From Thermoanaerobaculia bacterium (GTDB taxonomy: Bacteria; Acidobacteriota; Thermoanaerobaculia; Gp7-AA8), in the NCBI GenBank assembly GCA_036389275.1, contig DASVQE010000052.1:33680-97679 (forward strand): 64,000 nt of DNA. The letters run 5' to 3'. Shown here one piece after another: positions 1 to 64,000 of the stretch; positions within the stretch are counted from its first letter, which is position 1; the number at the start of each line of letters is the position of its first letter. A model generated the notes under the pieces. It ran no database searches, had not been told where the DNA came from, and was given only the letters and a program-made list of their open reading frames with translations. The position numbers were made by a program, and so were the translations under genes.

Positions 1-373
1 CATCGCTAAGATGATGGAGCAGGTTCAAGGCGAGGATGCCATCGAACGGCTTAAGCCCTAGCGACCTGAGCTCGCCCACACCTGCTGCATAGAACTCGCC
101 TCGGTCGCCGTACCGCTTTTTTGCCCAGGTGATGTATCGCTCACTGACATCGCAGCCGACATACTCGACGTTCGCCGGCCAATACCCGCAGTTCGTGCCG
201 GGGCCGCACCCGACTTCGAGCACCCGTTTTCCTGCGAACGGTGTGATCTTCGCCTGAATGAAATGACGCCGGGCTCTCTCCGCACCGACGGCCTTTTGGT
301 AAAAGTTGTAAACCCGCGGGATTTCGAGGATCTTGCGCGGATCCCAAAACGGCAGACTCGTCGATTCGGCCAT
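1..373 (-). CDS. class I SAM-dependent methyltransferase, N-terminal part (gene continues past the window start)
   Basis: Own translation of the minus strand from ATG (reverse complement of cat at 371-373), open with no stop down to position 2: MAESTSLPFWDPRKILEIPRVYNFYQKAVGAERARRHFIQAKITPFAGKRVLEVGCGPGTNCGYWPANVEYVGCDVSERYITWAKKRYGDRGEFYAAGVGELRSLGLKPFDGILALNLLHHLSD. VLEVGCGPGTN is the AdoMet-binding glycine-rich motif I. FDGIxxxNLLHH is the typical post-I/motif II region. Absent from the supplied ORF track because it has no stop codon inside the window. The listed 58..546 and 141..392 minus ORFs are other frames of the same region. Confidence 0.6.
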   Translation of the reverse strand, partial: MAESTSLPFWDPRKILEIPRVYNFYQKAVGAERARRHFIQAKITPFAGKRVLEVGCGPGTNCGYWPANVEYVGCDVSERYITWAKKRYGDRGEFYAAGVGELRSLGLKPFDGILALNLLHHLSD

Positions 374-552
374 TGTCGAATTCTAACGGCAAACAAGCTC
401 ATGCTCTCGCTATAGCGTGCTCGACTATGCCGGAAAAGTGACTTGCTCAAAGCGGGCGCCGAGTCATAGAGTGCCGATCGCGACACAGAATCCCCAGGTG
501 CTGAAAAGCAGTCGGACACTCTGCAGTCCTCCCGAAAACCCTGCACGCGGAG

Positions 553-3500
553 GTGCCAGTGAAACGCTTCTTGAGCCCAATCCGCCTTCTTTCGTTCGCC
601 TGTTCAGTCGTTACAATAGTCGGGTTTGCGCCTTCGGCACGCGCAATCTGTGAGGCCGGATCGAGCCTTCCGGGTGTCACGCTGAACTATTCGGGACCGG
701 ACACCTTCGGGCACGGCACGCTGATGATCGGATATTCGTTTCCGAATACCGATGGCCCCCAACAACGGACCGTTCACCTGGTGTCGGATGATTCCCTCGT
801 CGCTTCCATCAGTCCCACTGAGGCCAGCGGTATCTGGACGCTCCCCTTCAACTTTACCTGCCTGCGTGGGGGATCACACTACGTAAAGGCACGCGCCGTC
901 GCGTGCAACGGGTGGAGCAAGGCTGATTTCGAGCGGTGGAGCAACGCCGTGACCGCCGACATTGTCAGCAGGCCTACGGCAAACCCCACGTACTCGGGCC
1001 CCGATGAATTCGGTCACGGCACGCTGACGGTCGATTACAACTTCCCGAATACCGATAGCGCCAGCCAGCGTGCGATCAATGTCGTCTCCGATGACCAATT
1101 GATGGCGGAGTTTTCGCCGACGTCGCAGAGCGGGACGTGGACGATTCCGTTCGACGTCACGTGCTGGCGCAAAGGGCAGCACTACATCAAGACGCGAGCC
1201 GTATCGTGCAACCACTGGAGTGATCCGGACTATGAGTATTGGAGTGCTCCCATCAACATTGATATCGACAGCCGGCCGGAAGCCACACCAACCTACAGCG
1301 GACCCGACGAACTAGGCCACGGCACGTTAACGGTTGCGTACAAATTCCCGAATACGGCCGGTGCTAATCAACGGGTGATCCATGTCGTTTCCGACGACCA
1401 GCTGATCGCCGAGTTCTCGCCTCCAACGCGAACCGGCACGTGGACTCTGCCATTCAACGTTACCTGCATGACCGGAGACCATTACATCAAAACGAGAGCG
1501 GTTGCCTGCAACCATTGGAGCGATCCCGACTTCGAGCATTGGAGCGACGCGATCAATGTGGCGCCTGACCATAAGCCATCAGCACAGATCACCGATGTCC
1601 GGAAAAACGAATCGGGTGTCTGGCAGGCGATCGTTCACTATCATTTCCCGCAAACCGACAACGCTTCGCAGCGCTCATTGAGATTGGAGTGGCAGGATAA
1701 CGGCGCGCTGATCGGAACCGTGGCGCCGGGCCAGGTAGAGGGAGATTGGGTGGTGGATCTTCCGGCGTGCGTTCCGGGCGAGCTCACCACCCTCCGGGTC
1801 ATTGCAATCGCGTGCGGCGACCAGCGCAACTCGTCGTCGAGAGCCGCCGGACTTCCTGAATGCGACAACGCCTGCTCGGTCGAGTGCGCCGACTGTTTTT
1901 CGAAACCGATTCGCTCGACGAACGGCAACATGCGGTTCAGTGACGCCGACCCGCTTCCCGGTGAGATCGTCACGCCGCTCGCGCGAACGTACAACAGCCG
2001 CGATCCTCGCATCGGTCGTTTCGGTCGGGGTTGGTCATCCATCTTCGACGCTCACCTCACCGCTCGCGGTGGCGCAGACGGCGGCGAGACCGTCCGGCTC
2101 ATCACCGCGACCAGTGACGTTTACGCGTTCGAGCAGAGTGGCGGCGCCTACGTGCAGACGTACCCGGCCGGCGAACGCGTTCCGAGCGTCCTCACCTACG
2201 ACGCCGCGCGCGGCCTCTTCGTGCATCGTCATGGCGGGAGCGCTACCGAAGAGTTGTACCGCGCCGCGGATGGCCGTCTGGTGGGAGTGTCCTCACGGCG
2301 CGAGGCCCTGCAGGTAGAGATCGCCTATGCCACGGATGCGACGCCGCAGCGCGTCTCCAACTCGCGCGCGAACTGGGCCTGGACGTTCAGTGTCGACGCC
2401 GCCGGACGTATAGCGCAAATCGCCGTAGAAGGAAGATCCGACCTCACCTGGACGTATGGGTACGACGCCGATGGCAACCTCACCACGGTCACCGCGCCGG
2501 CGAACGCGCCCTGGCGAACATACACCTACGGTGCTGCCGGGATGCTCGCCGCCTACGACGCGCAGCAGCGCTTGATCGAGTCCCATGCGTACGATTCGGA
2601 CGGTCGCGCCGTCAGCACCGCAAGCGATCGCGACGATGTGAGCGCTGTCTCGTACGGCCTTGCCGGACGCGTCGCCGGCGAGCTCATGACACGCGTCACC
2701 TACACCTCCGGGCGGACGACCGACTATTACAGCCGTTTTGTCGGCGGCAAGATGCGCACCGTCCAGGTAGACGGTTCCTGCGACTGCGGGACGGACGATA
2801 CTGTCTATGGCTACGACACGAACGGCCGCATTATTCGCGAACAGGATGCGCGAGGCTACATCACCGTCCGCCAGTTCGACGAGTCGAGTGGCAGACTGAT
2901 CTCCGTCGGGACCTCGTACCGTCCCGTTTCCTGTGATCCGGCAACCGATTCGACACGCTGCCGTCTCGACCCGTCCACAATTCTCACGACCACTCTGCAG
3001 GCCACGGCGGCGACGGACGTCGTGCAGTACACGTACGGCGACGCCGCATGGCCGGACCGGCCGACGTCGATGACGCGCACCAGTGTTCTGGCGCCCGCGC
3101 AGGTCACCACGACGTCGAGCGTCTTCGATCCGTCTACAGGCGTCACGTTGCAGGAAACGATCAGCGGCTGGACGAACCGCGGCGCCGGCAATGTGGTGGA
3201 AACCCGTACGACGACCCGAGCGCTTTACGACGGAGCGGAGACGGCGCTCTTCGATCCCTGCGGAGGAGCGTCATGCGCGTTCTCGCCTAGCTGGCTGGCA
3301 TTGCCGCAACCGTCGAAGCAGATCAAGCTCGTCGACGGGCCGAGGGACGGTGTCAGTGATCAGACGACACTCGTTTACTATCCGGTACACGCCTCCGTTC
3401 CTGCGCTCCTCCGCGGCCGGCTCGCGGCCTCGCGTAATGGCGCCGGGCATATCGTCCGCTTTGAAGCCTATGACGTCTTCGGCAACGCCACCCGAGTGGT

Positions 3501-6500
3501 GGACCCGAACGGCGTGGCCACCGAGACGGCCGCCGATGCGCTGGGCCGCGTACTGACCACGACGATCAAGGCGACCTCCGGCTGCGACACGACGATCGAC
3601 CCGCTCTGTGCCGATGATCTCGTGGCAGCACGGACGTACGCGCTCAGCTCCGGCGCCCTGGCGAATACCCGCCTCCCGGGAGGAGGTGTGAGCGTGTACG
3701 CCTATGACGTACGCGGGCGCATCACCATGCTGTCCCGCGGTGCTGACCTGAACGATCTTCGCGAACGTCTCGAATACGAGTACGACGACACGACCGGCGA
3801 GAAAAGGCTCGAGCGGTGGCTTTCTTATGAGAATGGTGGTTGGGTTGAGAAAAAGCGTGAGACCTACCACTACGACGCGGTCGGAAATCTTTCGGAAGTC
3901 GTTCATGGCGACGGCACGGCCGTGCATTATGCGTACGACGCGCAACGTCACGTCGTAGGGGTGCGCGATGAGCGGCACTCCGCGAATAACACCACTTACG
4001 CATATGATCCCGCGGGGCGCATTTCAACCGTAACCCAGACATTGGGAAGCGGCCAGGTCGTAACGCGGTATGCGTATGACTTGCGCGGGAACCTCGCCAG
4101 CGTGACCGATCCGAACGGCAATGTCACGACGTACAAATACGACGATTTCGGGCAGCTGCTGCAGCAAACGAGTCCCGTCACCGGGACCACGACCTATGCT
4201 TACGATCCTGCCGGCAACCTCACCCGCACGGTAGACGCGAACGGGAGCGTGTCGGTGAGATCATTCGATGCGCTCGGGCGTGTCATCAGCGCCACGTCAT
4301 CACGCCTGAACGCAACGGATTCGGTTCAATGGACGTACGACGAGAATCCGAATGGCGTCGGGCGTCTTTCCGGATTTACTGACCCGTCCGGCCAGGCGAG
4401 TTTCCGATACGACCGCCGCGGGCTGTTGTTGCGCGAGACTAAGCAGTTCGGCGCCGAGACTTATGTCACTACATACGGATACGATGCGGACGGGAACCGC
4501 AACCGGATCGTCTACCCCAGCGGCCGTACAGCGACCTACAGCTTCGATTACGCCGGGCGCCCGCTCACCGCGGCGGTGAACGGTGCGCCATTGGTTCTCT
4601 CTGCGTCGTACCTTCCGTTCGGTCCTGTCACCGCTACCACCTATGGGAACGGAACGGCACGTACCGCCACCTACGATGCGCGCTATCAGCTCCTCACGAA
4701 CGCGCTGGCAACCGCCAGTGGAGCGATTGCTTCTTACACCTACACGCATGACGCAGTCGGCAATGTCACCGGCATCCACGACGTCCTGGCACCGGGTTAC
4801 GACCGTACCTTTGGCTACGACGATCTCAATCGCCTCACCTCGGCCAATACGGGCGACGCTCTCTGGGGCACGGCTACATACTCCTATGACCCGATGGGAA
4901 ACCTCTTGACGTCGTCCCTCGGTTCTCTCACGAAGACGTTCAACTATGCCAATGCGTCGCCCAAACTGACCGCAGTCGCAACCAACGGCGCGCCGCAGGC
5001 GGTGACGTATGACGCGGCCGGTAATGAAACCGTGGTCGGGCCGGAGCAGTTTGTCTACGGCCCGCGTAATCTGCTGGTGCGCAACGACAACATCGAATAC
5101 GCGTACGACGCGCGCGGCGTGCGCGTGACGCAGAAAAGTGATGTCGTACGCGTGGCTTCACTGTCGCTGAACGCTTCGAGGATTCGTGGCGGCGAGGCGG
5201 GTGCGTTCACGATTGCACTGAGCGGTCCGGCGCCTGCGGGCGGCGTCGTCGTCGCGGTGACGAGCTCGAGTGCCCTCGTCACCGTGCCGAGCACGGTAAC
5301 GATTGCAGCCGGCGAAACGAGTGCCTCCGTCCCGTTCACGTCCGTTGCGGTCTCACAAGCGACGACGGTTCACCTGACCGCCACTCACTTTGGCGATATT
5401 TCGCAGGATCTCGTCCTGACGCCATCGTGTTTAGTCGATCGCGTGGAGATCCATGAAGCGTCGGTCACGGGGGGCCAAGCCGCGCATGGTGTCGTGTACC
5501 TCTTCGAGCAGGCGCCCACGGGCGGCACCGAGGTGACGCTTGCGTCCAACGCTGGTGCCGCGGTGGTGCCGCCGAGCGTGGTCATCGCCGCGGGTCAGTC
5601 CTCCGCGGAGTTTCCGATCGCGACCACTCCGGTCACTGCCGACACGACCGCACGAATCACCGCCTCACTCTGCGGTTCGGTATGGAGCGAATTTTCTGTC
5701 GCGGCACCCTCACTCGCCACGCTGGTTCTGCAACCCGCGGCCGTGGAGAGCGGCGCGGTGACTACGGCCACCGTTACGTTGACCGGCGCAGCACCGGCCG
5801 GCGGGATCGTGGTCCTGACATCCACAAGCGACTCGACGCTCGCTACAGTACCCTCCAGCATTGTGATTGCGGCGGGCCAGTCGGCCGGATCGTTTGCGGT
5901 GACCACGCGGCCGATCGACGAACCGGCGTCCGTCATTGTGTCGGCGTCGCGAGGCAACGTCACGAAGAGCGCGACCCTGGACGTCGCACGCTGCACGTTC
6001 GACGACGTTCCGCCGACGCTCCCGAGTGACGAGATCGTCTGGTTTGACGATGCACCGCCTGCAGGCGCAGTGCTCCACGAGTCCTGGACGTGGGACACCA
6101 CGAAGAAGGCGAGCGGTGTTCAATCGATGGACATTCCGCTTGCGAACGGATACAGCGGAAGGTGGTTTGAAAACGCTACGAATCGGCTGGTGGTCGCGGC
6201 AGGCGATCGGCTCTTCGTCTATGTTCTGGTCGACCCTTGCCACCCGCCGCGGGAAATTATCCTTGGCTGGAGTGACGGCGCCGTCGATCAACGTGCCTAT
6301 TGGGGCGAGGACCTCCTTCCTTTCAGTGCGGCCGGAACAGGCCGCGTGCGCATGGGCGACGTCCCCGAAGGCGGTGAATGGGTCCGTCTCGAAGTGCCGG
6401 ACTCGACGCTTCATCTCGCGGGCCGTTCGCTCAGTGCGATGGCGCTCGATATTTACGGCGGCCGCGCATGGTTCGATCGCGCAGGACGGATTGCGTGCAA

Positions 6501-9498
6501 TCCAGCTCCGGCCCCTCCTCCGGTATTCTTTCCGGACAATGAGAGTGTCTGGTTCGACGACGCCGTGCCTGCCGGCGCGATCACTCACGAAGTCTGGACC
6601 TGGGATACGGTCCAGCGTGCGAGCGGCACTGCGTCTCATGTAGTGAACGCACCAGCCGGCGCCGGCGGTCACTGGTTTGAAAATGCCAGTACGACGTTGA
6701 CCGTCCTTCCGGGTGAGGCGTTGTTTGTCTACGCGTACCTCGATCCCTGTAATCCGCCTCGGGAGATCATGCTCGGATGGAATGACGGGTCATGGGAGCA
6801 CCGTACCTACTGGGGCGAGAACCTGATGCCCTACGCCTCGCCCTCGGGGATGTTTCGCATCGGCGATCTGCCGCGGCAGACCGGTTGGGTGAGGCTGGAA
6901 ATGCCTGCGGATTTCGTGAACCTCGCGGGCAAGACGATCAGCGGCATGGCCTTTGACGTCTATGGTGGCCGGGCGTGGTTCGATCGCGTCGGTAAGATGA
7001 GTTGTGAGCAACCACACGCGGCAACTCCTCCACCTGCATCCGACGAAGTTCTGTGGGTCGACGACAGTCTGCCCAGCGGCGCCGTCGTAACGGGTTCATT
7101 GGAGTGGGACTCGGCCGAGCAGGCGTCGGGCAACAGTTCGTTGGTGGTCCGCGGCAACCCCGGAGCGCAAGGAGTCTGGTTCTGGCAAGCGACTGCGATG
7201 ACGCCCTCGGCCACGGAAAACCTGATGGTTCATGTCCTGATCGACCCATGTGATCCACCTCGCGAGATCATGGTGGGTTGGTACGACGGGTCGTGGGAAC
7301 ATCGAGCCTACTGGGGCGAAAACCTGATGCCGTATGCGACGCCCGCAGGAATGACGAAGTTCGGCGAAGTTCCTGTTGCGGGCGAGTGGGTGACACTGGA
7401 AATCCCGGCGTCGGCGCTGAACCTGTCGCAGCATGCAATTTCCGGAATTGCGCTAGACGTCTATGGCGGACGCGTGTGGTTTGACAGAATCGGGAAGCGT
7501 GCCTGTGCGCCGACGATCGCTGCGCCTGCGCCGTTCGCACCTGGTGAGGAAGTGTGGTTCGATGACAGCGTGCCATCGGGTGCGGTCACTCACGGCGAGT
7601 GGACTTGGGACGCCACGCAGAAAACCTCCGGCTCGTCGTCGCACACATGGACGTCGTTTCCGGAATGGAGCTGGCACTGGTTCGAACAGGCCGGCAGCGG
7701 GATGACGTTGAACGCGGGCGACAACTTGTTCGTCTACGCGCTCATCGACCCATGTGATCCTCCGCGCGAGATCATGCTGGGGTGGTTCGACGGCACGTCG
7801 TGGGATCACCGCGCATATTTCGGTGAGAACCTGATGCACGTCGCACCGGCCGCTGCCGAATTCGGAATGGGCGCAGTACCTGAAGGCGGGCAATGGGTGC
7901 GTCTGGAGGTACCCGCAACGATCGCCAACCTCGCAGGCCGTACGGTGACTGGAATGGCGTTCGATGTCTTTGGCGGGAAGGTGTGGTTCGACCGTGCCGG
8001 TAAATATTCGTGCGCGGCGGGCGTCGCTCCGCGCCCGGCCGACGACACGGAAGAGCGGGTGTGGGTCGAGGACCGGGTGCCTAACGGCGCGCGTTACTAC
8101 GGTCCGTGGGAATGGGACACAAACCAGAAAGCTGGTGGCACCAGGTCGCACTTCACGCCGCCGCTCGTCGGCTGGACCTGGCATTACTTCGAAGAGGCAA
8201 CCGAAACGCCGACGGTCGGAGCCGACGACGAATTGTTCGCCTGGGTCCTGGTCGACCCGTGTGACCCGCCGCGGTCCATCATGCTCGGTTGGAATGACGG
8301 GACGTGGGACCACCGCGCCTACTGGGGAGAAGACCTCTTCCCCGTTGCCTATGGCGGTCTGAATCGCGTGCGTGTGGGTGACGTGCCGGTCGCCGGACAA
8401 TGGGTGAAATTGCGTGTTTCGGCAGAGAGGATGGGTTTAGCAGGCAAGACCCTCAACGGAATGGATTTCGACACCTGGGGCGGAAAGGTCTGGTTCGACC
8501 GCGCGGGCGCTGAGGAGCAGAATCTGGAGCCGATGAGTGCGGACGCATTGCCCCCTCCGATGACATCGTCTACCGCCGACCGGCGCGTGACGTCTGCGTC
8601 GACGACGGAGCGAACGCTCCACTACCTCTACTCCCCTGAGCTCTCACTCATCGCCGAAACCGATTCAACAGGAAATCCAAATGGCGCCGTGACGTGGGAG
8701 TACATCTGGTTCAACGGCCAACCCCTCGCCCAAATCGAAAACGCCACCGGTGCGATCGCCTGGTACTTCAACGACCACCTCGGCACCCCACTCCTCCAGA
8801 CGGACGCCGCATCAAATGTGATCTGGCGCGCCGAATACGAACCATACGGCACCGTCCACACCCTGCGCGAAGGCCCCAATCGCCACCAACCCCTCCGTTT
8901 CCCCGGCCAGGAAGCGGAGGACCTCTCGGACCGGTCGTACAACATCTTCAGGTGGTACCGGGCGGGTTGGGGGCGGTATACGCAAGCGGATCCGATTGGC
9001 GTCGTAGGCAGAGAGTTTCCGTACGCGTCCGATAATCCCATCTTTAACAGCGACATGCTCGGCCTACTGGATACGGGAGCTCTGTTGCGGCGTCCCGTCA
9101 CGCGAGCTGTTTGTGAAGTCGCTGGCGAAACTGCCGGGTGGCTTGCAGGACGCGCGGCAGGGCTGATCACGATGCTGCTCAGCGCGAGTGATGCTAACCC
9201 AGTCGAATTTGAGGATCAGATTCGCCAGTGCGACACGTGCGTTGAGCGCCGCCGACAATGTGACGAGTTAAACACTGCCGTAGAAGAGGCGAAACGGCAT
9301 GTCGGAGATCTCGGAGCTTGCCGGGCCGGCATGAGCCGTTGGGAACTGCAGCAACGATATTCCGCCTGGCTTGCGCTGGCGACAGCCCGCGCTCGGCGCG
9401 ATGTGAAATGTTGGCGCGGTGGAGATTCAGGTCATCAGCAAGCGCAGGCGGATGCATGGTCGAATGTCGGCAATTGCGCGAGATTGTTGGGACTGTGA
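553..9498 (+). CDS. giant secreted RHS/YD-repeat polymorphic toxin (2981 aa) with a C-terminal toxin domain of unknown family
   Basis: Signal peptide [31 protein letters not shown]. An RHS start motif [13 protein letters not shown] is followed by many YD repeats such as [95 protein letters not shown] and [30 protein letters not shown]. The C-terminal RHS-associated core reads [34 protein letters not shown]...[41 protein letters not shown]. Start may instead be the in-frame GTG at 559, because GGAGG at 549-553 lies 5 nt upstream of it. Confidence 0.9.
   Translation: [2981 protein letters not shown]
650..1840 (+). repeat. four tandem ~110-aa N-terminal repeats of unknown family inside the 553..9498 CDS
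   Basis: Repeating block (T/N)YSGPD(T/E/L)FGHGTL...(Y/N)FPNT(D/A)...QR.I.VVSDD(S/Q)L.A.FSPT..SGTWT(L/I)PF(N/D)(F/V)TC..G.HY(V/I)K(A/T)RAV(A/S)CN(G/H)WS(K/D)(A/P)D(F/Y)E.WS seen at about 650, 980, 1310 and, degenerate, 1565. Two conserved Cys per unit. Confidence 0.7.
2020..5150 (+). other. RHS/YD-repeat shell region of the 553..9498 toxin
   Basis: Dense YD-repeat signature (Y.YD..G(R/N)L) throughout, beginning at FGRGWSS. Confidence 0.85.
5150..5990 (+). repeat. three tandem ~90-aa Ig-like/beta-sandwich repeats inserted after the YD region
   Basis: Three copies: [67 protein letters not shown], then [64 protein letters not shown], then [65 protein letters not shown]. Confidence 0.7.
6037..8510 (+). 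repeat. five tandem ~168-aa repeats (about 505-bp period) of an unrecognised Cys-containing domain
   Basis: Units start at about 6037, 6546, 7050, 7553 and 8060. Consensus read by eye: VWFDD..P(A/S)GA....W.WD......SG..S.........HWFE.A......G(D/E).LFVY.L(V/I)DPC(D/N)[9 protein letters not shown].DGSW(E/D)[11 protein letters not shown].......G..P..G.WVRLE.PA..LNLAG.T.(S/T)GMAFDVYGG(R/K)VWFDR(A/I)GK..C. Confidence 0.8.
8600..9063 (+). other. RHS repeat-associated core domain of the 553..9498 toxin, with a degenerate terminal cleavage motif
   Basis: [86 protein letters not shown]...[61 protein letters not shown]. The first DPIG motif is present (D-P codons at 8989-8994). The usual terminal DPxGL is replaced by SDMLGL. 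Confidence 0.8.
9064..9495 (+). other. C-terminal polymorphic toxin domain (~144 aa), family not recognisable
   Basis: [143 protein letters not shown]. No nuclease, deaminase or ADP-ribosyltransferase catalytic motifs that I can identify by eye. Confidence 0.5.
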
Positions 9499-9971
9499 AT
9501 ACGCTCCAGTTGATCGAAGAAGCCTTCAGTCATCGACGCATGCCGGTGTTGTTCTTGGTTTCGGAACAGTTGGCGATGCACGAACGTGACGACGTCATGG
9601 ACTTCTGGGGAAAACCTTGGTCGTGTGTAACCGGCTCACAACTTGAGAAGCGCTTTGACGCGATATTTTGGTTTACTCCAGAAGCGTTCTGCTACTACTT
9701 GCCCGGAATCTTCAGCGCAGGCATCAAGGAAAATAAGCCATGGCTGATCGTCAATCACTCTCTGATCAACATGCTGGATCGAAGCCCCGATCCTGGCTTT
9801 TGGGATGACTTTTTTTTCGCACGGTGGTCGAAACTTACCGCGAGAGAGTGCGAGGCGACTCAGGCTTGGATCCTATGGCTTTCCTCGTGTGACGACGGCT
9901 CTTACTCGGAGAGCGCGCTCACGCGCGCCTTCGATACGCTCGACCTACTAAAAGAACGAAAAACAGCGTGA
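9495..9971 (+). CDS. candidate immunity protein for the upstream toxin (about 159 aa from GTG 9495; alternative ATG start at 9540)
   Basis: The supplied ORF 9318..9971 extends back into the toxin CDS. The GC drop starts at about 9495, and a GTG at 9495 overlaps the toxin TGA (GTGA, 9495-9498), which is classic translational coupling. Protein VNTLQLIEEAFSHRRMPVLFLVSEQLAMHERDDVMDFWGKPWSCVTGSQLEKRFDAIFWFTPEAFCYYLPGIFSAGIKENKPWLIVNHSLINMLDRSPDPGFWDDFFFARWSKLTARECEATQAWILWLSSCDDGSYSESALTRAFDTLDLLKERKTA. Markedly AT-richer than flanks: codons such as ttt, aaa, att, tta versus a 70% GC background. Confidence 0.55.
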   Translation: MNTLQLIEEAFSHRRMPVLFLVSEQLAMHERDDVMDFWGKPWSCVTGSQLEKRFDAIFWFTPEAFCYYLPGIFSAGIKENKPWLIVNHSLINMLDRSPDPGFWDDFFFARWSKLTARECEATQAWILWLSSCDDGSYSESALTRAFDTLDLLKERKTA

Positions 9972-10289
9972 CTGGCGACGCGGCATGTTCATCAGCGTTG
10001 ACTTAGTCCGTGCCGCCGCGCGACCGCCGAGCCGTGGCGCGTGAACGCGCGACGCGGCCGTTGCAGGCGCGTGCGAAAGGAATAGGATCTCGCACTACAT
10101 CGAGTACGACACGCAGCTCTCCACCGGCCGTTCGGTGGCCGGCGGCAAGGTGCTGCGCCTCCGCTGCTACAGCCAGGCGTTCGAGTTCGTGCTGCCGGAC
10201 GACGTCGTCGCGCGCTCGCACATGATGCTGCCGCCGCGCCGCGCCCACGCGGCCGCGGCGACGCCGGTGCTGGCGCCGGTGCTCACCGC

Positions 10290-10520
10290 ATGACCGCGGC
10301 CCTCGAAATGCAAGTGACGATCGTCGACCGCGGCGAGCTCCGCGACCGCCTACGCGACCGCCTAGACCGCGCCTCGCGCCTCCTCTGCGCCGAGCACCAT
10401 CGCCCGATCGACGCGGTAATCATTCACGCCTGCGAAAACGGCTGGTTCGACGCGCGCTGGACCACCTGCTGCGAAGCGCTGGAGCGGCAGGCTGCGGCGA
10501 TCGTGAAGGAACGCTGCTGA
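10290..10520 (+). CDS. small hypothetical protein (76 aa), doubtful
   Basis: ORF MTAALEMQVTIVDRGELRDRLRDRLDRASRLLCAEHHRPIDAVIIHACENGWFDARWTTCCEALERQAAAIVKERC. No recognisable domain. In high-GC DNA an ORF this size can arise by chance. Confidence 0.2.
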   Translation: MTAALEMQVTIVDRGELRDRLRDRLDRASRLLCAEHHRPIDAVIIHACENGWFDARWTTCCEALERQAAAIVKERC

Positions 10521-10609
10521 GCGAACGCGCGCGGCACCGCTCGTCGTAGAAAATCCGCCGTTCGTCGCGCGGCCGTGCGGTAGCGGCGTTCGACGGTATC
10601 CTCGAGGCG

Positions 10610-11647
10610 ATGGCTGTGTTGGCGAAGACGGCGCGGCGGGTTGGGGTTGCGCTTGCGATTTCGGGGGCGGCTGGCGTGCTGTTGATGGGTGGGTGGGTGA
10701 ATCGCTCCAGTCTTTTCCTTCGCACGGCTATCATCGGGCTCGCCGCGGCGGCTGCCTTCTCGCTGTTCGAGGTGTGGCCGCGCGGGCTGCCGCGGTGGTT
10801 TCAGCGGTGGGTGTTGCAGGTCGTGGCGGTCGGGGTTTGCATTCCGGTCACCACGCTGCTGATTTACATCCTCTCCACCGCGCCTGGCGCGCCGCAGTTC
10901 TGGGAAGACAAGGTCCGCATGGATGGGTGGATGATGCTGACGTTCCTCGGACTGTTGATCGCGCCGTGGACGGCGCTCGCGGCGATCGTGCGGCAGAAGG
11001 AAGCGTTCGCGCGCGAGCAGAAGCTCGCCTTCGCTCTCGAGCGGAGTGAGCTCGAGCGCGAGGCCCTCGACGCGCGTTTGCATCTCTTGCAGGCGCAGGT
11101 CGCGCCGCACTTTCTCTTCAACACGCTCGCGAACGTGCAGGAGCTCGTCGACGCGGGCTCGCCGCACGCGTCGACGGTCCTGCGCAGCCTCGTCGCGTAT
11201 CTGCGCGCGGCCGTGCCGCTGCTTCACGAGCCGGCCGCAACGATCGAGCGCGAGCTCCGCCTGGTGCGGCCGTATCTCGAGCTGATGCAGATGCGCATGC
11301 CCGACCGCCTGCAGTACGCCATGCACGTCGATCCGCGGGCGCTGACGATCCGCTGTCCGCCGACGACCGTGCTCACGCTGGTCGAGAACGCGGTGCGGCA
11401 CGGCATCGATCCGAGCGAAGAAGGTGGACGCATCGACGTCGACATCGAGCGCCGCGGCGAGCGGTGTCTGGTGCGCGTCACCGACACCGGCGCCGGCCTG
11501 CGCGAATCGCCGCAAGGCCTCGGCACCGGCCTGACCACGCTGCGCGAGCGGCTGCGGATGATCTTCGGCGACGCCGCGCGCCTCAGCCTGATGAGCGCCG
11601 CACCGCGCGGCGTGACCGTGGAAGTGGAGATGCCGGCCGAGACATGA
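10610..11647 (+). CDS. LytS/AlgZ-family sensor histidine kinase (membrane-bound, PF06580-type His_kinase plus HATPase_c)
   Basis: N-terminal hydrophobic helices. HFLFNTL motif in QAQVAPHFLFNTLANVQELV is diagnostic of the LytS/YehU/AlgZ 5TM-type kinase phosphoacceptor region. ATPase N and G boxes in LVENAVRHGID...RVTDTGAGL...GTGLTTLRERL. Confidence 0.85.
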   Translation: MAVLAKTARRVGVALAISGAAGVLLMGGWVNRSSLFLRTAIIGLAAAAAFSLFEVWPRGLPRWFQRWVLQVVAVGVCIPVTTLLIYILSTAPGAPQFWEDKVRMDGWMMLTFLGLLIAPWTALAAIVRQKEAFAREQKLAFALERSELEREALDARLHLLQAQVAPHFLFNTLANVQELVDAGSPHASTVLRSLVAYLRAAVPLLHEPAATIERELRLVRPYLELMQMRMPDRLQYAMHVDPRALTIRCPPTTVLTLVENAVRHGIDPSEEGGRIDVDIERRGERCLVRVTDTGAGLRESPQGLGTGLTTLRERLRMIFGDAARLSLMSAAPRGVTVEVEMPAET

Positions 11648-12432
11648 GCGCGCGGCCGACAGCGTTGATCGCCGACGACGAGCCGCTGCTGCGCGATGCG
11701 CTGCGGCGTCAGCTCGCGAGCGTCTGGCCGGAGCTCGAGATCGTGGCCGAGGCGCGGAACGGGCGGGAGGCGGTGCGGATGTTCGATGAGCGGAGGCCCG
11801 ACGTCTGCTTTCTCGATGTGCACATGCCGGGGCTCTCCGGAGTCGATGCGGCGAATCACATCGGACGGCGCGCGCACGTCGTCTTCGTCACCGCGTACGA
11901 CCACTACGCGGTGCAGGCATTCGCGCAGGGCGTGCTCGATTACCTGCTCAAGCCGGTCGAGCAGGAGCGCCTCGCCGAGACCGTGAGCCGGCTGAAGGAG
12001 CGTCTGCAATCGTCGCGGCCGGCGACCAACAGCGAGCAGTTGTTGCAGGAGCTCGCGGCGCAGCTCGCGAACCTGCAGGCGGCGCCGAAGCGGGAGCCGC
12101 TGCGCTGGATCCGCGCGCAGGCTGGCAAAACGCTGCGGCTGATCGCGGTCGACGACGTCGACTTTCTGCGCGCCGACGCCAAGTACACGATCGTCGGCTG
12201 GCGCGACGGAGGAAAGGCGGCGGAGGCGGTGGTACGGACGCCTGTGAAGGAGTTGCTCGAGCAGCTCGATCCCGATCATTTCGTGCAGGTGCATCGCTCT
12301 GTGGTCGTCAATCTCCGCTCGATCAGCCACGTGCGGCGTCACGACAACGAGACCGCGGAAATTCACCTCAAAGGGCGGGCCGAGGTGCTGCCGGTGAGCC
12401 GGAATTACATGCACATCTTCCGGCAGATGTGA
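11644..12432 (+). CDS. LytTR-family response regulator (REC plus LytTR DNA-binding domain)
   Basis: Supplied ORF starts at 11464, but the likely start is ATG 11644, overlapping the kinase stop (ATGA). REC domain: MSARPTALIADDEPLLRDALRRQL...DVCFLDVHMPGLSGVDAA...VVFVTAYDHYAVQAF. C-terminal LytTR: LIAVDDVDFLRADAKYTIV...ELLEQLDPDHFVQVHRSVVVNLRSISHV. Confidence 0.85.
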   Translation: MSARPTALIADDEPLLRDALRRQLASVWPELEIVAEARNGREAVRMFDERRPDVCFLDVHMPGLSGVDAANHIGRRAHVVFVTAYDHYAVQAFAQGVLDYLLKPVEQERLAETVSRLKERLQSSRPATNSEQLLQELAAQLANLQAAPKREPLRWIRAQAGKTLRLIAVDDVDFLRADAKYTIVGWRDGGKAAEAVVRTPVKELLEQLDPDHFVQVHRSVVVNLRSISHVRRHDNETAEIHLKGRAEVLPVSRNYMHIFRQM

Positions 12433-12513
12433 CGCGCCGCCGTTCGTCCGCGCGAATCCGCCGTCCGTCGCAAACGGCTGGAATGCGCGGGCAGAAGGCG
12501 CGACATTGGCGGC

Positions 12514-13215
12514 ATGAACACACTGCACGCCTCCGATTTGAATCCGCGACGCACCGCCCGCGTGACGGGCATTCTCTTTCTGCTGACGATCCTCGGCGGC
12601 ATCTACGCCCAGGCCTTCGTCAGCAACCGTCTCATTTCGTTTTCCGACGCGGCGCTCACCGCGAACAACATTCTCACGCACCGCTCGCAGTTCGAGCTCG
12701 GACTCACCGTCTACCTGATCGAGATGGCTTGTCAGGTCGCGTCGGTCGCGCTCGTGTATCGGCTGATGAGACGCGTGAACGGCAACGTCGCACTCGTGGC
12801 CGCATTCATCGAGCTCACCGGCTGCGTGATCAAGACGCTCAGCCGCGTCTTCTACATCACTCCGCTTTTCCTGCTGTCCGGAACGACGGCATTCGGCGCC
12901 TTCAACCCGGAGCAGCTCCGCGCGTTGGCGCTCGTGCTATTGAAGATCAACGACCGAGGAGCGGGACTGGCGCTGGCGTTCTTCGGCGTGAGCGGCGTGC
13001 TGAACGGCTATCTCATTTATCGCTCGACGTTCCTGCCGCGGTTCCTCGGCATCGCGGTGATGATCGGCAGCGCCGGCTGGCTGCGCTTCTTCTTTCCGTC
13101 GCTCCGCTTCCCGCCCTTCACCGTGGTGGCGCTCGTCGCGCTGGCCGTGGCCGCGCTGCACATCTTCTGGTTCATCGTCTACGGAGTGGACGAGAAGCGG
13201 TGGGCGGAGCGATGA
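12514..13215 (+). CDS. integral membrane protein, DUF4386-like
   Basis: 233 aa with about 6 predicted TM helices. N-terminal PRRTARVTGILFLLTILGGIYAQAFV resembles the DUF4386 family signature as I recall it. Assignment is from memory, not a search. Confidence 0.5.
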   Translation: MNTLHASDLNPRRTARVTGILFLLTILGGIYAQAFVSNRLISFSDAALTANNILTHRSQFELGLTVYLIEMACQVASVALVYRLMRRVNGNVALVAAFIELTGCVIKTLSRVFYITPLFLLSGTTAFGAFNPEQLRALALVLLKINDRGAGLALAFFGVSGVLNGYLIYRSTFLPRFLGIAVMIGSAGWLRFFFPSLRFPPFTVVALVALAVAALHIFWFIVYGVDEKRWAER

Positions 13216-13217
13216 CG

Positions 13218-14225
13218 TCAGAACACGTTGATGGTGTGCAGCCACTTCTCCACGAGCATGGGCCATTCGGTGGTGATGGGGTTGGCGGTGGGACGCATGC
13301 CGAACGCGTGGCCGCCCTTCGCGTAGAGATGCATCTCGACGGGGACGCGCACTTCATTGAGCGCGAGGCCGTATGCGAGCGAATGGCGGACGGTGTCGGT
13401 GGGATCGTTCATGGCGTGAATCAGCAGCGTCGGCGGCGCGTTCGCGCTGATCTCGACCCAGGGAGACAGCGTGAGGCTCGTCTTCGGACTGGTCTCGTTC
13501 CAGAGATGGCCGGGGTAGAGGAGGATGGCAAAGTCAGGACGGGAAGGCTCGCGATCCGCGTCATCGACCGCGGTGTAGGTGCGCTTCTCGGCGTTGCTCA
13601 CCGCGGCGGCGAGATGACCGCCGGCGGAAACTCCGATCACGCCGATCTTGTGAGGATCGATGCCGTACGACGACGCTTCGTGACGCAGCAAACCGATCGC
13701 ACGCTGCGCGTCCTGCAACGGAAGCTGGACCTTCGGCGCCTCTTCGATGCCGTCGTGATGCCATTGTTGCGGAACGCGGTATTTCAGGACGATGCAGGTC
13801 ATGCCCTGTTTCGTGACCCAGTCGCAGATCTCGGTCCCTTCGAGATCCATCGCCACCACTTCGTATCCGCCGCCGGGCAACACCACCATCGCCGCGCGCG
13901 TGTTGCGACCCTTGGGCGGATAGACGATCATCGTCGGCCGCGACACGGACCCGGCCCAATACCAGGGTCGTCCCGCCACCAGCCTCGACCCGTTCCCTAC
14001 CTCTTCCGCTTTCTCCGACTCCGGCCGTTGAATGGCCAGTCCCGCGGGCCAAAGCGGCAGTTGCCTGCCCTCGGGTCCCGGCTCCCAAACCATCGTCCGC
14101 CAGACCTTCTTGATCGTGATCGGAGTGTCGGTGCTCGGAGTCGTCTGCGCAGCCGCGCCGGCAGCGAGTGCCAACAGAGTCGATGCGGCGATGAAGCGGA
14201 TTGCGTGCGTGAAGCGCATGAGCAT
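13218..14225 (-). CDS. secreted alpha/beta-hydrolase (esterase/lipase, hydrolase fold-3 type)
   Basis: Signal peptide MLMRFTHAIRFIAASTLLALAAGAAAQ. Oxyanion-hole region MVVLPGGGYEV. Nucleophile elbow GVIGVSAGGHLAA (G-x-S-x-G). Later Asp/His-containing region HAMNDPTD...LYAKGGHAF. Confidence 0.8.
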   Translation of the reverse strand: MLMRFTHAIRFIAASTLLALAAGAAAQTTPSTDTPITIKKVWRTMVWEPGPEGRQLPLWPAGLAIQRPESEKAEEVGNGSRLVAGRPWYWAGSVSRPTMIVYPPKGRNTRAAMVVLPGGGYEVVAMDLEGTEICDWVTKQGMTCIVLKYRVPQQWHHDGIEEAPKVQLPLQDAQRAIGLLRHEASSYGIDPHKIGVIGVSAGGHLAAAVSNAEKRTYTAVDDADREPSRPDFAILLYPGHLWNETSPKTSLTLSPWVEISANAPPTLLIHAMNDPTDTVRHSLAYGLALNEVRVPVEMHLYAKGGHAFGMRPTANPITTEWPMLVEKWLHTINVF

Positions 14226-14263
14226 CTCCTACTGTTCGCGCAGCCGGCATCGCGAGAAACATG

Positions 14264-14299
14264 CCTGCCTTGGCGCGCGCCGAAGGCAGCCGCTTTTTT
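14264..14299 (+). terminator. intrinsic-terminator-like element: GC-rich imperfect hairpin followed by TTTTTT, plus-strand orientation
   Basis: The run gcctgccttggcgcgcgccgaaggcagcc forms a stem ctgccttggcgcg/cgcgccgaaggcag with a one-base bulge. It is followed by gcttttttg with the T tract at 14294-14299. It lies in the divergent intergenic region between the hydrolase start (14225, minus) and the 14422 plus-strand gene. No upstream plus-strand CDS for it to terminate. Confidence 0.35.
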
Positions 14300-14421
14300 G
14301 CCGCAGTAGTAGTCCTTCCGTCACTCTGCCCTTACGTCGACATTGACATCCGGAGAAGCGGCAGTTTAGTCTGACCGTCCTTTTCCCCAGATCCGAACTT
14401 TTAACGACAACCGGAGTCGCT

Positions 14422-15246
14422 TTGCACGATCTCTCTTCGCGCGTCTGCCATCTCTGTCTCTTCGTCGCCGTGGCGATGTTCGCCGCCGGCGCGCTCGCGG
14501 CGCCGCCGCTGTTTCCCGAGCCGCTGCATCTGACGCGCGTCGTGGAAACGCCGTTCGGCGGAGCGACCACGATCGAAGAGTTCTGCCAAGGAAACCGGAT
14601 CGCGACGGTGATCGGTATGCGCACGATCGTCGTCGACTACGACAAGCAGACGGTGACCGAGATCTCGCGCGCCGACGCAACGTACAGCGTCACCTCGTTC
14701 AGCGACGTCGCCGCGGCCACCGCGCCGTCGGCGAAGCGCAGCACGCTGGCGACGAAGAGCAGCGGCGCGAACGACGAGCTGCGCACGATCGCGACGCCGG
14801 CGGGCCGCGACCGCGGTCATTACTTTGCCGTCGAGCCGAAGGCGCACGCGCACATCCGCAAGATGGAGATCGGCGTGGACGAGCGCGTGGCCCTTTCCCG
14901 CGAAGCAGTCGAAGCGCTTCTCGGCGCATCGTTCCCGAACGCGCCGACCGACGAAGCGCAGCTCGCGCTGCGCGCTTCGGCTGAAGGCGGAAAACCGGCC
15001 GGCGACGCGCGCGCGAAAAGCGCCGGCGGAGAGTCGCGCTTCGCGCTGCCGCTCGAGCAGCGCGTGCAATACGACGCGGGCGGCGGCAAAGAGTTCGTCG
15101 TCACGAACCGGGTCACGCGCGTCGGGAACGAGCTCGCGCCGAATGCGCTCGCGGCCATTCCGCCGGGCGCGCACGCGGTCGAGTCGCATTTCCTCCGGAC
15201 CCGCCGCGAGCTCGACGAGCTCGACCATCTTCCGCCGAATCCGTAG
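14422..15246 (+). CDS. small secreted hypothetical protein (274 aa) immediately upstream of the 9232-aa gene
   Basis: Signal-peptide-like N-terminus LCLFVAVAMFAAGALAAPP. No recognisable domain. Ala- and Arg-rich C-terminal half. The stop at 15246 is 14 nt before ATG 15261, suggesting co-transcription. Confidence 0.5.
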   Translation: MHDLSSRVCHLCLFVAVAMFAAGALAAPPLFPEPLHLTRVVETPFGGATTIEEFCQGNRIATVIGMRTIVVDYDKQTVTEISRADATYSVTSFSDVAAATAPSAKRSTLATKSSGANDELRTIATPAGRDRGHYFAVEPKAHAHIRKMEIGVDERVALSREAVEALLGASFPNAPTDEAQLALRASAEGGKPAGDARAKSAGGESRFALPLEQRVQYDAGGGKEFVVTNRVTRVGNELAPNALAAIPPGAHAVESHFLRTRRELDELDHLPPNP

Positions 15247-15260
15247 TCGCAGGTGCTTCG

Positions 15261-18200
15261 ATGATCGTTACGTGGCCGGTCCGCTTCAGAAAGACACATT
15301 TGTTCCTGCTGCTCGTGCTGCTGGCGCTCTGGCCGGCGGCCGCGCGCGCGCAATCGTCGGACATCGCCACCGATGAGCTGCGCATCTCCGGCAGCGGCCT
15401 GACGCTCGACGACGTGGCGAAAGTCGCGTCGGTGAACATCCCCACGACGATCCAGACGCGCTTCGCCGGCTTGATCAACGACCAGGCGCCGGAAGTGCGC
15501 GACCTCAAGGCGGTCGGCGAGCTCACCGGCCCTTCGCTCACCACGCCGCTCCGGCTCGAAACCGAGCCGGGGCACGCCTTCCAGATCCCCGGCCTCGCGC
15601 TCGAGGGCGACTACCTCCTGCAGAACGTCCGGCTCATGCGCGGCGACACGTTCGTGCAGGCGTCGGCGAAACCGAGCGCGCTGATCAAGGTCACGACCAT
15701 CCTCGTCGCGGACGTCAAGATCACGCAGCTCACGCCCGAGCAGATCCGCGCGCGCGGCATCGTCATCGACGCCACGCACTTTGACGTCTACCAATACACG
15801 CTGACCTTCTACATCGAAGGGAAGCCGGTCGAGATCCCGTTCCCGGTGATCATCGACAAGACCAGCGGCGAGATCACGCTGCTGAGCGGCCCCGATGGAT
15901 ATGGCCTGACGAATCCGATCCCGCGCGAGCTGCCGCGGTGGGAGCCGCCGTCGATCTATGCGATCGGCTGGAGCGAAGACGGCGGCGAGGACGAACCGGA
16001 GGAGAACGAAAAGGAGCCGAATGAGGATGGCCCGACCATTCCCGCGGTGATCGTCATCCCGAACAGCGTCGGCGTGCTGCATCAGTTCTTCGTCGTATCG
16101 CTGAGCGTGCGCAACAACGCGCCGGCGGGATCGGCGATCCGCCTCTCCGACATCACGGCCACGATGCTGCCGCCGCCGGAGCTGCGCGTGGCGAAGACGC
16201 AGCCGGCGGTGCCGTTCGGAAGGCCGATCTCGCTCACCGATCCGAACACCGGCGCGACGTTCCTGATCGCGCAGGCGGAGGCGAAGGCGGAGTGGACGCT
16301 GGAAGGCCTTCGCGCCGGCACGCATGTGTTCGAGCTCGACCTCGCGGCCACGTATCAGGAGTCGCCCGCGGCTCCGGCCATTCCGATGCGCGCGCACACC
16401 CGGCACGCCATCACCGTCCACGACAACCGCTTCAACATCACCTTCGCGCATCCGGAGACGGTGCGCAAAGGGATCGACTACTCGACGTGGTCGTTCGTCA
16501 CGAACATGTCGGGAGCGCTGCAGACGCTGCATCTGCGCAGCGACCTGCACGCCTGCGGCGGCACCGGCACAGTGGGCAACGTCTGCCGCGTCGACGATGC
16601 CTTCGCGAACGTGCCGTCGTGCGAGGCCGAGCCGGGCGCGCGGCTCTGCCTCGTCGACGCGGTGAACGGCGTCATGCAGCTCGTGCTCGATCCCGGCGAG
16701 ACGCGCGGCGTCGAGTTCAAGCTGCGCTCCGGCGTGACCGGCTCGGTCTACGCGACCTCCGGCTCGTTCGACGAGCCGCTCACCGGATCGGTGCAGCTCA
16801 CCATGGGCGTGAGCGAGAGCGGAGTGCCGCTCTCGCCGGCGGTGCTGCTCATGCCGCACTACGCGCGCTATCTCGATCCGTCGTTCGTTTCCGACAACCT
16901 GCAACTGCTCGGCCTCGGCTACAGCGTGGCCACCGCTCCGATCAACGAGTACAGCGCGCGGCTGCCGCGCATCATCCGCTCGGACGTCTTCACCCGCGCG
17001 GTCGACATCTCGCGCGCGGGACAGCGCCTCTACATCGGCGAAGAGAAGCGTGAGGCGTTCACGCATCTCGCCCTCGACCTCCTCGGCAACGGCGAGCTGA
17101 ATCAGCTCTCCGAATACGACGCCCTGCGGCGGCGCGAGTTGAGCGGCTACGTGGCCGGGAAAGCGCTCGCGGCGCAGCTCTCCGCGGCGGCGCTGCCGGA
17201 CGCGGCGTCGTTCGATCGCTTCCTCTCCGACTTCGGCACCACCACCGCGCATCGCGAGTCGTATCTCGCGGCGCTGGTCCATGGCGCGGCCGCGGCGGGC
17301 GAGCGTCCGTACGCGATCCACGTGAAGAACATCGCCACCGGCGCGGCGCTCGATCTGCCAAACGAGCTGGCCACGTTCTCGCGGCGCGGCACGCGCGACA
17401 TCCCGTTCGGCGATCTCTCCAGCCTCACCAGCGCGGACAAGACGCGCACCGGCGAGCTCGCGCTGGTGGGCGCGTGGAAGGGTCCGTACGAGCTGACGGT
17501 GAAAGCGGCCGCCGGCGCGTCGTTCTCACTCGACGTGCTCCTGCCGGCGAGCGTGCCGGCGAAGAAGCGCCTGGTGCGCTTCCAGATCGACGCGATGCCG
17601 GCCGGCGACCTGACGCTCGTGGTCGATCCCGCCGCGCCGGCGCTCACGCTCGCCGGCGGCGGCCGCACGTTCACGCCGGTCAGTGATCGCGAGCTCGACC
17701 CGGCGCCGCTGCGCATCATCGGCGCGCGGCAGGACCTTCACCTCGACATCACCGGCCACAAAGTCGCGCTGCTGTTCAACCGCCCGCCGGACGAATCGCG
17801 CCTGCCGAGCGTGCGCGATCTCTTCCAGACGAAGGTGCATTTCAGCCAGGGCTCGATCGCGTACGACGGCCCGCGCCCGATCGACGCCGCCACGTTCCAG
17901 GGCGACGGCCGCACGGTCTACATCACCCATTCGCATGCGCTGCACGTCAACGCCAGCTACACCATCACCCCGAAACCGTTCCGGGATCCGCTGACCGGTC
18001 AGGACGTCTCGCTGCCTGCATTGCCGGCGGCGATGGTCAACGACATTCCGGCGGCGATCATCTACGGCCAGGTGCTGCGCGGCGACAACCATCCCGTGCC
18101 CGGCGCGCAGGTCGCGCTCTCGACGCATGGCGACCAGGACCCCGACACGCAGGGCGACGAGACCATTCAATACGACGTCGCGTCCGATCCCGACGGCGCA

Positions 18201-21200
18201 TACCTCTTCGAGTGCGTGCCGCGGAACTTCGGCACCGGCAACGGAACGTATCTGCTCTGGGCGACCGACTCGAACGGCAAGCAGACCTCCGCACAGGGTG
18301 CAGCGCGTCTCGCATACGTCGCCGATCGTGTGAACCTCGTCTACCTCGGCCGCGGACGCGCCGCCGGGCAGGTGCGCTACCACACCGGCGAACCGCTCGC
18401 GAACCGGCAGGTCGTGGTCGGCAGCACGATGTTCGGCGACGCGCGCAACGCCACCACCGACAGCACCGGCCACTTCGAAGTGGGAGACCTGCCGGTCGGG
18501 CCGCTGACGTTCAGCGTCTCCGACGCCGCGGGCAATTTCGCCTGGGCGGCGAACGAGATCGCCACCGCCGACTCGTCCATCGTGCAGGACCTCGTCATCT
18601 ACAAGCAGCCGTTCCCCGGAACCGGAACCGTGCGCGTCTTCGTCAAGCGTTCCGACACGCAGCAGCCGGTCCCCGGCGCGACGGTCGGCGTTCTTCGCGA
18701 AGGCGTGCAGGTCGGCCTCGTCACCACCGGCGCCGACGGGCGCGCCGAATTCACCAAAGTGCCGGCGGGATTCCTCTCGATCCTCGTGGCGGAGTGGGAC
18801 GTCTCGCGGCAGCTCGCCGCGGCGGACGTCGAGCTGACCAACGACGAAGTGGAGGACCTCACCTTCACGCTGAGCGTCAGCAACGATCCGCTCACCACGA
18901 TCACCGGCACGGTGCGCGAGGCCGATCCGGCGTTCCCGCAGGACGAGACGAAGGCGAAGCCGGTGGCGGGCGCGATCGTCGAGATCTACGGCCTCAATCC
19001 CGTCATCGCCGCACAGGACGGCTCGTTCGTCTTCACATCCGTCCCGGTGTCGAAGGCGGGCGCGGCGGTGCGCGCGCGGAGCCCGCTCTCCGGACGCGTG
19101 GCGACCCTCAACGTGCCGCGGCTCTCCGCATCGGAGACCGCGTCGATGCCGATCTACATCGCGGCGAACGCGGCGTACGGCAAAGGAACGCTGCGCGTCA
19201 AACTGCTCGATGCCGCCGGCAATCCGCTCGGCGGTGCAAGCGTCTTTTTCCCCGGATTCCCGCTGAAGTTCTTCAAGCCCGTCGCCGGCCAGACCGGCTC
19301 GTACGAGATGCGCGACCTGCAGACGAATCAAAAGTACGAGATCGTCGCGCTGCCGCCTTCGTCGATGGGCGACCAGTTCGCGACCGCGGAAGCGGAGGTT
19401 CTCTTCGACGGTCAGACCGCGCTCGTGCCGATGCGGCTGCAGGGTGCGGGCAAGGTGCGCGTCGACCTGAAAGCGGGCGACATCGCCGCGATCGGACGCG
19501 TGAAGATCCGCTACGCCGCGTTCGATTCGAAGGCGCAAGGTGTGGTCGACAAACTCCTTGAGCTCACCACCGATGACGGCAGCGGGAAAGCGGGCGTGGC
19601 GGTGTTCGCCGGCGTGCCCGTCGGCGCGTACGAGGTGTGGTCGGAGGACGCAGACCTCGGCTACGCGAATTACGAGAGCACCATCCACTACGACGGCGAG
19701 GTGACGGACGTTCATCTCGTCAGCAGGAAGCTCGCGGTCGTTCGCGGAACGGTGGTGGCGCTCGACGAGCTCACGCCGCAGCCGAACCTCCTCGTCACGC
19801 TCGACGACGGCGTCTTCAAGTACACCGCCGTCACCGCGGAAGACGGCACGTTCGAGCTCCGCAACATCCCCGGCGGAATCGGGTTCCGCATCTACGTCGC
19901 CACGACCGTCGGAGACACCTACCGCGTCGGCTTCATCGACGGCCGCACGCCGGAATCGGGCGGACTGTTGGAAGGCGTGAAGATCGTGCTCAAGAAGATC
20001 GGCACGATCCGCGGCAAAGTCGTCTACAAGGGCTACAAAGTCTTCGACCCGAAAGACGCGTCGAAGAACGTCGTCGATCCGACTCCGAACGATCTCTCCG
20101 ACAACGCGCCGGTGCCGCTGGCGTCGTTCACGCTGTCGGAGCTCGAGTTCCCGAACCGCAGCTTCGGAGAGCGCACCGAGCCGCGCTCGGCGGACCTCGG
20201 CGGCAACTTCCAGCTCAACGGCATCTTCGCCGGGCCGCTGCGCATCAGCGCCTGGTCGCGCGAGAACCTCGAGCTCACCGGCGAGTGGACCGGCGCGATC
20301 GCGGATGAAGGGCAGACCGTCGAAGCGTACGTCGGGATCGGCGCCGGCGGCGCGGGCCCGCTCACGGTCCGCGTCTACGATCCGAATCACGCCAACGAGC
20401 CGGTCTTCAACGCCGAGGTCAGCGTGTTCCGGCAGTTCAACGGAGAGTCGGTGCTGTTCGACTTCACCACCACCGACGCGAACGGCGTGGCCGTCTTTCC
20501 GCAGCTTCCCGCGGAGAAGTACCTGGTCCGGGCGTTCGCGAAGGTGACGGGCAACTCGGGATCGGCGGAAGTGACGGTCGATCCGATCGCCGGCGGCTCG
20601 ACGGACGTCCTGTTGAAAGTCAGCGGCAAAGTCACCGGCGTGCTGCGCGACGGCAACAGCGGGTTGGGCGTTGCCGCCGTTCCGGTGAGCCTCTACGCCG
20701 ACGGCTATTCGACGCGCGAGACGTCGGACGAACACGGCAACTACGAGTTCATCGGCGTGCGCCAGGGACGCTTCGTCCTCGACGCCATCGACCAGGCGTT
20801 CCGCCGCGCGCGCGCCGACGGCGAGATCACGCTCGCGCAGCCGGCGGCGAACATCGATCTCACCCTCGACCCGATCTACACGCTGCACCTGAAGGTCGTC
20901 TATCCCGCGGACGACGGCTCGCCGTCGTCCGTCGAAGTGCCGGCCTCGCAGGTGAGCGCGAAGCAGCGCTGCTTCGAGTACGGCTTCACCGAATTCACCC
21001 GCACCGTCCGGTGTGACTACGACCGCCGGCTGCAGGTGCCGGGAAATGACTTCCCGGGTCTGTTTCAAGACGCACCGGTCAGGCTGTCGATCGACGAGGT
21101 CGGAGGGAAAAAGCGGAACGTCCGCCTCGACTCGCGCTACCCGGCCGGCAGCACGGCCGAAGCGCCGCTCGTGGTGACGCTCCCGGCATCCGGCACGGTG

Positions 21201-24200
21201 CGCATCCTCGTGCGGCAGGCCGGCGGCAGCGAAGTCGCCAACGCGCACGTCCGTGTCTTTTCCACGGCCGGCGCGTTCGACGCGTACACCGACGCATCCG
21301 GCGTGGCGCTCGTGCCGGGCGTGCCGCTCGGCACCTTCACCGTCACCGCCGAAACGGTCGACGGCACGTTCAGCGTGCGCACCGGTGAGCAGGAGCTCAA
21401 GAGCCAGTCGGTGACGAAAGACCTCATCGTCACCCTCGGCGCGTTCGTCACGCTGACCGGACGGGTGATCAAGGAAGACGGCAGCGGTCCGGCCGTCGGC
21501 ACGCACGTGGTCGCGTCCTTCAACACCGATCGCGTCGATCTCATCACCGACGCGGAAGGCCGCTACCGCTTCGTCGGCGTGAAGGTCGACAGCGGACTGG
21601 TGACGCAGGTCCGGATCGAGTTCGTCGGCGAGGACGACGCCACTTCCGGCGGCGTGCTGACCGACACGCTCGCCACCGGCGACGCCGGCAAGGTGAAGGA
21701 CTACGGCGACTGGCGCCTCGACGCGACGGCGCCGCGCATCCTGTCCATCGATCCGGCCGACAACGCGCAGAACGTCTCGCCGGACGCGAAGATCAACATC
21801 GTCTTCAGCGAGAAGGTCCAGCAGGGCCTCTTCGAGATCTCCACGGCCGACAACGAGGCCGTGCAGTTCACGCAGACGAAGGTCGAGCAGAACGGCAAGG
21901 AGCTCTACGCGCTCACGCCGCTGCCGCCGAAAGACAATCCGCTGCCGCTGCGCAGCAACACGCTGTATCGCGTCGTCGTCAAACATTTCGCGGACTTTTC
22001 GGGACACGTGCTGGCGGACCGCGCCTTCAGCTTCGTCACGGCCGACTACATCGCGCCGAAGGTGGTGAAGGTCGCACCGGCGGTGACGCAGCCGGTGCAG
22101 CGATCCACGACCTTCGTGGTGACATTCAACAAAGCGATCTCGCGCGCCGCGCTCGAGTCGGGCGGCACGACCATCAAGCTCTATCGCACCGCTGGTCTCG
22201 CCGCCGACGCCGCCGTGCTCGGCGAAGTGACGGGCACGTGGTCGCTCGACACGCCGGGCACGGGGCTCTCCTTCGCGCCGGCCGACTTCCTGCTGGAGAA
22301 GTCGTTCTATCGCCTCGTGCTCAACGGCGTGCGCGACACGAACAACAACGTCTCCGAGCCGCTCCGCTTCGACTACCGCTCGTTCGACAAAGACGCGCCG
22401 TTCGTGGTCATCCCGTCGCCGGTTCCCGCCGGCTATCCGCTCGTGGCGGGCGTCGGCTACACGATCCATCCGGAGCTGCACGACGGCAGCGCGGCCGGCG
22501 CGCTGGCCGACGACGTGTCGCAGGTCGACTACTTCGTCACCGTCGACGGCGTGGCCAAGCCGCCCGTCTCCTTGCGCGTCGCGCCCTTCGACTACTACTT
22601 CGTGGCCGACCCGACGCTCACCAGCGGCACGCGCCGCATCACCATGCGCGCGCAGGCGACCGACGCCTCGCTGAACCTCGGCGAGATGAGCGCCGAGGTG
22701 AGCTGGGACGTGGTGCCGAACCAGGCGCCGAAGGCGCTCGGCCTCACGCTGGTCGAGCCCGATCGCGCGTTCGCGGGAAGCGACGTGAAGCTCCTGCCGT
22801 CGTTCACCGACGAAGGGACGTTCGTCTCGCTGCAGGCGCACGCCACGGCGCAGCGGAAAGACGGCACGACGTGGAGCGGCGATGCCGCGCCGGTCGAAGC
22901 GCGCCGCGACAAAGTCGATGCGGCGTGGACCTTCAAGCCGTCGTATCTGATCGTCTCGCTGCCGCGCGACGTGCAGGACGGCGCGGTGGTGAGCGTCACG
23001 CTCACCGCGACCGATGCCGCCGGAAAAACCGCGACGCTCAATCCGCCGTTCACGTTCACCGTCACCGCCGACACGGCACGTCCGACCATCCACGCGATGT
23101 CGCCGGCGTCCGACACCGAATTCCGGCGCGACGAGAAGTACACCATTCAGGCGCTGGTGAGCGACGGCGAGAGCGGCGTCGCCGAAGTGACGCTGAAGGC
23201 GGGCGACTTCTTCTCCGTGACCATGCATCCGGGTGAGGCGGGCGTGAGTGCCGGCTCGATTCCGGGGACGCTGAAGTTCGTCTCGCCGCAGATCACCGTC
23301 GTCGCGCCGAACGTCGACACGCGCGTGCCGATCGTGGCGACGGTGAAGGACGCGAACAACAACGTCACCACGCGCACCATCGAAGTGATCTACATCGGCG
23401 TGAATGATCCGTCCGCGCCGAAGGGCTCGTGGCAGTGTCCGGTGAACCGCGCCATCTGGCCGGCCGATCAGCCGTCGTTCGCGGCCACGCTCAGCGTGCA
23501 GGCCAGCGACGACATCGCCGTCACGAGCGTGCAGTTCGTCGTCCCCGGCCTGGCCGCGCCGGTGACCGCGACCGCGTCCGGGAACGGCTTGTATCAGGCC
23601 ACCGTCACGATGACGACGCCGAACGCGGCGTCGATGACGATCAAAGCGATCGTCAAGGACTCGGTCGAGTCGCACACGCTCGAGCTCCCGATCACCATCG
23701 ACCTCGTCCCGGTCGAGCGCGTCATCGACGGGCGCGTGCAGCCGGTCACCGCCGACAACCTCGCCGACTATCAGAACAGGAGCGTGATGGTGCGCGGCGC
23801 CGGCGCGGAGCTCGCGCTGCACGTGCCGGTCACGTTCGCAAACCTGCTCGTGCTCGAAGGCGCGCGCGTCTACAGCCTGCCGACGACGACTACGCTCGAG
23901 CGGAAGCTCACCATCGGCATCACCAACGCGATGTACGTCGACTGCGCCTCGAAGGTCGATCACGACAACGGCGGCTACCTCGGCGGCTGGCAGCACGAGA
24001 ACAACAGCAGCACGCGCAACGAGAGCGCGCGCGGCCGCACCGTCGGCAACGTCGCCGCCGGTGCGACGCCGCTGTCGTCGGCGAGCCACGGCGGCCGCGG
24101 CGGCGAGCGCTATCAGGGCGGCACGTCGAACGGAACCTACGGCTCGATCTTCACTCCGGCCGATCTCGGATCGGGCGGCGCCGGCGTTGCGGACCGCGAC

Positions 24201-27200
24201 TACGAAGTGGGCGGGCCGGGCGGCGGCGCGGTGCTCATCACCGCCCCGACCAGCGGCGCCGAGCTCTCACGCATCGTGATCGCCGGCGCGGTGCACGCCG
24301 ACGCGGGCACGCCGCAGGGCGACGGCCGCAGTTACTACGTAGGCTCCGGCGGCTCCGTGCGCATCGAGGCGAAGCAGGTCTATCTCTCGCCGAGCGCGAT
24401 CGTGACGGCGAACGGCGCGGACGGCGGCAGCATCGACCAGACCGCCGGCGGCGGCGGCGGACGCATCGCCATCGCGGCGACGGACGTGCTCGCGGTCTCC
24501 GATCCGCTCGCGCAGCTCCGCGCGCGCGGCGGCCGCTCGAACGTCGGCAATGCGTCGGCGTCGAACGTCGACGGCGGCGCCGGCACGGTCTATCTGCGGC
24601 GTCCCGGCCAGTCGTTCGGTGAGCTCTTCGTCTCCGGCTACGACGAAGCGAAACCGACCACCACCCACGCGACCCTGTCGACGCCGCTCGGCTCGATCGG
24701 CCGCGGCACGGCCACCGCGCTCACCGCGAGCACGCTCACGGATTCATCGCGCGTCTTCACGGCGTCGTCCGTCGGCGAGTTCCTCTCGCTCGGCAACGAC
24801 GCCGCGAAGTTCTATCGCGTCACCGCCGTCTCCGCCGACGGCCACACGCTCACCACCGACGGCGCCGACGGCAACATGCTCAGCGCCGCCGGCACGGCCA
24901 CGCCGGCGTACTCCGGCGTGCTGCGCTTCGACAAGATCACCTTCGGTCCGCGCGCGCTCGTCGACGTGCCGGGACATCTCGCCGTCGACACCACGGTCGA
25001 CGACAAGAATGCGATGACGGTCGACGGCACCGCATCGATCTACTTTGCGACCGCGGCGCCGCCGACGGCGCAGGTGGCGGCGAGCAACACGTCGGTCGGG
25101 CGCGGCGGCGGACTGCCGCTGACGTTCAACGTCGGCTCGACGGCGGGCATCCTGCGCGTCGTGGCGCGCTGGTCGAATGGCGCCGAGGCGTTCACGTACA
25201 ACGGGCAGAACAACACGCTCATCAGCACCGGCGCGGCGCCCACCGTTCCGGCGGACATGCCGGTCGGCGCCGGCTCGCTCATCCTCACCGCGACCGATCG
25301 TGTCGGCCGCACCGCCACCGCGACGCTCGCCGTGACCGTCACCGAGAACGCGCCGCCGGTCATCGATCAGCTCTCGGTGTGGCAGTCCGCGCTCTACGCC
25401 GGCGGCATGCTCAACGTGACGCTCTCGGCGCGCGACGACTCATCGGTCGCCTCCGGCACGATCGTCGTCCGCTTCGGCACGCAGAACCCGCTGTCGTACT
25501 TTGTGTCGAACGCAGGGCGGCAGACGCTGCTCCACACGATCAACGTTGCGGTGCCGACCACGCTGGCCGTGGGTGAGGCGGTCACCATCGACGCCTCCGT
25601 CACCGACGGCACGCTCACCACGAACGCGCCGACGAAAACGATGCTCATCGCGGCGGACACCAATCCGCCGAACGTCACCATCAACTCGCCGAAAGCGAAC
25701 GAGGGCTTCGTCAAGACCTCCAACGCGGTGCTGCCGATCGCCGTCGGCGCCAGCGATGCGGAAGTGGACGTGAACACCGCCACCGCGCGCGTCGACAACG
25801 GCACGGCGTTCCCGCTCGGCAAGGCTGCCGGCGGCTTCACCGGCTCGACCGCGCTTCCGGAGCTCGGAACGGGCGGCACGTCGTCGACACACACGCTCAG
25901 CGTCACCGTCTACGACTACGCCGGCAACTTCACGACGAAGTCGCAGACGTTCGTCGTCAATCCGCTCGGCGATCCGGCGTTGCCGTACGCCACCTTCAGT
26001 TGCCCGACCGCGAACGGCGCGATGTATCCGTCGGGCGTGCGGGCGAAGCTGCGCGTGCATGCGCTCGGGACGCCGAGCAAGACCTTCGGCAACGGCGTGC
26101 AGAAAGTCGACTTCTACGTCGACGGCGCGTCGGCGCCTGCGGCCACGGCGACGACCGCGATCACGGGCGCGTCGCAGCCGGTCGAAGGCGACTACGAAGT
26201 CGAAGTGACGCTGCCCACGAAGACGCAGGAAGTGGTGATGCCGATCCGGGCGGTGGTGACGAACGTCGCCGGCCGCTCGCAGGCCTTCGATTCGTCGCTG
26301 CTGATCGTGCAGCCGCACTTCACGATCTCCACCGATACGTCCATCACTCCTTCCGTCACGACGTACGAAGACGCGGTGGTGGCGGTGGTCTCGCCGGCGA
26401 CCGTCACGATCTCCGGCGCGCACCGCTTCAAGAAGCTGCTCGTCCTCGACGGCGCGGCGGTGGTGCAGGCGCCGACGGCGTCGCCCGATCCTCCGTATCC
26501 GGCCATCGACCTGACCATCACCGACCCGCAGGGTCTGTTCGTCTCGTGCGGCGGCCGCATCGATGCGACGGGCGCCGGCTTCGCGTCGGGCGCGACGTGG
26601 CCGGGACTGACGCCGAGCCAGCTCGGCGCGGGCGGCAGCCACGGCGGCGAGGGACGTTCGAACATCGGCGCGATCGCGTCGGCGACGTACGGCTCGCCGT
26701 TCAATCCGAACGAGCCGGGCGGCACCGCGCCGGGCGGCGGCGCGGGCGGCGGCATCGTGCGCATCCGCGCGCCGAAGGTCACGGTCGACGGCTCGCTGCT
26801 CTCGAAGGGCGGCTCGCTCGCGGCAGGCGGCAGCATCCGCCTCGACGTCGACACGCTCCAGGGCGGCGGCGCCATCGCCGCCGACGGCGCGACTTCCAGC
26901 TCCTCCTCCGGCGGCGGCGGGCGCGTCGCCATTTACTACACGAGCAACATGCTCCTGCCGCGCGAGAAGATCACCGCGATTGGCGGCGGCACCAGCAGCT
27001 CGAACGCCGGTGCCAGCGGCACGGTCTACTACCGGCGCGTCGACGCGAGCGGCGCGAAAGTGAGCGACGAGCTCGAGATCAGCAGCGCGCTGGTGTTCCA
27101 CAGCGCGAAGACGACGCTGCCCGCGCTCGGCAGCGGCACCATCAACGCGGTCGCCGGTTCGAACGTCACGCTCTCCGGCGTCGCGACACCCGGCGTCGTC

Positions 27201-30200
27201 GGCGAGATGCTCGACGTCCTCGAGAGCGACGGCACGCGCAGCGCGTCGTACGAGATCGCTGCGCAGAACGGCGCGACGCTCACGCTGCGCGCGCCGGATG
27301 GTCTGCCGGCCACTCTGGCGGGCAAGCGGTATCGCGGCGCGTACGTCGTCGATGCCGTCACCAGCGGCTACGTCGGCTGGCCCGTCGTCTTCTCCGACCT
27401 CGTGCGCACGCCGCGCATCGGCGCCAGCGTTTCCAGCGACACGCCGGTGATGTTCCACGGCGGCGTCGAGACGACCGATCTGCAGATCGCGGGCTACGTG
27501 CAGGTCGACGGCACGATCCGCGGCCGCAGCGTCGTCCTCGCCGCGAATGCGCGCCTCACGCATCCGGCGACCGATACGGACAACTCGCCGATCCATCGCC
27601 TCGACATCAATCTCGACGGCTCGCTGACGGTTGCCGCGACCGCGATGATCGACGCTCGCGGCAAGGGCTTCACCGGCGTACTCAACGGCGTCGGCCGCAC
27701 GTGGCCGAACACCTTCACCGGCGGCGCGAGCCGCACCGCGCGAGCGAGCCACGGCGGCACGGGCGGATACGACGAGCGTTACAGCGACCGTGCCGGCGCG
27801 ACGTATGGATCGGCATTCCGTCCCGACACGCCGGGCGCGGCGAACGGCCGCTCGGACGGGCAGAGCTGCCAGCCGTGCACGACGGGCGGCGGCGGCGTCG
27901 TGATCATCCGCGCCGCGGACGTGCAGGTCGACGGCGCGATCAACGCCGACGGCAACGATGGCGCGGGCGGCTCGATCCAGATCGACGCGCGCAACGTCAC
28001 CGGCACCGGCAGCATCACCGCGATGGGCTACGGCAGCGGCTATCCGAGCGCCGGCGGCGGGCACATCGCGTTGTACGTGACGTCGCTCAGCGTTCCGAAC
28101 GTGTCGGCCGAGGGCGGCTACTACCAGTTCACGACGAACCCGGACCCGTGGCGCGTCGGCGCACCTGGAACGCTGCTGATCAAGTATGCGTCGAAGAGCG
28201 CGCCGCTGCTGCGCGTGACCGGACGCCGCGCCACGACGAATGCGACGCGCCTCATCGGCGTCGGGAGCATCCTCAAGGCGGACCAGGCCACCGGCAGCAG
28301 CGTCACGACGAACAACGCATCGTTCCTCGCGCCCGATCAACTGCGCGGCATTCACGCCATCCGCGGCAACGACACGTCGCTGTCGTGGCCGATCACGGCG
28401 AACGACACCAAGACCCTGCAGCTCGACGCGTCGTCGCAGGCGCTCACGATCGCGCAGGGCGATCTCTATCGCGGCCTCTACAAACTCGATCGTCTGGAGA
28501 TCGAGAACGCGCGCGTGGAAGTTCCGGACCTCGTGACGTACGCGACCTCCGACTTCCGCGCGAACAGCACGCTGCGCACGGGCAACGCGGCGCCGCCGGC
28601 CGTCGATCGCACGCGCATCACGCTCGAGCAGACCGCGAACGGCCCCGAGGTGGTCGGCAGCGCCGGAGCGGTCACGGACGACGACCAGCCGGTGCGGGTG
28701 ACGCTCAGCAACGGCGCGCGCTCGCTCTCCACCGCGGCCATGGTCGCGGCGGACGGCTCGTTCCGCGCCGCGGTCCTCGGCCTGGCCGGCGATGCGATCA
28801 CGCTCACCGCGACCGACTCCCACCTCTTCCCGATGTCGAGCGAGCCGTACGTGGTCGGCACGATCGCCACCTCGACCGCGCTGCCGTCGCGCATCAGCGC
28901 GCAGAGCCTCGTGAGCGAGGCGAACTTCGCGGCCAGGAGCATCGCCGCTGAAGGCGCGTACATGCTCGTCTCCAACCAGCGCCTCTCGACTTCATTCAGC
29001 GACGGCGACAAGACCTCGGCGAAAGTCGCGCAGCTCAGCCTCGCCAATCCGCTGCAGCCGGCGTACGTGAAGACCATCGACCCGCAACTGCGCGGCGTCG
29101 ATCAGGTGCGCATCTTCGGCGGCGTCGGCTACATCAACGCGGGCAACACGGCGTACGGCATCAACTTCCTCGATCCGCTCGCCGCGCCCGGCGGCTATTT
29201 CTACCCGGCGGCAGGCCCCGAGTCGATGCTGCGCGTGATCGACAACTACGCGTACAGCATCGGTCCGTCGACGTACATGCCGCAGCACGAGATCGGCAAC
29301 CTCGCGTATCCGCGCTACATCTACGAGGATCACGAGCACATCCCCGGCTCGGACATTCTCCCGCTCGGGAACGACTACCTCGTGCTCGTCAGCCCGTGGG
29401 TCTACTCGTACGACGACGTGAACCAGGTCGACATCCGCATCGTCAAGCGCGACGCGCACGTCGCGAAGTTCACGAAGCTCGTCATCGACGGATTCGAGCC
29501 GTATCGCGCGGCCGTGTACGGCAACTACATCTATCTCACCAGCCGCACCACCGCCGACCTGATCGTCGTCGACGCGACCGACCGCGCCGCGCCGCAGGTC
29601 GTCTATCGCACCGTCACCCTCGGCCCGACGCGCGGCCTGGCCATCTCGGGCAACCGTCTCTTCCTCGCCTCCGATCCGGGGCTGCAGGTCGTCAGCCTCG
29701 ACGATCCGCGCGCGCCGCGGGTCATTCATTCGGTGTCGACGGGATACGCGTACGACGTGGCGGTGAGCCCGCAGGCAGCGTACGTCGCCTGCGGCAGCGA
29801 GATCGTGGTCGTGCCGTACGCCAGCGCGCCGACTCTCCTCGGCGGCCTGGTGACCGTGCGCCGCAGCGCCGACGGCACCGCCACCGTCTCCGCGCCCGAC
29901 GCCAGCGTCGTCGGCAGCGGGACCATCAGCATTCAGGCGCGCAAGTACGGAGCCGTGGCCGGTACCACGACCGCCAGCAGCAGCGGATCGTTCTCCATGA
30001 CCTTCAACGCCGCCGCGGGTGATCCCGTCACCATCGTGGCCGTCGACTCCGCCGGCCGCGAATCGAGCGCGGTCGATCTCGCGGTGCCGTTCTCGCTCAC
30101 GCGAGCCTTCTTCCGCGCCGACGACACGAAGGTGAGAAACAACTTCCAGGGGCAGCATCTCGCCCTCGGCGACAACATGCTCGTCCTCGGCGGCGGAGTG

Positions 30201-33200
30201 ACGCGCGACATGGTGGTCTACGACGTCGCCTCGCGCCGTTCGCCGCGTGTCGTGGCGACCGGGTCCGGCAACTTCAGCAACGTCGAGGACGCGGCCATCG
30301 CCAGCGGCCGGATCTACGTCGCCTCGTACTTTGAAGGCGTGATGTCGACGACCGTCAGCGGATCGACCCTCACCAACGCTCTCTATCTGCCGAGCACGCC
30401 CAGTTACGTCTACTCCGTGGCGACGTCGCCGGACGGCTACCTCTATGCGTCGTCGAGCACCGGCAGCGAATGCACGCTCACCACGTGGGACAACCGCGCA
30501 CCTGCCTCCCCGGTGTTCATCGGAACGAGCACCGTCGCCCGCTACAGCGAAGACTCCTACGTGCCGACCATCCGCCGGCTCATTCCGTACGGCAACTACC
30601 TGCTCGGCATCACGGGACGCGGCCGGTACGCGGACGACAAGTACGCCACGAGCACGCGCGACGTGTTCGTCTTCGACCGCAGCGATCCGGCGCATCCGCA
30701 GAAGGTGTTCACGCTCGACATCCCGAACTTCCGCGCCAGCGGCGGGCGGCTCAGCGGATCGCTGCTGTATGTCAGCGATGCCACCGGCAAGGTGGCGGTG
30801 GTCGACATGACCCGGCCGGACGCGCCGGTCGTGAAGTCGGTCGTCTCCGCGCCGGGCGTTCCGGTCGCGGTCTTCCCGCGCGGCGGCCAGCTCTTCGTTG
30901 CCAGCGGCGCCGCGGGTCTGTCGCTCTTCAACGTCAACTCCGCGGGCGCGCTGCAGTACGCCGGCTCGGAGAGCACGCGCAACTACGTCTACGACGTCAT
31001 CGCCGATCCGAGCGGTGTGGTCTACCTCGCCAACGACAGCGGCATGGCCATGCTCGACGGCGTGCCGTCGGCGCCGCTCTCGATCATCCGGGGCCGCATC
31101 TCGCTGACGACGGACAGCTCGACCGCGGTCACCGTCACCGGCGTCACCGAGGCCGTCTTCGGCGGCACCGCGCCGCTCACGGTCGAAGTGCGCAACGTTG
31201 CCACCAACGTCACGGCGCAGGTGACGGCCAACGCCGACGGCAGCTTCAGCGCGCCGATCGCCGCCACGCAGGGCAACGAGTTGACGGCGCGAGTGATCGA
31301 CTCGGCGGCCGCCAGCGCCGGCCCGGTCTCGCTCGGCACCGTGCCGCAGTACGTCGCCCGTCTGGCCGTGCATCTCGACCGGATCACGCTCACCGCCGGG
31401 ACGGCGATGCGCGCCATCGTCACCGGCAGCGCCGGCGCGATCACCGGTGAAGGAACGATGACCGTCGAGCTGCGCAACGTGACCGCGAACACCGTCACGT
31501 CGAACATTCCGATCGAGGCCGACGGCAGCTTCCTCGCCGTCATCAACGCGGCCATCGGCAGTTCCGTCACGATCAAGGCAACGAACTCGCGCGGCGAGAT
31601 CGACGGGCCGTATTCGCTCGGACAGGTGAGCGCGATCGAGCAGAGCATCGACCTCGCCGCCGTCAGCGGCGACGCCACGTTCCGCGCGCATCAGGTCGCG
31701 GCGGCCGGAACGCTCCTCGCGGTTGCGGGACGCAGCGACCAGACCTCCTACGACCGCGTGCTGCGCTTCGACTTGTCCAGCGGCTCGCCGGTCTTCCTGA
31801 GCGCGGTCAACGCCGGCACCGGCGGCATCTTCGACATCGGCGTGGCCGACGGCCGGATCTTCGTGGCCGGCAACACCGGCATGACCGTGATCAACGCGAA
31901 CGGCACCACCGGCATCGCCACCTCGACGGCGGCGATGGCCTCGCTGTTCATCCGCGCCTCGAACAACGTGCTCGCCTCGAGCACGAACGCGCCGCTGACC
32001 TCGTACTTTGTCGGGACGCAGACGCTCTCGGCGCAGTCGATCTGGAGCAGCTTCCCGGTCACGTCGCCGGTGCGCTTCAGCGACATGGCGCTCATTCCGG
32101 GCACGACCTCGATCGCCGCGGTGTCGCCGACGTTTGCGAACCGCGAGCACGACGTGGTCATCATCGACCTCGTCGCCGGCTCGACTCCGTCGCTGCGCGC
32201 CGACCTCGCCATCTCCGGCTTCACGCCGTGGCGCGTCTACGCAACGGCGAAGAAGCTGTACGTCGCTGCAGCGCCGCCCGAGACGCGCGTTGCGGTGATC
32301 GACGTCACGAACCTCAACGCGCCGTTCGTCGAGTCGTACATCACGCTCTCCGGCGCGATGCGCGCGATCTCCGGCAGCGGCACCACCGGCTTCGTCGCCA
32401 CGCAGTCGACGGCGCTGACGTTCCTCGACCTCGCCTCGAAGAGCGTGGCTTCGTCGCGCACGCTGCCGACGCAGGTCTACGAGGCGCTGCCGTTCGGCAA
32501 CAACCTCTACGTCGCCGCGTCGGAGCGCCTCATCGTGATGCGCGACATCGTCGTGAACGGCGCGTCGATCGACATCAAGAAGATCACCGTCGCTCCGGGA
32601 GCGGCCGGTCAGGCAGTCGTCACCGGCACCGCTTCGTCCGTTCGCGGCGAGCCGCTGCTGCAGCTCGAGCTCGTGAACAGCGCCACGAACGGGAAGCTCG
32701 TCTTCCGTCCCCGCACCGACGGCTCGTTCACCGCGACCATCGCCGCGGACGCGGGCCAGTTGCTCACGTTGAAAGTCACCGACGCCGCGGGCTCGGTGGC
32801 CGGACCGCTCGGCATCGGCGCGCTGCCGCTCGTGCCGGCGACCGTCGTGCCGCTGCCGGCGGATGCGGGCTTCACGCCGCGCACAGTTTCGGTCGATGGC
32901 AATCAGCTCGTCGTCGCCGACCGCGCCTCGCAGGGCGGCACCTCGAGCTCCATCGCCGTCTACGACGTCACCAGCGGCACGCCTTCCATCACCGGCGTCT
33001 ACAACGTCGCGCCGAGCGCGATCGAAGACGTCGTGGTGCGCAAGGGTTACGTCTATCTGACGTCGAAGTCTGGCCTGACCGTCGTCAACCTCGCCAGCCC
33101 GAACGGCACGCGCGGTCAGTACAACATGGGCGACAGCGGCCCGATCGTTTCGAACGGGACGTGGACGTGGGCGAACCGCGCGCAGGACGCGGCGATCTAC

Positions 33201-36200
33201 AACACCAGCAATCCGCTGGCGCCGACGAACTACACGACCGACTGGATCGAGTACAACCGCACCGCGACCGACCTGATGCTGCTGCAGGACCGCTACCTCG
33301 TGGCGACGTTCCTCAACGGCACGAGCAACGCCGACGTGTTCGTGTACGACATCGGCCGTTCGATCGGTCCGAACTTCGGCCGCGTCGGCGGCATCACCAT
33401 CAACGATCTGAAGCCGACGCGCGGCCGCATCGTCGGCAACCGTCTCTACCTCGGCGGCACGAACGGCGGCGCGGTCGTCGACCTCTCCGTGCCGATGATG
33501 CCGCGTCTCGTGCAGCGCTTCACCGCGCCGGCGAATCAGGCCATGGTCGGGAACGGCTCGTTCGCGGCGCTCGCCGCCGGCGACCGCGGCCTGCTCCTGT
33601 ACGACGGAGCGCCGTCCGCGCTGACCTTCACCGGCACGCAGCACAACGGCGTCGCCGTCCACGACGTGACCCTCGCCGGGACGCGCCTCTACGCGGCCGG
33701 CGATGGCGGCGTCGTCTTCGTCGACAACATCGCGCCGCTGCTGACCGCCGCAAAGATCGCCGCGAGCGTGAGCGGCAACAGCATCACCGTGACCGGCGCC
33801 GCCGGCGCTGCGGCGGGACAGGCTCCGCTGCAGGCGATCCTCACGCGCTCCGACGCGGCGAAAACCACCACCAGCATCACCGTCGCCGCGGACGGATCGT
33901 TCTCGCTCCAGGCGACCGGCAATCCGGGTGAGGTGTTCACGCTCGCGGTCACCGATGCGCGTGGACGGACGACCGACGAGATCGTCGTCGGCGGCATCAC
34001 CATCCTGAACAGCACCACCATCGACGTGAAGGCTGCCGGAGGCGCGCTCCCGCGCCGGCTCGCACTCGACGGCACGAGGCTCCTCGTCTCCAACAGCGTC
34101 CTTCCGGCGGGCGGCAAGCCGAACACGCCGCTCTCGCTCTACGACATCACCAACGCCAGCGCGCCGGCGCTCCTGCGCAACATCACCCTTTCCGCGCAGC
34201 AGGCCGACGTCATGGACATCGAGATCCGCGGCAACCGCGCCTACGTCGGCGGCGCCGACTCGTTGACCATCCTCGATCTCGACAGCGGCAACGTCCTCGG
34301 CTCGAACCTCAACATCCTGCCGGTCGTCTCGGTGCTGCCGGTCAACGATCAGGTCCTGATCACCGCGTTGTCCGGCTTCGGCGTCATCGGCTGGAACATC
34401 GTCAATCCGGCGTCGATGACGAACGTCAACAACAACGGCGGCATCGGCTTCCTCGCCACCGACCTGGTGAAGATCGACGACACGCACTTTGCGGCGGTCG
34501 CGCCGGAGCGCGTCAACGGCAACGTCGACGTGATGTTCTTCCAGGTCGGCAACAACTCCTTCAGTTGGGTCGGCAGTCTCCGCATCGACGACTTCGCCGC
34601 ATACCGCGCGAAGGTCGCCGGCAAGCAGCTCTACGTCACCGGCGTCGACGGCGGCGTCGCGGTGGTCGACTTCACGACGATGGCCACGCCGTCGCTGGTG
34701 AAGGTCTTCCCCGCGAATGCTTCCTTCGCGCTGGCCACGGCGGCGGGCAACGTCGTGGTCGCGAACGGCGACCGCGGCATCTCCATGCTCGACGGCCTGC
34801 CGGCGGAAGCGCGGCAGAGCGGCGCATCGCTCGTGACGATGTCGCCGGTGTGGGACGTGGTCACCAACGGCTCGACGTTCTACGCCGCGAGCGATCGCGG
34901 ACTCTCGATCATCGAGCAGTTCATCGTCACGATCGACGAGAAGAAGATCTCGCTCTCCTCCGATGGCACCACCGCGACGGTGCGCGGCGAGGCCGGCGCT
35001 GTCTCCGGAACGCCGCCGCTGACGGTCACCGTGCTGCGCTCGGCGGCGCCGTCACAGCCGGTTGTCGTCACCGCAAACGCCGACGGCTCCTTCGTGGCGA
35101 CGTTCCCGTCGGTGGCCGGCGATGCGATCTCGGCGAGTGTCGCCGATCAACGCGGCCACTCCGCCGGCCCGGTGACGGTTGGCCGCATCTCCGACGCCAC
35201 GCTGCTGCACATCACCGAGGCGATGGCGGATGCGAACTTCAAAGCGGGACTGGTGCGCGTCCGCGGCAACAAGCTGTATGTCTCGGGCGACGCGTCGCGC
35301 GACATCGGCACGTCCGACAAGATCGTCGTCTTCGACATCACCAATCCGAGGCAGCCGGTGTACGAGCGCACGCTCGCCAGCGGCGACGCCGACGGCGTGA
35401 GCGGCATGACCTTCGGCCGCGACGACACGCTGCTCGTCGGCGCGGGCGGCCTGCGCGTCTACGATCTCTCGTCCTCCGCCGCCGCGCCTGCGTACAGCGA
35501 CGGCAACGGAGGCACCGCGCCGCGCCTCTATGTGCGGCCGGGCAGGAGCGATCACTTCTACGGCGTCGGCGGCGACCCCGGACATCAGTACAGCTACATC
35601 ACCATCGGCGAGGCGAGCGAGCCGCTCAACCCGCGCGGTCTGAATACGCTCGCCTGGCGCTGGGGCATCGACCACAAGGCGCTGCTGACGTTCGGCAATT
35701 ACCTGATCGCGGTCGGCAACGGCTATCCCGCTACGCCCGCGCGCGCATTCGTCGAGATCCTGAAACGGAACGACGTCGACCAGTGGCCCGACACGCTCAT
35801 GCAGTCGATCGAGCTGCCGAACGTCCGCGCCGGCGGCGCGCGGATCGACGGCACCACGCTGCTCGTCGCCGACGCGTTGTCCGGACACTTGGTCGCCATC
35901 GACCTCTCCGATCCGAAGAACCCGTCGCCCGCGATCCGGACGATCGCCGTCGACACGCCCGCGGTCGGCTTCATCGCCGATGCCGGCAAGGAGTCGATCC
36001 TGCTGATGCCGGGCGACGGCATCACCATCGGCTCGCTCTCCGCCGATGGCAGCTCGTTCGTCCGGCGCGAGTCGCACTTCATCGAAGGTCCGCTCGCCGA
36101 CGTCGCCTGGACCGGCAACTACGCGTACATCGCCAACGGCGACAGCGTGGCCATCACTCCGCTCGCCGCGCCGCCGTCCGTCGACATGACCCGGTTCACG

Positions 36201-39200
36201 GTGTCCGAAGTCAGCGGCGGCAAGGCGAGCATCACCGCCGGCGCGAACGCCGTCGCCGGTGCGCAGCCGATCTCGGTGGAGGTGCGCGACCGCGTCACCG
36301 GCGACGCCGCGACCGTCACCGCGCGCGCGGACGGTTCGCTCCCGCCGGTCTCGCTCACCGCGAAGGCGTTCGACACGATTGTCGTGACGGCGACCGACGC
36401 GCACAACCTCGTCACGACGACCGACGTCGGCCAGGTGCCGATCGCGCCGGTTGCGTACACCGTGACGCCGCAGAGCGTTCACGACAACTGGTGGCTGGCC
36501 CAGACCGTCACCGGCGCCGGCGACCGCGTCGTCGTCACCGGCGACTGGTCGGACGAAGCGCTCTACTACGACACGTCGCATCCGGAGTCGCCGGAGCTGA
36601 TCGGCACGCGCGCCGACGGCACGTACCAGAGTCAGACGTTCATGAGCGGCGGCCGTGTCTGGGGCGTCGACTACAGCGTCATCCAGGCCGGATCGCTCGA
36701 CCCGAATGTCGAGCCGGTCATCCCCTGGACCGAGGGCGCATGGGGCTTCCGCAGCGCGACGATCGGCGGACGCTTCGCGTTCGTGGCCGGGTGGCAGCCC
36801 GACATCGCCGTCTGGGACTTCGCCGATCCCGCGGCGCCGCAGTATCTCGGCAAGCAGACGCCGGTGGCCAACGTGCGGTTCCGCCGTCTATTCGCGATCG
36901 GCAGCGATTACCTGATCGGCATCACCGAATCTGCGTATGACGTCGGCTACGAGCTGGTGGTGCTCGATCGCCGGAACGCCGAAGAGATCAAGTACGTCGG
37001 CCGGCTCGAACTGCCGCAGCTCGTGGCGGACGACGGCTTCCTGCAAGGCAACCTGCTGTACGTCGCCGGCGGCGAAGGTCTCGCCGTGATCGACGTGAGC
37101 GATCCGCGTGCGCTGCGGCTGCGCGGCTTCGTGGCCGGCAGCGGCGTCGGCAGAGTGCGCGGAATGGATCTCGCCGGCTCGCTGCTCGCCGTCGCGGCGA
37201 CGAGCGGCGGCGTCGCGTTCTACGACGTCTCGAATCCCGATACGCCAAAGTACGTCGGAGCGCAGAGCACCACCGGCTATGCCGACGGCGTGCACTTCAG
37301 CGGCGACTCGCTGTGGGTCGCGCAGGTGAACAACGTGGCCGTCTATCGCGGTCTCGACATCGCGCCCGGCATCGATCTCTCCAACATCCACGTCGCCGCG
37401 CAGTCCGACGGCACGGTGCGCATGACCGGCGATGCCGGCGCCGTCTCCGGCGTCGCGCCGCTGAGCGTCTCCATTCGCAACACCTCGAGCAGCCGCTCCG
37501 GCAGCGCCACCGCCGCGAGCGACGGGTCGTTCACGATCTCGCTTGCATCCTCCGGCAGCGGCACGCTGAGCATCACCGTCTCCGGAGCGAACGGCCGCAG
37601 CACCACCGCTTCGCTCGGCGCGGAGCCGGTGTACGGCGTCAGCATCGCCGGCGCTCTGGTGAAGGTGACGACGGACGGCGGCACGCTGGCCGTCGTCACT
37701 GGTGCTCCGGGCGCGATCGCCGGCCCGGCGCCGTTCACCGGCATCCTCGGCAACCTCGCCACCGGCGCGTCGAGCAGCCGCTTCTCCATCAATGACGACG
37801 GCAGCTTCGTCGCCACCATCACCGCGGCGCCTGGTGCGGCGATCACGCTCACCGCGCGCGGCGCCACCGGTCCCGACGCCGGCCCCCTGTTCGTCGGCAC
37901 GACGCCATGGACCAACGTCATGACGCGCGTCGAGCCGCCGGGGCTCGTGAACTTCTTCCTCACCGACATGCAGGTCTCCGGCAAGCTCGGCGTGGTGCGC
38001 GCCTCGCCGTACAGCCAATGGGACTACGGCACGGAGCTGTTGGCGTTCGACATGACCGATCCGCACGCGCCGCAGTTCCTCCGCGGCGCGACGCTGAACA
38101 GCACCATCTACGACTTCGCCATCAAGCCGCCGTACGTCTACGTGTCGACGAACGAAGGGAAGTTCTACGTCGTCGACATGTCCGCCGCGACCCCGACGCC
38201 GGTGGAGCTCGGCTCCGGAAGCAGCTACGCCTTCTCCGCGCTGACCGTGAGCGGCAATACGCTCTTCGCCTCCGAAGCGTGGACCGGCAACCGGATCCGC
38301 GTCTTCGACATCACCAACCCGATGGCCCCGGTGGCCGGCGCGCTCACCACGGTGACGCCGAACGCCACCGCCATCTCCGACCTCGTCACGTACGGGTCCG
38401 ACTATCTCGTGGCCGCGGTCAACAGCGGGACGCAGAACGTCTGCGTGATCGACCGCCGCAACCTCGCCGCACTGCAGGTGGTCGGGTCGGCGACCATTTC
38501 GAACACCTACTTGTATGACCTCGCACTGGCGGGATCGACCGCCTACGTGAAGACCGCCGATTCGGTCGCGCGGGTCGACTTGACGAACGTCGCCGCGCCG
38601 GTCGCCAGGTACGACGGAACGAGCATCCCCGGCAGCGCGCGCCTCGGTGTGAGCCCGTCCGGCTCCACCGTGACCGTGCCGTCGATGGGCAACTCGTTGG
38701 CGTTCGTCAATCCGGCCACGCTGCAGCCGACGACCGAGCGCACTGCCGTGCCGGTCTACGACACCTTCCTCTCCAGCGACTCATTGATCTACATCGCCAC
38801 GAAGGGTGGCCTCGCCGTGCTCGAGCGCGTCGTCGCCTCGCCGGTGCTCACCAGATCGATGATGTCGCTCACCGCGCCGACGGCATCGACGGCGCGCGTG
38901 ACCGGTCAGGCCGGCGCCGTGCGCGGCAACGCGCCGTTCACCGGTCAGCTCGTCAACACCACCACCGGTACGACCGCGACGCTCTCCATCGCCGCCGACG
39001 GCAGCTTCGACGCGACCATCGCCGCCGCGGCGGGCAACACGATCGAAGTGCGTGTCACCGACCGCGACGCGAAGAACGGCGTCGTCTCGCTCGGCGTCGT
39101 CCCGTCGTTCGTCCAGCCGCTGACGCTCGACAAGGTGCACATCACCCTCGCCGCGATCAGCGCATCGCAGGCGACCGTCACCGGCACCGCCGGCGCGGTG

Positions 39201-42200
39201 CGCGGCGGTACGCCTCCATACACGCTCGCCGCGACCATCAGCGGTCAGAGCGGCTCGCTCGATCTCACGCCGCAACTGCAGGCGGACGGCAGCTTCACCG
39301 CCACGTTCGCGGCGGCGGCGGGAGCGCAGTTCTCGCTCACCGCCACTGACGCCGCGAACGCGAAGGTCGGCCCGATGTTGATCGGCACGATCCCGTCGTA
39401 CGCCGCGCCGTTCTCCATCGACGCCTCGCGCATCACCGTCACGGCGGTCAATGCCACCACCGCGCGCGTGACCGGCACCGCCGGCGCGATCAACGGCGGC
39501 GCGCTCCCGTACACCGTCACCGCCACCGCCGCGGGACAGTCTGCAAACGACGTCTCGGGATACATCCAGACCGACGGTAGCTTCACCTTCACCATCGCCG
39601 CCGCGAGCGGCGTGCAGATCTCGATGTCGGCGACCGACGCCGGCAACCGCGCCGCCGGTCCGGTCGTGGTCGGAACCGTTCCGGCGCCGGCGCTGGCGAT
39701 CGATGCGACGCGCATCAGCGTCACCGCCGTCAGCGAGACGCAGGCGCGCGTGACCGGCACCGCCGGAGCGATCCGCGGCGGCAAGTCGCCGTACGTGCTC
39801 TCCGTCGCCGTCGGCGGCGTGAGCGGCACCACGAACGTCTCCTCGTCGCTGCAGGCGGACGGCAGCTTCACCTTCACCGTCACCGCATCCGTCGGCGCGG
39901 AGATCTCGCTCAGCGTCACCGACGCCGACAACGCGTCAGCCGGACCGGTCATGGTCGGCAAGGTGCCGCAGTACGCGGCGCCGCTCGCCATCAACGGCGG
40001 CCTCGTCACCGTCACCGCCGTCAGCGCAACCACCGCGCGCGTGACCGGCTCGGCCGGCACGATCGCGGGCGGCACCTCTCCGTATGTCGTGATGGCAGGA
40101 GTGACGGAAGTCAGCAGTAGCGTCAATACGTCTTCGTCGCTGCAGCCCGACGGCAGCATCACCTTCACCATCACCGCCGCGGCCGGCCAGCACATCACGC
40201 TCGCCGTCACCGACGGCGCGGGCAACAGCGCCGGTCCGGTCACGGTCGGCCAGGTGCCGGCGTACGTCGCGCCGCCGGCCATCGACGCGTCGCGCATCAC
40301 CGTCTCCGCCGAGAGTGCCGCACTCGCACGCGTCACCGGCACCGCCGGCGCCGTCTCCGGCGGGAAGCCGCCGCTCGCCGTCACGGCGTCGGCCGGCGGC
40401 ACCGCTTCCGACGTCTCCTGGGCGCTGCAGCCCGACGGCAGCTTCACCTTCACCATCGCCGCGAGCGCGGGCGCGCAGATCGCCATGACCGCGAGCGACG
40501 CGGCCGCCGCCACGACCGGCGCGGTCAACGTCGGCACCGTGCCGCTGTTCGTGAGCGAGCTGGCCATCGACGCGAGCGCGCTCACCGTCAGCGGCGACGG
40601 CGCGACGAAGGGCAGCGTCACCGGAAGCGCCGGCGCGGTCCGCGGCGGTCTCGCGCCGCTGCGCGTCGAAGTGCGCAACGGCTCGGCGAGCACCACTGCA
40701 CCGGTCGCCAACGACGGCTCGTTCACGATCACCTTCGACGCCGCGGCCGGCGACGCGCTCACGCTGCGCGCGACCGACGCTTCGTCGCCGGCGAAGACCG
40801 CCGGACCGGTGGCGCTCGATGCGGTGCCGTTCGGCTCCGCCATCGCGTTCACCGCCATCACCGCGGCGCAGACCGACGCAGCGTTCCGCGCGCGCACCCT
40901 TGCCGCGCAGGGAACGGACCTCGTCGTCGCCTCCGCCGCCGACGTCTCGACCGGCGACTCTTCGAAACTCGTGCACTTCGACATCAGCAATCCGTCCGCG
41001 CCGGTGCGCCTGCAGACGCACACCGCCGGCAGCGGCGCGATCTCCGATGTCGCCCTCGTCGGCGCCTACGCGCTGACGACGTCCAACACCTTCACCTCCA
41101 CGAACATCGAGACCGCCGCCTCGACCACCGTCGCCGGCGGCAGCGGCACGCCGCAAGCGGTCGCGGTGAGCGGCACGTACGCGTTCGTCGCCACCGACGG
41201 CGGCGACGGACGGATCCGCGTGTACGACATCACCGATCCCGCCGCGCCGCGCTTCCTGCGCGAACAGGCCACGCTCGCTGCCGGCACCGCCTCGTTCCGC
41301 TCGCTCGTCGCCATCGGCTCCGACCTGCTGGCCGGCATCTCGCCTGACGTGAGCGGCTCGACCGAGCACGACGTCGTGCTGATCGACCGCCGCGACGTGA
41401 ACGATCTCCACGTCCTCACCACCAAGGCCATTCCGCAGCTCTCCGCGATCCGCGCACGCGCCGCCGGCACGCGGCTCTACGTGGCCGGCGCCGAAGGCGG
41501 CATCGCCGTGGTCGACGTCGCGACGCCGTCCGCGCCGTCCGTGAAGCTGCTCGCCACCGGCGGCGTGGCGCGCGGCATCGACGCCGCCGGCAACGTCGTC
41601 GCGGCCGCCACCGGCACCGGCGGCGTCGCGTTCGGCGACACGTCCGCGACTCCCGCGCTCATCGGCACGCAGCGCGTGACCGGCACGGCGTGGGACGTCC
41701 TCTTCCACCGCGGACGTCTCTTCGTCGCGGCGGACAGCGGTCTGGTCGTCGTCGACGGCGTGGCCGCGGCGCCGGCCATCGAGAGCGCGCGCATCGCCGC
41801 TTCCGCTCCGTCGAGCGGCATCGTCACCGTCACCATTCCGTCGAACGCGGTCTCCGGTCACGGGCCGATCGCGCTCGAGCTGCGCAACGGCAGCGGCACC
41901 GCCGTCACCGCGTCGATCGCCTCCGGCGCCTCGAGCTCGCTCACCATCGACGCCGCATCGGGCGAGACGCTGACGCTGACCGCAACCGACATCGCCCATC
42001 GCGTCGCGACCACCACCATCGCCGTGCCGTTCGCCACCGCGGCCACCACCACCGCCACCAGCGCGAAGCAGGCCGGCGACGCGAACTTTGCCGCGCAGCG
42101 CTTCGACGCCGACGGCGCATACACGCTGATCAGCAGCGGCAGCGCGGAGGCGACTGCGTATCACTCGCCGAAGCTGCTGCACCTCGCGCCGGCGCAGACC

Positions 42201-42959
42201 CAGACGCTCACCGCGTCGTCGGACGTGAACGACGTCGTCTGCGACGGCGCCTGGGCGTACGTCGCCTCGAGCTCCTTCAGCACCCTCGATCTCTCGGCGC
42301 TGCCGCTCACGCTGCACGACGTCGCGTCGCCTGCCGGCAAGAACGTCAGCCTGGCCGTCATCGGCGACCATGCATTCGCCGGCGTCGACGGCGGCACCGG
42401 CACGATTCGGGTCTTCGACGTCGCCACGCGCACCGCGCCGCGCTTCCTGCGCGACGAGGCGCTGCTGCCCGGCGTCGTCTTCCGCAAGCTGCTCGTGCTC
42501 GATCCGACGCACCTCGTGGCCATCACCGCCGACAAGACCAGCGGCACCGGCCACGACGTCGTCGTCATCGACGTGAGCAACGTCGACGATCTCTCCGTGA
42601 CGAGCGACTTCGACGTCACCGGCATCGACGCGTTCGAGGGAGCAGTCGGCGGCACCACGCTCTATCTCGCCGGCGGCGAGAGCGGCATCGCCATCGTCGA
42701 TCTCGCCGCGCCTGCAACTCCGGTGAAGCAGGCCTTGCTCGGCACGCCCGGCGTCGCGCACGGCGTGGCGGTCGTCAGCGCGAACGAGATCGCCGTCGCC
42801 GATGGCAACGGCATCACCTTCATCGATGTCGCGGACAAAGCACATCCGCAACTCCTCGGCAGCCAGCGCGCGCCGGGCAACGCCGTCGCCATCCACACCA
42901 CCGCCGGACGCGTGTGGGTCACCACGGAGCATCACCTGTTCGAGATGAATCGTCCGTGA
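15261..42959 (+). CDS. giant secreted modular surface protein (9232 aa): CarboxypepD_reg-like, SbsA Ig-like, Gly-rich beta-helix-like modules, then LVIVD beta-propeller/Ig array. No RHS or toxin module.
   Basis: Signal peptide MIVTWPVRFRKTHLFLLLVLLALWPAAARAQSS. A single uninterrupted 27.7-kb frame with many diverged internal repeats, which excludes a chance ORF. Domain content detailed in the sub-features below. Confidence 0.85.
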   Translation: MIVTWPVRFRKTHLFLLLVLLALWPAAARAQSSDIATDELRISGSGLTLDDVAKVASVNIPTTIQTRFAGLINDQAPEVRDLKAVGELTGPSLTTPLRLETEPGHAFQIPGLALEGDYLLQNVRLMRGDTFVQASAKPSALIKVTTILVADVKITQLTPEQIRARGIVIDATHFDVYQYTLTFYIEGKPVEIPFPVIIDKTSGEITLLSGPDGYGLTNPIPRELPRWEPPSIYAIGWSEDGGEDEPEENEKEPNEDGPTIPAVIVIPNSVGVLHQFFVVSLSVRNNAPAGSAIRLSDITATMLPPPELRVAKTQPAVPFGRPISLTDPNTGATFLIAQAEAKAEWTLEGLRAGTHVFELDLAATYQESPAAPAIPMRAHTRHAITVHDNRFNITFAHPETVRKGIDYSTWSFVTNMSGALQTLHLRSDLHACGGTGTVGNVCRVDDAFANVPSCEAEPGARLCLVDAVNGVMQLVLDPGETRGVEFKLRSGVTGSVYATSGSFDEPLTGSVQLTMGVSESGVPLSPAVLLMPHYARYLDPSFVSDNLQLLGLGYSVATAPINEYSARLPRIIRSDVFTRAVDISRAGQRLYIGEEKREAFTHLALDLLGNGELNQLSEYDALRRRELSGYVAGKALAAQLSAAALPDAASFDRFLSDFGTTTAHRESYLAALVHGAAAAGERPYAIHVKNIATGAALDLPNELATFSRRGTRDIPFGDLSSLTSADKTRTGELALVGAWKGPYELTVKAAAGASFSLDVLLPASVPAKKRLVRFQIDAMPAGDLTLVVDPAAPALTLAGGGRTFTPVSDRELDPAPLRIIGARQDLHLDITGHKVALLFNRPPDESRLPSVRDLFQTKVHFSQGSIAYDGPRPIDAATFQGDGRTVYITHSHALHVNASYTITPKPFRDPLTGQDVSLPALPAAMVNDIPAAIIYGQVLRGDNHPVPGAQVALSTHGDQDPDTQGDETIQYDVASDPDGAYLFECVPRNFGTGNGTYLLWATDSNGKQTSAQGAARLAYVADRVNLVYLGRGRAAGQVRYHTGEPLANRQVVVGSTMFGDARNATTDSTGHFEVGDLPVGPLTFSVSDAAGNFAWAANEIATADSSIVQDLVIYKQPFPGTGTVRVFVKRSDTQQPVPGATVGVLREGVQVGLVTTGADGRAEFTKVPAGFLSILVAEWDVSRQLAAADVELTNDEVEDLTFTLSVSNDPLTTITGTVREADPAFPQDETKAKPVAGAIVEIYGLNPVIAAQDGSFVFTSVPVSKAGAAVRARSPLSGRVATLNVPRLSASETASMPIYIAANAAYGKGTLRVKLLDAAGNPLGGASVFFPGFPLKFFKPVAGQTGSYEMRDLQTNQKYEIVALPPSSMGDQFATAEAEVLFDGQTALVPMRLQGAGKVRVDLKAGDIAAIGRVKIRYAAFDSKAQGVVDKLLELTTDDGSGKAGVAVFAGVPVGAYEVWSEDADLGYANYESTIHYDGEVTDVHLVSRKLAVVRGTVVALDELTPQPNLLVTLDDGVFKYTAVTAEDGTFELRNIPGGIGFRIYVATTVGDTYRVGFIDGRTPESGGLLEGVKIVLKKIGTIRGKVVYKGYKVFDPKDASKNVVDPTPNDLSDNAPVPLASFTLSELEFPNRSFGERTEPRSADLGGNFQLNGIFAGPLRISAWSRENLELTGEWTGAIADEGQTVEAYVGIGAGGAGPLTVRVYDPNHANEPVFNAEVSVFRQFNGESVLFDFTTTDANGVAVFPQLPAEKYLVRAFAKVTGNSGSAEVTVDPIAGGSTDVLLKVSGKVTGVLRDGNSGLGVAAVPVSLYADGYSTRETSDEHGNYEFIGVRQGRFVLDAIDQAFRRARADGEITLAQPAANIDLTLDPIYTLHLKVVYPADDGSPSSVEVPASQVSAKQRCFEYGFTEFTRTVRCDYDRRLQVPGNDFPGLFQDAPVRLSIDEVGGKKRNVRLDSRYPAGSTAEAPLVVTLPASGTVRILVRQAGGSEVANAHVRVFSTAGAFDAYTDASGVALVPGVPLGTFTVTAETVDGTFSVRTGEQELKSQSVTKDLIVTLGAFVTLTGRVIKEDGSGPAVGTHVVASFNTDRVDLITDAEGRYRFVGVKVDSGLVTQVRIEFVGEDDATSGGVLTDTLATGDAGKVKDYGDWRLDATAPRILSIDPADNAQNVSPDAKINIVFSEKVQQGLFEISTADNEAVQFTQTKVEQNGKELYALTPLPPKDNPLPLRSNTLYRVVVKHFADFSGHVLADRAFSFVTADYIAPKVVKVAPAVTQPVQRSTTFVVTFNKAISRAALESGGTTIKLYRTAGLAADAAVLGEVTGTWSLDTPGTGLSFAPADFLLEKSFYRLVLNGVRDTNNNVSEPLRFDYRSFDKDAPFVVIPSPVPAGYPLVAGVGYTIHPELHDGSAAGALADDVSQVDYFVTVDGVAKPPVSLRVAPFDYYFVADPTLTSGTRRITMRAQATDASLNLGEMSAEVSWDVVPNQAPKALGLTLVEPDRAFAGSDVKLLPSFTDEGTFVSLQAHATAQRKDGTTWSGDAAPVEARRDKVDAAWTFKPSYLIVSLPRDVQDGAVVSVTLTATDAAGKTATLNPPFTFTVTADTARPTIHAMSPASDTEFRRDEKYTIQALVSDGESGVAEVTLKAGDFFSVTMHPGEAGVSAGSIPGTLKFVSPQITVVAPNVDTRVPIVATVKDANNNVTTRTIEVIYIGVNDPSAPKGSWQCPVNRAIWPADQPSFAATLSVQASDDIAVTSVQFVVPGLAAPVTATASGNGLYQATVTMTTPNAASMTIKAIVKDSVESHTLELPITIDLVPVERVIDGRVQPVTADNLADYQNRSVMVRGAGAELALHVPVTFANLLVLEGARVYSLPTTTTLERKLTIGITNAMYVDCASKVDHDNGGYLGGWQHENNSSTRNESARGRTVGNVAAGATPLSSASHGGRGGERYQGGTSNGTYGSIFTPADLGSGGAGVADRDYEVGGPGGGAVLITAPTSGAELSRIVIAGAVHADAGTPQGDGRSYYVGSGGSVRIEAKQVYLSPSAIVTANGADGGSIDQTAGGGGGRIAIAATDVLAVSDPLAQLRARGGRSNVGNASASNVDGGAGTVYLRRPGQSFGELFVSGYDEAKPTTTHATLSTPLGSIGRGTATALTASTLTDSSRVFTASSVGEFLSLGNDAAKFYRVTAVSADGHTLTTDGADGNMLSAAGTATPAYSGVLRFDKITFGPRALVDVPGHLAVDTTVDDKNAMTVDGTASIYFATAAPPTAQVAASNTSVGRGGGLPLTFNVGSTAGILRVVARWSNGAEAFTYNGQNNTLISTGAAPTVPADMPVGAGSLILTATDRVGRTATATLAVTVTENAPPVIDQLSVWQSALYAGGMLNVTLSARDDSSVASGTIVVRFGTQNPLSYFVSNAGRQTLLHTINVAVPTTLAVGEAVTIDASVTDGTLTTNAPTKTMLIAADTNPPNVTINSPKANEGFVKTSNAVLPIAVGASDAEVDVNTATARVDNGTAFPLGKAAGGFTGSTALPELGTGGTSSTHTLSVTVYDYAGNFTTKSQTFVVNPLGDPALPYATFSCPTANGAMYPSGVRAKLRVHALGTPSKTFGNGVQKVDFYVDGASAPAATATTAITGASQPVEGDYEVEVTLPTKTQEVVMPIRAVVTNVAGRSQAFDSSLLIVQPHFTISTDTSITPSVTTYEDAVVAVVSPATVTISGAHRFKKLLVLDGAAVVQAPTASPDPPYPAIDLTITDPQGLFVSCGGRIDATGAGFASGATWPGLTPSQLGAGGSHGGEGRSNIGAIASATYGSPFNPNEPGGTAPGGGAGGGIVRIRAPKVTVDGSLLSKGGSLAAGGSIRLDVDTLQGGGAIAADGATSSSSSGGGGRVAIYYTSNMLLPREKITAIGGGTSSSNAGASGTVYYRRVDASGAKVSDELEISSALVFHSAKTTLPALGSGTINAVAGSNVTLSGVATPGVVGEMLDVLESDGTRSASYEIAAQNGATLTLRAPDGLPATLAGKRYRGAYVVDAVTSGYVGWPVVFSDLVRTPRIGASVSSDTPVMFHGGVETTDLQIAGYVQVDGTIRGRSVVLAANARLTHPATDTDNSPIHRLDINLDGSLTVAATAMIDARGKGFTGVLNGVGRTWPNTFTGGASRTARASHGGTGGYDERYSDRAGATYGSAFRPDTPGAANGRSDGQSCQPCTTGGGGVVIIRAADVQVDGAINADGNDGAGGSIQIDARNVTGTGSITAMGYGSGYPSAGGGHIALYVTSLSVPNVSAEGGYYQFTTNPDPWRVGAPGTLLIKYASKSAPLLRVTGRRATTNATRLIGVGSILKADQATGSSVTTNNASFLAPDQLRGIHAIRGNDTSLSWPITANDTKTLQLDASSQALTIAQGDLYRGLYKLDRLEIENARVEVPDLVTYATSDFRANSTLRTGNAAPPAVDRTRITLEQTANGPEVVGSAGAVTDDDQPVRVTLSNGARSLSTAAMVAADGSFRAAVLGLAGDAITLTATDSHLFPMSSEPYVVGTIATSTALPSRISAQSLVSEANFAARSIAAEGAYMLVSNQRLSTSFSDGDKTSAKVAQLSLANPLQPAYVKTIDPQLRGVDQVRIFGGVGYINAGNTAYGINFLDPLAAPGGYFYPAAGPESMLRVIDNYAYSIGPSTYMPQHEIGNLAYPRYIYEDHEHIPGSDILPLGNDYLVLVSPWVYSYDDVNQVDIRIVKRDAHVAKFTKLVIDGFEPYRAAVYGNYIYLTSRTTADLIVVDATDRAAPQVVYRTVTLGPTRGLAISGNRLFLASDPGLQVVSLDDPRAPRVIHSVSTGYAYDVAVSPQAAYVACGSEIVVVPYASAPTLLGGLVTVRRSADGTATVSAPDASVVGSGTISIQARKYGAVAGTTTASSSGSFSMTFNAAAGDPVTIVAVDSAGRESSAVDLAVPFSLTRAFFRADDTKVRNNFQGQHLALGDNMLVLGGGVTRDMVVYDVASRRSPRVVATGSGNFSNVEDAAIASGRIYVASYFEGVMSTTVSGSTLTNALYLPSTPSYVYSVATSPDGYLYASSSTGSECTLTTWDNRAPASPVFIGTSTVARYSEDSYVPTIRRLIPYGNYLLGITGRGRYADDKYATSTRDVFVFDRSDPAHPQKVFTLDIPNFRASGGRLSGSLLYVSDATGKVAVVDMTRPDAPVVKSVVSAPGVPVAVFPRGGQLFVASGAAGLSLFNVNSAGALQYAGSESTRNYVYDVIADPSGVVYLANDSGMAMLDGVPSAPLSIIRGRISLTTDSSTAVTVTGVTEAVFGGTAPLTVEVRNVATNVTAQVTANADGSFSAPIAATQGNELTARVIDSAAASAGPVSLGTVPQYVARLAVHLDRITLTAGTAMRAIVTGSAGAITGEGTMTVELRNVTANTVTSNIPIEADGSFLAVINAAIGSSVTIKATNSRGEIDGPYSLGQVSAIEQSIDLAAVSGDATFRAHQVAAAGTLLAVAGRSDQTSYDRVLRFDLSSGSPVFLSAVNAGTGGIFDIGVADGRIFVAGNTGMTVINANGTTGIATSTAAMASLFIRASNNVLASSTNAPLTSYFVGTQTLSAQSIWSSFPVTSPVRFSDMALIPGTTSIAAVSPTFANREHDVVIIDLVAGSTPSLRADLAISGFTPWRVYATAKKLYVAAAPPETRVAVIDVTNLNAPFVESYITLSGAMRAISGSGTTGFVATQSTALTFLDLASKSVASSRTLPTQVYEALPFGNNLYVAASERLIVMRDIVVNGASIDIKKITVAPGAAGQAVVTGTASSVRGEPLLQLELVNSATNGKLVFRPRTDGSFTATIAADAGQLLTLKVTDAAGSVAGPLGIGALPLVPATVVPLPADAGFTPRTVSVDGNQLVVADRASQGGTSSSIAVYDVTSGTPSITGVYNVAPSAIEDVVVRKGYVYLTSKSGLTVVNLASPNGTRGQYNMGDSGPIVSNGTWTWANRAQDAAIYNTSNPLAPTNYTTDWIEYNRTATDLMLLQDRYLVATFLNGTSNADVFVYDIGRSIGPNFGRVGGITINDLKPTRGRIVGNRLYLGGTNGGAVVDLSVPMMPRLVQRFTAPANQAMVGNGSFAALAAGDRGLLLYDGAPSALTFTGTQHNGVAVHDVTLAGTRLYAAGDGGVVFVDNIAPLLTAAKIAASVSGNSITVTGAAGAAAGQAPLQAILTRSDAAKTTTSITVAADGSFSLQATGNPGEVFTLAVTDARGRTTDEIVVGGITILNSTTIDVKAAGGALPRRLALDGTRLLVSNSVLPAGGKPNTPLSLYDITNASAPALLRNITLSAQQADVMDIEIRGNRAYVGGADSLTILDLDSGNVLGSNLNILPVVSVLPVNDQVLITALSGFGVIGWNIVNPASMTNVNNNGGIGFLATDLVKIDDTHFAAVAPERVNGNVDVMFFQVGNNSFSWVGSLRIDDFAAYRAKVAGKQLYVTGVDGGVAVVDFTTMATPSLVKVFPANASFALATAAGNVVVANGDRGISMLDGLPAEARQSGASLVTMSPVWDVVTNGSTFYAASDRGLSIIEQFIVTIDEKKISLSSDGTTATVRGEAGAVSGTPPLTVTVLRSAAPSQPVVVTANADGSFVATFPSVAGDAISASVADQRGHSAGPVTVGRISDATLLHITEAMADANFKAGLVRVRGNKLYVSGDASRDIGTSDKIVVFDITNPRQPVYERTLASGDADGVSGMTFGRDDTLLVGAGGLRVYDLSSSAAAPAYSDGNGGTAPRLYVRPGRSDHFYGVGGDPGHQYSYITIGEASEPLNPRGLNTLAWRWGIDHKALLTFGNYLIAVGNGYPATPARAFVEILKRNDVDQWPDTLMQSIELPNVRAGGARIDGTTLLVADALSGHLVAIDLSDPKNPSPAIRTIAVDTPAVGFIADAGKESILLMPGDGITIGSLSADGSSFVRRESHFIEGPLADVAWTGNYAYIANGDSVAITPLAAPPSVDMTRFTVSEVSGGKASITAGANAVAGAQPISVEVRDRVTGDAATVTARADGSLPPVSLTAKAFDTIVVTATDAHNLVTTTDVGQVPIAPVAYTVTPQSVHDNWWLAQTVTGAGDRVVVTGDWSDEALYYDTSHPESPELIGTRADGTYQSQTFMSGGRVWGVDYSVIQAGSLDPNVEPVIPWTEGAWGFRSATIGGRFAFVAGWQPDIAVWDFADPAAPQYLGKQTPVANVRFRRLFAIGSDYLIGITESAYDVGYELVVLDRRNAEEIKYVGRLELPQLVADDGFLQGNLLYVAGGEGLAVIDVSDPRALRLRGFVAGSGVGRVRGMDLAGSLLAVAATSGGVAFYDVSNPDTPKYVGAQSTTGYADGVHFSGDSLWVAQVNNVAVYRGLDIAPGIDLSNIHVAAQSDGTVRMTGDAGAVSGVAPLSVSIRNTSSSRSGSATAASDGSFTISLASSGSGTLSITVSGANGRSTTASLGAEPVYGVSIAGALVKVTTDGGTLAVVTGAPGAIAGPAPFTGILGNLATGASSSRFSINDDGSFVATITAAPGAAITLTARGATGPDAGPLFVGTTPWTNVMTRVEPPGLVNFFLTDMQVSGKLGVVRASPYSQWDYGTELLAFDMTDPHAPQFLRGATLNSTIYDFAIKPPYVYVSTNEGKFYVVDMSAATPTPVELGSGSSYAFSALTVSGNTLFASEAWTGNRIRVFDITNPMAPVAGALTTVTPNATAISDLVTYGSDYLVAAVNSGTQNVCVIDRRNLAALQVVGSATISNTYLYDLALAGSTAYVKTADSVARVDLTNVAAPVARYDGTSIPGSARLGVSPSGSTVTVPSMGNSLAFVNPATLQPTTERTAVPVYDTFLSSDSLIYIATKGGLAVLERVVASPVLTRSMMSLTAPTASTARVTGQAGAVRGNAPFTGQLVNTTTGTTATLSIAADGSFDATIAAAAGNTIEVRVTDRDAKNGVVSLGVVPSFVQPLTLDKVHITLAAISASQATVTGTAGAVRGGTPPYTLAATISGQSGSLDLTPQLQADGSFTATFAAAAGAQFSLTATDAANAKVGPMLIGTIPSYAAPFSIDASRITVTAVNATTARVTGTAGAINGGALPYTVTATAAGQSANDVSGYIQTDGSFTFTIAAASGVQISMSATDAGNRAAGPVVVGTVPAPALAIDATRISVTAVSETQARVTGTAGAIRGGKSPYVLSVAVGGVSGTTNVSSSLQADGSFTFTVTASVGAEISLSVTDADNASAGPVMVGKVPQYAAPLAINGGLVTVTAVSATTARVTGSAGTIAGGTSPYVVMAGVTEVSSSVNTSSSLQPDGSITFTITAAAGQHITLAVTDGAGNSAGPVTVGQVPAYVAPPAIDASRITVSAESAALARVTGTAGAVSGGKPPLAVTASAGGTASDVSWALQPDGSFTFTIAASAGAQIAMTASDAAAATTGAVNVGTVPLFVSELAIDASALTVSGDGATKGSVTGSAGAVRGGLAPLRVEVRNGSASTTAPVANDGSFTITFDAAAGDALTLRATDASSPAKTAGPVALDAVPFGSAIAFTAITAAQTDAAFRARTLAAQGTDLVVASAADVSTGDSSKLVHFDISNPSAPVRLQTHTAGSGAISDVALVGAYALTTSNTFTSTNIETAASTTVAGGSGTPQAVAVSGTYAFVATDGGDGRIRVYDITDPAAPRFLREQATLAAGTASFRSLVAIGSDLLAGISPDVSGSTEHDVVLIDRRDVNDLHVLTTKAIPQLSAIRARAAGTRLYVAGAEGGIAVVDVATPSAPSVKLLATGGVARGIDAAGNVVAAATGTGGVAFGDTSATPALIGTQRVTGTAWDVLFHRGRLFVAADSGLVVVDGVAAAPAIESARIAASAPSSGIVTVTIPSNAVSGHGPIALELRNGSGTAVTASIASGASSSLTIDAASGETLTLTATDIAHRVATTTIAVPFATAATTTATSAKQAGDANFAAQRFDADGAYTLISSGSAEATAYHSPKLLHLAPAQTQTLTASSDVNDVVCDGAWAYVASSSFSTLDLSALPLTLHDVASPAGKNVSLAVIGDHAFAGVDGGTGTIRVFDVATRTAPRFLRDEALLPGVVFRKLLVLDPTHLVAITADKTSGTGHDVVVIDVSNVDDLSVTSDFDVTGIDAFEGAVGGTTLYLAGGESGIAIVDLAAPATPVKQALLGTPGVAHGVAVVSANEIAVADGNGITFIDVADKAHPQLLGSQRAPGNAVAIHTTAGRVWVTTEHHLFEMNRP
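18050..21650 (+). repeat. cluster of carboxypeptidase-regulatory-like (transthyretin-like beta-sandwich) domains in the 9232-aa protein
   Basis: Repeated units such as IIYGQVLRGDNHPVPGAQVALSTHGD...DGAYLFECVPRNFGTGNGTYLLWATD, then GQVRYHTGEPLANRQVVVGSTMFGDARNATTDSTGHFEVGDLPVGPLTFSVSD, then GTVRVFVKRSDTQQPVPGATVGVLREGVQVGLVTTGADGRAEFTKVPAGFLSI, then ITGTVREADPAF...VAGAIVEIYGLNPVIAAQDGSFVFTSVPVS, then GVLRDGNSGLGVAAVPVSLYADGYSTRETSDEHGNYEFIGVRQGRFVLDA. Confidence 0.65.
21720..22390 (+). other. two SbsA-type Ig-like (Big_5-like) domains
   Basis: APRILSIDPADNAQNVSPDAKINIVFSEKVQQGLFEISTADNEAVQFTQTKVEQNGKELYALTPLPPKDNPLPLRSNTLYRVVVKHFADFSGHVLADRAFSFVTAD and APKVVKVAPAVTQPVQRSTTFVVTFNKAISRAALESGGTTIKLYRTAG...YRLVLNGVRDTNNNVSEPLRFDYRSFD. 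The pattern P.dga.nV..d..i.i.FsepV...s...i.l, then t...Y.v.v...v.D..GN, is typical of SbsA Ig-like domains. Confidence 0.65.
23960..28200 (+). repeat. three copies of a ~180-aa Gly-rich module (predicted parallel beta-helix/beta-solenoid), at about 23960-24650, 26545-27050 and 27645-28200
   Basis: Shared motifs across the three copies: SHGG.GG, then 6-12 residues, then (A)TYGS.F.P, then GGGG(A/V)V(L/I)I.A, then GGSI(R/Q)(I/L)(D/E), then GGGG(R/H)(I/V)A(I/L)(A/Y), then GA.GTVY(L/Y)RR or GAPGTLLIKY. For example copy 1 has ASHGGRGGERYQGGTSNGTYGSIFTP, then GGGGRIAIAATD, then GGAGTVYLRRPG. Confidence 0.7.
28900..42959 (+). repeat. array of LVIVD-repeat beta-propeller units interleaved with ~95-aa Ig-like domains (at least 12 propeller/Ig beads)
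   Basis: Numerous LVIVD signatures, for example ADLIVVDATDRAAPQVV, GLQVVSLDDPRAPRV, KVAVVDMTRPDAPVV, GLAVIDVSDPRALRL, GGVAFYDVSNPDTPKYV, NVCVIDRRNLAALQVV, GIAVVDVATPSAPSV and GIAIVDLAAPATPV. They alternate with Ig-like domains of the form R(I/L)T(V/L)TA.....A.VTG.AGA(V/I).G......V..R.......(I/L).....DGSF.(A/F)(T/V)(I/F)AA..G...(T/S)(L/A)..TD......GP..(L/V)G.VP. Confidence 0.8.
38850..40830 (+). repeat. seven directly tandem Ig-like domain repeats (about 288-bp period) in the 9232-aa gene
   Basis: Unit boundaries near 39100, 39390, 39680, 39965, 40255, 40540 and 40825. The DNA motif cag.c.gacgg(c/t)agc(t/a)tcaccttcacc(a/g)tc.ccgc recurs about every 290 bp (39570, 39860, 40150, 40440). Copies are diverged, roughly three-quarters identical at DNA level by eye. 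Confidence 0.75.
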
Positions 42960-43012
42960 GCGCGCGCGCTCACTGAGTCCGTTTTCGGTCCCGTAGTCGA
43001 AAGGAATATCGC

Positions 43013-46000
43013 TTGCGCCCAGGATCCTCGTTTGCCTTTTCCGCCGTAGCGGCCGTCGCCGCCGCGCTCGTGTTGTCGTTCGCGGCGCCGCTTGCCGCGC
43101 AGACGCCCATCACCGCGTACAGCGACGACTTCCAGTCATACGGCACGCAGAGCAATCCTCCCGGATGGGTCGACACGTCCATCGGCGCATCCGCTCCGGA
43201 AGCGGCCGGTCTGTACAAGACCTGGCCCGATCCGACGCAGGGCAACAGCGGACCGAATGTCGTCTACGGCACCAAACAATCGTCGGGTCAACCCGAGGGA
43301 AACAACCCGCGTGTTGGAACCTTCTCTACGTACACGGCGAAGAGCTTTGCCGGCGCGGGACGCTTCGAATACTCCGGCCGTTTCCTGCGCACCAGCGCCG
43401 ACACGCGCGTCGGCATCACCTTCTTCTCGTCGTATCCGCAGGCCGACCGCTACTACCTGATCGGCCTCTGGTCGCACCCGCAGCAGACCACGAAGCTGAC
43501 CATGCAGCTCTTCGGCTTCGGCGGTCCTGCGCCGCAGCAGACCACCGTCAGCGACTTCACCCCGGAAGTAGGGAAGTGGTATCGCTTCCGCGTCCGCGTC
43601 GACGACGTCGAAGGAAAGACCGTCATCCGCGGACGCTTCTGGCTCGACACGAACGCCGAGCCGCAGACGTGGCACATCGATGCGGTCGACGCGAGTGCCG
43701 GCCGGCTCACCTCCGGACGCATCGGCATCTGGTCGGCGGTGCGCGGCGACGCGTACGTCGACGACATCTCCGCGCAGTCGCCGGTCGATCACGCGCCGCC
43801 GACGATCTCCTTCTTCGTCGGCGACACGCCGCTCACCGACGGCATGAAGTTCCACACCGCCGTCACGCCGCGCATCGTCGTGACCGACGATCTCTCCGAA
43901 GTGCGCTGGACCGCGCAACTCGACGGCGGCAACTTCGTCACGCCGGTCACCGGCCAGGGCGATCACATCCTCCGCGTCGACGCGAAGGATGCAGTCGGCA
44001 ACACCGCCTCGAAGTCGGTCACGTTCTACATCGACACCATTCCTCCGCGGCTCACCATCGTGAAGCCGGCCGACGGCAGCATCACCAGCAGCGACGTCAA
44101 CATCTCTCTGCACGTCGATGACGCGTCGCTCCCGGCTACGTTCGCGGCGACGCTCGACGGCGCCACGTGGGACGTGACGCGTCCGGTCTCCGCCGAAGGG
44201 CAGCACCAGCTCACCGTCACCGCCTTCGACGCGGTCGGCCTCGCCTCGGCGCCGCAGACGGCGACGTTCATCATCGACAAGACCGCGCCGGCGTACGAGC
44301 TGTTCGCGAACGCCAAAGCCTTTCCGGCGGACGGCTACGTCTTCGGCGAAGACGTGACCATCACCATCGTCCCGAAGGATCTCACGCTCGACAAAGTCTC
44401 GCTGCTGCTCGACGGCGCACCGTACACCGCCGGCACGCCGGTGACCGACGAGCGGAAGCACACGCTCGGCGGCACCGTCACCGACAAAGTCGGCCACGTC
44501 ACCACCATCGCCGAGCGTACGTTCTGGATCGATAAGACCGCGCCGACCGTCGAGCTCCTCGGCAACGGCACCGCGATCAAGCAGTACTACGACATCGCCT
44601 CGCTCGTCGCCGAGCTGAAGATCAGCGACGTCACCGCCACGCGCGTGACCGCCACGCTGAACGGCGCGCCGGCGAACCTGCCGGTCACGCTGACCGGCGA
44701 AGCGACCTACGTCGTCGCCGGCAGCGTCACCGACGCCGCGAACCACGTCACGCCGTTCGGTCCCACCACCTTCGCCATCGATCGCAGCGCGCCGCAGATC
44801 ACGCTCTCTGCGAACGGCGCGGCGTTCCCGGCCAGCGGCCACATTTTCCTCGGCGACGTCGCGCTCGCGGTCGACGTCAAAGACCTCACGCTGGCCGACT
44901 ACAGCGTCACCCACGACGGCGCCGCGGTCGAGCTGCCGCTCACGCTCACCGACGAGTTCCGCGACCACGTCATCAAAGTCGTGGCCACCGACAAGCTCAA
45001 TCACAGCGCGTCGGTCGGACCGCTGACGTTCACGATCGACAAATTCGCACCGGTCGTGGCCGTGACGAACAACGGCGCGGAGCTTACGGACGGCCGCTAC
45101 TTCAATCGTCCCGTCCGTCCGGTCATCAACGTCACCGACATCACCGCTACCACCGTCACCGCGACGCTGAACGGCCAGCGCTTCGAGTCGGGGAGCGAGA
45201 TCACCGCGGACGGTGCGTACACGCTCGCCGGCAATGTCGCCGACGGCGCGGGCCGCAGCACGCCGATCGGCCCGATCGCGTTCACCATCGACACCACCGC
45301 GCCGACCGGCGTCTTCGTGGAAGGCGACAACAAGCCGTTCCCCGACGGCAAGACGCTCAACGTCGAGGCGATCCGCGCGTCGGTGAAGATCACCGACGCC
45401 AATCCGCTCCCGGCCAAGATCCTGCTCGACGGCGCCGAGTACGCGGAAGGCACGCCGATCACGCTCGAAGACGCGCACACGCTCACCGCGACGCTCGTCG
45501 ACAAGGCCGGCAACAGCGGCAGCGTGCCGCCGGTGAGCTTCCGCATCGACCGCACCCGGCCGGTGCTGACGCTCTTCGCGAACGGCGACGTCTTCCCGGC
45601 GAAAGCGTTCGACACGCGCTTCGACGTCGCGGTGACGTACAAGGTCGAGGACAAGTCCGCCGTCACCATCGCCGCGACGCTCGACGGCGCCAACGTGACG
45701 CTGCCGGTGACCATCAGCGACGAGCGCGTGCACACGCTCGTCGCGACGGCGACCGACGCCGCCGGCAACGTGGGCACGGCCGGCCCGTTCACGTTCACCA
45801 TCGAGAAGACGCCGCCGAACGTCGAGGTGCTGCTCAATGACGCGCCGGCCGGCCTCAACGCGGTCTTCAAGGTCGACGTGCGCGTGAAGCTGCAGATCAG
45901 CGCCGGCCTCACCTCGCGCAGCGCGAGCATCCTCCTCAACGGGCAGTCGTACGTCGAAGGAACGGCCATCACCGCGCCCGGCGTCTACGTCGTCACCGGC

Positions 46001-49000
46001 ACCGTCACCACCGCCTCCGGCGTGACCGTGCCGATTCCGGAGACGACGTTCACCATCGACAAGACCGCGCCCGACGTGACGCTGAAGAACCGCGACCGCG
46101 ACTTCGAGGCGAACGGCTTCCACTACAACGCCGACGTCGTGCCGAACGTCACCTGTCATGACGACCTCACGCGCTGCACGACGGAGTTGAAGGTCGACGG
46201 CAACGACTGGAAGAACGGCGATCCGATCACCGCCGAAGGCGAGCATGCCGTGGTCGCCGCCGCCACCGACACGGCCGGGAATCGCAAGGAGCTGCCGGCG
46301 GTCACGTTCGTGCTCGACAAGACGTCGCCCGCGATCACCATCACCGCTCCCGCCGAAGGGCAGACCGTCAGCGCGCCGCGCGTGGTCGTCAGCGGCACGT
46401 CGGACGACGCGGTCTCGATCGACGTGAACGGCACGCTGGCCACGATCGACGCGGCGGCGAAGACGTTCACCACCACGCCGGTCGCGCTGCTGGAAGGCGA
46501 GAACGAGATCGTCGTCGTGGCCCTCGACCAGGCCGGCAATGCCAGCACGCGCACGGTGCATGTCGTCGCCGACACGCGCGCGCCGCTGCTGGCCGTGCAA
46601 AGCCCCGCGCCGAATGCCTGCCTCAACGCGCAGCAACTCGTCGTCCGCGGAAGCGTCAGCGATCCGTGGATTCAGACGGTGAAGGTGACGGTCGACGCCG
46701 ACGTCGTCGCGAATGCGCTCGACGCGCAGAAGCAGACGTTCACCGCGACGTTCGCCAACATCGCCGAAGGGCCGCACCGCATCTCCGTCGAAGCGACCGA
46801 CACCCTCGGCCACCGCACCGTGGCCGCGCTGCAGGTCATGATCGACCGGACCGCGCCGCTCATCGACATCTTCGAAGGCGCCGCGCCGTTCACCGCGCGT
46901 CTGGTCAATCATCCGGTCGCGCTCTCGATCCGCGCGCGCGATGGCGATCCGAATGTCGCCGTCGCTGCGAGGCTCGGCGCGACGCCGTACGTCTCCGGCA
47001 CGCCGATCGCCGCGCCCGGCGCCTATCACCTCGACGTCCTGGCCGAAGACTGCGCCGGGAACCAGTCCACGCAGCCGCTCGACTTCGAGATCGATCTCCT
47101 CGCGCCGGCATTTGACACGCTGGTGCCGCCGAACGGCGCGACGGTCGGCGCGCTGCCGCAGTCGATCACCGGCCATGTGAGCCGCGATGCGGTGCGCGTC
47201 GAGATCGAAGGCACCGCGATCGCCGCCGCGCCGTCCGCTGACGGCAACTTCGTCCTCGCGCTCGGCAGCATCGCCCGCGAAGGCGCGAACCAGTTCGTGC
47301 TGCGCGCGACCGACGCCGCCGGCAACGTGGCGCAGGTTCCGTACGCGTTCACCGTGCACTCGGCGGCGCCGACGATCCAGATCTACGAGAGCGGCAAGCC
47401 GCTCAGCGACGGCGCGCTCTTCAACCGTCCGGTCACGCCCGAGGTGCGGGTGAGCGACCCGACGGCGCAGGTGACCGTGTTGATCGGCGGACAGACGTGG
47501 GACCAGAAGCCGCTCACGGCGGACGGCACCTACACGATCTCCGTCACCGTTCGCGATGAATTGCAGCGCACCGCGGAGGCGAGCCGCACCTTCACCATCG
47601 ACCGCACTCCGCCGGTCGTGAAGATCACCAAACCGCTCGCCGGCACCGTCAGCAGCGACGTCGTCACGATCGAGGGAACGGCCGGCGACGCGGTGAGCGT
47701 CGACGTGCACGGCGCGATCGTGGCGCCCGGCGCCGGCGGCGCGTTCCGCCGCGAAGGCGTGCGCCTGGAGGTCGGTCAGAACGACCTGGTCGTCTCCGCC
47801 ACCGACCGCGCCGGCAACACCGCCGCGGACAGCGTCCTCGTGACGTGGCTCGGCAGCGGTCCGGCCATCGTGATCACCTCGCCGCGCGATGCCTCACTCA
47901 CGAACCGTCCGCGCATCGACGTCACCGGGCACGTCCTCGGCGCTCTCGGCGGCGGCGAGGTCGTGGTCGGCTCGAAGACCGCCACGCTCGATGCCACCGG
48001 CGTCTTCCGCGTCACCGACTATCAGCTCGCCGGCGGCGAGAACGTGATCACCGCGCGCGTGCCGAACGGCGCGTCCGCGTCCGTCACCATCACCGCCGAC
48101 TTCAAGGCGCCCGCGTTGAGCGTGCTCGCGTCGGGACAGCCGCTCGCCAACGACGCGCATTTCCCGGGCGAAGTGTCGATCTCCGTCAACGCTTCCGACG
48201 ATCGCAACCTCGCGCTGACGCGCGTCACCATCGACGGCGCCGAGCCGCCGTCGCTTCCGGCGAAAGTCTCGTCGACGGGCGGCCACGTGCTCAACGCCCG
48301 CGCACGCGACGAGGCAGGCAACGAGACCGTCGTCGAGCGCACCTTCTTCATCGGCTCCGGCGGCGGAGGCAGCGGCTGTTCGATCGAAGAAGTCGATCCT
48401 GCCGACGGCGCGACCGTCGCGCCGTCCGCGAACGCGACCACGGCGAGCGTGCGCATCACCGGCCGCGCGTCGGGTGCCACCGCGGTCACGATCAACGGTG
48501 CTGCCGCGGACGTCGCCGACGGCACGTTCGCGAAAACCGTCGAGCTGCCGAGCGAAGGCGCGAACGCCATCGGCATCCGCTGCACCGACGCATCGGGCGC
48601 GCTCTCCGAGCCGAAGAACCTCGTCTACTACCGCGTCTCCGGAAATCCGAGCGTGCGCATCACCGCGCCGGCGGAAGGCGGGACCACCGGCGACAAGAGC
48701 GTCGTGGTGACGGGTGAAGTCGGCGCCGACGTGGTCAGCATCGACGTGAACGGCATCGCCGGAACGATTCGCGACGGCTCGCCGCGCACGTTCCGCGTCG
48801 AGAACGTGACGCTCACCGACGGGACGAACATCCTCGTGGCGCACGGCCGCAACAACGCCTACCGCGTCGGCACGCACTCGGTGCGCGTGCTGTCGCTGCA
48901 GACCGCGCCGCAGATCCGCATCACCTCGCCGGAGGCCAACAGCGTCGCCGGCGGCGGCAAGACGACCGTCGGCGGCACGTACTCGAATCTGCTGCCGCAG

Positions 49001-52000
49001 ACGCTCGCCATCGCCGGCGGCACGAACGCGCCCGCGGCCGATGTCGTCGCGCTCAGCGACACCACCGGCACCTTCGTCTTCCGCGGCGTCGGCCTCGCTG
49101 CCGGCGCGCGGACGCTGACCATCACCGGCCGCAACGCCGCCGGCGTCGCCGCGACCGCATCGCTCGTCGTCAACAGCGATCCTGCCGCCGCGTCGATCGA
49201 GATCGCCGCGCCGTCGGACAACGCATACGTGCCGGCGAGCGAGCCGGTGACCGTGACCGGCGCGTATGCCGGCGCAAGCGGCACCGCGCGTGTCGAGATC
49301 AACGGCGTCGCCGCGACCGTCGATCCCACGGCGTCGACCTACGCCGGAAGCGCGCAGCACACCGGCGCGCCGCTCACTCCGGTCGTGGCGCGTCTCATCG
49401 ACGCGAACGGCAGCGGTCCGGCCGCATCGATCATGGTGCGCAAGCTCGCCGGGCCGCTCCGCGTGCGCTCGACATTCCCGGCTGACGGTGCCGAAGGCGT
49501 CGATCCCGGCGTGCTGCTCCTCATCGACTTTTCCGCGCCGCTCGACCGCGCCACGCTTTCCGCGATTCAACTGCGGAGCGGCTCGACGCCGGTCGACGGC
49601 ACGCTGCGCGTCGACGACTCCGTGGTGATCTTCACGCCGTCGACGCTGCTCGCGCCGGGCACGAGCTACACCGTCACGATTCCGGCCACGCTCAAGGACG
49701 TCGCCGGCAACGCGATCGACAAGGCCTCGTCGTTCTCGTTCACCACCACCGTCTCCGCACCGTCGACGCCGCCGCAGCTCGATCCGATCGCCATCACCGG
49801 CTGCCCGGCCACCGTCTCGATCACAGGCAGCGCTCCGCCGTTCGCGCGCCTGCGGCTCGAGGTCGGCACGATCGCGCTGAGCGGACAGGCCGATGCCAGC
49901 GGCCGCTTCACGATGGCGTTCCCGCTCTCCGGCCGTTCCGGTTACCAGAGCGGACACCTCACCATCGTCGGCTCCGACGGCAGCCGCTCGCCGGAAGCGC
50001 CGGTCAGCTTCCGGATGGATTGCGCGGCGCCGAGCGTCGTCGGCGCGTCGTACGACCGCAACGCCAACGTCCTCACCATCGCCTTCTCGAAACCGGTCGC
50101 GGCGCCGACGCTCGTCGTCGGCAGCTCGATCGTGCTCACCACGTCCGACAACAACAGCATCGGCGGAACGGTTGCGCTCTCCGGCGCGATCGCCACGGTG
50201 ACGCCCGCGTCCGACCTGCGCGACAAGAGCTTCACGCTCGAAGTGCAGACGTCCGTCACCGACACCGCCGGCAATCATCTCGGCAGTCCGTTCCCGCAGA
50301 CCTTCTCGCTCGACGGCGGAGATGCGCCGCTGCCCGGCGACGGCTCCGGCTTCATCACCGGTGAGGTCTACGACGCGACCAGCGGCCGTCCGCTGCGCGG
50401 CGCGACTGTCTCGGTCGAGGTGCCGCGCAGCGCGTTCGCGCGCGTGCCGTCCGTCACCTCGCACGCGCACCTCACCACCAGCGGCGACGTCGAGATGTCG
50501 AAGGAGACCGACCCGCGCGGCCGCTACACGCTTCCGCTTCCGGAAGGCGCGCACACCATCAAGGCCGGCTCGCCGCAGCACACGACCGTGTGGCGGCAGA
50601 TCGTCGTGCCCGCGGGTGCCGGCGTCGTGCCGATCGACATCCGTCTGACGCGGCGCGGCGAGCGGAAGAGCGCGGCCACGCTGCCGCTCACGCTGCAGGA
50701 CGGCGGCGGTGCGCTCACCGTCACCGCGCCGGTGAAGCTGACCGTCACCGGCGGCGTGGCCTCGCAGGCGCAGGTCGCGCTCACCTCCGTCGGCGCGCAG
50801 TCGCTGGCCGGCCTCCTGCCGCTCGGCTTCTCGCCGATCGCTTCCGCCGAAGTCGCTGTCTTCGGCGCCGACGGCGCCGCGAGCTTCGACGCGCAGGTGA
50901 ACGGCGAGCTCGAATTCACGCTGCCGTCCGCCGCCATCAGCGCCGCGCACCAGACGCTCTCGCTCGTGCGCTACGACTCCGAGCGCGACGAATGGCGCAC
51001 GCTGATCGCGGTGATGGCGCCGGCCGCCGGCGACGCCTGGCGCGCGCCGATCACCAGCGCCGGCGCGTACGGCGTCGTCTATCGCGACCAGGCCTCGACG
51101 CTGCGTCAGCCGCCCGCTCCCGCCGCCGGCGCGACGCTGCAGCCGGCCACCGAAACGTGCGCGACTTCCGCGACGCCGTGCGTCCTCGTGCGCAAGGAGT
51201 TCGACATCGAGCCGCCGGTCGTGCCGCCGTCGGGACGCGCCGTCGCCAAGCTGCAGATCGCCGGAGAAGACGCGGCCACGTTCCCCAGCGGCACGGCCGT
51301 GCAGGCATACGTCAACGAGGTGCTGACGCTCAGCAGCGGCGACACCGTCGTCGATCCACCCTTCACGACAGACGTCCTTCTATATCGCACGCTGGATGGA
51401 AAGGTGGGGATCGGCGAGTTCCTCATCGAGCCGAGCGAACAGGCCCGCCGCGAGGTCCTCGAGACCGGCGTCGATCAGGTCAAGATCCTCCAGTACCCCG
51501 GCCGTCTCGACCGCGGCTCGCTCATCGGCTCCGAAGGCGGACGCGTTCCGGGCGACAGCGTGACGAACGTGGAGATCCCGGCCGGCGCGACGAGCGAGCA
51601 GCTCCGCGCGACCGTGGCCACGCTCAAGCCCGAGAACCTCGGCGTCGCCATCGCCGGCTTCGACGTCGTCGGCGGATTCGACCTCACGCTCACGCGCGTC
51701 GCCACGCCGCCGCAGACCGACGCCGACGGCGACGGTGTACCCGATCCTGCGCCGGCGCTGCAGCTCAGCCGCGCCGCGCGCGCCACGATCAACGTCGACA
51801 CGGCAAAGCTCGCATCGCCCGACGCGCAGTTGATTCTCGTTGAAGTCGTGAATCAGTCCGCATGGGGCGCGTTCTATCGTCTGGCCGTTCCGATGACGCG
51901 TCTCGACACGCCCGCGAACGGCGTGACGCTCGTCCGCTACACCTCGCAGTCCGTCAATCCGGCGTCGCTCGCCGTCGACGGCATCGTTCGCGAGGGACGG

Positions 52001-55000
52001 TTCCTCCTGCTCGCCGCGAAAGCGCCGATCGCCTTCGCGAGCGGCGCGTTGCGCAGCACCGCCACCGGTCCGTACCTGCCCGACATGCGCGTCAACTCGG
52101 TGATGGCAGGCGGCGCCGCGTACGGCGTCAGCGACGTCACGCGCGCCAGCGGCGTCTTCGCGCTGCCGATCGCCGCCGCGCCTGCGCCGTCGTTCAGCAT
52201 CACACCGCGCCACGCGCGTTTCGGCGTCGGCACCGCCTTCACCGCCGCCGCGCCTGCCGCGGGCGAGACCGTGGCGATCGGCGACTGGCTCTTCGTCGTG
52301 CAGCCGCTGCGGCTGACGAACGTCACGCCGGCTGACGGCGAGATCGTTCCGGTCGCGCCGATCACGATCAAGGCCGACTTCGATCTGCCGATCGACACGT
52401 TGTCGCTGCAGAACGCCATCACCGTCGCCACCACCGACGGCGCCATTCCGCTCGGCGGCCGCATCGAGCGCGATGCCGCAGACGATCATCGCGTCGTCTT
52501 CACCTCCACCGGCACCGTCAGCGCCAGCACCACCTATCGCGTCACGATCCAGCCGACCGTCCGCGCCACCAACGGCGCGGTGCTCGGCCAGGTGCACACG
52601 TTCCTCGTTCGCACGGAGGGCTTGCCGCGCACCGGCGAGATCCACCCGGAGCGCATCCGCATCACCCTGCCGGACGCGCAGGGCCACTCGCGGATCTTCG
52701 GCGACGCCAAGGCCATTCCGGCCGGTTTCCAGGTCGTCGCGCAGCGTCCGGACAAAGGCTTCCGCAGCGTCTACGACGCGACCGCCGGAGCGAACGGCGA
52801 CTTCTCGTTCGTGGTCGGCGATCGCAACGACTCCGATCGCCTCGACCTCGGCGACGTCGTCGAAGTGCAGATCCTCAATCTCGCCTTCAACGTCGTGGCG
52901 ACCGTGCAGCTCACGCCGTTCGTCACCGAGGACGGCAAAGGCTTCGTCGCGGCGGCGAACCGCGACACCACCTTCGTCAGCACGCAAGGTGTTGCCGTCA
53001 CCGTCGCCGCCGGAACGTTCGACAAGGCGACGCTCGTCACCACGGATCTGAACGACTCGAAAGCGGCGTTCGCCGCGGTGCCGAACTTCGATCAGGAGCT
53101 GCACTGGGTCAAGACCCTCGACCTCCACTTCGACGGCACGGCGAAGCAGCGCATCGAGGTGTCGATTCCGCGGCCGGCCAACCTGCCGCTGGACGGTCAC
53201 GACTACCTCATCGGCTTGCTCGGCCAGTCCTCGCGCGGACCGCGCATCGCCATCGAAGCGCTCCTGCATCCCGAAGGCGACAAGCTCACCACCGCGCTGC
53301 CGCCCGAGAGCAGCGGCGCGAACCTGCAGACGAAAGCGGCGGCCATGTCCGGCAGCGGCGCCGCGGCGGCGCAGTTCTGCATGCCGGGCGTGTTCGGAGC
53401 GGGCTCGAACGCCATCTTCGAGATGGGCAACATCGGCGCCGAAGCGGTCGGCTGGGGCTTCATCGCTCCGATCCAGCAGTACATGGAAGTCTTCAACGAC
53501 ATGTTCCAGGCGACGTATCTGCCGTCGCTCGCATACCAGACCGCCAAGTGCCGCGCCATTCCGGTGGTGAAGGGCAAACCGTTCCACCTGATCGGCGTCG
53601 ATCCCGACACCGGCTCGCAGATCTTCAACACTCCGTACAGCGCCATCGACGACATCAACTCCATCGTCGCCATCGACAACCCGTTCCCCGATACCACCGG
53701 ACCGTTCCCGATCTTCGGCGCGCCGTTCCGCGTCGAGCGTCTCGAGGCTCCGGCGCCCGCCGACAACGACGGCAACGGCTCGATCGATCCGGGTGAGTTC
53801 AAAGGACGCGGCTTCGTCGTCACGCGCACCGAGAGCGGCACGCTCACGGTCACGAACGACTCCAACGCCGCGGCGCAGGACGTGCTGCCGGAGAACACGA
53901 CCGTCCGTCTCTACAACGCCACGCGCTCGATCCTGTCGACGGCTGCCACGGTCGGAGGCGGCGGCTCGTTCACGATCACCAGCACCGCGTCGGAAGGCGA
54001 TCTGCTCTTCCTCTACATCGGCGGCCGCGACGTCGCGCCCGACGCGACGATGAACATCGTCTTCAGCGAGCCGATCGCCGTCGGCACGATTCCGACCGGC
54101 GCCGACGATCCGACGCGCAACCAGATCATCAACACCTACCTGCACGGTGTGATCAAGCTCGAGCAGGTCTTCGACACCGGCGCCGTCGACATCAGCAGCA
54201 ACGCCGTCTTCCGCGCCGACTCCGGCAACCGCCGCGTGCTGATCGATCTGCCGGCCACGTTCGTGCGCGACGGGCGGTATCGCATCACCGCGCTCGCATC
54301 GCTCACCGATCCGAAAAACAATCGCCTCGCCGAACGCCGCGACAAGAACGGCACGGTCATCGGCACGCCCGCCGCCGACATCACCTTCGACTTCAAGGTG
54401 CGTCCCGGTCCGACCTCCGACCACGCCTTCACGCTGCAGCCGACGGCGACGCAGACCGGCGGCAGCCTCAAGGACCTGGCGCGCTTCGGCAATCTCGTCT
54501 TCGTGGCCGCCCTCGACGGCGGCCTGCTCGCGTACGACATCTCGGAGCCGAGCATGTCGAACGGCACGCTGCCGATCGCGGTCGTCCCGACCAACTGGGC
54601 CAACAGCGGCGTGCAGGTGTCGGACTTCTGGTCCGTCGCCGCCGATCACCACGGCCGCATCTACGGCGGCGGGTTCCAGGCGTCGTTCTCGGTCGTGCGC
54701 GGCTATCGCGTCGAAGATTTCCTCGCCGCGCGCGACGGGCAGCTCAACTGCCCCGGCGGACCGCACACGAACTGCATCAGCCACGGCTCGGCCATCGTCG
54801 GCTGGCGTCCCGGCGTCGGCGTCGGCATGCCGCTCAACGCCGGCTGGATGGTGACGAACCAGCCGTCCGCCTATCCGCGCAAGATCAAGCTGCTCGAGCA
54901 GGACGACGAGCAGAGCGCCACGCTCGATGAACTGAAGAGCAACACCGGCGACGGAGTCGAGATCCTCGACGAAGTGAGCGCCGGCAACGGCTATCACCGC

Positions 55001-58000
55001 TTCACCGTGCGCCTCACGTACGCGCCGAGCGGCGAGTCGCACCTCGTGCAGCGCGTCACCGTCGTCAATCCCGCACTCGACTTCCGCTGGCACGGCGATG
55101 CGTTCAAAGGGGAGACGCTCGACATCCCGAACGTGCTCGCGCGCCCCGAGGATCGGCTGACCATCCTGCGCAACCTCACGACGTACGGTGTGGTCACGCT
55201 GTTCGGTTACGGCGCCGCCGTGTACGACCTGAACGCGATGGAGACGAACGACTTCAAGCTCCGTTGCACCGGCACATTCCTCGGCCAGCACGGAACCGCC
55301 TGCGCGGCCGCGCTGACCCAGCGCGCGCTTCCCGAAAAGATCGTGAACACGACCGGGAGCAACGAGGGCTGCAACCTCGAGCACGACATGAGCGACGACC
55401 TCACGTACTCGCCGGAGATCTTCGGCATCGTGCGGTCGGTGCCGACCGCCAGCGGCGGCGTGAACGTCTCGCCCGACATTCACATTATCGGCGTGCGCAC
55501 CAAGAACGGTCTCATCGACGTCGTCTCCGCGCTTCCGTCGGAGGACGACGGCGGCCTCACCGACGGCTGCGAGAGCGGCGCGAACACCGTCCCGGTCGAA
55601 GATCATCCCGCGCTCTCCGCGATCATCCAGCGCGTGAGCACGACCCAACGCCAGACCGGCGGCGCGCTCTATCGCTGGGGCATCTCGTCCACCCAGAACG
55701 TGGCGGGCGTGCGCGGCTCAGCGCCGAACACCGACGTCCATCGCGACTATCTGCTCGTTGCCGCGAACAAGTGGGGCATCCTCGTCTTCGAGATCGGCGG
55801 CACTCCGCCGCCCGCCGGCCCCGGCTACGGCACCCTCGGTCTGGAGAGCCTGGTCGACGTGATCTGGATCGCCGCCGGCGCCGCCGCCGTCGCTCCGATC
55901 GAAGGCACGAACCTCGCCGCCGTCATCGATCTCAAAGGACGGCTGCTCATCCTCGATCTCGCCAACATCGACGAGCGCTGGGGCCCGGCCACCGCGGCGA
56001 ATCCGTCGCCGCTGCTGCCGCCCGGTCCGTTCAAGATCCCGACCGCGGCGATGAACGCCGCCGGCGGCGCCAGCGGAGAGATCGGCGTCGACGATCCGCG
56101 CGTCGTCTACAAGAGCGCGAACAAGTTCACCTCCGGCACGCTGCCGCCCATCGTCGATCCCGACACCGGCATCGCCTTCGGCGGCGACGTGCTCACGCAG
56201 AACATGCGCGTGCGCGCCGTGCTCGATCCGAAGATCGAGTTCCTGATCGATGCCGGCAACGGCCTCCAGCCGACCAACGGCATCACGCCGCTCGGCGTGG
56301 CCAAGCCGTCGAGCGCATCGACCACTCCTGCCGGCGCGCTCGGCGCGTTCCGCGTGCGCGTGACGCTGCCCGGCTCACTCGCCGAAGTGCTCGCCGATCA
56401 GAAGGTGCATCTCGCCGTCGAGAGCGAGCTCGTTCCGGGAGCGGTCACGCCGCAGTCGGCGCGTTCGCTGCCGCGCGCACATCTGCGCGTCAACGACCGC
56501 GAGGGAACCGTCGATCCGCGCAAGGTCACCGACTTCACGCTGCGTCGCGCCATCGCCTTCACGCCGTCGATGGAGAACACGTATCGTCACCAGCGCGGCT
56601 TCAACCGCCTGCTCTCGCCGTGGATCGTCGCTCTGGCCGATCCGCGCGCGAGCGAGCGCGTGACCGGCGACGCCGCCGCGAAGACCGCCGACGGCTGCCT
56701 CGAATGCGAGCGCCCGAGCGGCCTCAAAGGAAAGACCGAGGCCGACGGCGTGTACGAGCTGTACACCGCCGGCCGCTACATCAGCGCGCGCCTCGACAGC
56801 CATCAGCCCGGCGTGCTCGCCGTCGACGATCTCCCCGATTTCTACAAGTACCTCGCGGAGAAGTCGCGGCTCGACGTCCGCATCCCGACCACCATCGCCG
56901 ACACCGTGCGGCCGAAGGCGGCGCTCATTCCGCCGCAGCACGCGCCGCTCGCGCAGGGCACCATCGACGGCACCGTGTTCGTCCACTCGGGCGAGCTCGG
57001 CGTCGACGCGGCCGATCTCTACATCACCGGCCGCGGCCCGGCCGACCTGATGCTCACGCGCTCCTATCGCTCGCGGACCATCGGCGGCACGCCCATCGGC
57101 CTCGGATGGGACGCCTCGTTCCTCCGCCGCATCCGGCCGCTGCCCGACGGCAACGTCGAATACCGCGACGCATCGGGCGACATCTGGCTGTTCAAGAAAC
57201 CTGCGCAGGGACCGGGCGCCGCGCCGCCGGCAGCGCTGCAGGCTCTCGAGGCATCGGTCGGCGTGCGCTTCCGCTACACCGCTCCTCCCGGTCTCTACGT
57301 GAGCCTCATGCGCTCCGACGACGGCTGGACGATGCTCGACGACAAGTGGCGCATCACGCGCTTCGACAACTTCGGACGCATCACCGCCGAGACGGACGAG
57401 TTCTGGAAGGCTGCCGACGTCGGTGCCGGCGCGGCCAGCGGCAATCAGTTCCGCTATCTCTACGACATTGAAGGACGCCTCGCCCAGATCGTCGATCCGA
57501 TCGGCCGCATCACCACCATCCGCTATTGGGAGAAGAACCCCACCGGCGCGAACGTGAACTGCACGAACGTCGGCGCCAAGACCAATCCGTGCGCGTATCC
57601 CGGCCTGATGAAGGAGATCGTCGACTGGCGCCGCCGGTCGGTGCTCTTCGAGTACGACCACGTCGGCCGCCTCATCGCCGTGCAGCTCCCGAACGTGAAA
57701 GCGATCGACGGCGCGCCGTCGAGCTACGACTTCAGCACACCCGACAAGCGGCCGCGCATCCGCTATCAGTACGACAGCGCCACCGCGGCGTACCCCGGCG
57801 ACACCGCCTCGCCGCAGGAGTTCACCGACTTCATGCACTACGCGGCGAATCTCGCCGAGATCGTCGAGCCGGCGGACGAGTCGTCCGGCGACGCGCGCGT
57901 GAGGTTCGAGTTCTTCCGCACCACCGACGAGAAGCGCGACCGCCTGCACTTCGAGCGCTGGCCGTGCGGATCGCGCGCGCCCGGCTGCACGGAGACCGAA

Positions 58001-61000
58001 GCCGACTTCGCCTATCAGGGAAACATCCTCAGCATCAAAGACATGCTCGGACAGGTGTGGGAGTACGCGCTCACGCAGGACTCCGAGCAGCGGAAGCACA
58101 TCCAGAGCGTGACGGCGAAGGACGTCCCGACCTTCCACGTCTCCGCGAGCTCGACCAACATTCCGCTCGTCCTCACCGCCACCGGCGCGGATCTCGTCAC
58201 GAAGTACGAAAACTTCAGCGCCGACGGCATTCCGACGCGCACGACCTACCCGAGCGGCCGCGTCGTCGACCTGACCATCGCCGCGCCGCAGTCGAATCCC
58301 AACGCGCACTGCAAGCAGTTACAGAGCGTCAACGACAACGGCGGCGGCGCCTCACGCAACACCACCATCACCTACGAAACGCAGCAGACCGCGCTCTGCA
58401 CCGCCACGGCGTTGCAACGCGGCAACGACAAGCGCGAGACCGAGTCGCCGAGCCGCGATCGCGACAAGACCACCACCGTCGATGAGACCGCCGGCGTCTC
58501 CGTCGAAACGACGTACGACTCGTTCGGCCGCCCGACCATCGTCACCCGCAAGGGCAGCGGCACGGACTCGATGAAGACCGTCTACACGTACAAGCCGAAC
58601 AACAGCGGCGACCCGATCGCGTGGTCGCGTCTCGCCGACATCACCGGCGGCAACAACGACACCTACCAGAACTTCACGTACACCAGCGACAGCGTCGGCG
58701 GCGAGACCGTCACCGTCCACGACACGAAGCGCAAAACCACCACCACCACGCGCTACGACGCCTCGGGCCAGCCGATCTACCGCAAGCTCGACGACGACGA
58801 CTTCGGCATCCTCAGCGAAGAGAAGATGGCGTACGACGCCAGCGGCCGTCTGACGTGGACCAGCACCACCGCTCCCACCGGCACGTTCGATACGACCGTC
58901 AAATACGATCCGCTCGGTCGCGTCGACACGACCACCACCACGCGCAACAACGTGATGGGCGTCGACAAGGACCTCGAGGTGCGGCACACCTACGATCTCG
59001 CCGCGAAGATCGTCACGACCACCGATCCGGCCGGGCCGGGCGGCGCGCCGGCAGCGCAGCAGATCACCACGCTCGACGCCCTCGGCCGTCCGATTCGCAT
59101 CGAGCACCGCGCCTCGAGCCCGCCGCCGGGCGGCGGCGACACGCCGACCATCCTGCAACTGCTCGCGTACGACAAGCACGGCGCGGTGTCGTATCAATCC
59201 GACACGGTCCGCGACGCCTCGATCACTTCGCGCGATGGCCTCGGGCGTCCTGCGTTCACGCTGCGCCGCGACGGCCTCAGGACCACGTTCAGTTGGAGCG
59301 ATTGGGATCAGCCGCAGCAGACGACCGTCACGGCCGGCTCGGCCACGGTGTCGAGCACGCGGCAGTTCTTCACCGACGAGGGACAGCTCTACGCGACGAA
59401 CGAGAGCGTCGACACGCGCGTGCGGCGCACGCGCCGGACGTGGCTCGCCGGCGGCCAGCAGGTGCTCGACCGCACCGGCATCGGCTTCGGCCTCAACGAC
59501 GACACCGCACCCGGCGCGGCGCGCGGCACGCGCACCACCACCGATCTCGCCGGCCGCGTCACCGACGTGGTGACCGGCGGCCTCGGCGCCGGCGACACCG
59601 ACATCACCAAGATCTATCACCACACGAACTTCGCCGACTTCCGCGGCGACGTCGCCACGCTGGTGCACGAGATCGAGCCGATGCGCAACGTCACGATCGA
59701 TCACCGCCAGACGCTCGACGGACTCGATCGCGTCCGCAACGCGAAGATCAGCGACCACTACGAGACCACCACCACCTACGACGTCGCCGGCAATCTCGAG
59801 CTGGTGACGCCTTCCGGCGAAGGCGCGACGCGGATGTTCTCCGACAGCCGCGGACTGACCTATCGCACCGAGCGCCCCGACGCGCCGGACAACGTCGTGC
59901 TGCGCTTCTTCGACGAGCGCGGCGCGCTGCGCCGCATCACCGACGAGACCGGCGACATCACCAACTACATCACCGACGATCTCGGCCGCGTCGTGCGCGT
60001 CGACTATCCCGACACCACGCACGAAGAGACCCGCTACGAAAACAAGACCGGCCTGGTCACAGCTACGCGCGATCGCGCCGGGCAGTGGCTGTCGTACAAC
60101 TTCGACGACGGCGGCCGCGTCACCCACATCCGCCTCGGCGAAGATCCGAACAACGGCCCGGTCGTCACCGAGATCGAATACAACGACGCCAAACGGATCG
60201 CGCGCGTCGCGAACAAAAACGGCGCCGTCGAGTACGAAGCGTACGACGACCTCGGACGTCCGACGCTCACGCGCACGATCCGCTACGCGAACGAGTCGGG
60301 CCTCAAGCCGGCGCCCGACCGCATCGTCTCCGACTCGCACACGCAGACGCACGCCTGGTCGGTGTTCGGCTCGGAGCGCTCCTCCTGGAGTCTGCCCGTC
60401 GCCGGCACCAGCCCTGCCGCGCAGAACGGTACGAGCTGGCGCACCGCCGTGATCGAAACGCGCGACGCCGGCGGCAACCTGGTGCTGCAGCAGGCCAACG
60501 GCGCCGACATCGCCACCGCAATCCCCGGCGGCATCGGTCGTGTGCTCGAGCACGATCGCGCGCTCTCGACCAGCGGCATGCTGGCGACGTCTTACGGATT
60601 CACCGACGCGTCCGGAAGCGGCCCCGATCCGGGCGATCCGGCGATCGCGCCGAGCGGCATGCTCTCGAGGTCGGAGACGAAAGTCGGCAGCCGCGTCCTC
60701 GCCGGTACGCAGACGTTCCCCGACCGGTCGCTCCGCGTGCGCACCGCGCACGATCTCGCCCTCGGCCGCTCGTCGAAATGGGTGTACGACGGGCGCGGGC
60801 GGCTCACCAGCAGCAAGCTCCTCGTGCCGCAGGAAGATCTGCTCACGACTCCCGCGATCGCCGATGTGCTGAGCGGATCGGAGTTCCGCGAGGAGCGTCA
60901 AACCGAAACGATCTTCGGACCGCTCGAGCACGGACGCCTCGGCCTCGCGCGCTCGCTCGAAGTCGAGCCGGCGTCGTGGCGCGCCGACGAAGATCCGGGA

Positions 61001-63190
61001 CACCAGATCGACAACCGCACCATGAAACTCGACGGTGCGGACGTGCTGCAGCGCGACTACGCGTTCGCCGACGGACGCCGCTCCACCGACGGCGTCTGGC
61101 AGAGCACCTACGACGAGTTCGGCCGCCTCACGCGCATCGAAAGCAGCTCGCGCCGCATCGAGTACGTCTACGGTCCGACCGACCGCATCATCGGCCGCAA
61201 CGCCTACATGGTGGGCGGCAGCGGCTGGACGCTCGAGACGCGCAGCACCGTTCTCGCTGCGGACGCTCTGCCGGCGCAGACGACGTTCGTGTGGGACCCG
61301 ATCGTCGACCGCCTCGTCGCGATTTACGACGCCGGTGCTTCGACCGGCGCGACCGCCGCGCCCGATGCCGGACTGCTGCGCCAATACGTGCACGGCGACG
61401 CCGGCTACGACGATCCGGGCGAAGTGTTCGTCGCCTCCACACCCGGCGGCACCGCCACGCGTTACCTCCCGGTCTTCGACGAAGCTGGTACGGGCTCGCT
61501 GCAGGCCGTGGTGGACGGAGACGGCCACGTCGTCGAGCGCGTGCTCTTCGGCGACTCGTACGGCGCCGCGCCGCGCTTCCTGCACGGCCCGGTGGTCGAG
61601 AAGGTGACGTTCACCGCCAAGCGCGATCCGGCCGGCACGATCACGGAGGCCGAGGTTCGCGTCCGCTTCAGCGAGAACGTCGCCTCGAGCGGCCTCGCCA
61701 ACGCCATGCGCCTCCGCGCGCTCGATGCAGACGGCGAGCAGGTCGCGCTGCACGGCGGCGCGCCGGAGTTCCCCGACCCGACGAGCGACGATCACCACGA
61801 GCTCCGCTGGCGCCTCACGCCGGGCGACTGGTCCGCCCTCGTCAACGCCGCCGGCGCCGAGTCGATCGAAGTCGCCGTCTCCTCATCCCTCCGCACCGAC
61901 GCCTGGGGCAACACCCCCGTCCAGGAAGTCCCCGACTGGGCCCACACCCTCTTCGGCGCCACCAGCACCACCGCCTACCCGGTCATCGTCACCGCCCTGA
62001 TCACCACCCTCACCACCCCCCCAGCCGCCGGAATGCCGCAGCCGCCCCTGTACGAGATCAAGTCCCTCTACATGGCGGCCTCCCCAACCTCCCGCACCCA
62101 CACCCTAACCGGCTTCAAAGCCGCCCCCTTCACCGACCCCGCCACCGGCCTCGCCTTCTTCCGAGCCCGCTGGTACGACCCCGAAACCGGCACCTGGCTC
62201 ACGCCGGATCCGGTCGGTTACGACGATTCCTCGAACCTCTACGCGTTCGCAGGTGGCGATCCGGTGAATAGCTCGGACCCGACGGGATTGTGCCTCGGTT
62301 TCGGACAAGGCACTTGCGCCGATTGGGCGAACGCAGGGAAGAAGAAGCTCGATGCAGTTCGACTCTTCGTCGACAAGCACACCGGCTCGACAATTTTCGA
62401 CGTCGGAGTCAACGCGCAGCTTGGCTTCGCACTCGATGTCGTCGATACCTTCGTGTTGGATCCGTTACGTTTTGGCGAAGCAACGGGTACGGCGATCGGC
62501 AGCGGCGCCGGCGCGGTGTCAACCACGCTTGCTGTCGTTCAGGACGTCGGGCGCGGCGCTGCACTCGCGGCAGGTGCCGGGACAGTGATCAGGGCCGCAG
62601 CTCGATTCACTGTCGCGGTGCGTTCGGCCGTAGCGTTCGACTCGCTTGGAGAAGCTGCAGCTCGCGGCTTGGACGAGGGAGCAGCGATCGCGGCGCGCGA
62701 GCTTGCGCCGGACATTTCCGCCGCGGCAGTTCAAGAACAGCGCGTTCTGGCCAATATCGCGGAGAGTGCCGAGGCGCGAGCCGCGTCAAACTTCCCGACC
62801 ACCGCAGCGGCCGCAGATGAGCTGACCGGCATTACCAACCGCGCGGCAAAGATCACCGACCGTCTGATCAAAAACAACAGTACATATTGGGCGAGGGTGT
62901 ACAACAATCCTGCGCTGCGCGGCCAGCGATTTGCGAGAGCCTTTGCGCGAAATCCGAATTTTGCACGTAGTCTTATCCGTGGAAACATCATGGATGACGT
63001 CGTCAAGCAGCTCGCTCAGAAATCGGGCAAGCTGCCGTTCATGCGGATCACGCCTCGTGGCGCCCGCGGAGCAGATTTCATCAACCTTTTCCTCAACAGC
63101 GCGTGGGACGTGACGACAGCCGGATCGTGGGCGCGACATGTGAGTCGTTACGCGAAGGAAATGTATCGACTTTATCCGTTAATCTATTAG
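43013..63190 (+). CDS. giant secreted RHS/YD-repeat polymorphic toxin (6725 aa) with a ~4600-aa N-terminal LamG/Ig/SbsA stalk and a C-terminal toxin domain of unknown family
   Basis: TTG start at 43013 preceded by AAGGAA at 43001-43006. Signal peptide MRPGSSFAFSAVAAVAAALVLSFAAPLAAQTP. Contains a LamG-like domain, 18 tandem Ig-like domains, SbsA Ig-like and CarboxypepD_reg-like domains and a few LVIVD-like repeats. The RHS region begins at IGLGWDASFLRR with many YD repeats (YLYDIEGRLAQIVDPIGRITTIRY, FEYDHVGRLIAVQLPN, YTYDLAAKIVTTTDPAG, YEAYDDLGRPTLTRTIRY). The RHS core ends SDPTGL. Confidence 0.9.
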   Translation: MRPGSSFAFSAVAAVAAALVLSFAAPLAAQTPITAYSDDFQSYGTQSNPPGWVDTSIGASAPEAAGLYKTWPDPTQGNSGPNVVYGTKQSSGQPEGNNPRVGTFSTYTAKSFAGAGRFEYSGRFLRTSADTRVGITFFSSYPQADRYYLIGLWSHPQQTTKLTMQLFGFGGPAPQQTTVSDFTPEVGKWYRFRVRVDDVEGKTVIRGRFWLDTNAEPQTWHIDAVDASAGRLTSGRIGIWSAVRGDAYVDDISAQSPVDHAPPTISFFVGDTPLTDGMKFHTAVTPRIVVTDDLSEVRWTAQLDGGNFVTPVTGQGDHILRVDAKDAVGNTASKSVTFYIDTIPPRLTIVKPADGSITSSDVNISLHVDDASLPATFAATLDGATWDVTRPVSAEGQHQLTVTAFDAVGLASAPQTATFIIDKTAPAYELFANAKAFPADGYVFGEDVTITIVPKDLTLDKVSLLLDGAPYTAGTPVTDERKHTLGGTVTDKVGHVTTIAERTFWIDKTAPTVELLGNGTAIKQYYDIASLVAELKISDVTATRVTATLNGAPANLPVTLTGEATYVVAGSVTDAANHVTPFGPTTFAIDRSAPQITLSANGAAFPASGHIFLGDVALAVDVKDLTLADYSVTHDGAAVELPLTLTDEFRDHVIKVVATDKLNHSASVGPLTFTIDKFAPVVAVTNNGAELTDGRYFNRPVRPVINVTDITATTVTATLNGQRFESGSEITADGAYTLAGNVADGAGRSTPIGPIAFTIDTTAPTGVFVEGDNKPFPDGKTLNVEAIRASVKITDANPLPAKILLDGAEYAEGTPITLEDAHTLTATLVDKAGNSGSVPPVSFRIDRTRPVLTLFANGDVFPAKAFDTRFDVAVTYKVEDKSAVTIAATLDGANVTLPVTISDERVHTLVATATDAAGNVGTAGPFTFTIEKTPPNVEVLLNDAPAGLNAVFKVDVRVKLQISAGLTSRSASILLNGQSYVEGTAITAPGVYVVTGTVTTASGVTVPIPETTFTIDKTAPDVTLKNRDRDFEANGFHYNADVVPNVTCHDDLTRCTTELKVDGNDWKNGDPITAEGEHAVVAAATDTAGNRKELPAVTFVLDKTSPAITITAPAEGQTVSAPRVVVSGTSDDAVSIDVNGTLATIDAAAKTFTTTPVALLEGENEIVVVALDQAGNASTRTVHVVADTRAPLLAVQSPAPNACLNAQQLVVRGSVSDPWIQTVKVTVDADVVANALDAQKQTFTATFANIAEGPHRISVEATDTLGHRTVAALQVMIDRTAPLIDIFEGAAPFTARLVNHPVALSIRARDGDPNVAVAARLGATPYVSGTPIAAPGAYHLDVLAEDCAGNQSTQPLDFEIDLLAPAFDTLVPPNGATVGALPQSITGHVSRDAVRVEIEGTAIAAAPSADGNFVLALGSIAREGANQFVLRATDAAGNVAQVPYAFTVHSAAPTIQIYESGKPLSDGALFNRPVTPEVRVSDPTAQVTVLIGGQTWDQKPLTADGTYTISVTVRDELQRTAEASRTFTIDRTPPVVKITKPLAGTVSSDVVTIEGTAGDAVSVDVHGAIVAPGAGGAFRREGVRLEVGQNDLVVSATDRAGNTAADSVLVTWLGSGPAIVITSPRDASLTNRPRIDVTGHVLGALGGGEVVVGSKTATLDATGVFRVTDYQLAGGENVITARVPNGASASVTITADFKAPALSVLASGQPLANDAHFPGEVSISVNASDDRNLALTRVTIDGAEPPSLPAKVSSTGGHVLNARARDEAGNETVVERTFFIGSGGGGSGCSIEEVDPADGATVAPSANATTASVRITGRASGATAVTINGAAADVADGTFAKTVELPSEGANAIGIRCTDASGALSEPKNLVYYRVSGNPSVRITAPAEGGTTGDKSVVVTGEVGADVVSIDVNGIAGTIRDGSPRTFRVENVTLTDGTNILVAHGRNNAYRVGTHSVRVLSLQTAPQIRITSPEANSVAGGGKTTVGGTYSNLLPQTLAIAGGTNAPAADVVALSDTTGTFVFRGVGLAAGARTLTITGRNAAGVAATASLVVNSDPAAASIEIAAPSDNAYVPASEPVTVTGAYAGASGTARVEINGVAATVDPTASTYAGSAQHTGAPLTPVVARLIDANGSGPAASIMVRKLAGPLRVRSTFPADGAEGVDPGVLLLIDFSAPLDRATLSAIQLRSGSTPVDGTLRVDDSVVIFTPSTLLAPGTSYTVTIPATLKDVAGNAIDKASSFSFTTTVSAPSTPPQLDPIAITGCPATVSITGSAPPFARLRLEVGTIALSGQADASGRFTMAFPLSGRSGYQSGHLTIVGSDGSRSPEAPVSFRMDCAAPSVVGASYDRNANVLTIAFSKPVAAPTLVVGSSIVLTTSDNNSIGGTVALSGAIATVTPASDLRDKSFTLEVQTSVTDTAGNHLGSPFPQTFSLDGGDAPLPGDGSGFITGEVYDATSGRPLRGATVSVEVPRSAFARVPSVTSHAHLTTSGDVEMSKETDPRGRYTLPLPEGAHTIKAGSPQHTTVWRQIVVPAGAGVVPIDIRLTRRGERKSAATLPLTLQDGGGALTVTAPVKLTVTGGVASQAQVALTSVGAQSLAGLLPLGFSPIASAEVAVFGADGAASFDAQVNGELEFTLPSAAISAAHQTLSLVRYDSERDEWRTLIAVMAPAAGDAWRAPITSAGAYGVVYRDQASTLRQPPAPAAGATLQPATETCATSATPCVLVRKEFDIEPPVVPPSGRAVAKLQIAGEDAATFPSGTAVQAYVNEVLTLSSGDTVVDPPFTTDVLLYRTLDGKVGIGEFLIEPSEQARREVLETGVDQVKILQYPGRLDRGSLIGSEGGRVPGDSVTNVEIPAGATSEQLRATVATLKPENLGVAIAGFDVVGGFDLTLTRVATPPQTDADGDGVPDPAPALQLSRAARATINVDTAKLASPDAQLILVEVVNQSAWGAFYRLAVPMTRLDTPANGVTLVRYTSQSVNPASLAVDGIVREGRFLLLAAKAPIAFASGALRSTATGPYLPDMRVNSVMAGGAAYGVSDVTRASGVFALPIAAAPAPSFSITPRHARFGVGTAFTAAAPAAGETVAIGDWLFVVQPLRLTNVTPADGEIVPVAPITIKADFDLPIDTLSLQNAITVATTDGAIPLGGRIERDAADDHRVVFTSTGTVSASTTYRVTIQPTVRATNGAVLGQVHTFLVRTEGLPRTGEIHPERIRITLPDAQGHSRIFGDAKAIPAGFQVVAQRPDKGFRSVYDATAGANGDFSFVVGDRNDSDRLDLGDVVEVQILNLAFNVVATVQLTPFVTEDGKGFVAAANRDTTFVSTQGVAVTVAAGTFDKATLVTTDLNDSKAAFAAVPNFDQELHWVKTLDLHFDGTAKQRIEVSIPRPANLPLDGHDYLIGLLGQSSRGPRIAIEALLHPEGDKLTTALPPESSGANLQTKAAAMSGSGAAAAQFCMPGVFGAGSNAIFEMGNIGAEAVGWGFIAPIQQYMEVFNDMFQATYLPSLAYQTAKCRAIPVVKGKPFHLIGVDPDTGSQIFNTPYSAIDDINSIVAIDNPFPDTTGPFPIFGAPFRVERLEAPAPADNDGNGSIDPGEFKGRGFVVTRTESGTLTVTNDSNAAAQDVLPENTTVRLYNATRSILSTAATVGGGGSFTITSTASEGDLLFLYIGGRDVAPDATMNIVFSEPIAVGTIPTGADDPTRNQIINTYLHGVIKLEQVFDTGAVDISSNAVFRADSGNRRVLIDLPATFVRDGRYRITALASLTDPKNNRLAERRDKNGTVIGTPAADITFDFKVRPGPTSDHAFTLQPTATQTGGSLKDLARFGNLVFVAALDGGLLAYDISEPSMSNGTLPIAVVPTNWANSGVQVSDFWSVAADHHGRIYGGGFQASFSVVRGYRVEDFLAARDGQLNCPGGPHTNCISHGSAIVGWRPGVGVGMPLNAGWMVTNQPSAYPRKIKLLEQDDEQSATLDELKSNTGDGVEILDEVSAGNGYHRFTVRLTYAPSGESHLVQRVTVVNPALDFRWHGDAFKGETLDIPNVLARPEDRLTILRNLTTYGVVTLFGYGAAVYDLNAMETNDFKLRCTGTFLGQHGTACAAALTQRALPEKIVNTTGSNEGCNLEHDMSDDLTYSPEIFGIVRSVPTASGGVNVSPDIHIIGVRTKNGLIDVVSALPSEDDGGLTDGCESGANTVPVEDHPALSAIIQRVSTTQRQTGGALYRWGISSTQNVAGVRGSAPNTDVHRDYLLVAANKWGILVFEIGGTPPPAGPGYGTLGLESLVDVIWIAAGAAAVAPIEGTNLAAVIDLKGRLLILDLANIDERWGPATAANPSPLLPPGPFKIPTAAMNAAGGASGEIGVDDPRVVYKSANKFTSGTLPPIVDPDTGIAFGGDVLTQNMRVRAVLDPKIEFLIDAGNGLQPTNGITPLGVAKPSSASTTPAGALGAFRVRVTLPGSLAEVLADQKVHLAVESELVPGAVTPQSARSLPRAHLRVNDREGTVDPRKVTDFTLRRAIAFTPSMENTYRHQRGFNRLLSPWIVALADPRASERVTGDAAAKTADGCLECERPSGLKGKTEADGVYELYTAGRYISARLDSHQPGVLAVDDLPDFYKYLAEKSRLDVRIPTTIADTVRPKAALIPPQHAPLAQGTIDGTVFVHSGELGVDAADLYITGRGPADLMLTRSYRSRTIGGTPIGLGWDASFLRRIRPLPDGNVEYRDASGDIWLFKKPAQGPGAAPPAALQALEASVGVRFRYTAPPGLYVSLMRSDDGWTMLDDKWRITRFDNFGRITAETDEFWKAADVGAGAASGNQFRYLYDIEGRLAQIVDPIGRITTIRYWEKNPTGANVNCTNVGAKTNPCAYPGLMKEIVDWRRRSVLFEYDHVGRLIAVQLPNVKAIDGAPSSYDFSTPDKRPRIRYQYDSATAAYPGDTASPQEFTDFMHYAANLAEIVEPADESSGDARVRFEFFRTTDEKRDRLHFERWPCGSRAPGCTETEADFAYQGNILSIKDMLGQVWEYALTQDSEQRKHIQSVTAKDVPTFHVSASSTNIPLVLTATGADLVTKYENFSADGIPTRTTYPSGRVVDLTIAAPQSNPNAHCKQLQSVNDNGGGASRNTTITYETQQTALCTATALQRGNDKRETESPSRDRDKTTTVDETAGVSVETTYDSFGRPTIVTRKGSGTDSMKTVYTYKPNNSGDPIAWSRLADITGGNNDTYQNFTYTSDSVGGETVTVHDTKRKTTTTTRYDASGQPIYRKLDDDDFGILSEEKMAYDASGRLTWTSTTAPTGTFDTTVKYDPLGRVDTTTTTRNNVMGVDKDLEVRHTYDLAAKIVTTTDPAGPGGAPAAQQITTLDALGRPIRIEHRASSPPPGGGDTPTILQLLAYDKHGAVSYQSDTVRDASITSRDGLGRPAFTLRRDGLRTTFSWSDWDQPQQTTVTAGSATVSSTRQFFTDEGQLYATNESVDTRVRRTRRTWLAGGQQVLDRTGIGFGLNDDTAPGAARGTRTTTDLAGRVTDVVTGGLGAGDTDITKIYHHTNFADFRGDVATLVHEIEPMRNVTIDHRQTLDGLDRVRNAKISDHYETTTTYDVAGNLELVTPSGEGATRMFSDSRGLTYRTERPDAPDNVVLRFFDERGALRRITDETGDITNYITDDLGRVVRVDYPDTTHEETRYENKTGLVTATRDRAGQWLSYNFDDGGRVTHIRLGEDPNNGPVVTEIEYNDAKRIARVANKNGAVEYEAYDDLGRPTLTRTIRYANESGLKPAPDRIVSDSHTQTHAWSVFGSERSSWSLPVAGTSPAAQNGTSWRTAVIETRDAGGNLVLQQANGADIATAIPGGIGRVLEHDRALSTSGMLATSYGFTDASGSGPDPGDPAIAPSGMLSRSETKVGSRVLAGTQTFPDRSLRVRTAHDLALGRSSKWVYDGRGRLTSSKLLVPQEDLLTTPAIADVLSGSEFREERQTETIFGPLEHGRLGLARSLEVEPASWRADEDPGHQIDNRTMKLDGADVLQRDYAFADGRRSTDGVWQSTYDEFGRLTRIESSSRRIEYVYGPTDRIIGRNAYMVGGSGWTLETRSTVLAADALPAQTTFVWDPIVDRLVAIYDAGASTGATAAPDAGLLRQYVHGDAGYDDPGEVFVASTPGGTATRYLPVFDEAGTGSLQAVVDGDGHVVERVLFGDSYGAAPRFLHGPVVEKVTFTAKRDPAGTITEAEVRVRFSENVASSGLANAMRLRALDADGEQVALHGGAPEFPDPTSDDHHELRWRLTPGDWSALVNAAGAESIEVAVSSSLRTDAWGNTPVQEVPDWAHTLFGATSTTAYPVIVTALITTLTTPPAAGMPQPPLYEIKSLYMAASPTSRTHTLTGFKAAPFTDPATGLAFFRARWYDPETGTWLTPDPVGYDDSSNLYAFAGGDPVNSSDPTGLCLGFGQGTCADWANAGKKKLDAVRLFVDKHTGSTIFDVGVNAQLGFALDVVDTFVLDPLRFGEATGTAIGSGAGAVSTTLAVVQDVGRGAALAAGAGTVIRAAARFTVAVRSAVAFDSLGEAAARGLDEGAAIAARELAPDISAAAVQEQRVLANIAESAEARAASNFPTTAAAADELTGITNRAAKITDRLIKNNSTYWARVYNNPALRGQRFARAFARNPNFARSLIRGNIMDDVVKQLAQKSGKLPFMRITPRGARGADFINLFLNSAWDVTTAGSWARHVSRYAKEMYRLYPLIY
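43100..43800 (+). other. N-terminal LamG/concanavalin-like jelly-roll domain (DUF1080-like)
   Basis: FQSYGTQSNPPGWVD...GKWYRFRVRVDDVEGKTVIRGRFWLDTNAEPQTWHIDAVDASAGRLTSGRIGIWSAVRGDAYVDDIS. The terminal G.IG(I/L)....G...(F/V)D.(I/V) pattern is characteristic of this lectin-like fold. Confidence 0.5.
43790..48350 (+). repeat. 18 tandem ~85-aa Ig-like domains (about 255-bp period)
   Basis: Linker motif (T/A)F.ID(K/R)T(A/P)P recurs at about 44030, 44270, 44520, 44770, 45030, 45280, 45540, 45795, 46050, 46305, 46560, 46835, 47085, 47345, 47595, 47850, 48095 and 48340. Each unit also carries a T.TD.AGN.S/T motif. Confidence 0.8.
49450..54400 (+). other. region with at least four SbsA-type Ig-like domains (about 49450-49750, 50025-50310, 52300-52620, 54040-54400), a CarboxypepD_reg-like domain (about 50340-50600) and unassigned sequence
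   Basis: First SbsA-type example: LRVRSTFPADGAEGVDPGVLLLIDFSAPLDRATLSAIQLRSGSTPVDGTLRVDDSVVIFTPSTLLAPGTSYTVTIPATLKDVAGNAIDKASSFSFTT. CarboxypepD_reg-like example: GFITGEVYDATSGRPLRGATVSVEVPRS. LVIVD-like examples at about 54460-54540 (GNLVFVAALDGGLLAYDISEPS) and 55750 (GILVFEIGG). Confidence 0.55.
57100..61800 (+). other. RHS/YD-repeat shell region of the 6725-aa toxin
   Basis: Begins with the RHS start motif G.GW (IGLGWDASFLRRIRPLPDGNVEYRDASGDIWLF) and has dense YD repeats to about 61700. Confidence 0.85.
61990..62290 (+). other. RHS repeat-associated core with canonical DPxGL autoproteolysis motif
   Basis: FRARWYDPETGTWLTPDPVGYDDSSNLYAFAGGDPVNSSDPTGL. The DPTGL codons lie at about 62276-62290. 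Confidence 0.8.
62291..63187 (+). other. C-terminal polymorphic toxin domain (~299 aa), family not recognisable
   Basis: CLGFGQGTCADWANAGKKKLDAVRLFVDKHTGSTIFDVGVNAQLGF...NRAAKITDRLIKNNSTYWARVYNNPALRGQRFARAFARNPNFARSLIRGNIMDDVVKQLAQKSGKLPFMRITPRGARGADFINLFLNSAWDVTTAGSWARHVSRYAKEMYRLYPLIY. Lower GC than the host background. Confidence 0.5.
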
Positions 63191-63192
63191 CC

Positions 63193-64000
63193 ATGCCGGA
63201 GAAGCAGAAGGCGGTTGCGAGGATTTTGGCCGCGCAAACAGCGCAGGAAATGCGAGAGATTGCAGAGCGGTACGACATGATCGCGGGCGGGAAGATCGAC
63301 CTTCGCGATACCAGGTGCCGATTCAATCACGCTGAGATTGATCTTAAGGAATTCCTGCTCACCGGCTGTGATCTGTCGGGGTCGACTCTGACGAACTGCA
63401 TGGGAGAGGGCGTCAGCTTCGACGGGTGCAGGCTGAAGCAGGTTCGCATCACGGCCGAGAAAGGCAGGAAGGTGTCGTTTCAGGAAGCTTCGTTCAATGA
63501 AGCTTTTTTGGAGGACGTCACAATCGGTCCTCGCACACTCGATCTCTCTCGGACTATGTACCGGAAGGCGCGTCTGCGAAACGTCACCTTCACAATGGGA
63601 AAGCTTTTCAATGCGGATTTCACCGGCGCGCTCTTCGAGGATGTGTTTTTTCGAAGCGCTGAATTGAAGAGCGCAAGCTTCCGAGGGGCGAGTCTTACGA
63701 GAGTCTCGTTTGAAAAGGCAACGCTCGAGGACGCTGATTTCTCCCAGGCGGAGTTTCATCAAATGGAGCACTGGGGAGAGCCCGATTTTTCCGGCGCTAA
63801 AATCAGCGATGATCTGCGGTATAGGTACGGGATTGTCCGCGATCCGTCCTCAAAGATTGTTGCGCTCATCAATAGCGGCAGGTTCAATCAAGACGAAGCC
63901 GCTGTACTGAGCGCCTTTCTCGAGCGCAACAGAGACTTTCTCTCGAATCCCGAAGTGATGCTGATCGGGTCCGAGTACGATATCGACGCTGGCCTGTTCG
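63193..64000 (+). CDS. pentapeptide-repeat protein, candidate immunity protein (at least 269 aa; runs off the 3' end of the window)
   Basis: Own translation from ATG 63193, 2 nt after the toxin TAG, open to the window end: MPEKQKAVARILAAQTAQEMREIAERYDMIAGGKIDLRDTRCRFNHAEIDLKEFLLTGCDLSGSTLTNCMGEGVSFDGCRLKQVRITAEKGRKVSFQEASFNEAFLEDVTIGPRTLDLSRTMYRKARLRNVTFTMGKLFNADFTGALFEDVFFRSAELKSASFRGASLTRVSFEKATLEDADFSQAEFHQME... Tandem A(D/N)(L/F)xx pentapeptides. GC about 50-55%, well below background. Not in the supplied ORF track because there is no stop in the window. Confidence 0.75.
   Translation, partial: MPEKQKAVARILAAQTAQEMREIAERYDMIAGGKIDLRDTRCRFNHAEIDLKEFLLTGCDLSGSTLTNCMGEGVSFDGCRLKQVRITAEKGRKVSFQEASFNEAFLEDVTIGPRTLDLSRTMYRKARLRNVTFTMGKLFNADFTGALFEDVFFRSAELKSASFRGASLTRVSFEKATLEDADFSQAEFHQMEHWGEPDFSGAKISDDLRYRYGIVRDPSSKIVALINSGRFNQDEAAVLSAFLERNRDFLSNPEVMLIGSEYDIDAGLF

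Follow-up and report, generated by a model that had tools for sequence, protein, structure and literature searches.

A pentapeptide-repeat protein as the probable cognate immunity protein of the C-terminal toxin domain of a giant Rhs protein in Thermoanaerobaculia

Layout of the giant Rhs gene and its downstream neighbour

The window (the whole stretch of 64,000 nucleotides analysed here, from a metagenome-assembled genome, or MAG, of the Thermoanaerobaculia, Acidobacteriota) ends inside a gene for a pentapeptide-repeat protein (PRP), which lies directly behind a very large Rhs gene. The following features were delineated in this region.

43013 to 63190, forward strand: giant Rhs/YD-repeat polymorphic toxin, 6725 aa (ORF list and Pfam)
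62132 to 62290, forward strand: Rhs-associated core end (NCBIfam TIGR03696, Rhs_assc_core, and the translation)
62291 to 62815, forward strand: variable linker of about 175 aa (alignment of relatives, hydropathy and charge)
62816 to 63190, forward strand: C-terminal toxin domain, 124 aa plus stop (conservation in relatives and AF2 model)
63193 to 64000, forward strand: pentapeptide-repeat protein, probable cognate immunity protein, 269 of 283 codons (Pfam, the full-length protein P0001 and the family alignment)

A TAG codon at 63188-63190 closes the giant ORF, and only the dinucleotide CC separates it from the ATG of the PRP gene at 63193, on the same strand. In the giant protein, Ig-like and Glucodextran_B domains are located in the N-terminal half, and DUF6531, RHS repeats, the core end, the linker and the toxin domain follow; Pfam matches were obtained to Big_13, Glucodextran_B, Big_5, DUF6531 and RHS_repeat. 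An identical 6725-aa product is called on the source contigs (L001/L002). In the translation of 62093-63187, residues 14-66 matched the Rhs_assc_core model with 60.4 bits (cut-off 32.5). The core finishes with the sequence PVNSSDPTGL at 62261-62290, which contains the DPxGL motif, the expected boundary of self-cleavage ahead of the tip. With its RHS repeats and a core ending in DPxGL before a variable tip, the carrier has the makeup of a Rhs/YD-repeat protein.

The 299-aa tip that follows DPTGL had been taken as a whole to be the toxin. Alignment of relatives leads us to abandon this assignment in part: conservation is restricted to the last 125 aa or so, which form the conserved domain, and the first 175 aa or so constitute a variable linker. 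The linker is Gly/Ala-rich, mildly hydrophobic and has a pI of 4.9. It is not conserved between relatives, the type found in the window and in locus L005 being different from that of loci L007 and L009. Possibly, this segment serves in entry or translocation.

Base composition changes along the same stretch. The GC content is 0.69 in the body of the giant gene and 0.675 in the whole window, against 0.541 in the toxin domain and 0.547 in the PRP ORF. The latter is thus low in GC relative to its surroundings, and the drop begins within the 299-aa tip. Together, the toxin domain and the PRP gene make up a compositionally distinct, mobile two-gene module (GC 0.54 versus 0.69). On the source contig, genes for a methyltransferase, a DUF87 ATPase and an integrase lie just downstream of the PRP gene. 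Scanning the junction and the region 3' of the PRP gene for promoters and terminators returned nothing informative. Altogether, the coordinates, the Pfam scores (given below) and the GC values all agree with the original prediction of a low-GC pentapeptide ORF 2 nt past the toxin stop.

Conservation and predicted fold of the toxin domain

The basic character ascribed earlier to the C-terminus of the tip was confirmed. The pI is 9.8 for the 299 aa and rises to 10.95, with a net charge of +13, in the last 125 aa. Profile searches with the toxin domain gave no match in Pfam, NCBIfam or PDB sequences, and in ten of its distant relatives Pfam likewise left this domain unmatched. When the toxin alone was used as query, a word-indexed homologue search gave six matches, none of them a named relative; the same search with a profile of the trimmed core returned short proteins only, unnamed or labelled "hypothetical protein". 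In an exhaustive profile search at E ≤ 1e-3, the superfamily comprised 154 cluster representatives. These range in size from 65 to 6725 aa, and the domain usually ends about 15 residues or less from the C-terminus. Among the representatives, Pfam confirmed RHS repeats in two only (P0065 and P0071).

Conservation was counted in 177 sequences, with residue numbers starting at position 62816 of the window. Near-invariant positions are G56, D60, K/R64, G85, P/A86, D87, W97, D98, T100, T101, W105, H108 and Y112. They include D60 (98%), P/A86-D87 (100%), D98 (99%), H108 (97%) and Y112 (98%), and they define a signature made of an Asp, a GPD and a WDxTT..H motif. Position 64 is K in 67% of the sequences and R in 30%.

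An AF2 model built from 7 sequences reached a pLDDT of 60.5 and was discarded, and one built from 75 sequences reached a pLDDT of 89 and a pTM of 0.81. In the latter, helices span residues 47-70 and 102-111, and strands span residues 77-78, 88-90, 95-100 and 118-123. The predicted order of the core elements is thus alpha-beta-beta-beta-alpha-beta, as in restriction-endonuclease-like (PD-(D/E)xK) enzymes. The model places D60 in helix 1, the literal (G)PD before strand 2, and D98 in strand 3. Core order and acidic positions in the model and the alignment are therefore those of a PD-(D/E)xK enzyme, but the catalytic Lys expected two residues past the strand-3 acid is replaced by Thr in 98% of the sequences. 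One might conjecture that K/R64, in helix 1, takes its place.

A comparison of the model with PDB and BFVD by Foldseek gave no significant match. Among the top-ranking matches, all below significance, EcoRV, homing endonucleases, Holliday-junction resolvases and Vsr/DUF559 proteins turn up repeatedly. With the Tox-REase PD-(D/E)xK toxins, the window domain shares the predicted core order, the (G)PD, acidic residues in helix 1 and strand 3, a basic character and the C-terminal location. Unlike these toxins, the window domain has no sequence match to the Tox-REase Pfam models and carries WDxTT in strand 3 (Thr for Lys). In addition, His108 and Tyr112 are near-invariant in its superfamily, and its structural matches stay below significance.

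On the strength of the model, we consider that the domain is most likely a variant PD-(D/E)xK-type nuclease, at somewhat better than even odds. Since the canonical Lys is absent and no significant Foldseek match was obtained, we treat this activity as the most likely one and not as a finding. The suggestion that the toxin targets nucleic acid is plausible because the domain is basic and its predicted fold is nuclease-like. Of 35 toxin-PRP pairs, 31 have a basic toxin core.

The pentapeptide-repeat family and its linkage to the toxin domain

For most pentapeptide-repeat proteins no function is known; where one is, it is mostly the protection of gyrase. In the window, the reading frame starting with the ATG at 63193 runs to the window end (269 codons). 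It was matched by the Pfam models Pentapeptide_4 (67.1 bits, cut-off 38, E 1.4e-18), Pentapeptide (61.5 bits, cut-off 20.2, E 5e-17) and Pentapeptide_3 (44.2 bits, cut-off 27), which identifies the product as a pentapeptide-repeat protein at the curated Pfam thresholds (PF00805, PF13599 and PF13576).

The gene had been described as incomplete at the window edge, and it is. A full-length protein 100% identical to it, P0001, is encoded on 151.6-kb contigs that extend the window and contain the window end verbatim. As P0001 is 283 aa long, the window lacks 14 codons only; these encode VKIMKALKEEDVIH. The full-length protein matches the Pfam models like the part present in the window, and pentapeptide periodicity is present.

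The protein begins with a helical cap (approximately aa 1-34), followed by roughly 33 pentapeptides (aa 35-200). A family-specific C-terminal domain starts at a WGEP motif at aa 194-197. The sequence matches PRPs with solved beta-helix structures (the designed beta1 proteins, All3740, MfpA and QnrB1), which lends indirect support to a right-handed quadrilateral beta-helix as its fold. Neither a signal peptide nor a membrane segment is apparent (maximum KD19 1.08), and the 283-aa protein is most likely cytoplasmic.

At the repeat level, the window PRP shows a weak likeness to Qnr, MfpA and McbG-like proteins. Membership in the Qnr, MfpA, HetL or HalA families was considered and rejected, all NCBIfam scores being far under the cut-offs: penta_rpt_Qnr gave 31.8 bits (cut-off 240), MfpA gave 23.5 (cut-off 360) and the Qnr subfamily models gave at most 25 (cut-offs of at least 425).

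Approximately 20 close relatives of the PRP were found, all of them in metagenomes or MAGs. Their identity is 37-69%, and most measure 278-288 aa, with a few shorter or truncated. Fourteen genomic contexts of this close group were informative. In ten, a toxin domain ends 2-23 nt before the PRP gene, and the N-terminal parts preceding this domain are very different. The ten contexts (window/L001, L005, L007, L009, L010, L011, L014, L015, L054 and L055) are described below; L006 and L013 have the same layout as L005.

Window/L001: 6725-aa Rhs protein before the PRP
L007: 5859-aa giant protein before the PRP
L009: protein of at least 4554 aa before the PRP
L054: protein of at least 1716 aa before the PRP
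L014 and L015: toxin domain before the PRP
L005/L006/L013: 474 aa, with a signal-peptide-like N-terminus, a short Rhs end and the tip
L010: 241 aa, with a signal peptide as the only delivery part
L011: bare 130-aa domain beside integrase and ParE genes
L055: uncalled, N-terminally truncated toxin fragment with its stop 2 nt before the PRP

The L055 fragment and its PRP gene sit behind another putative toxin accompanied by a gene for a TPR protein, which is the layout of a displaced "orphan" module. In the four other contexts (L016; L017-L020/L023; L021/L022; L056), the PRP gene was found without an ORF of the toxin superfamily in any frame. Toxin-less PRP genes and displaced modules such as L055 are patterns typical of immunity genes, and count in favour of an immunity role. 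The four toxin-less contexts among the 14 also make a toxin-independent role of the PRP possible.

The association extends well beyond the close group. When one genome per species was scanned for the trimmed toxin core, 29 loci were identified in at least eight phyla. They belong to Myxococcota, Armatimonadota, Bacteroidota (Bacteroides/Mediterranea strains are among the genomes with the pairing), Acidobacteriota, Verrucomicrobiota, Actinomycetota and Planctomycetota, and also include one Methanomassiliicoccales MAG and one MAG labelled Borreliella. In all 29 species genomes, the next ORF after the toxin encodes a PRP, at distances ranging from a few nucleotides of overlap to about 60 nt. This count combines 28 loci recognized with a local HMM and L045, whose 328-aa PRP aligns with the others; the Pfam Pentapeptide model matched 29 of the 30 sequences submitted. 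In P0065, a distant RHS protein (toxin-domain E 2e-8), the toxin is also followed by a 308-aa PRP. In the window, in its close relatives with a toxin domain and in the 29 loci alike, the PRP gene occupies the same strand as the toxin domain and comes directly after it.

The linkage was found to track the toxin domain rather than the delivery part. The paired domain may follow a giant Rhs protein or a short Rhs end, may have nothing but a signal peptide before it, and may stand as a bare domain or as a truncated fragment. In at least 12 of the 29 loci, an open frame of more than 1000 aa lies ahead of the toxin domain and runs off the 3-kb flank. L048 and L053 show Rhs core-end motifs, and signal peptides are present on several of the short toxin forms.

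A comparison by hhalign aligned the window-type with the distant PRPs over 245 columns (probability 99.5%, E 8e-23), the C-terminal non-repeat domain included; judging by this alignment, they are one family. Its members measure 280-330 aa and are 15-24% identical across the superfamily (a mispicked L045 ORF being excluded). Toxin and PRP diverge in parallel. Their identity matrices are correlated with r = 0.88 over 35 pairs and r = 0.84 when only distant pairs are considered, and in Mantel tests none of 2000 permutations gave a value as high in either case. Plain genetic linkage would also produce such co-divergence.

The immunity reading, its alternatives and known systems

Taken together, these data make cognate immunity towards the approximately 125-aa toxin domain of the Rhs protein the most likely role of the PRP encoded at 63193-64000 (probability about 0.75). 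Genomic evidence for a toxin-immunity pair usually takes the form of conserved linkage, co-divergence and orphan genes, and, as far as sequence comparison can tell, these are unusually clean here. Comparative genomics thus gives strong backing to the pairing proposed in the original prediction; the anatomy, the repeats, the linkage, the co-divergence and the topology of the predicted fold come from the sequences themselves, whereas we infer that the PRP binds the toxin directly, that the toxin has nuclease chemistry and that the PRP mimics DNA.

The system would work as follows. After release of the tip by the Rhs shell behind the DPxGL motif, the tip would get into a competitor cell, where the basic toxin domain would attack a cytoplasmic substrate, most likely nucleic acid. 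The domain would have a variant restriction-endonuclease-like fold, with a metal site formed by D60, D87 and D98 together with H108. Producer cells and their kin would make the PRP by coupled translation, its start being 2 nt past the toxin stop, and the PRP would neutralize the toxin domain, most probably by binding it directly. The rod-shaped beta-helix of the PRP may fill the substrate groove of the toxin. It had been proposed that the PRP might mimic DNA. This idea is weakly supported, and a strong form of mimicry based on charge was rejected, the PRPs being mildly acidic: the net charge is -6 for the window protein, with a family median of -2.7, and 7 of the 35 proteins are neutral or basic. 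Some of these seven may carry mis-set start codons.

Comparison with described systems places the locus within a familiar scheme. A Rhs toxin followed by an immunity gene is an ordinary architecture. As in the Rhs/YD-repeat systems typified by RhsA-RhsI (PMC3482391), the window contains RHS repeats, DUF6531 and a core ending in DPxGL, followed by a variable tip that differs in base composition and, past the stop, by a small same-strand gene, and displaced orphan modules occur. Unlike in these systems, the tip matches no catalogued toxin family, and the partner is a PRP, a type for which the available part of the survey text has no mention. The carrier is also unusually large (6725 aa), it belongs to a Thermoanaerobaculia MAG, and the scanned ORFs included none with a T6SS marker.

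The original prediction had called PRPs an established class of immunity proteins. In the available part of the polymorphic-toxin survey taken as reference (Zhang et al. 2012, PMC3482391), the word "pentapeptide" is absent, and T6SS papers cited in PMC10933656 and PMC11481896 present PRPs as accessory proteins. A 2017 classification (PMC5714182) reports uncharacterized YjbI-like PRP genes beside GH-E Rhs toxins, with no annotated immunity gene there. A preprint of July 2026 (bioRxiv 10.64898/2026.07.13.738213) infers a PRP-like immunity protein on the basis of structure predictions. It describes Tse6, a PAAR-Rhs protein of Stenotrophomonas rhizophila with a rare domain of unknown function, provisionally considered a nuclease, and reports that the predicted structure of its immunity protein Tsi6a resembles the PRP partner of a T7SS toxin of Mycobacterium chelonae. 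Tse6 orthologues are reported from Actinomycetes, Planctomycetes, Myxococcota and Verrucomicrobia, with varied delivery domains. "Established class" is therefore an overstatement, since the pairing of PRPs with toxins is at most newly and thinly described.

Like Tse6-Tsi6a and the M. chelonae pair DYE20_11250-DYE20_11255, the window combines a Rhs C-terminal domain with a PRP or PRP-like partner, and the spread of Tse6 orthologues over phyla resembles that of the window toxin superfamily. However, Tse6-Tsi6a is described as rare and confined to saline habitats, whereas the present pairing occurs in at least eight phyla, including in soil metagenomes and in Bacteroides/Mediterranea. Going by the published description, on which this comparison is based, Tse6-Tsi6a may be the same toxin-PRP pairing.

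A different way for the PRP to confer protection would be to shield or rescue the cellular target of the toxin, as McbG, AlbG, Qnr and MfpA do for gyrase or topoisomerase IV. In that case, the toxin would be a protein that poisons a type II topoisomerase or some other DNA-handling enzyme. In the literature consulted, the PRPs with a demonstrated protective role act on gyrase (PMC7897471, PMC6722960). McbG, AlbG, Qnr and MfpA give self-protection or resistance against a DNA-directed poison and are rod-shaped beta-helices proposed to mimic DNA, and the window PRP weakly resembles proteins of this kind in its repeats. Both the universal linkage and the toxin-less PRPs fit target protection as well as they fit direct binding. 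However, those proteins measure about 180-220 aa and act on gyrase against small molecules or peptides, whereas the window PRP is tied to a protein toxin domain, falls widely short of the Qnr and MfpA cut-offs quoted above, and has a distinct architecture of 280-330 aa in the family with an extra C-terminal domain of about 80 aa. If the PRPs protected a conserved host enzyme, one would expect them to be more conserved, whereas they are 15-24% identical and track the toxin. Moreover, the predicted fold and acidic triad of the toxin look enzymatic, not like those of a gyrase-binding poison. We thus regard target protection as unlikely.

Alternatively, the two genes could form an intracellular toxin-antitoxin or defence system, that is, an addiction or abortive-infection pair carried by mobile elements, in which fusion to Rhs would be secondary. 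The bare and short versions of the toxin located among integrase, PIN, ParE and SymE genes (L005, L011) are in keeping with this proposal, as are the three genes just past the PRP gene on the source contig. It is hard to reconcile with the long open frames ahead of the toxin domain in at least 12 of the 29 loci, with the RHS repeats of P0065 and P0071, the core-end motifs of L048 and L053 and the several signal peptides, or with the position of the window domain behind a Rhs core ending in DPxGL; we rate it as very unlikely. Even a toxin-antitoxin pair would leave the PRP as the neutralizing partner.

Least probable, by our estimate, is that the PRP is an accessory factor or chaperone that folds, loads or delivers the Rhs tip, like the DUF2169-linked PRPs of T6SS, and no antidote: adjacency, probable co-translation and the accessory role given to PRPs in the T6SS literature would fit, but the PRP goes with the toxin domain and not with the delivery machinery (signal-peptide-only, bare 130-aa and truncated forms), it is also found without any toxin, and neither the genes called on L001/L002 nor the scanned large ORFs of the window include a DUF2169, VgrG or PAAR domain.

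Returning to cognate immunity as the preferred reading, the curated libraries searched (Pfam, NCBIfam and PDB sequences in the case of the toxin) contain neither the toxin family nor the PRP family that is its exclusive partner across phyla. It seems doubtful that the PRP clade with its own C-terminal domain is, as a whole, the dedicated sole partner of one toxin superfamily and acts either as a nucleic-acid mimic that plugs a new variant PD-(D/E)xK toxin or as a protector of its DNA-handling target, after the manner of Qnr and McbG with gyrase. If true, the dedicated partnership would explain what many orphan PRPs do, and in its target-protection version it would add to polymorphic-toxin systems an immunity mechanism without precedent there.

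In conclusion, the toxin-PRP pair would represent a new toxin-immunity module for the annotation of Rhs and other polymorphic toxins. It ties a distinct PRP family to one toxin domain and so provides that family with a directly testable function. The pair may also offer a simple system in which to ask if a beta-helix can mimic nucleic acid against a nuclease-like toxin.

Genes surrounding the Rhs toxin locus

Two further large genes precede the 6725-aa Rhs toxin on its own strand, and a longer contig that contains the end of the window verbatim (L001) carries the sequence on beyond the pentapeptide-repeat protein (PRP), the probable immunity protein.

Window 553-9498, plus strand: second Rhs protein, 2981 aa long, that combines RHS repeats, DUF6531 and an RHS core with an Ntox16 domain at the C-terminus
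Window 15261-42959, plus strand: 9232-aa ORF, its stop codon 53 nt upstream of the start of the 6725-aa Rhs toxin
L001 10853-20852: continuation of the window past 64000, with an alpha/beta hydrolase gene and a minus-strand cluster

The Ntox16 toxin domain (PF15523) of the second Rhs protein scores 26.9 bits against a cut-off of 25, and the immunity gene of this protein should lie directly downstream of position 9498. In the 9232-aa ORF, a scan of both ends identified CarboxypepD_reg, SpaA-like, DUF4369 and Big_6 domains and LVIVD repeats; the ends scanned contained no RHS repeats. On the 3' side of the PRP gene, the minus-strand cluster of L001 encodes a DUF87 ATPase, an N6/N4 DNA methyltransferase and a phage-type integrase. 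The region (10853-20852) has a GC content of about 0.60 and resembles a mobile or defence island that borders the toxin locus.

Displaced and possibly mobile copies of the toxin-PRP module

The module, consisting of the toxin domain with the PRP gene directly after it, was also found at related loci, one of which (L055) retains only a toxin-domain fragment.

L055 1687-2169: toxin-domain fragment (E-value 1e-44)
L055 2172-3026: PRP gene

The fragment, overlooked by the gene caller, is truncated at its N-terminus and ends with a stop codon 2 nt ahead of the PRP gene; upstream of it lies a different putative toxin gene, which is itself followed by a gene for a TPR protein. A displaced orphan module has just this layout. 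At another locus (L005, 1-16855), a short toxin-PRP pair, adjoined by SymE-like and HTH genes, is flanked by two near-duplicate gene blocks that encode primase-like (DnaG/Toprim), integrase and PIN proteins, which suggests that the module is carried there by tandem integrative elements. The module further occurs in an archaeal MAG (L053, Methanomassiliicoccales), behind an Rhs-core-like motif, and in a MAG labelled Borreliella garinii (L027), an implausible spirochaete label on a record named 'SulCav'. Either horizontal transfer or mis-binning could account for these two occurrences.

PRP genes lacking a toxin, and the linker of the toxin proteins

The toxin-less PRPs of two loci (L022 and L056) belong to the most divergent clade.

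L022 1597-2145, 2396-2845 and 4000-4605: small ORFs flanking the PRP gene, without a Pfam match
L056 593-1036: unrelated 147-aa ORF preceding the PRP gene

The ORFs upstream of the PRP genes at the two loci show no relation to each other, and both loci could be immunity-gene islands. Where the toxin domain is present, the linker joining it to the Rhs end is extremely Gly-rich, hydrophobic and glycine-zipper-like in several relatives (L045, 2300-2900; the tips of L007 and L009), a property hinting that this segment serves membrane insertion or entry.
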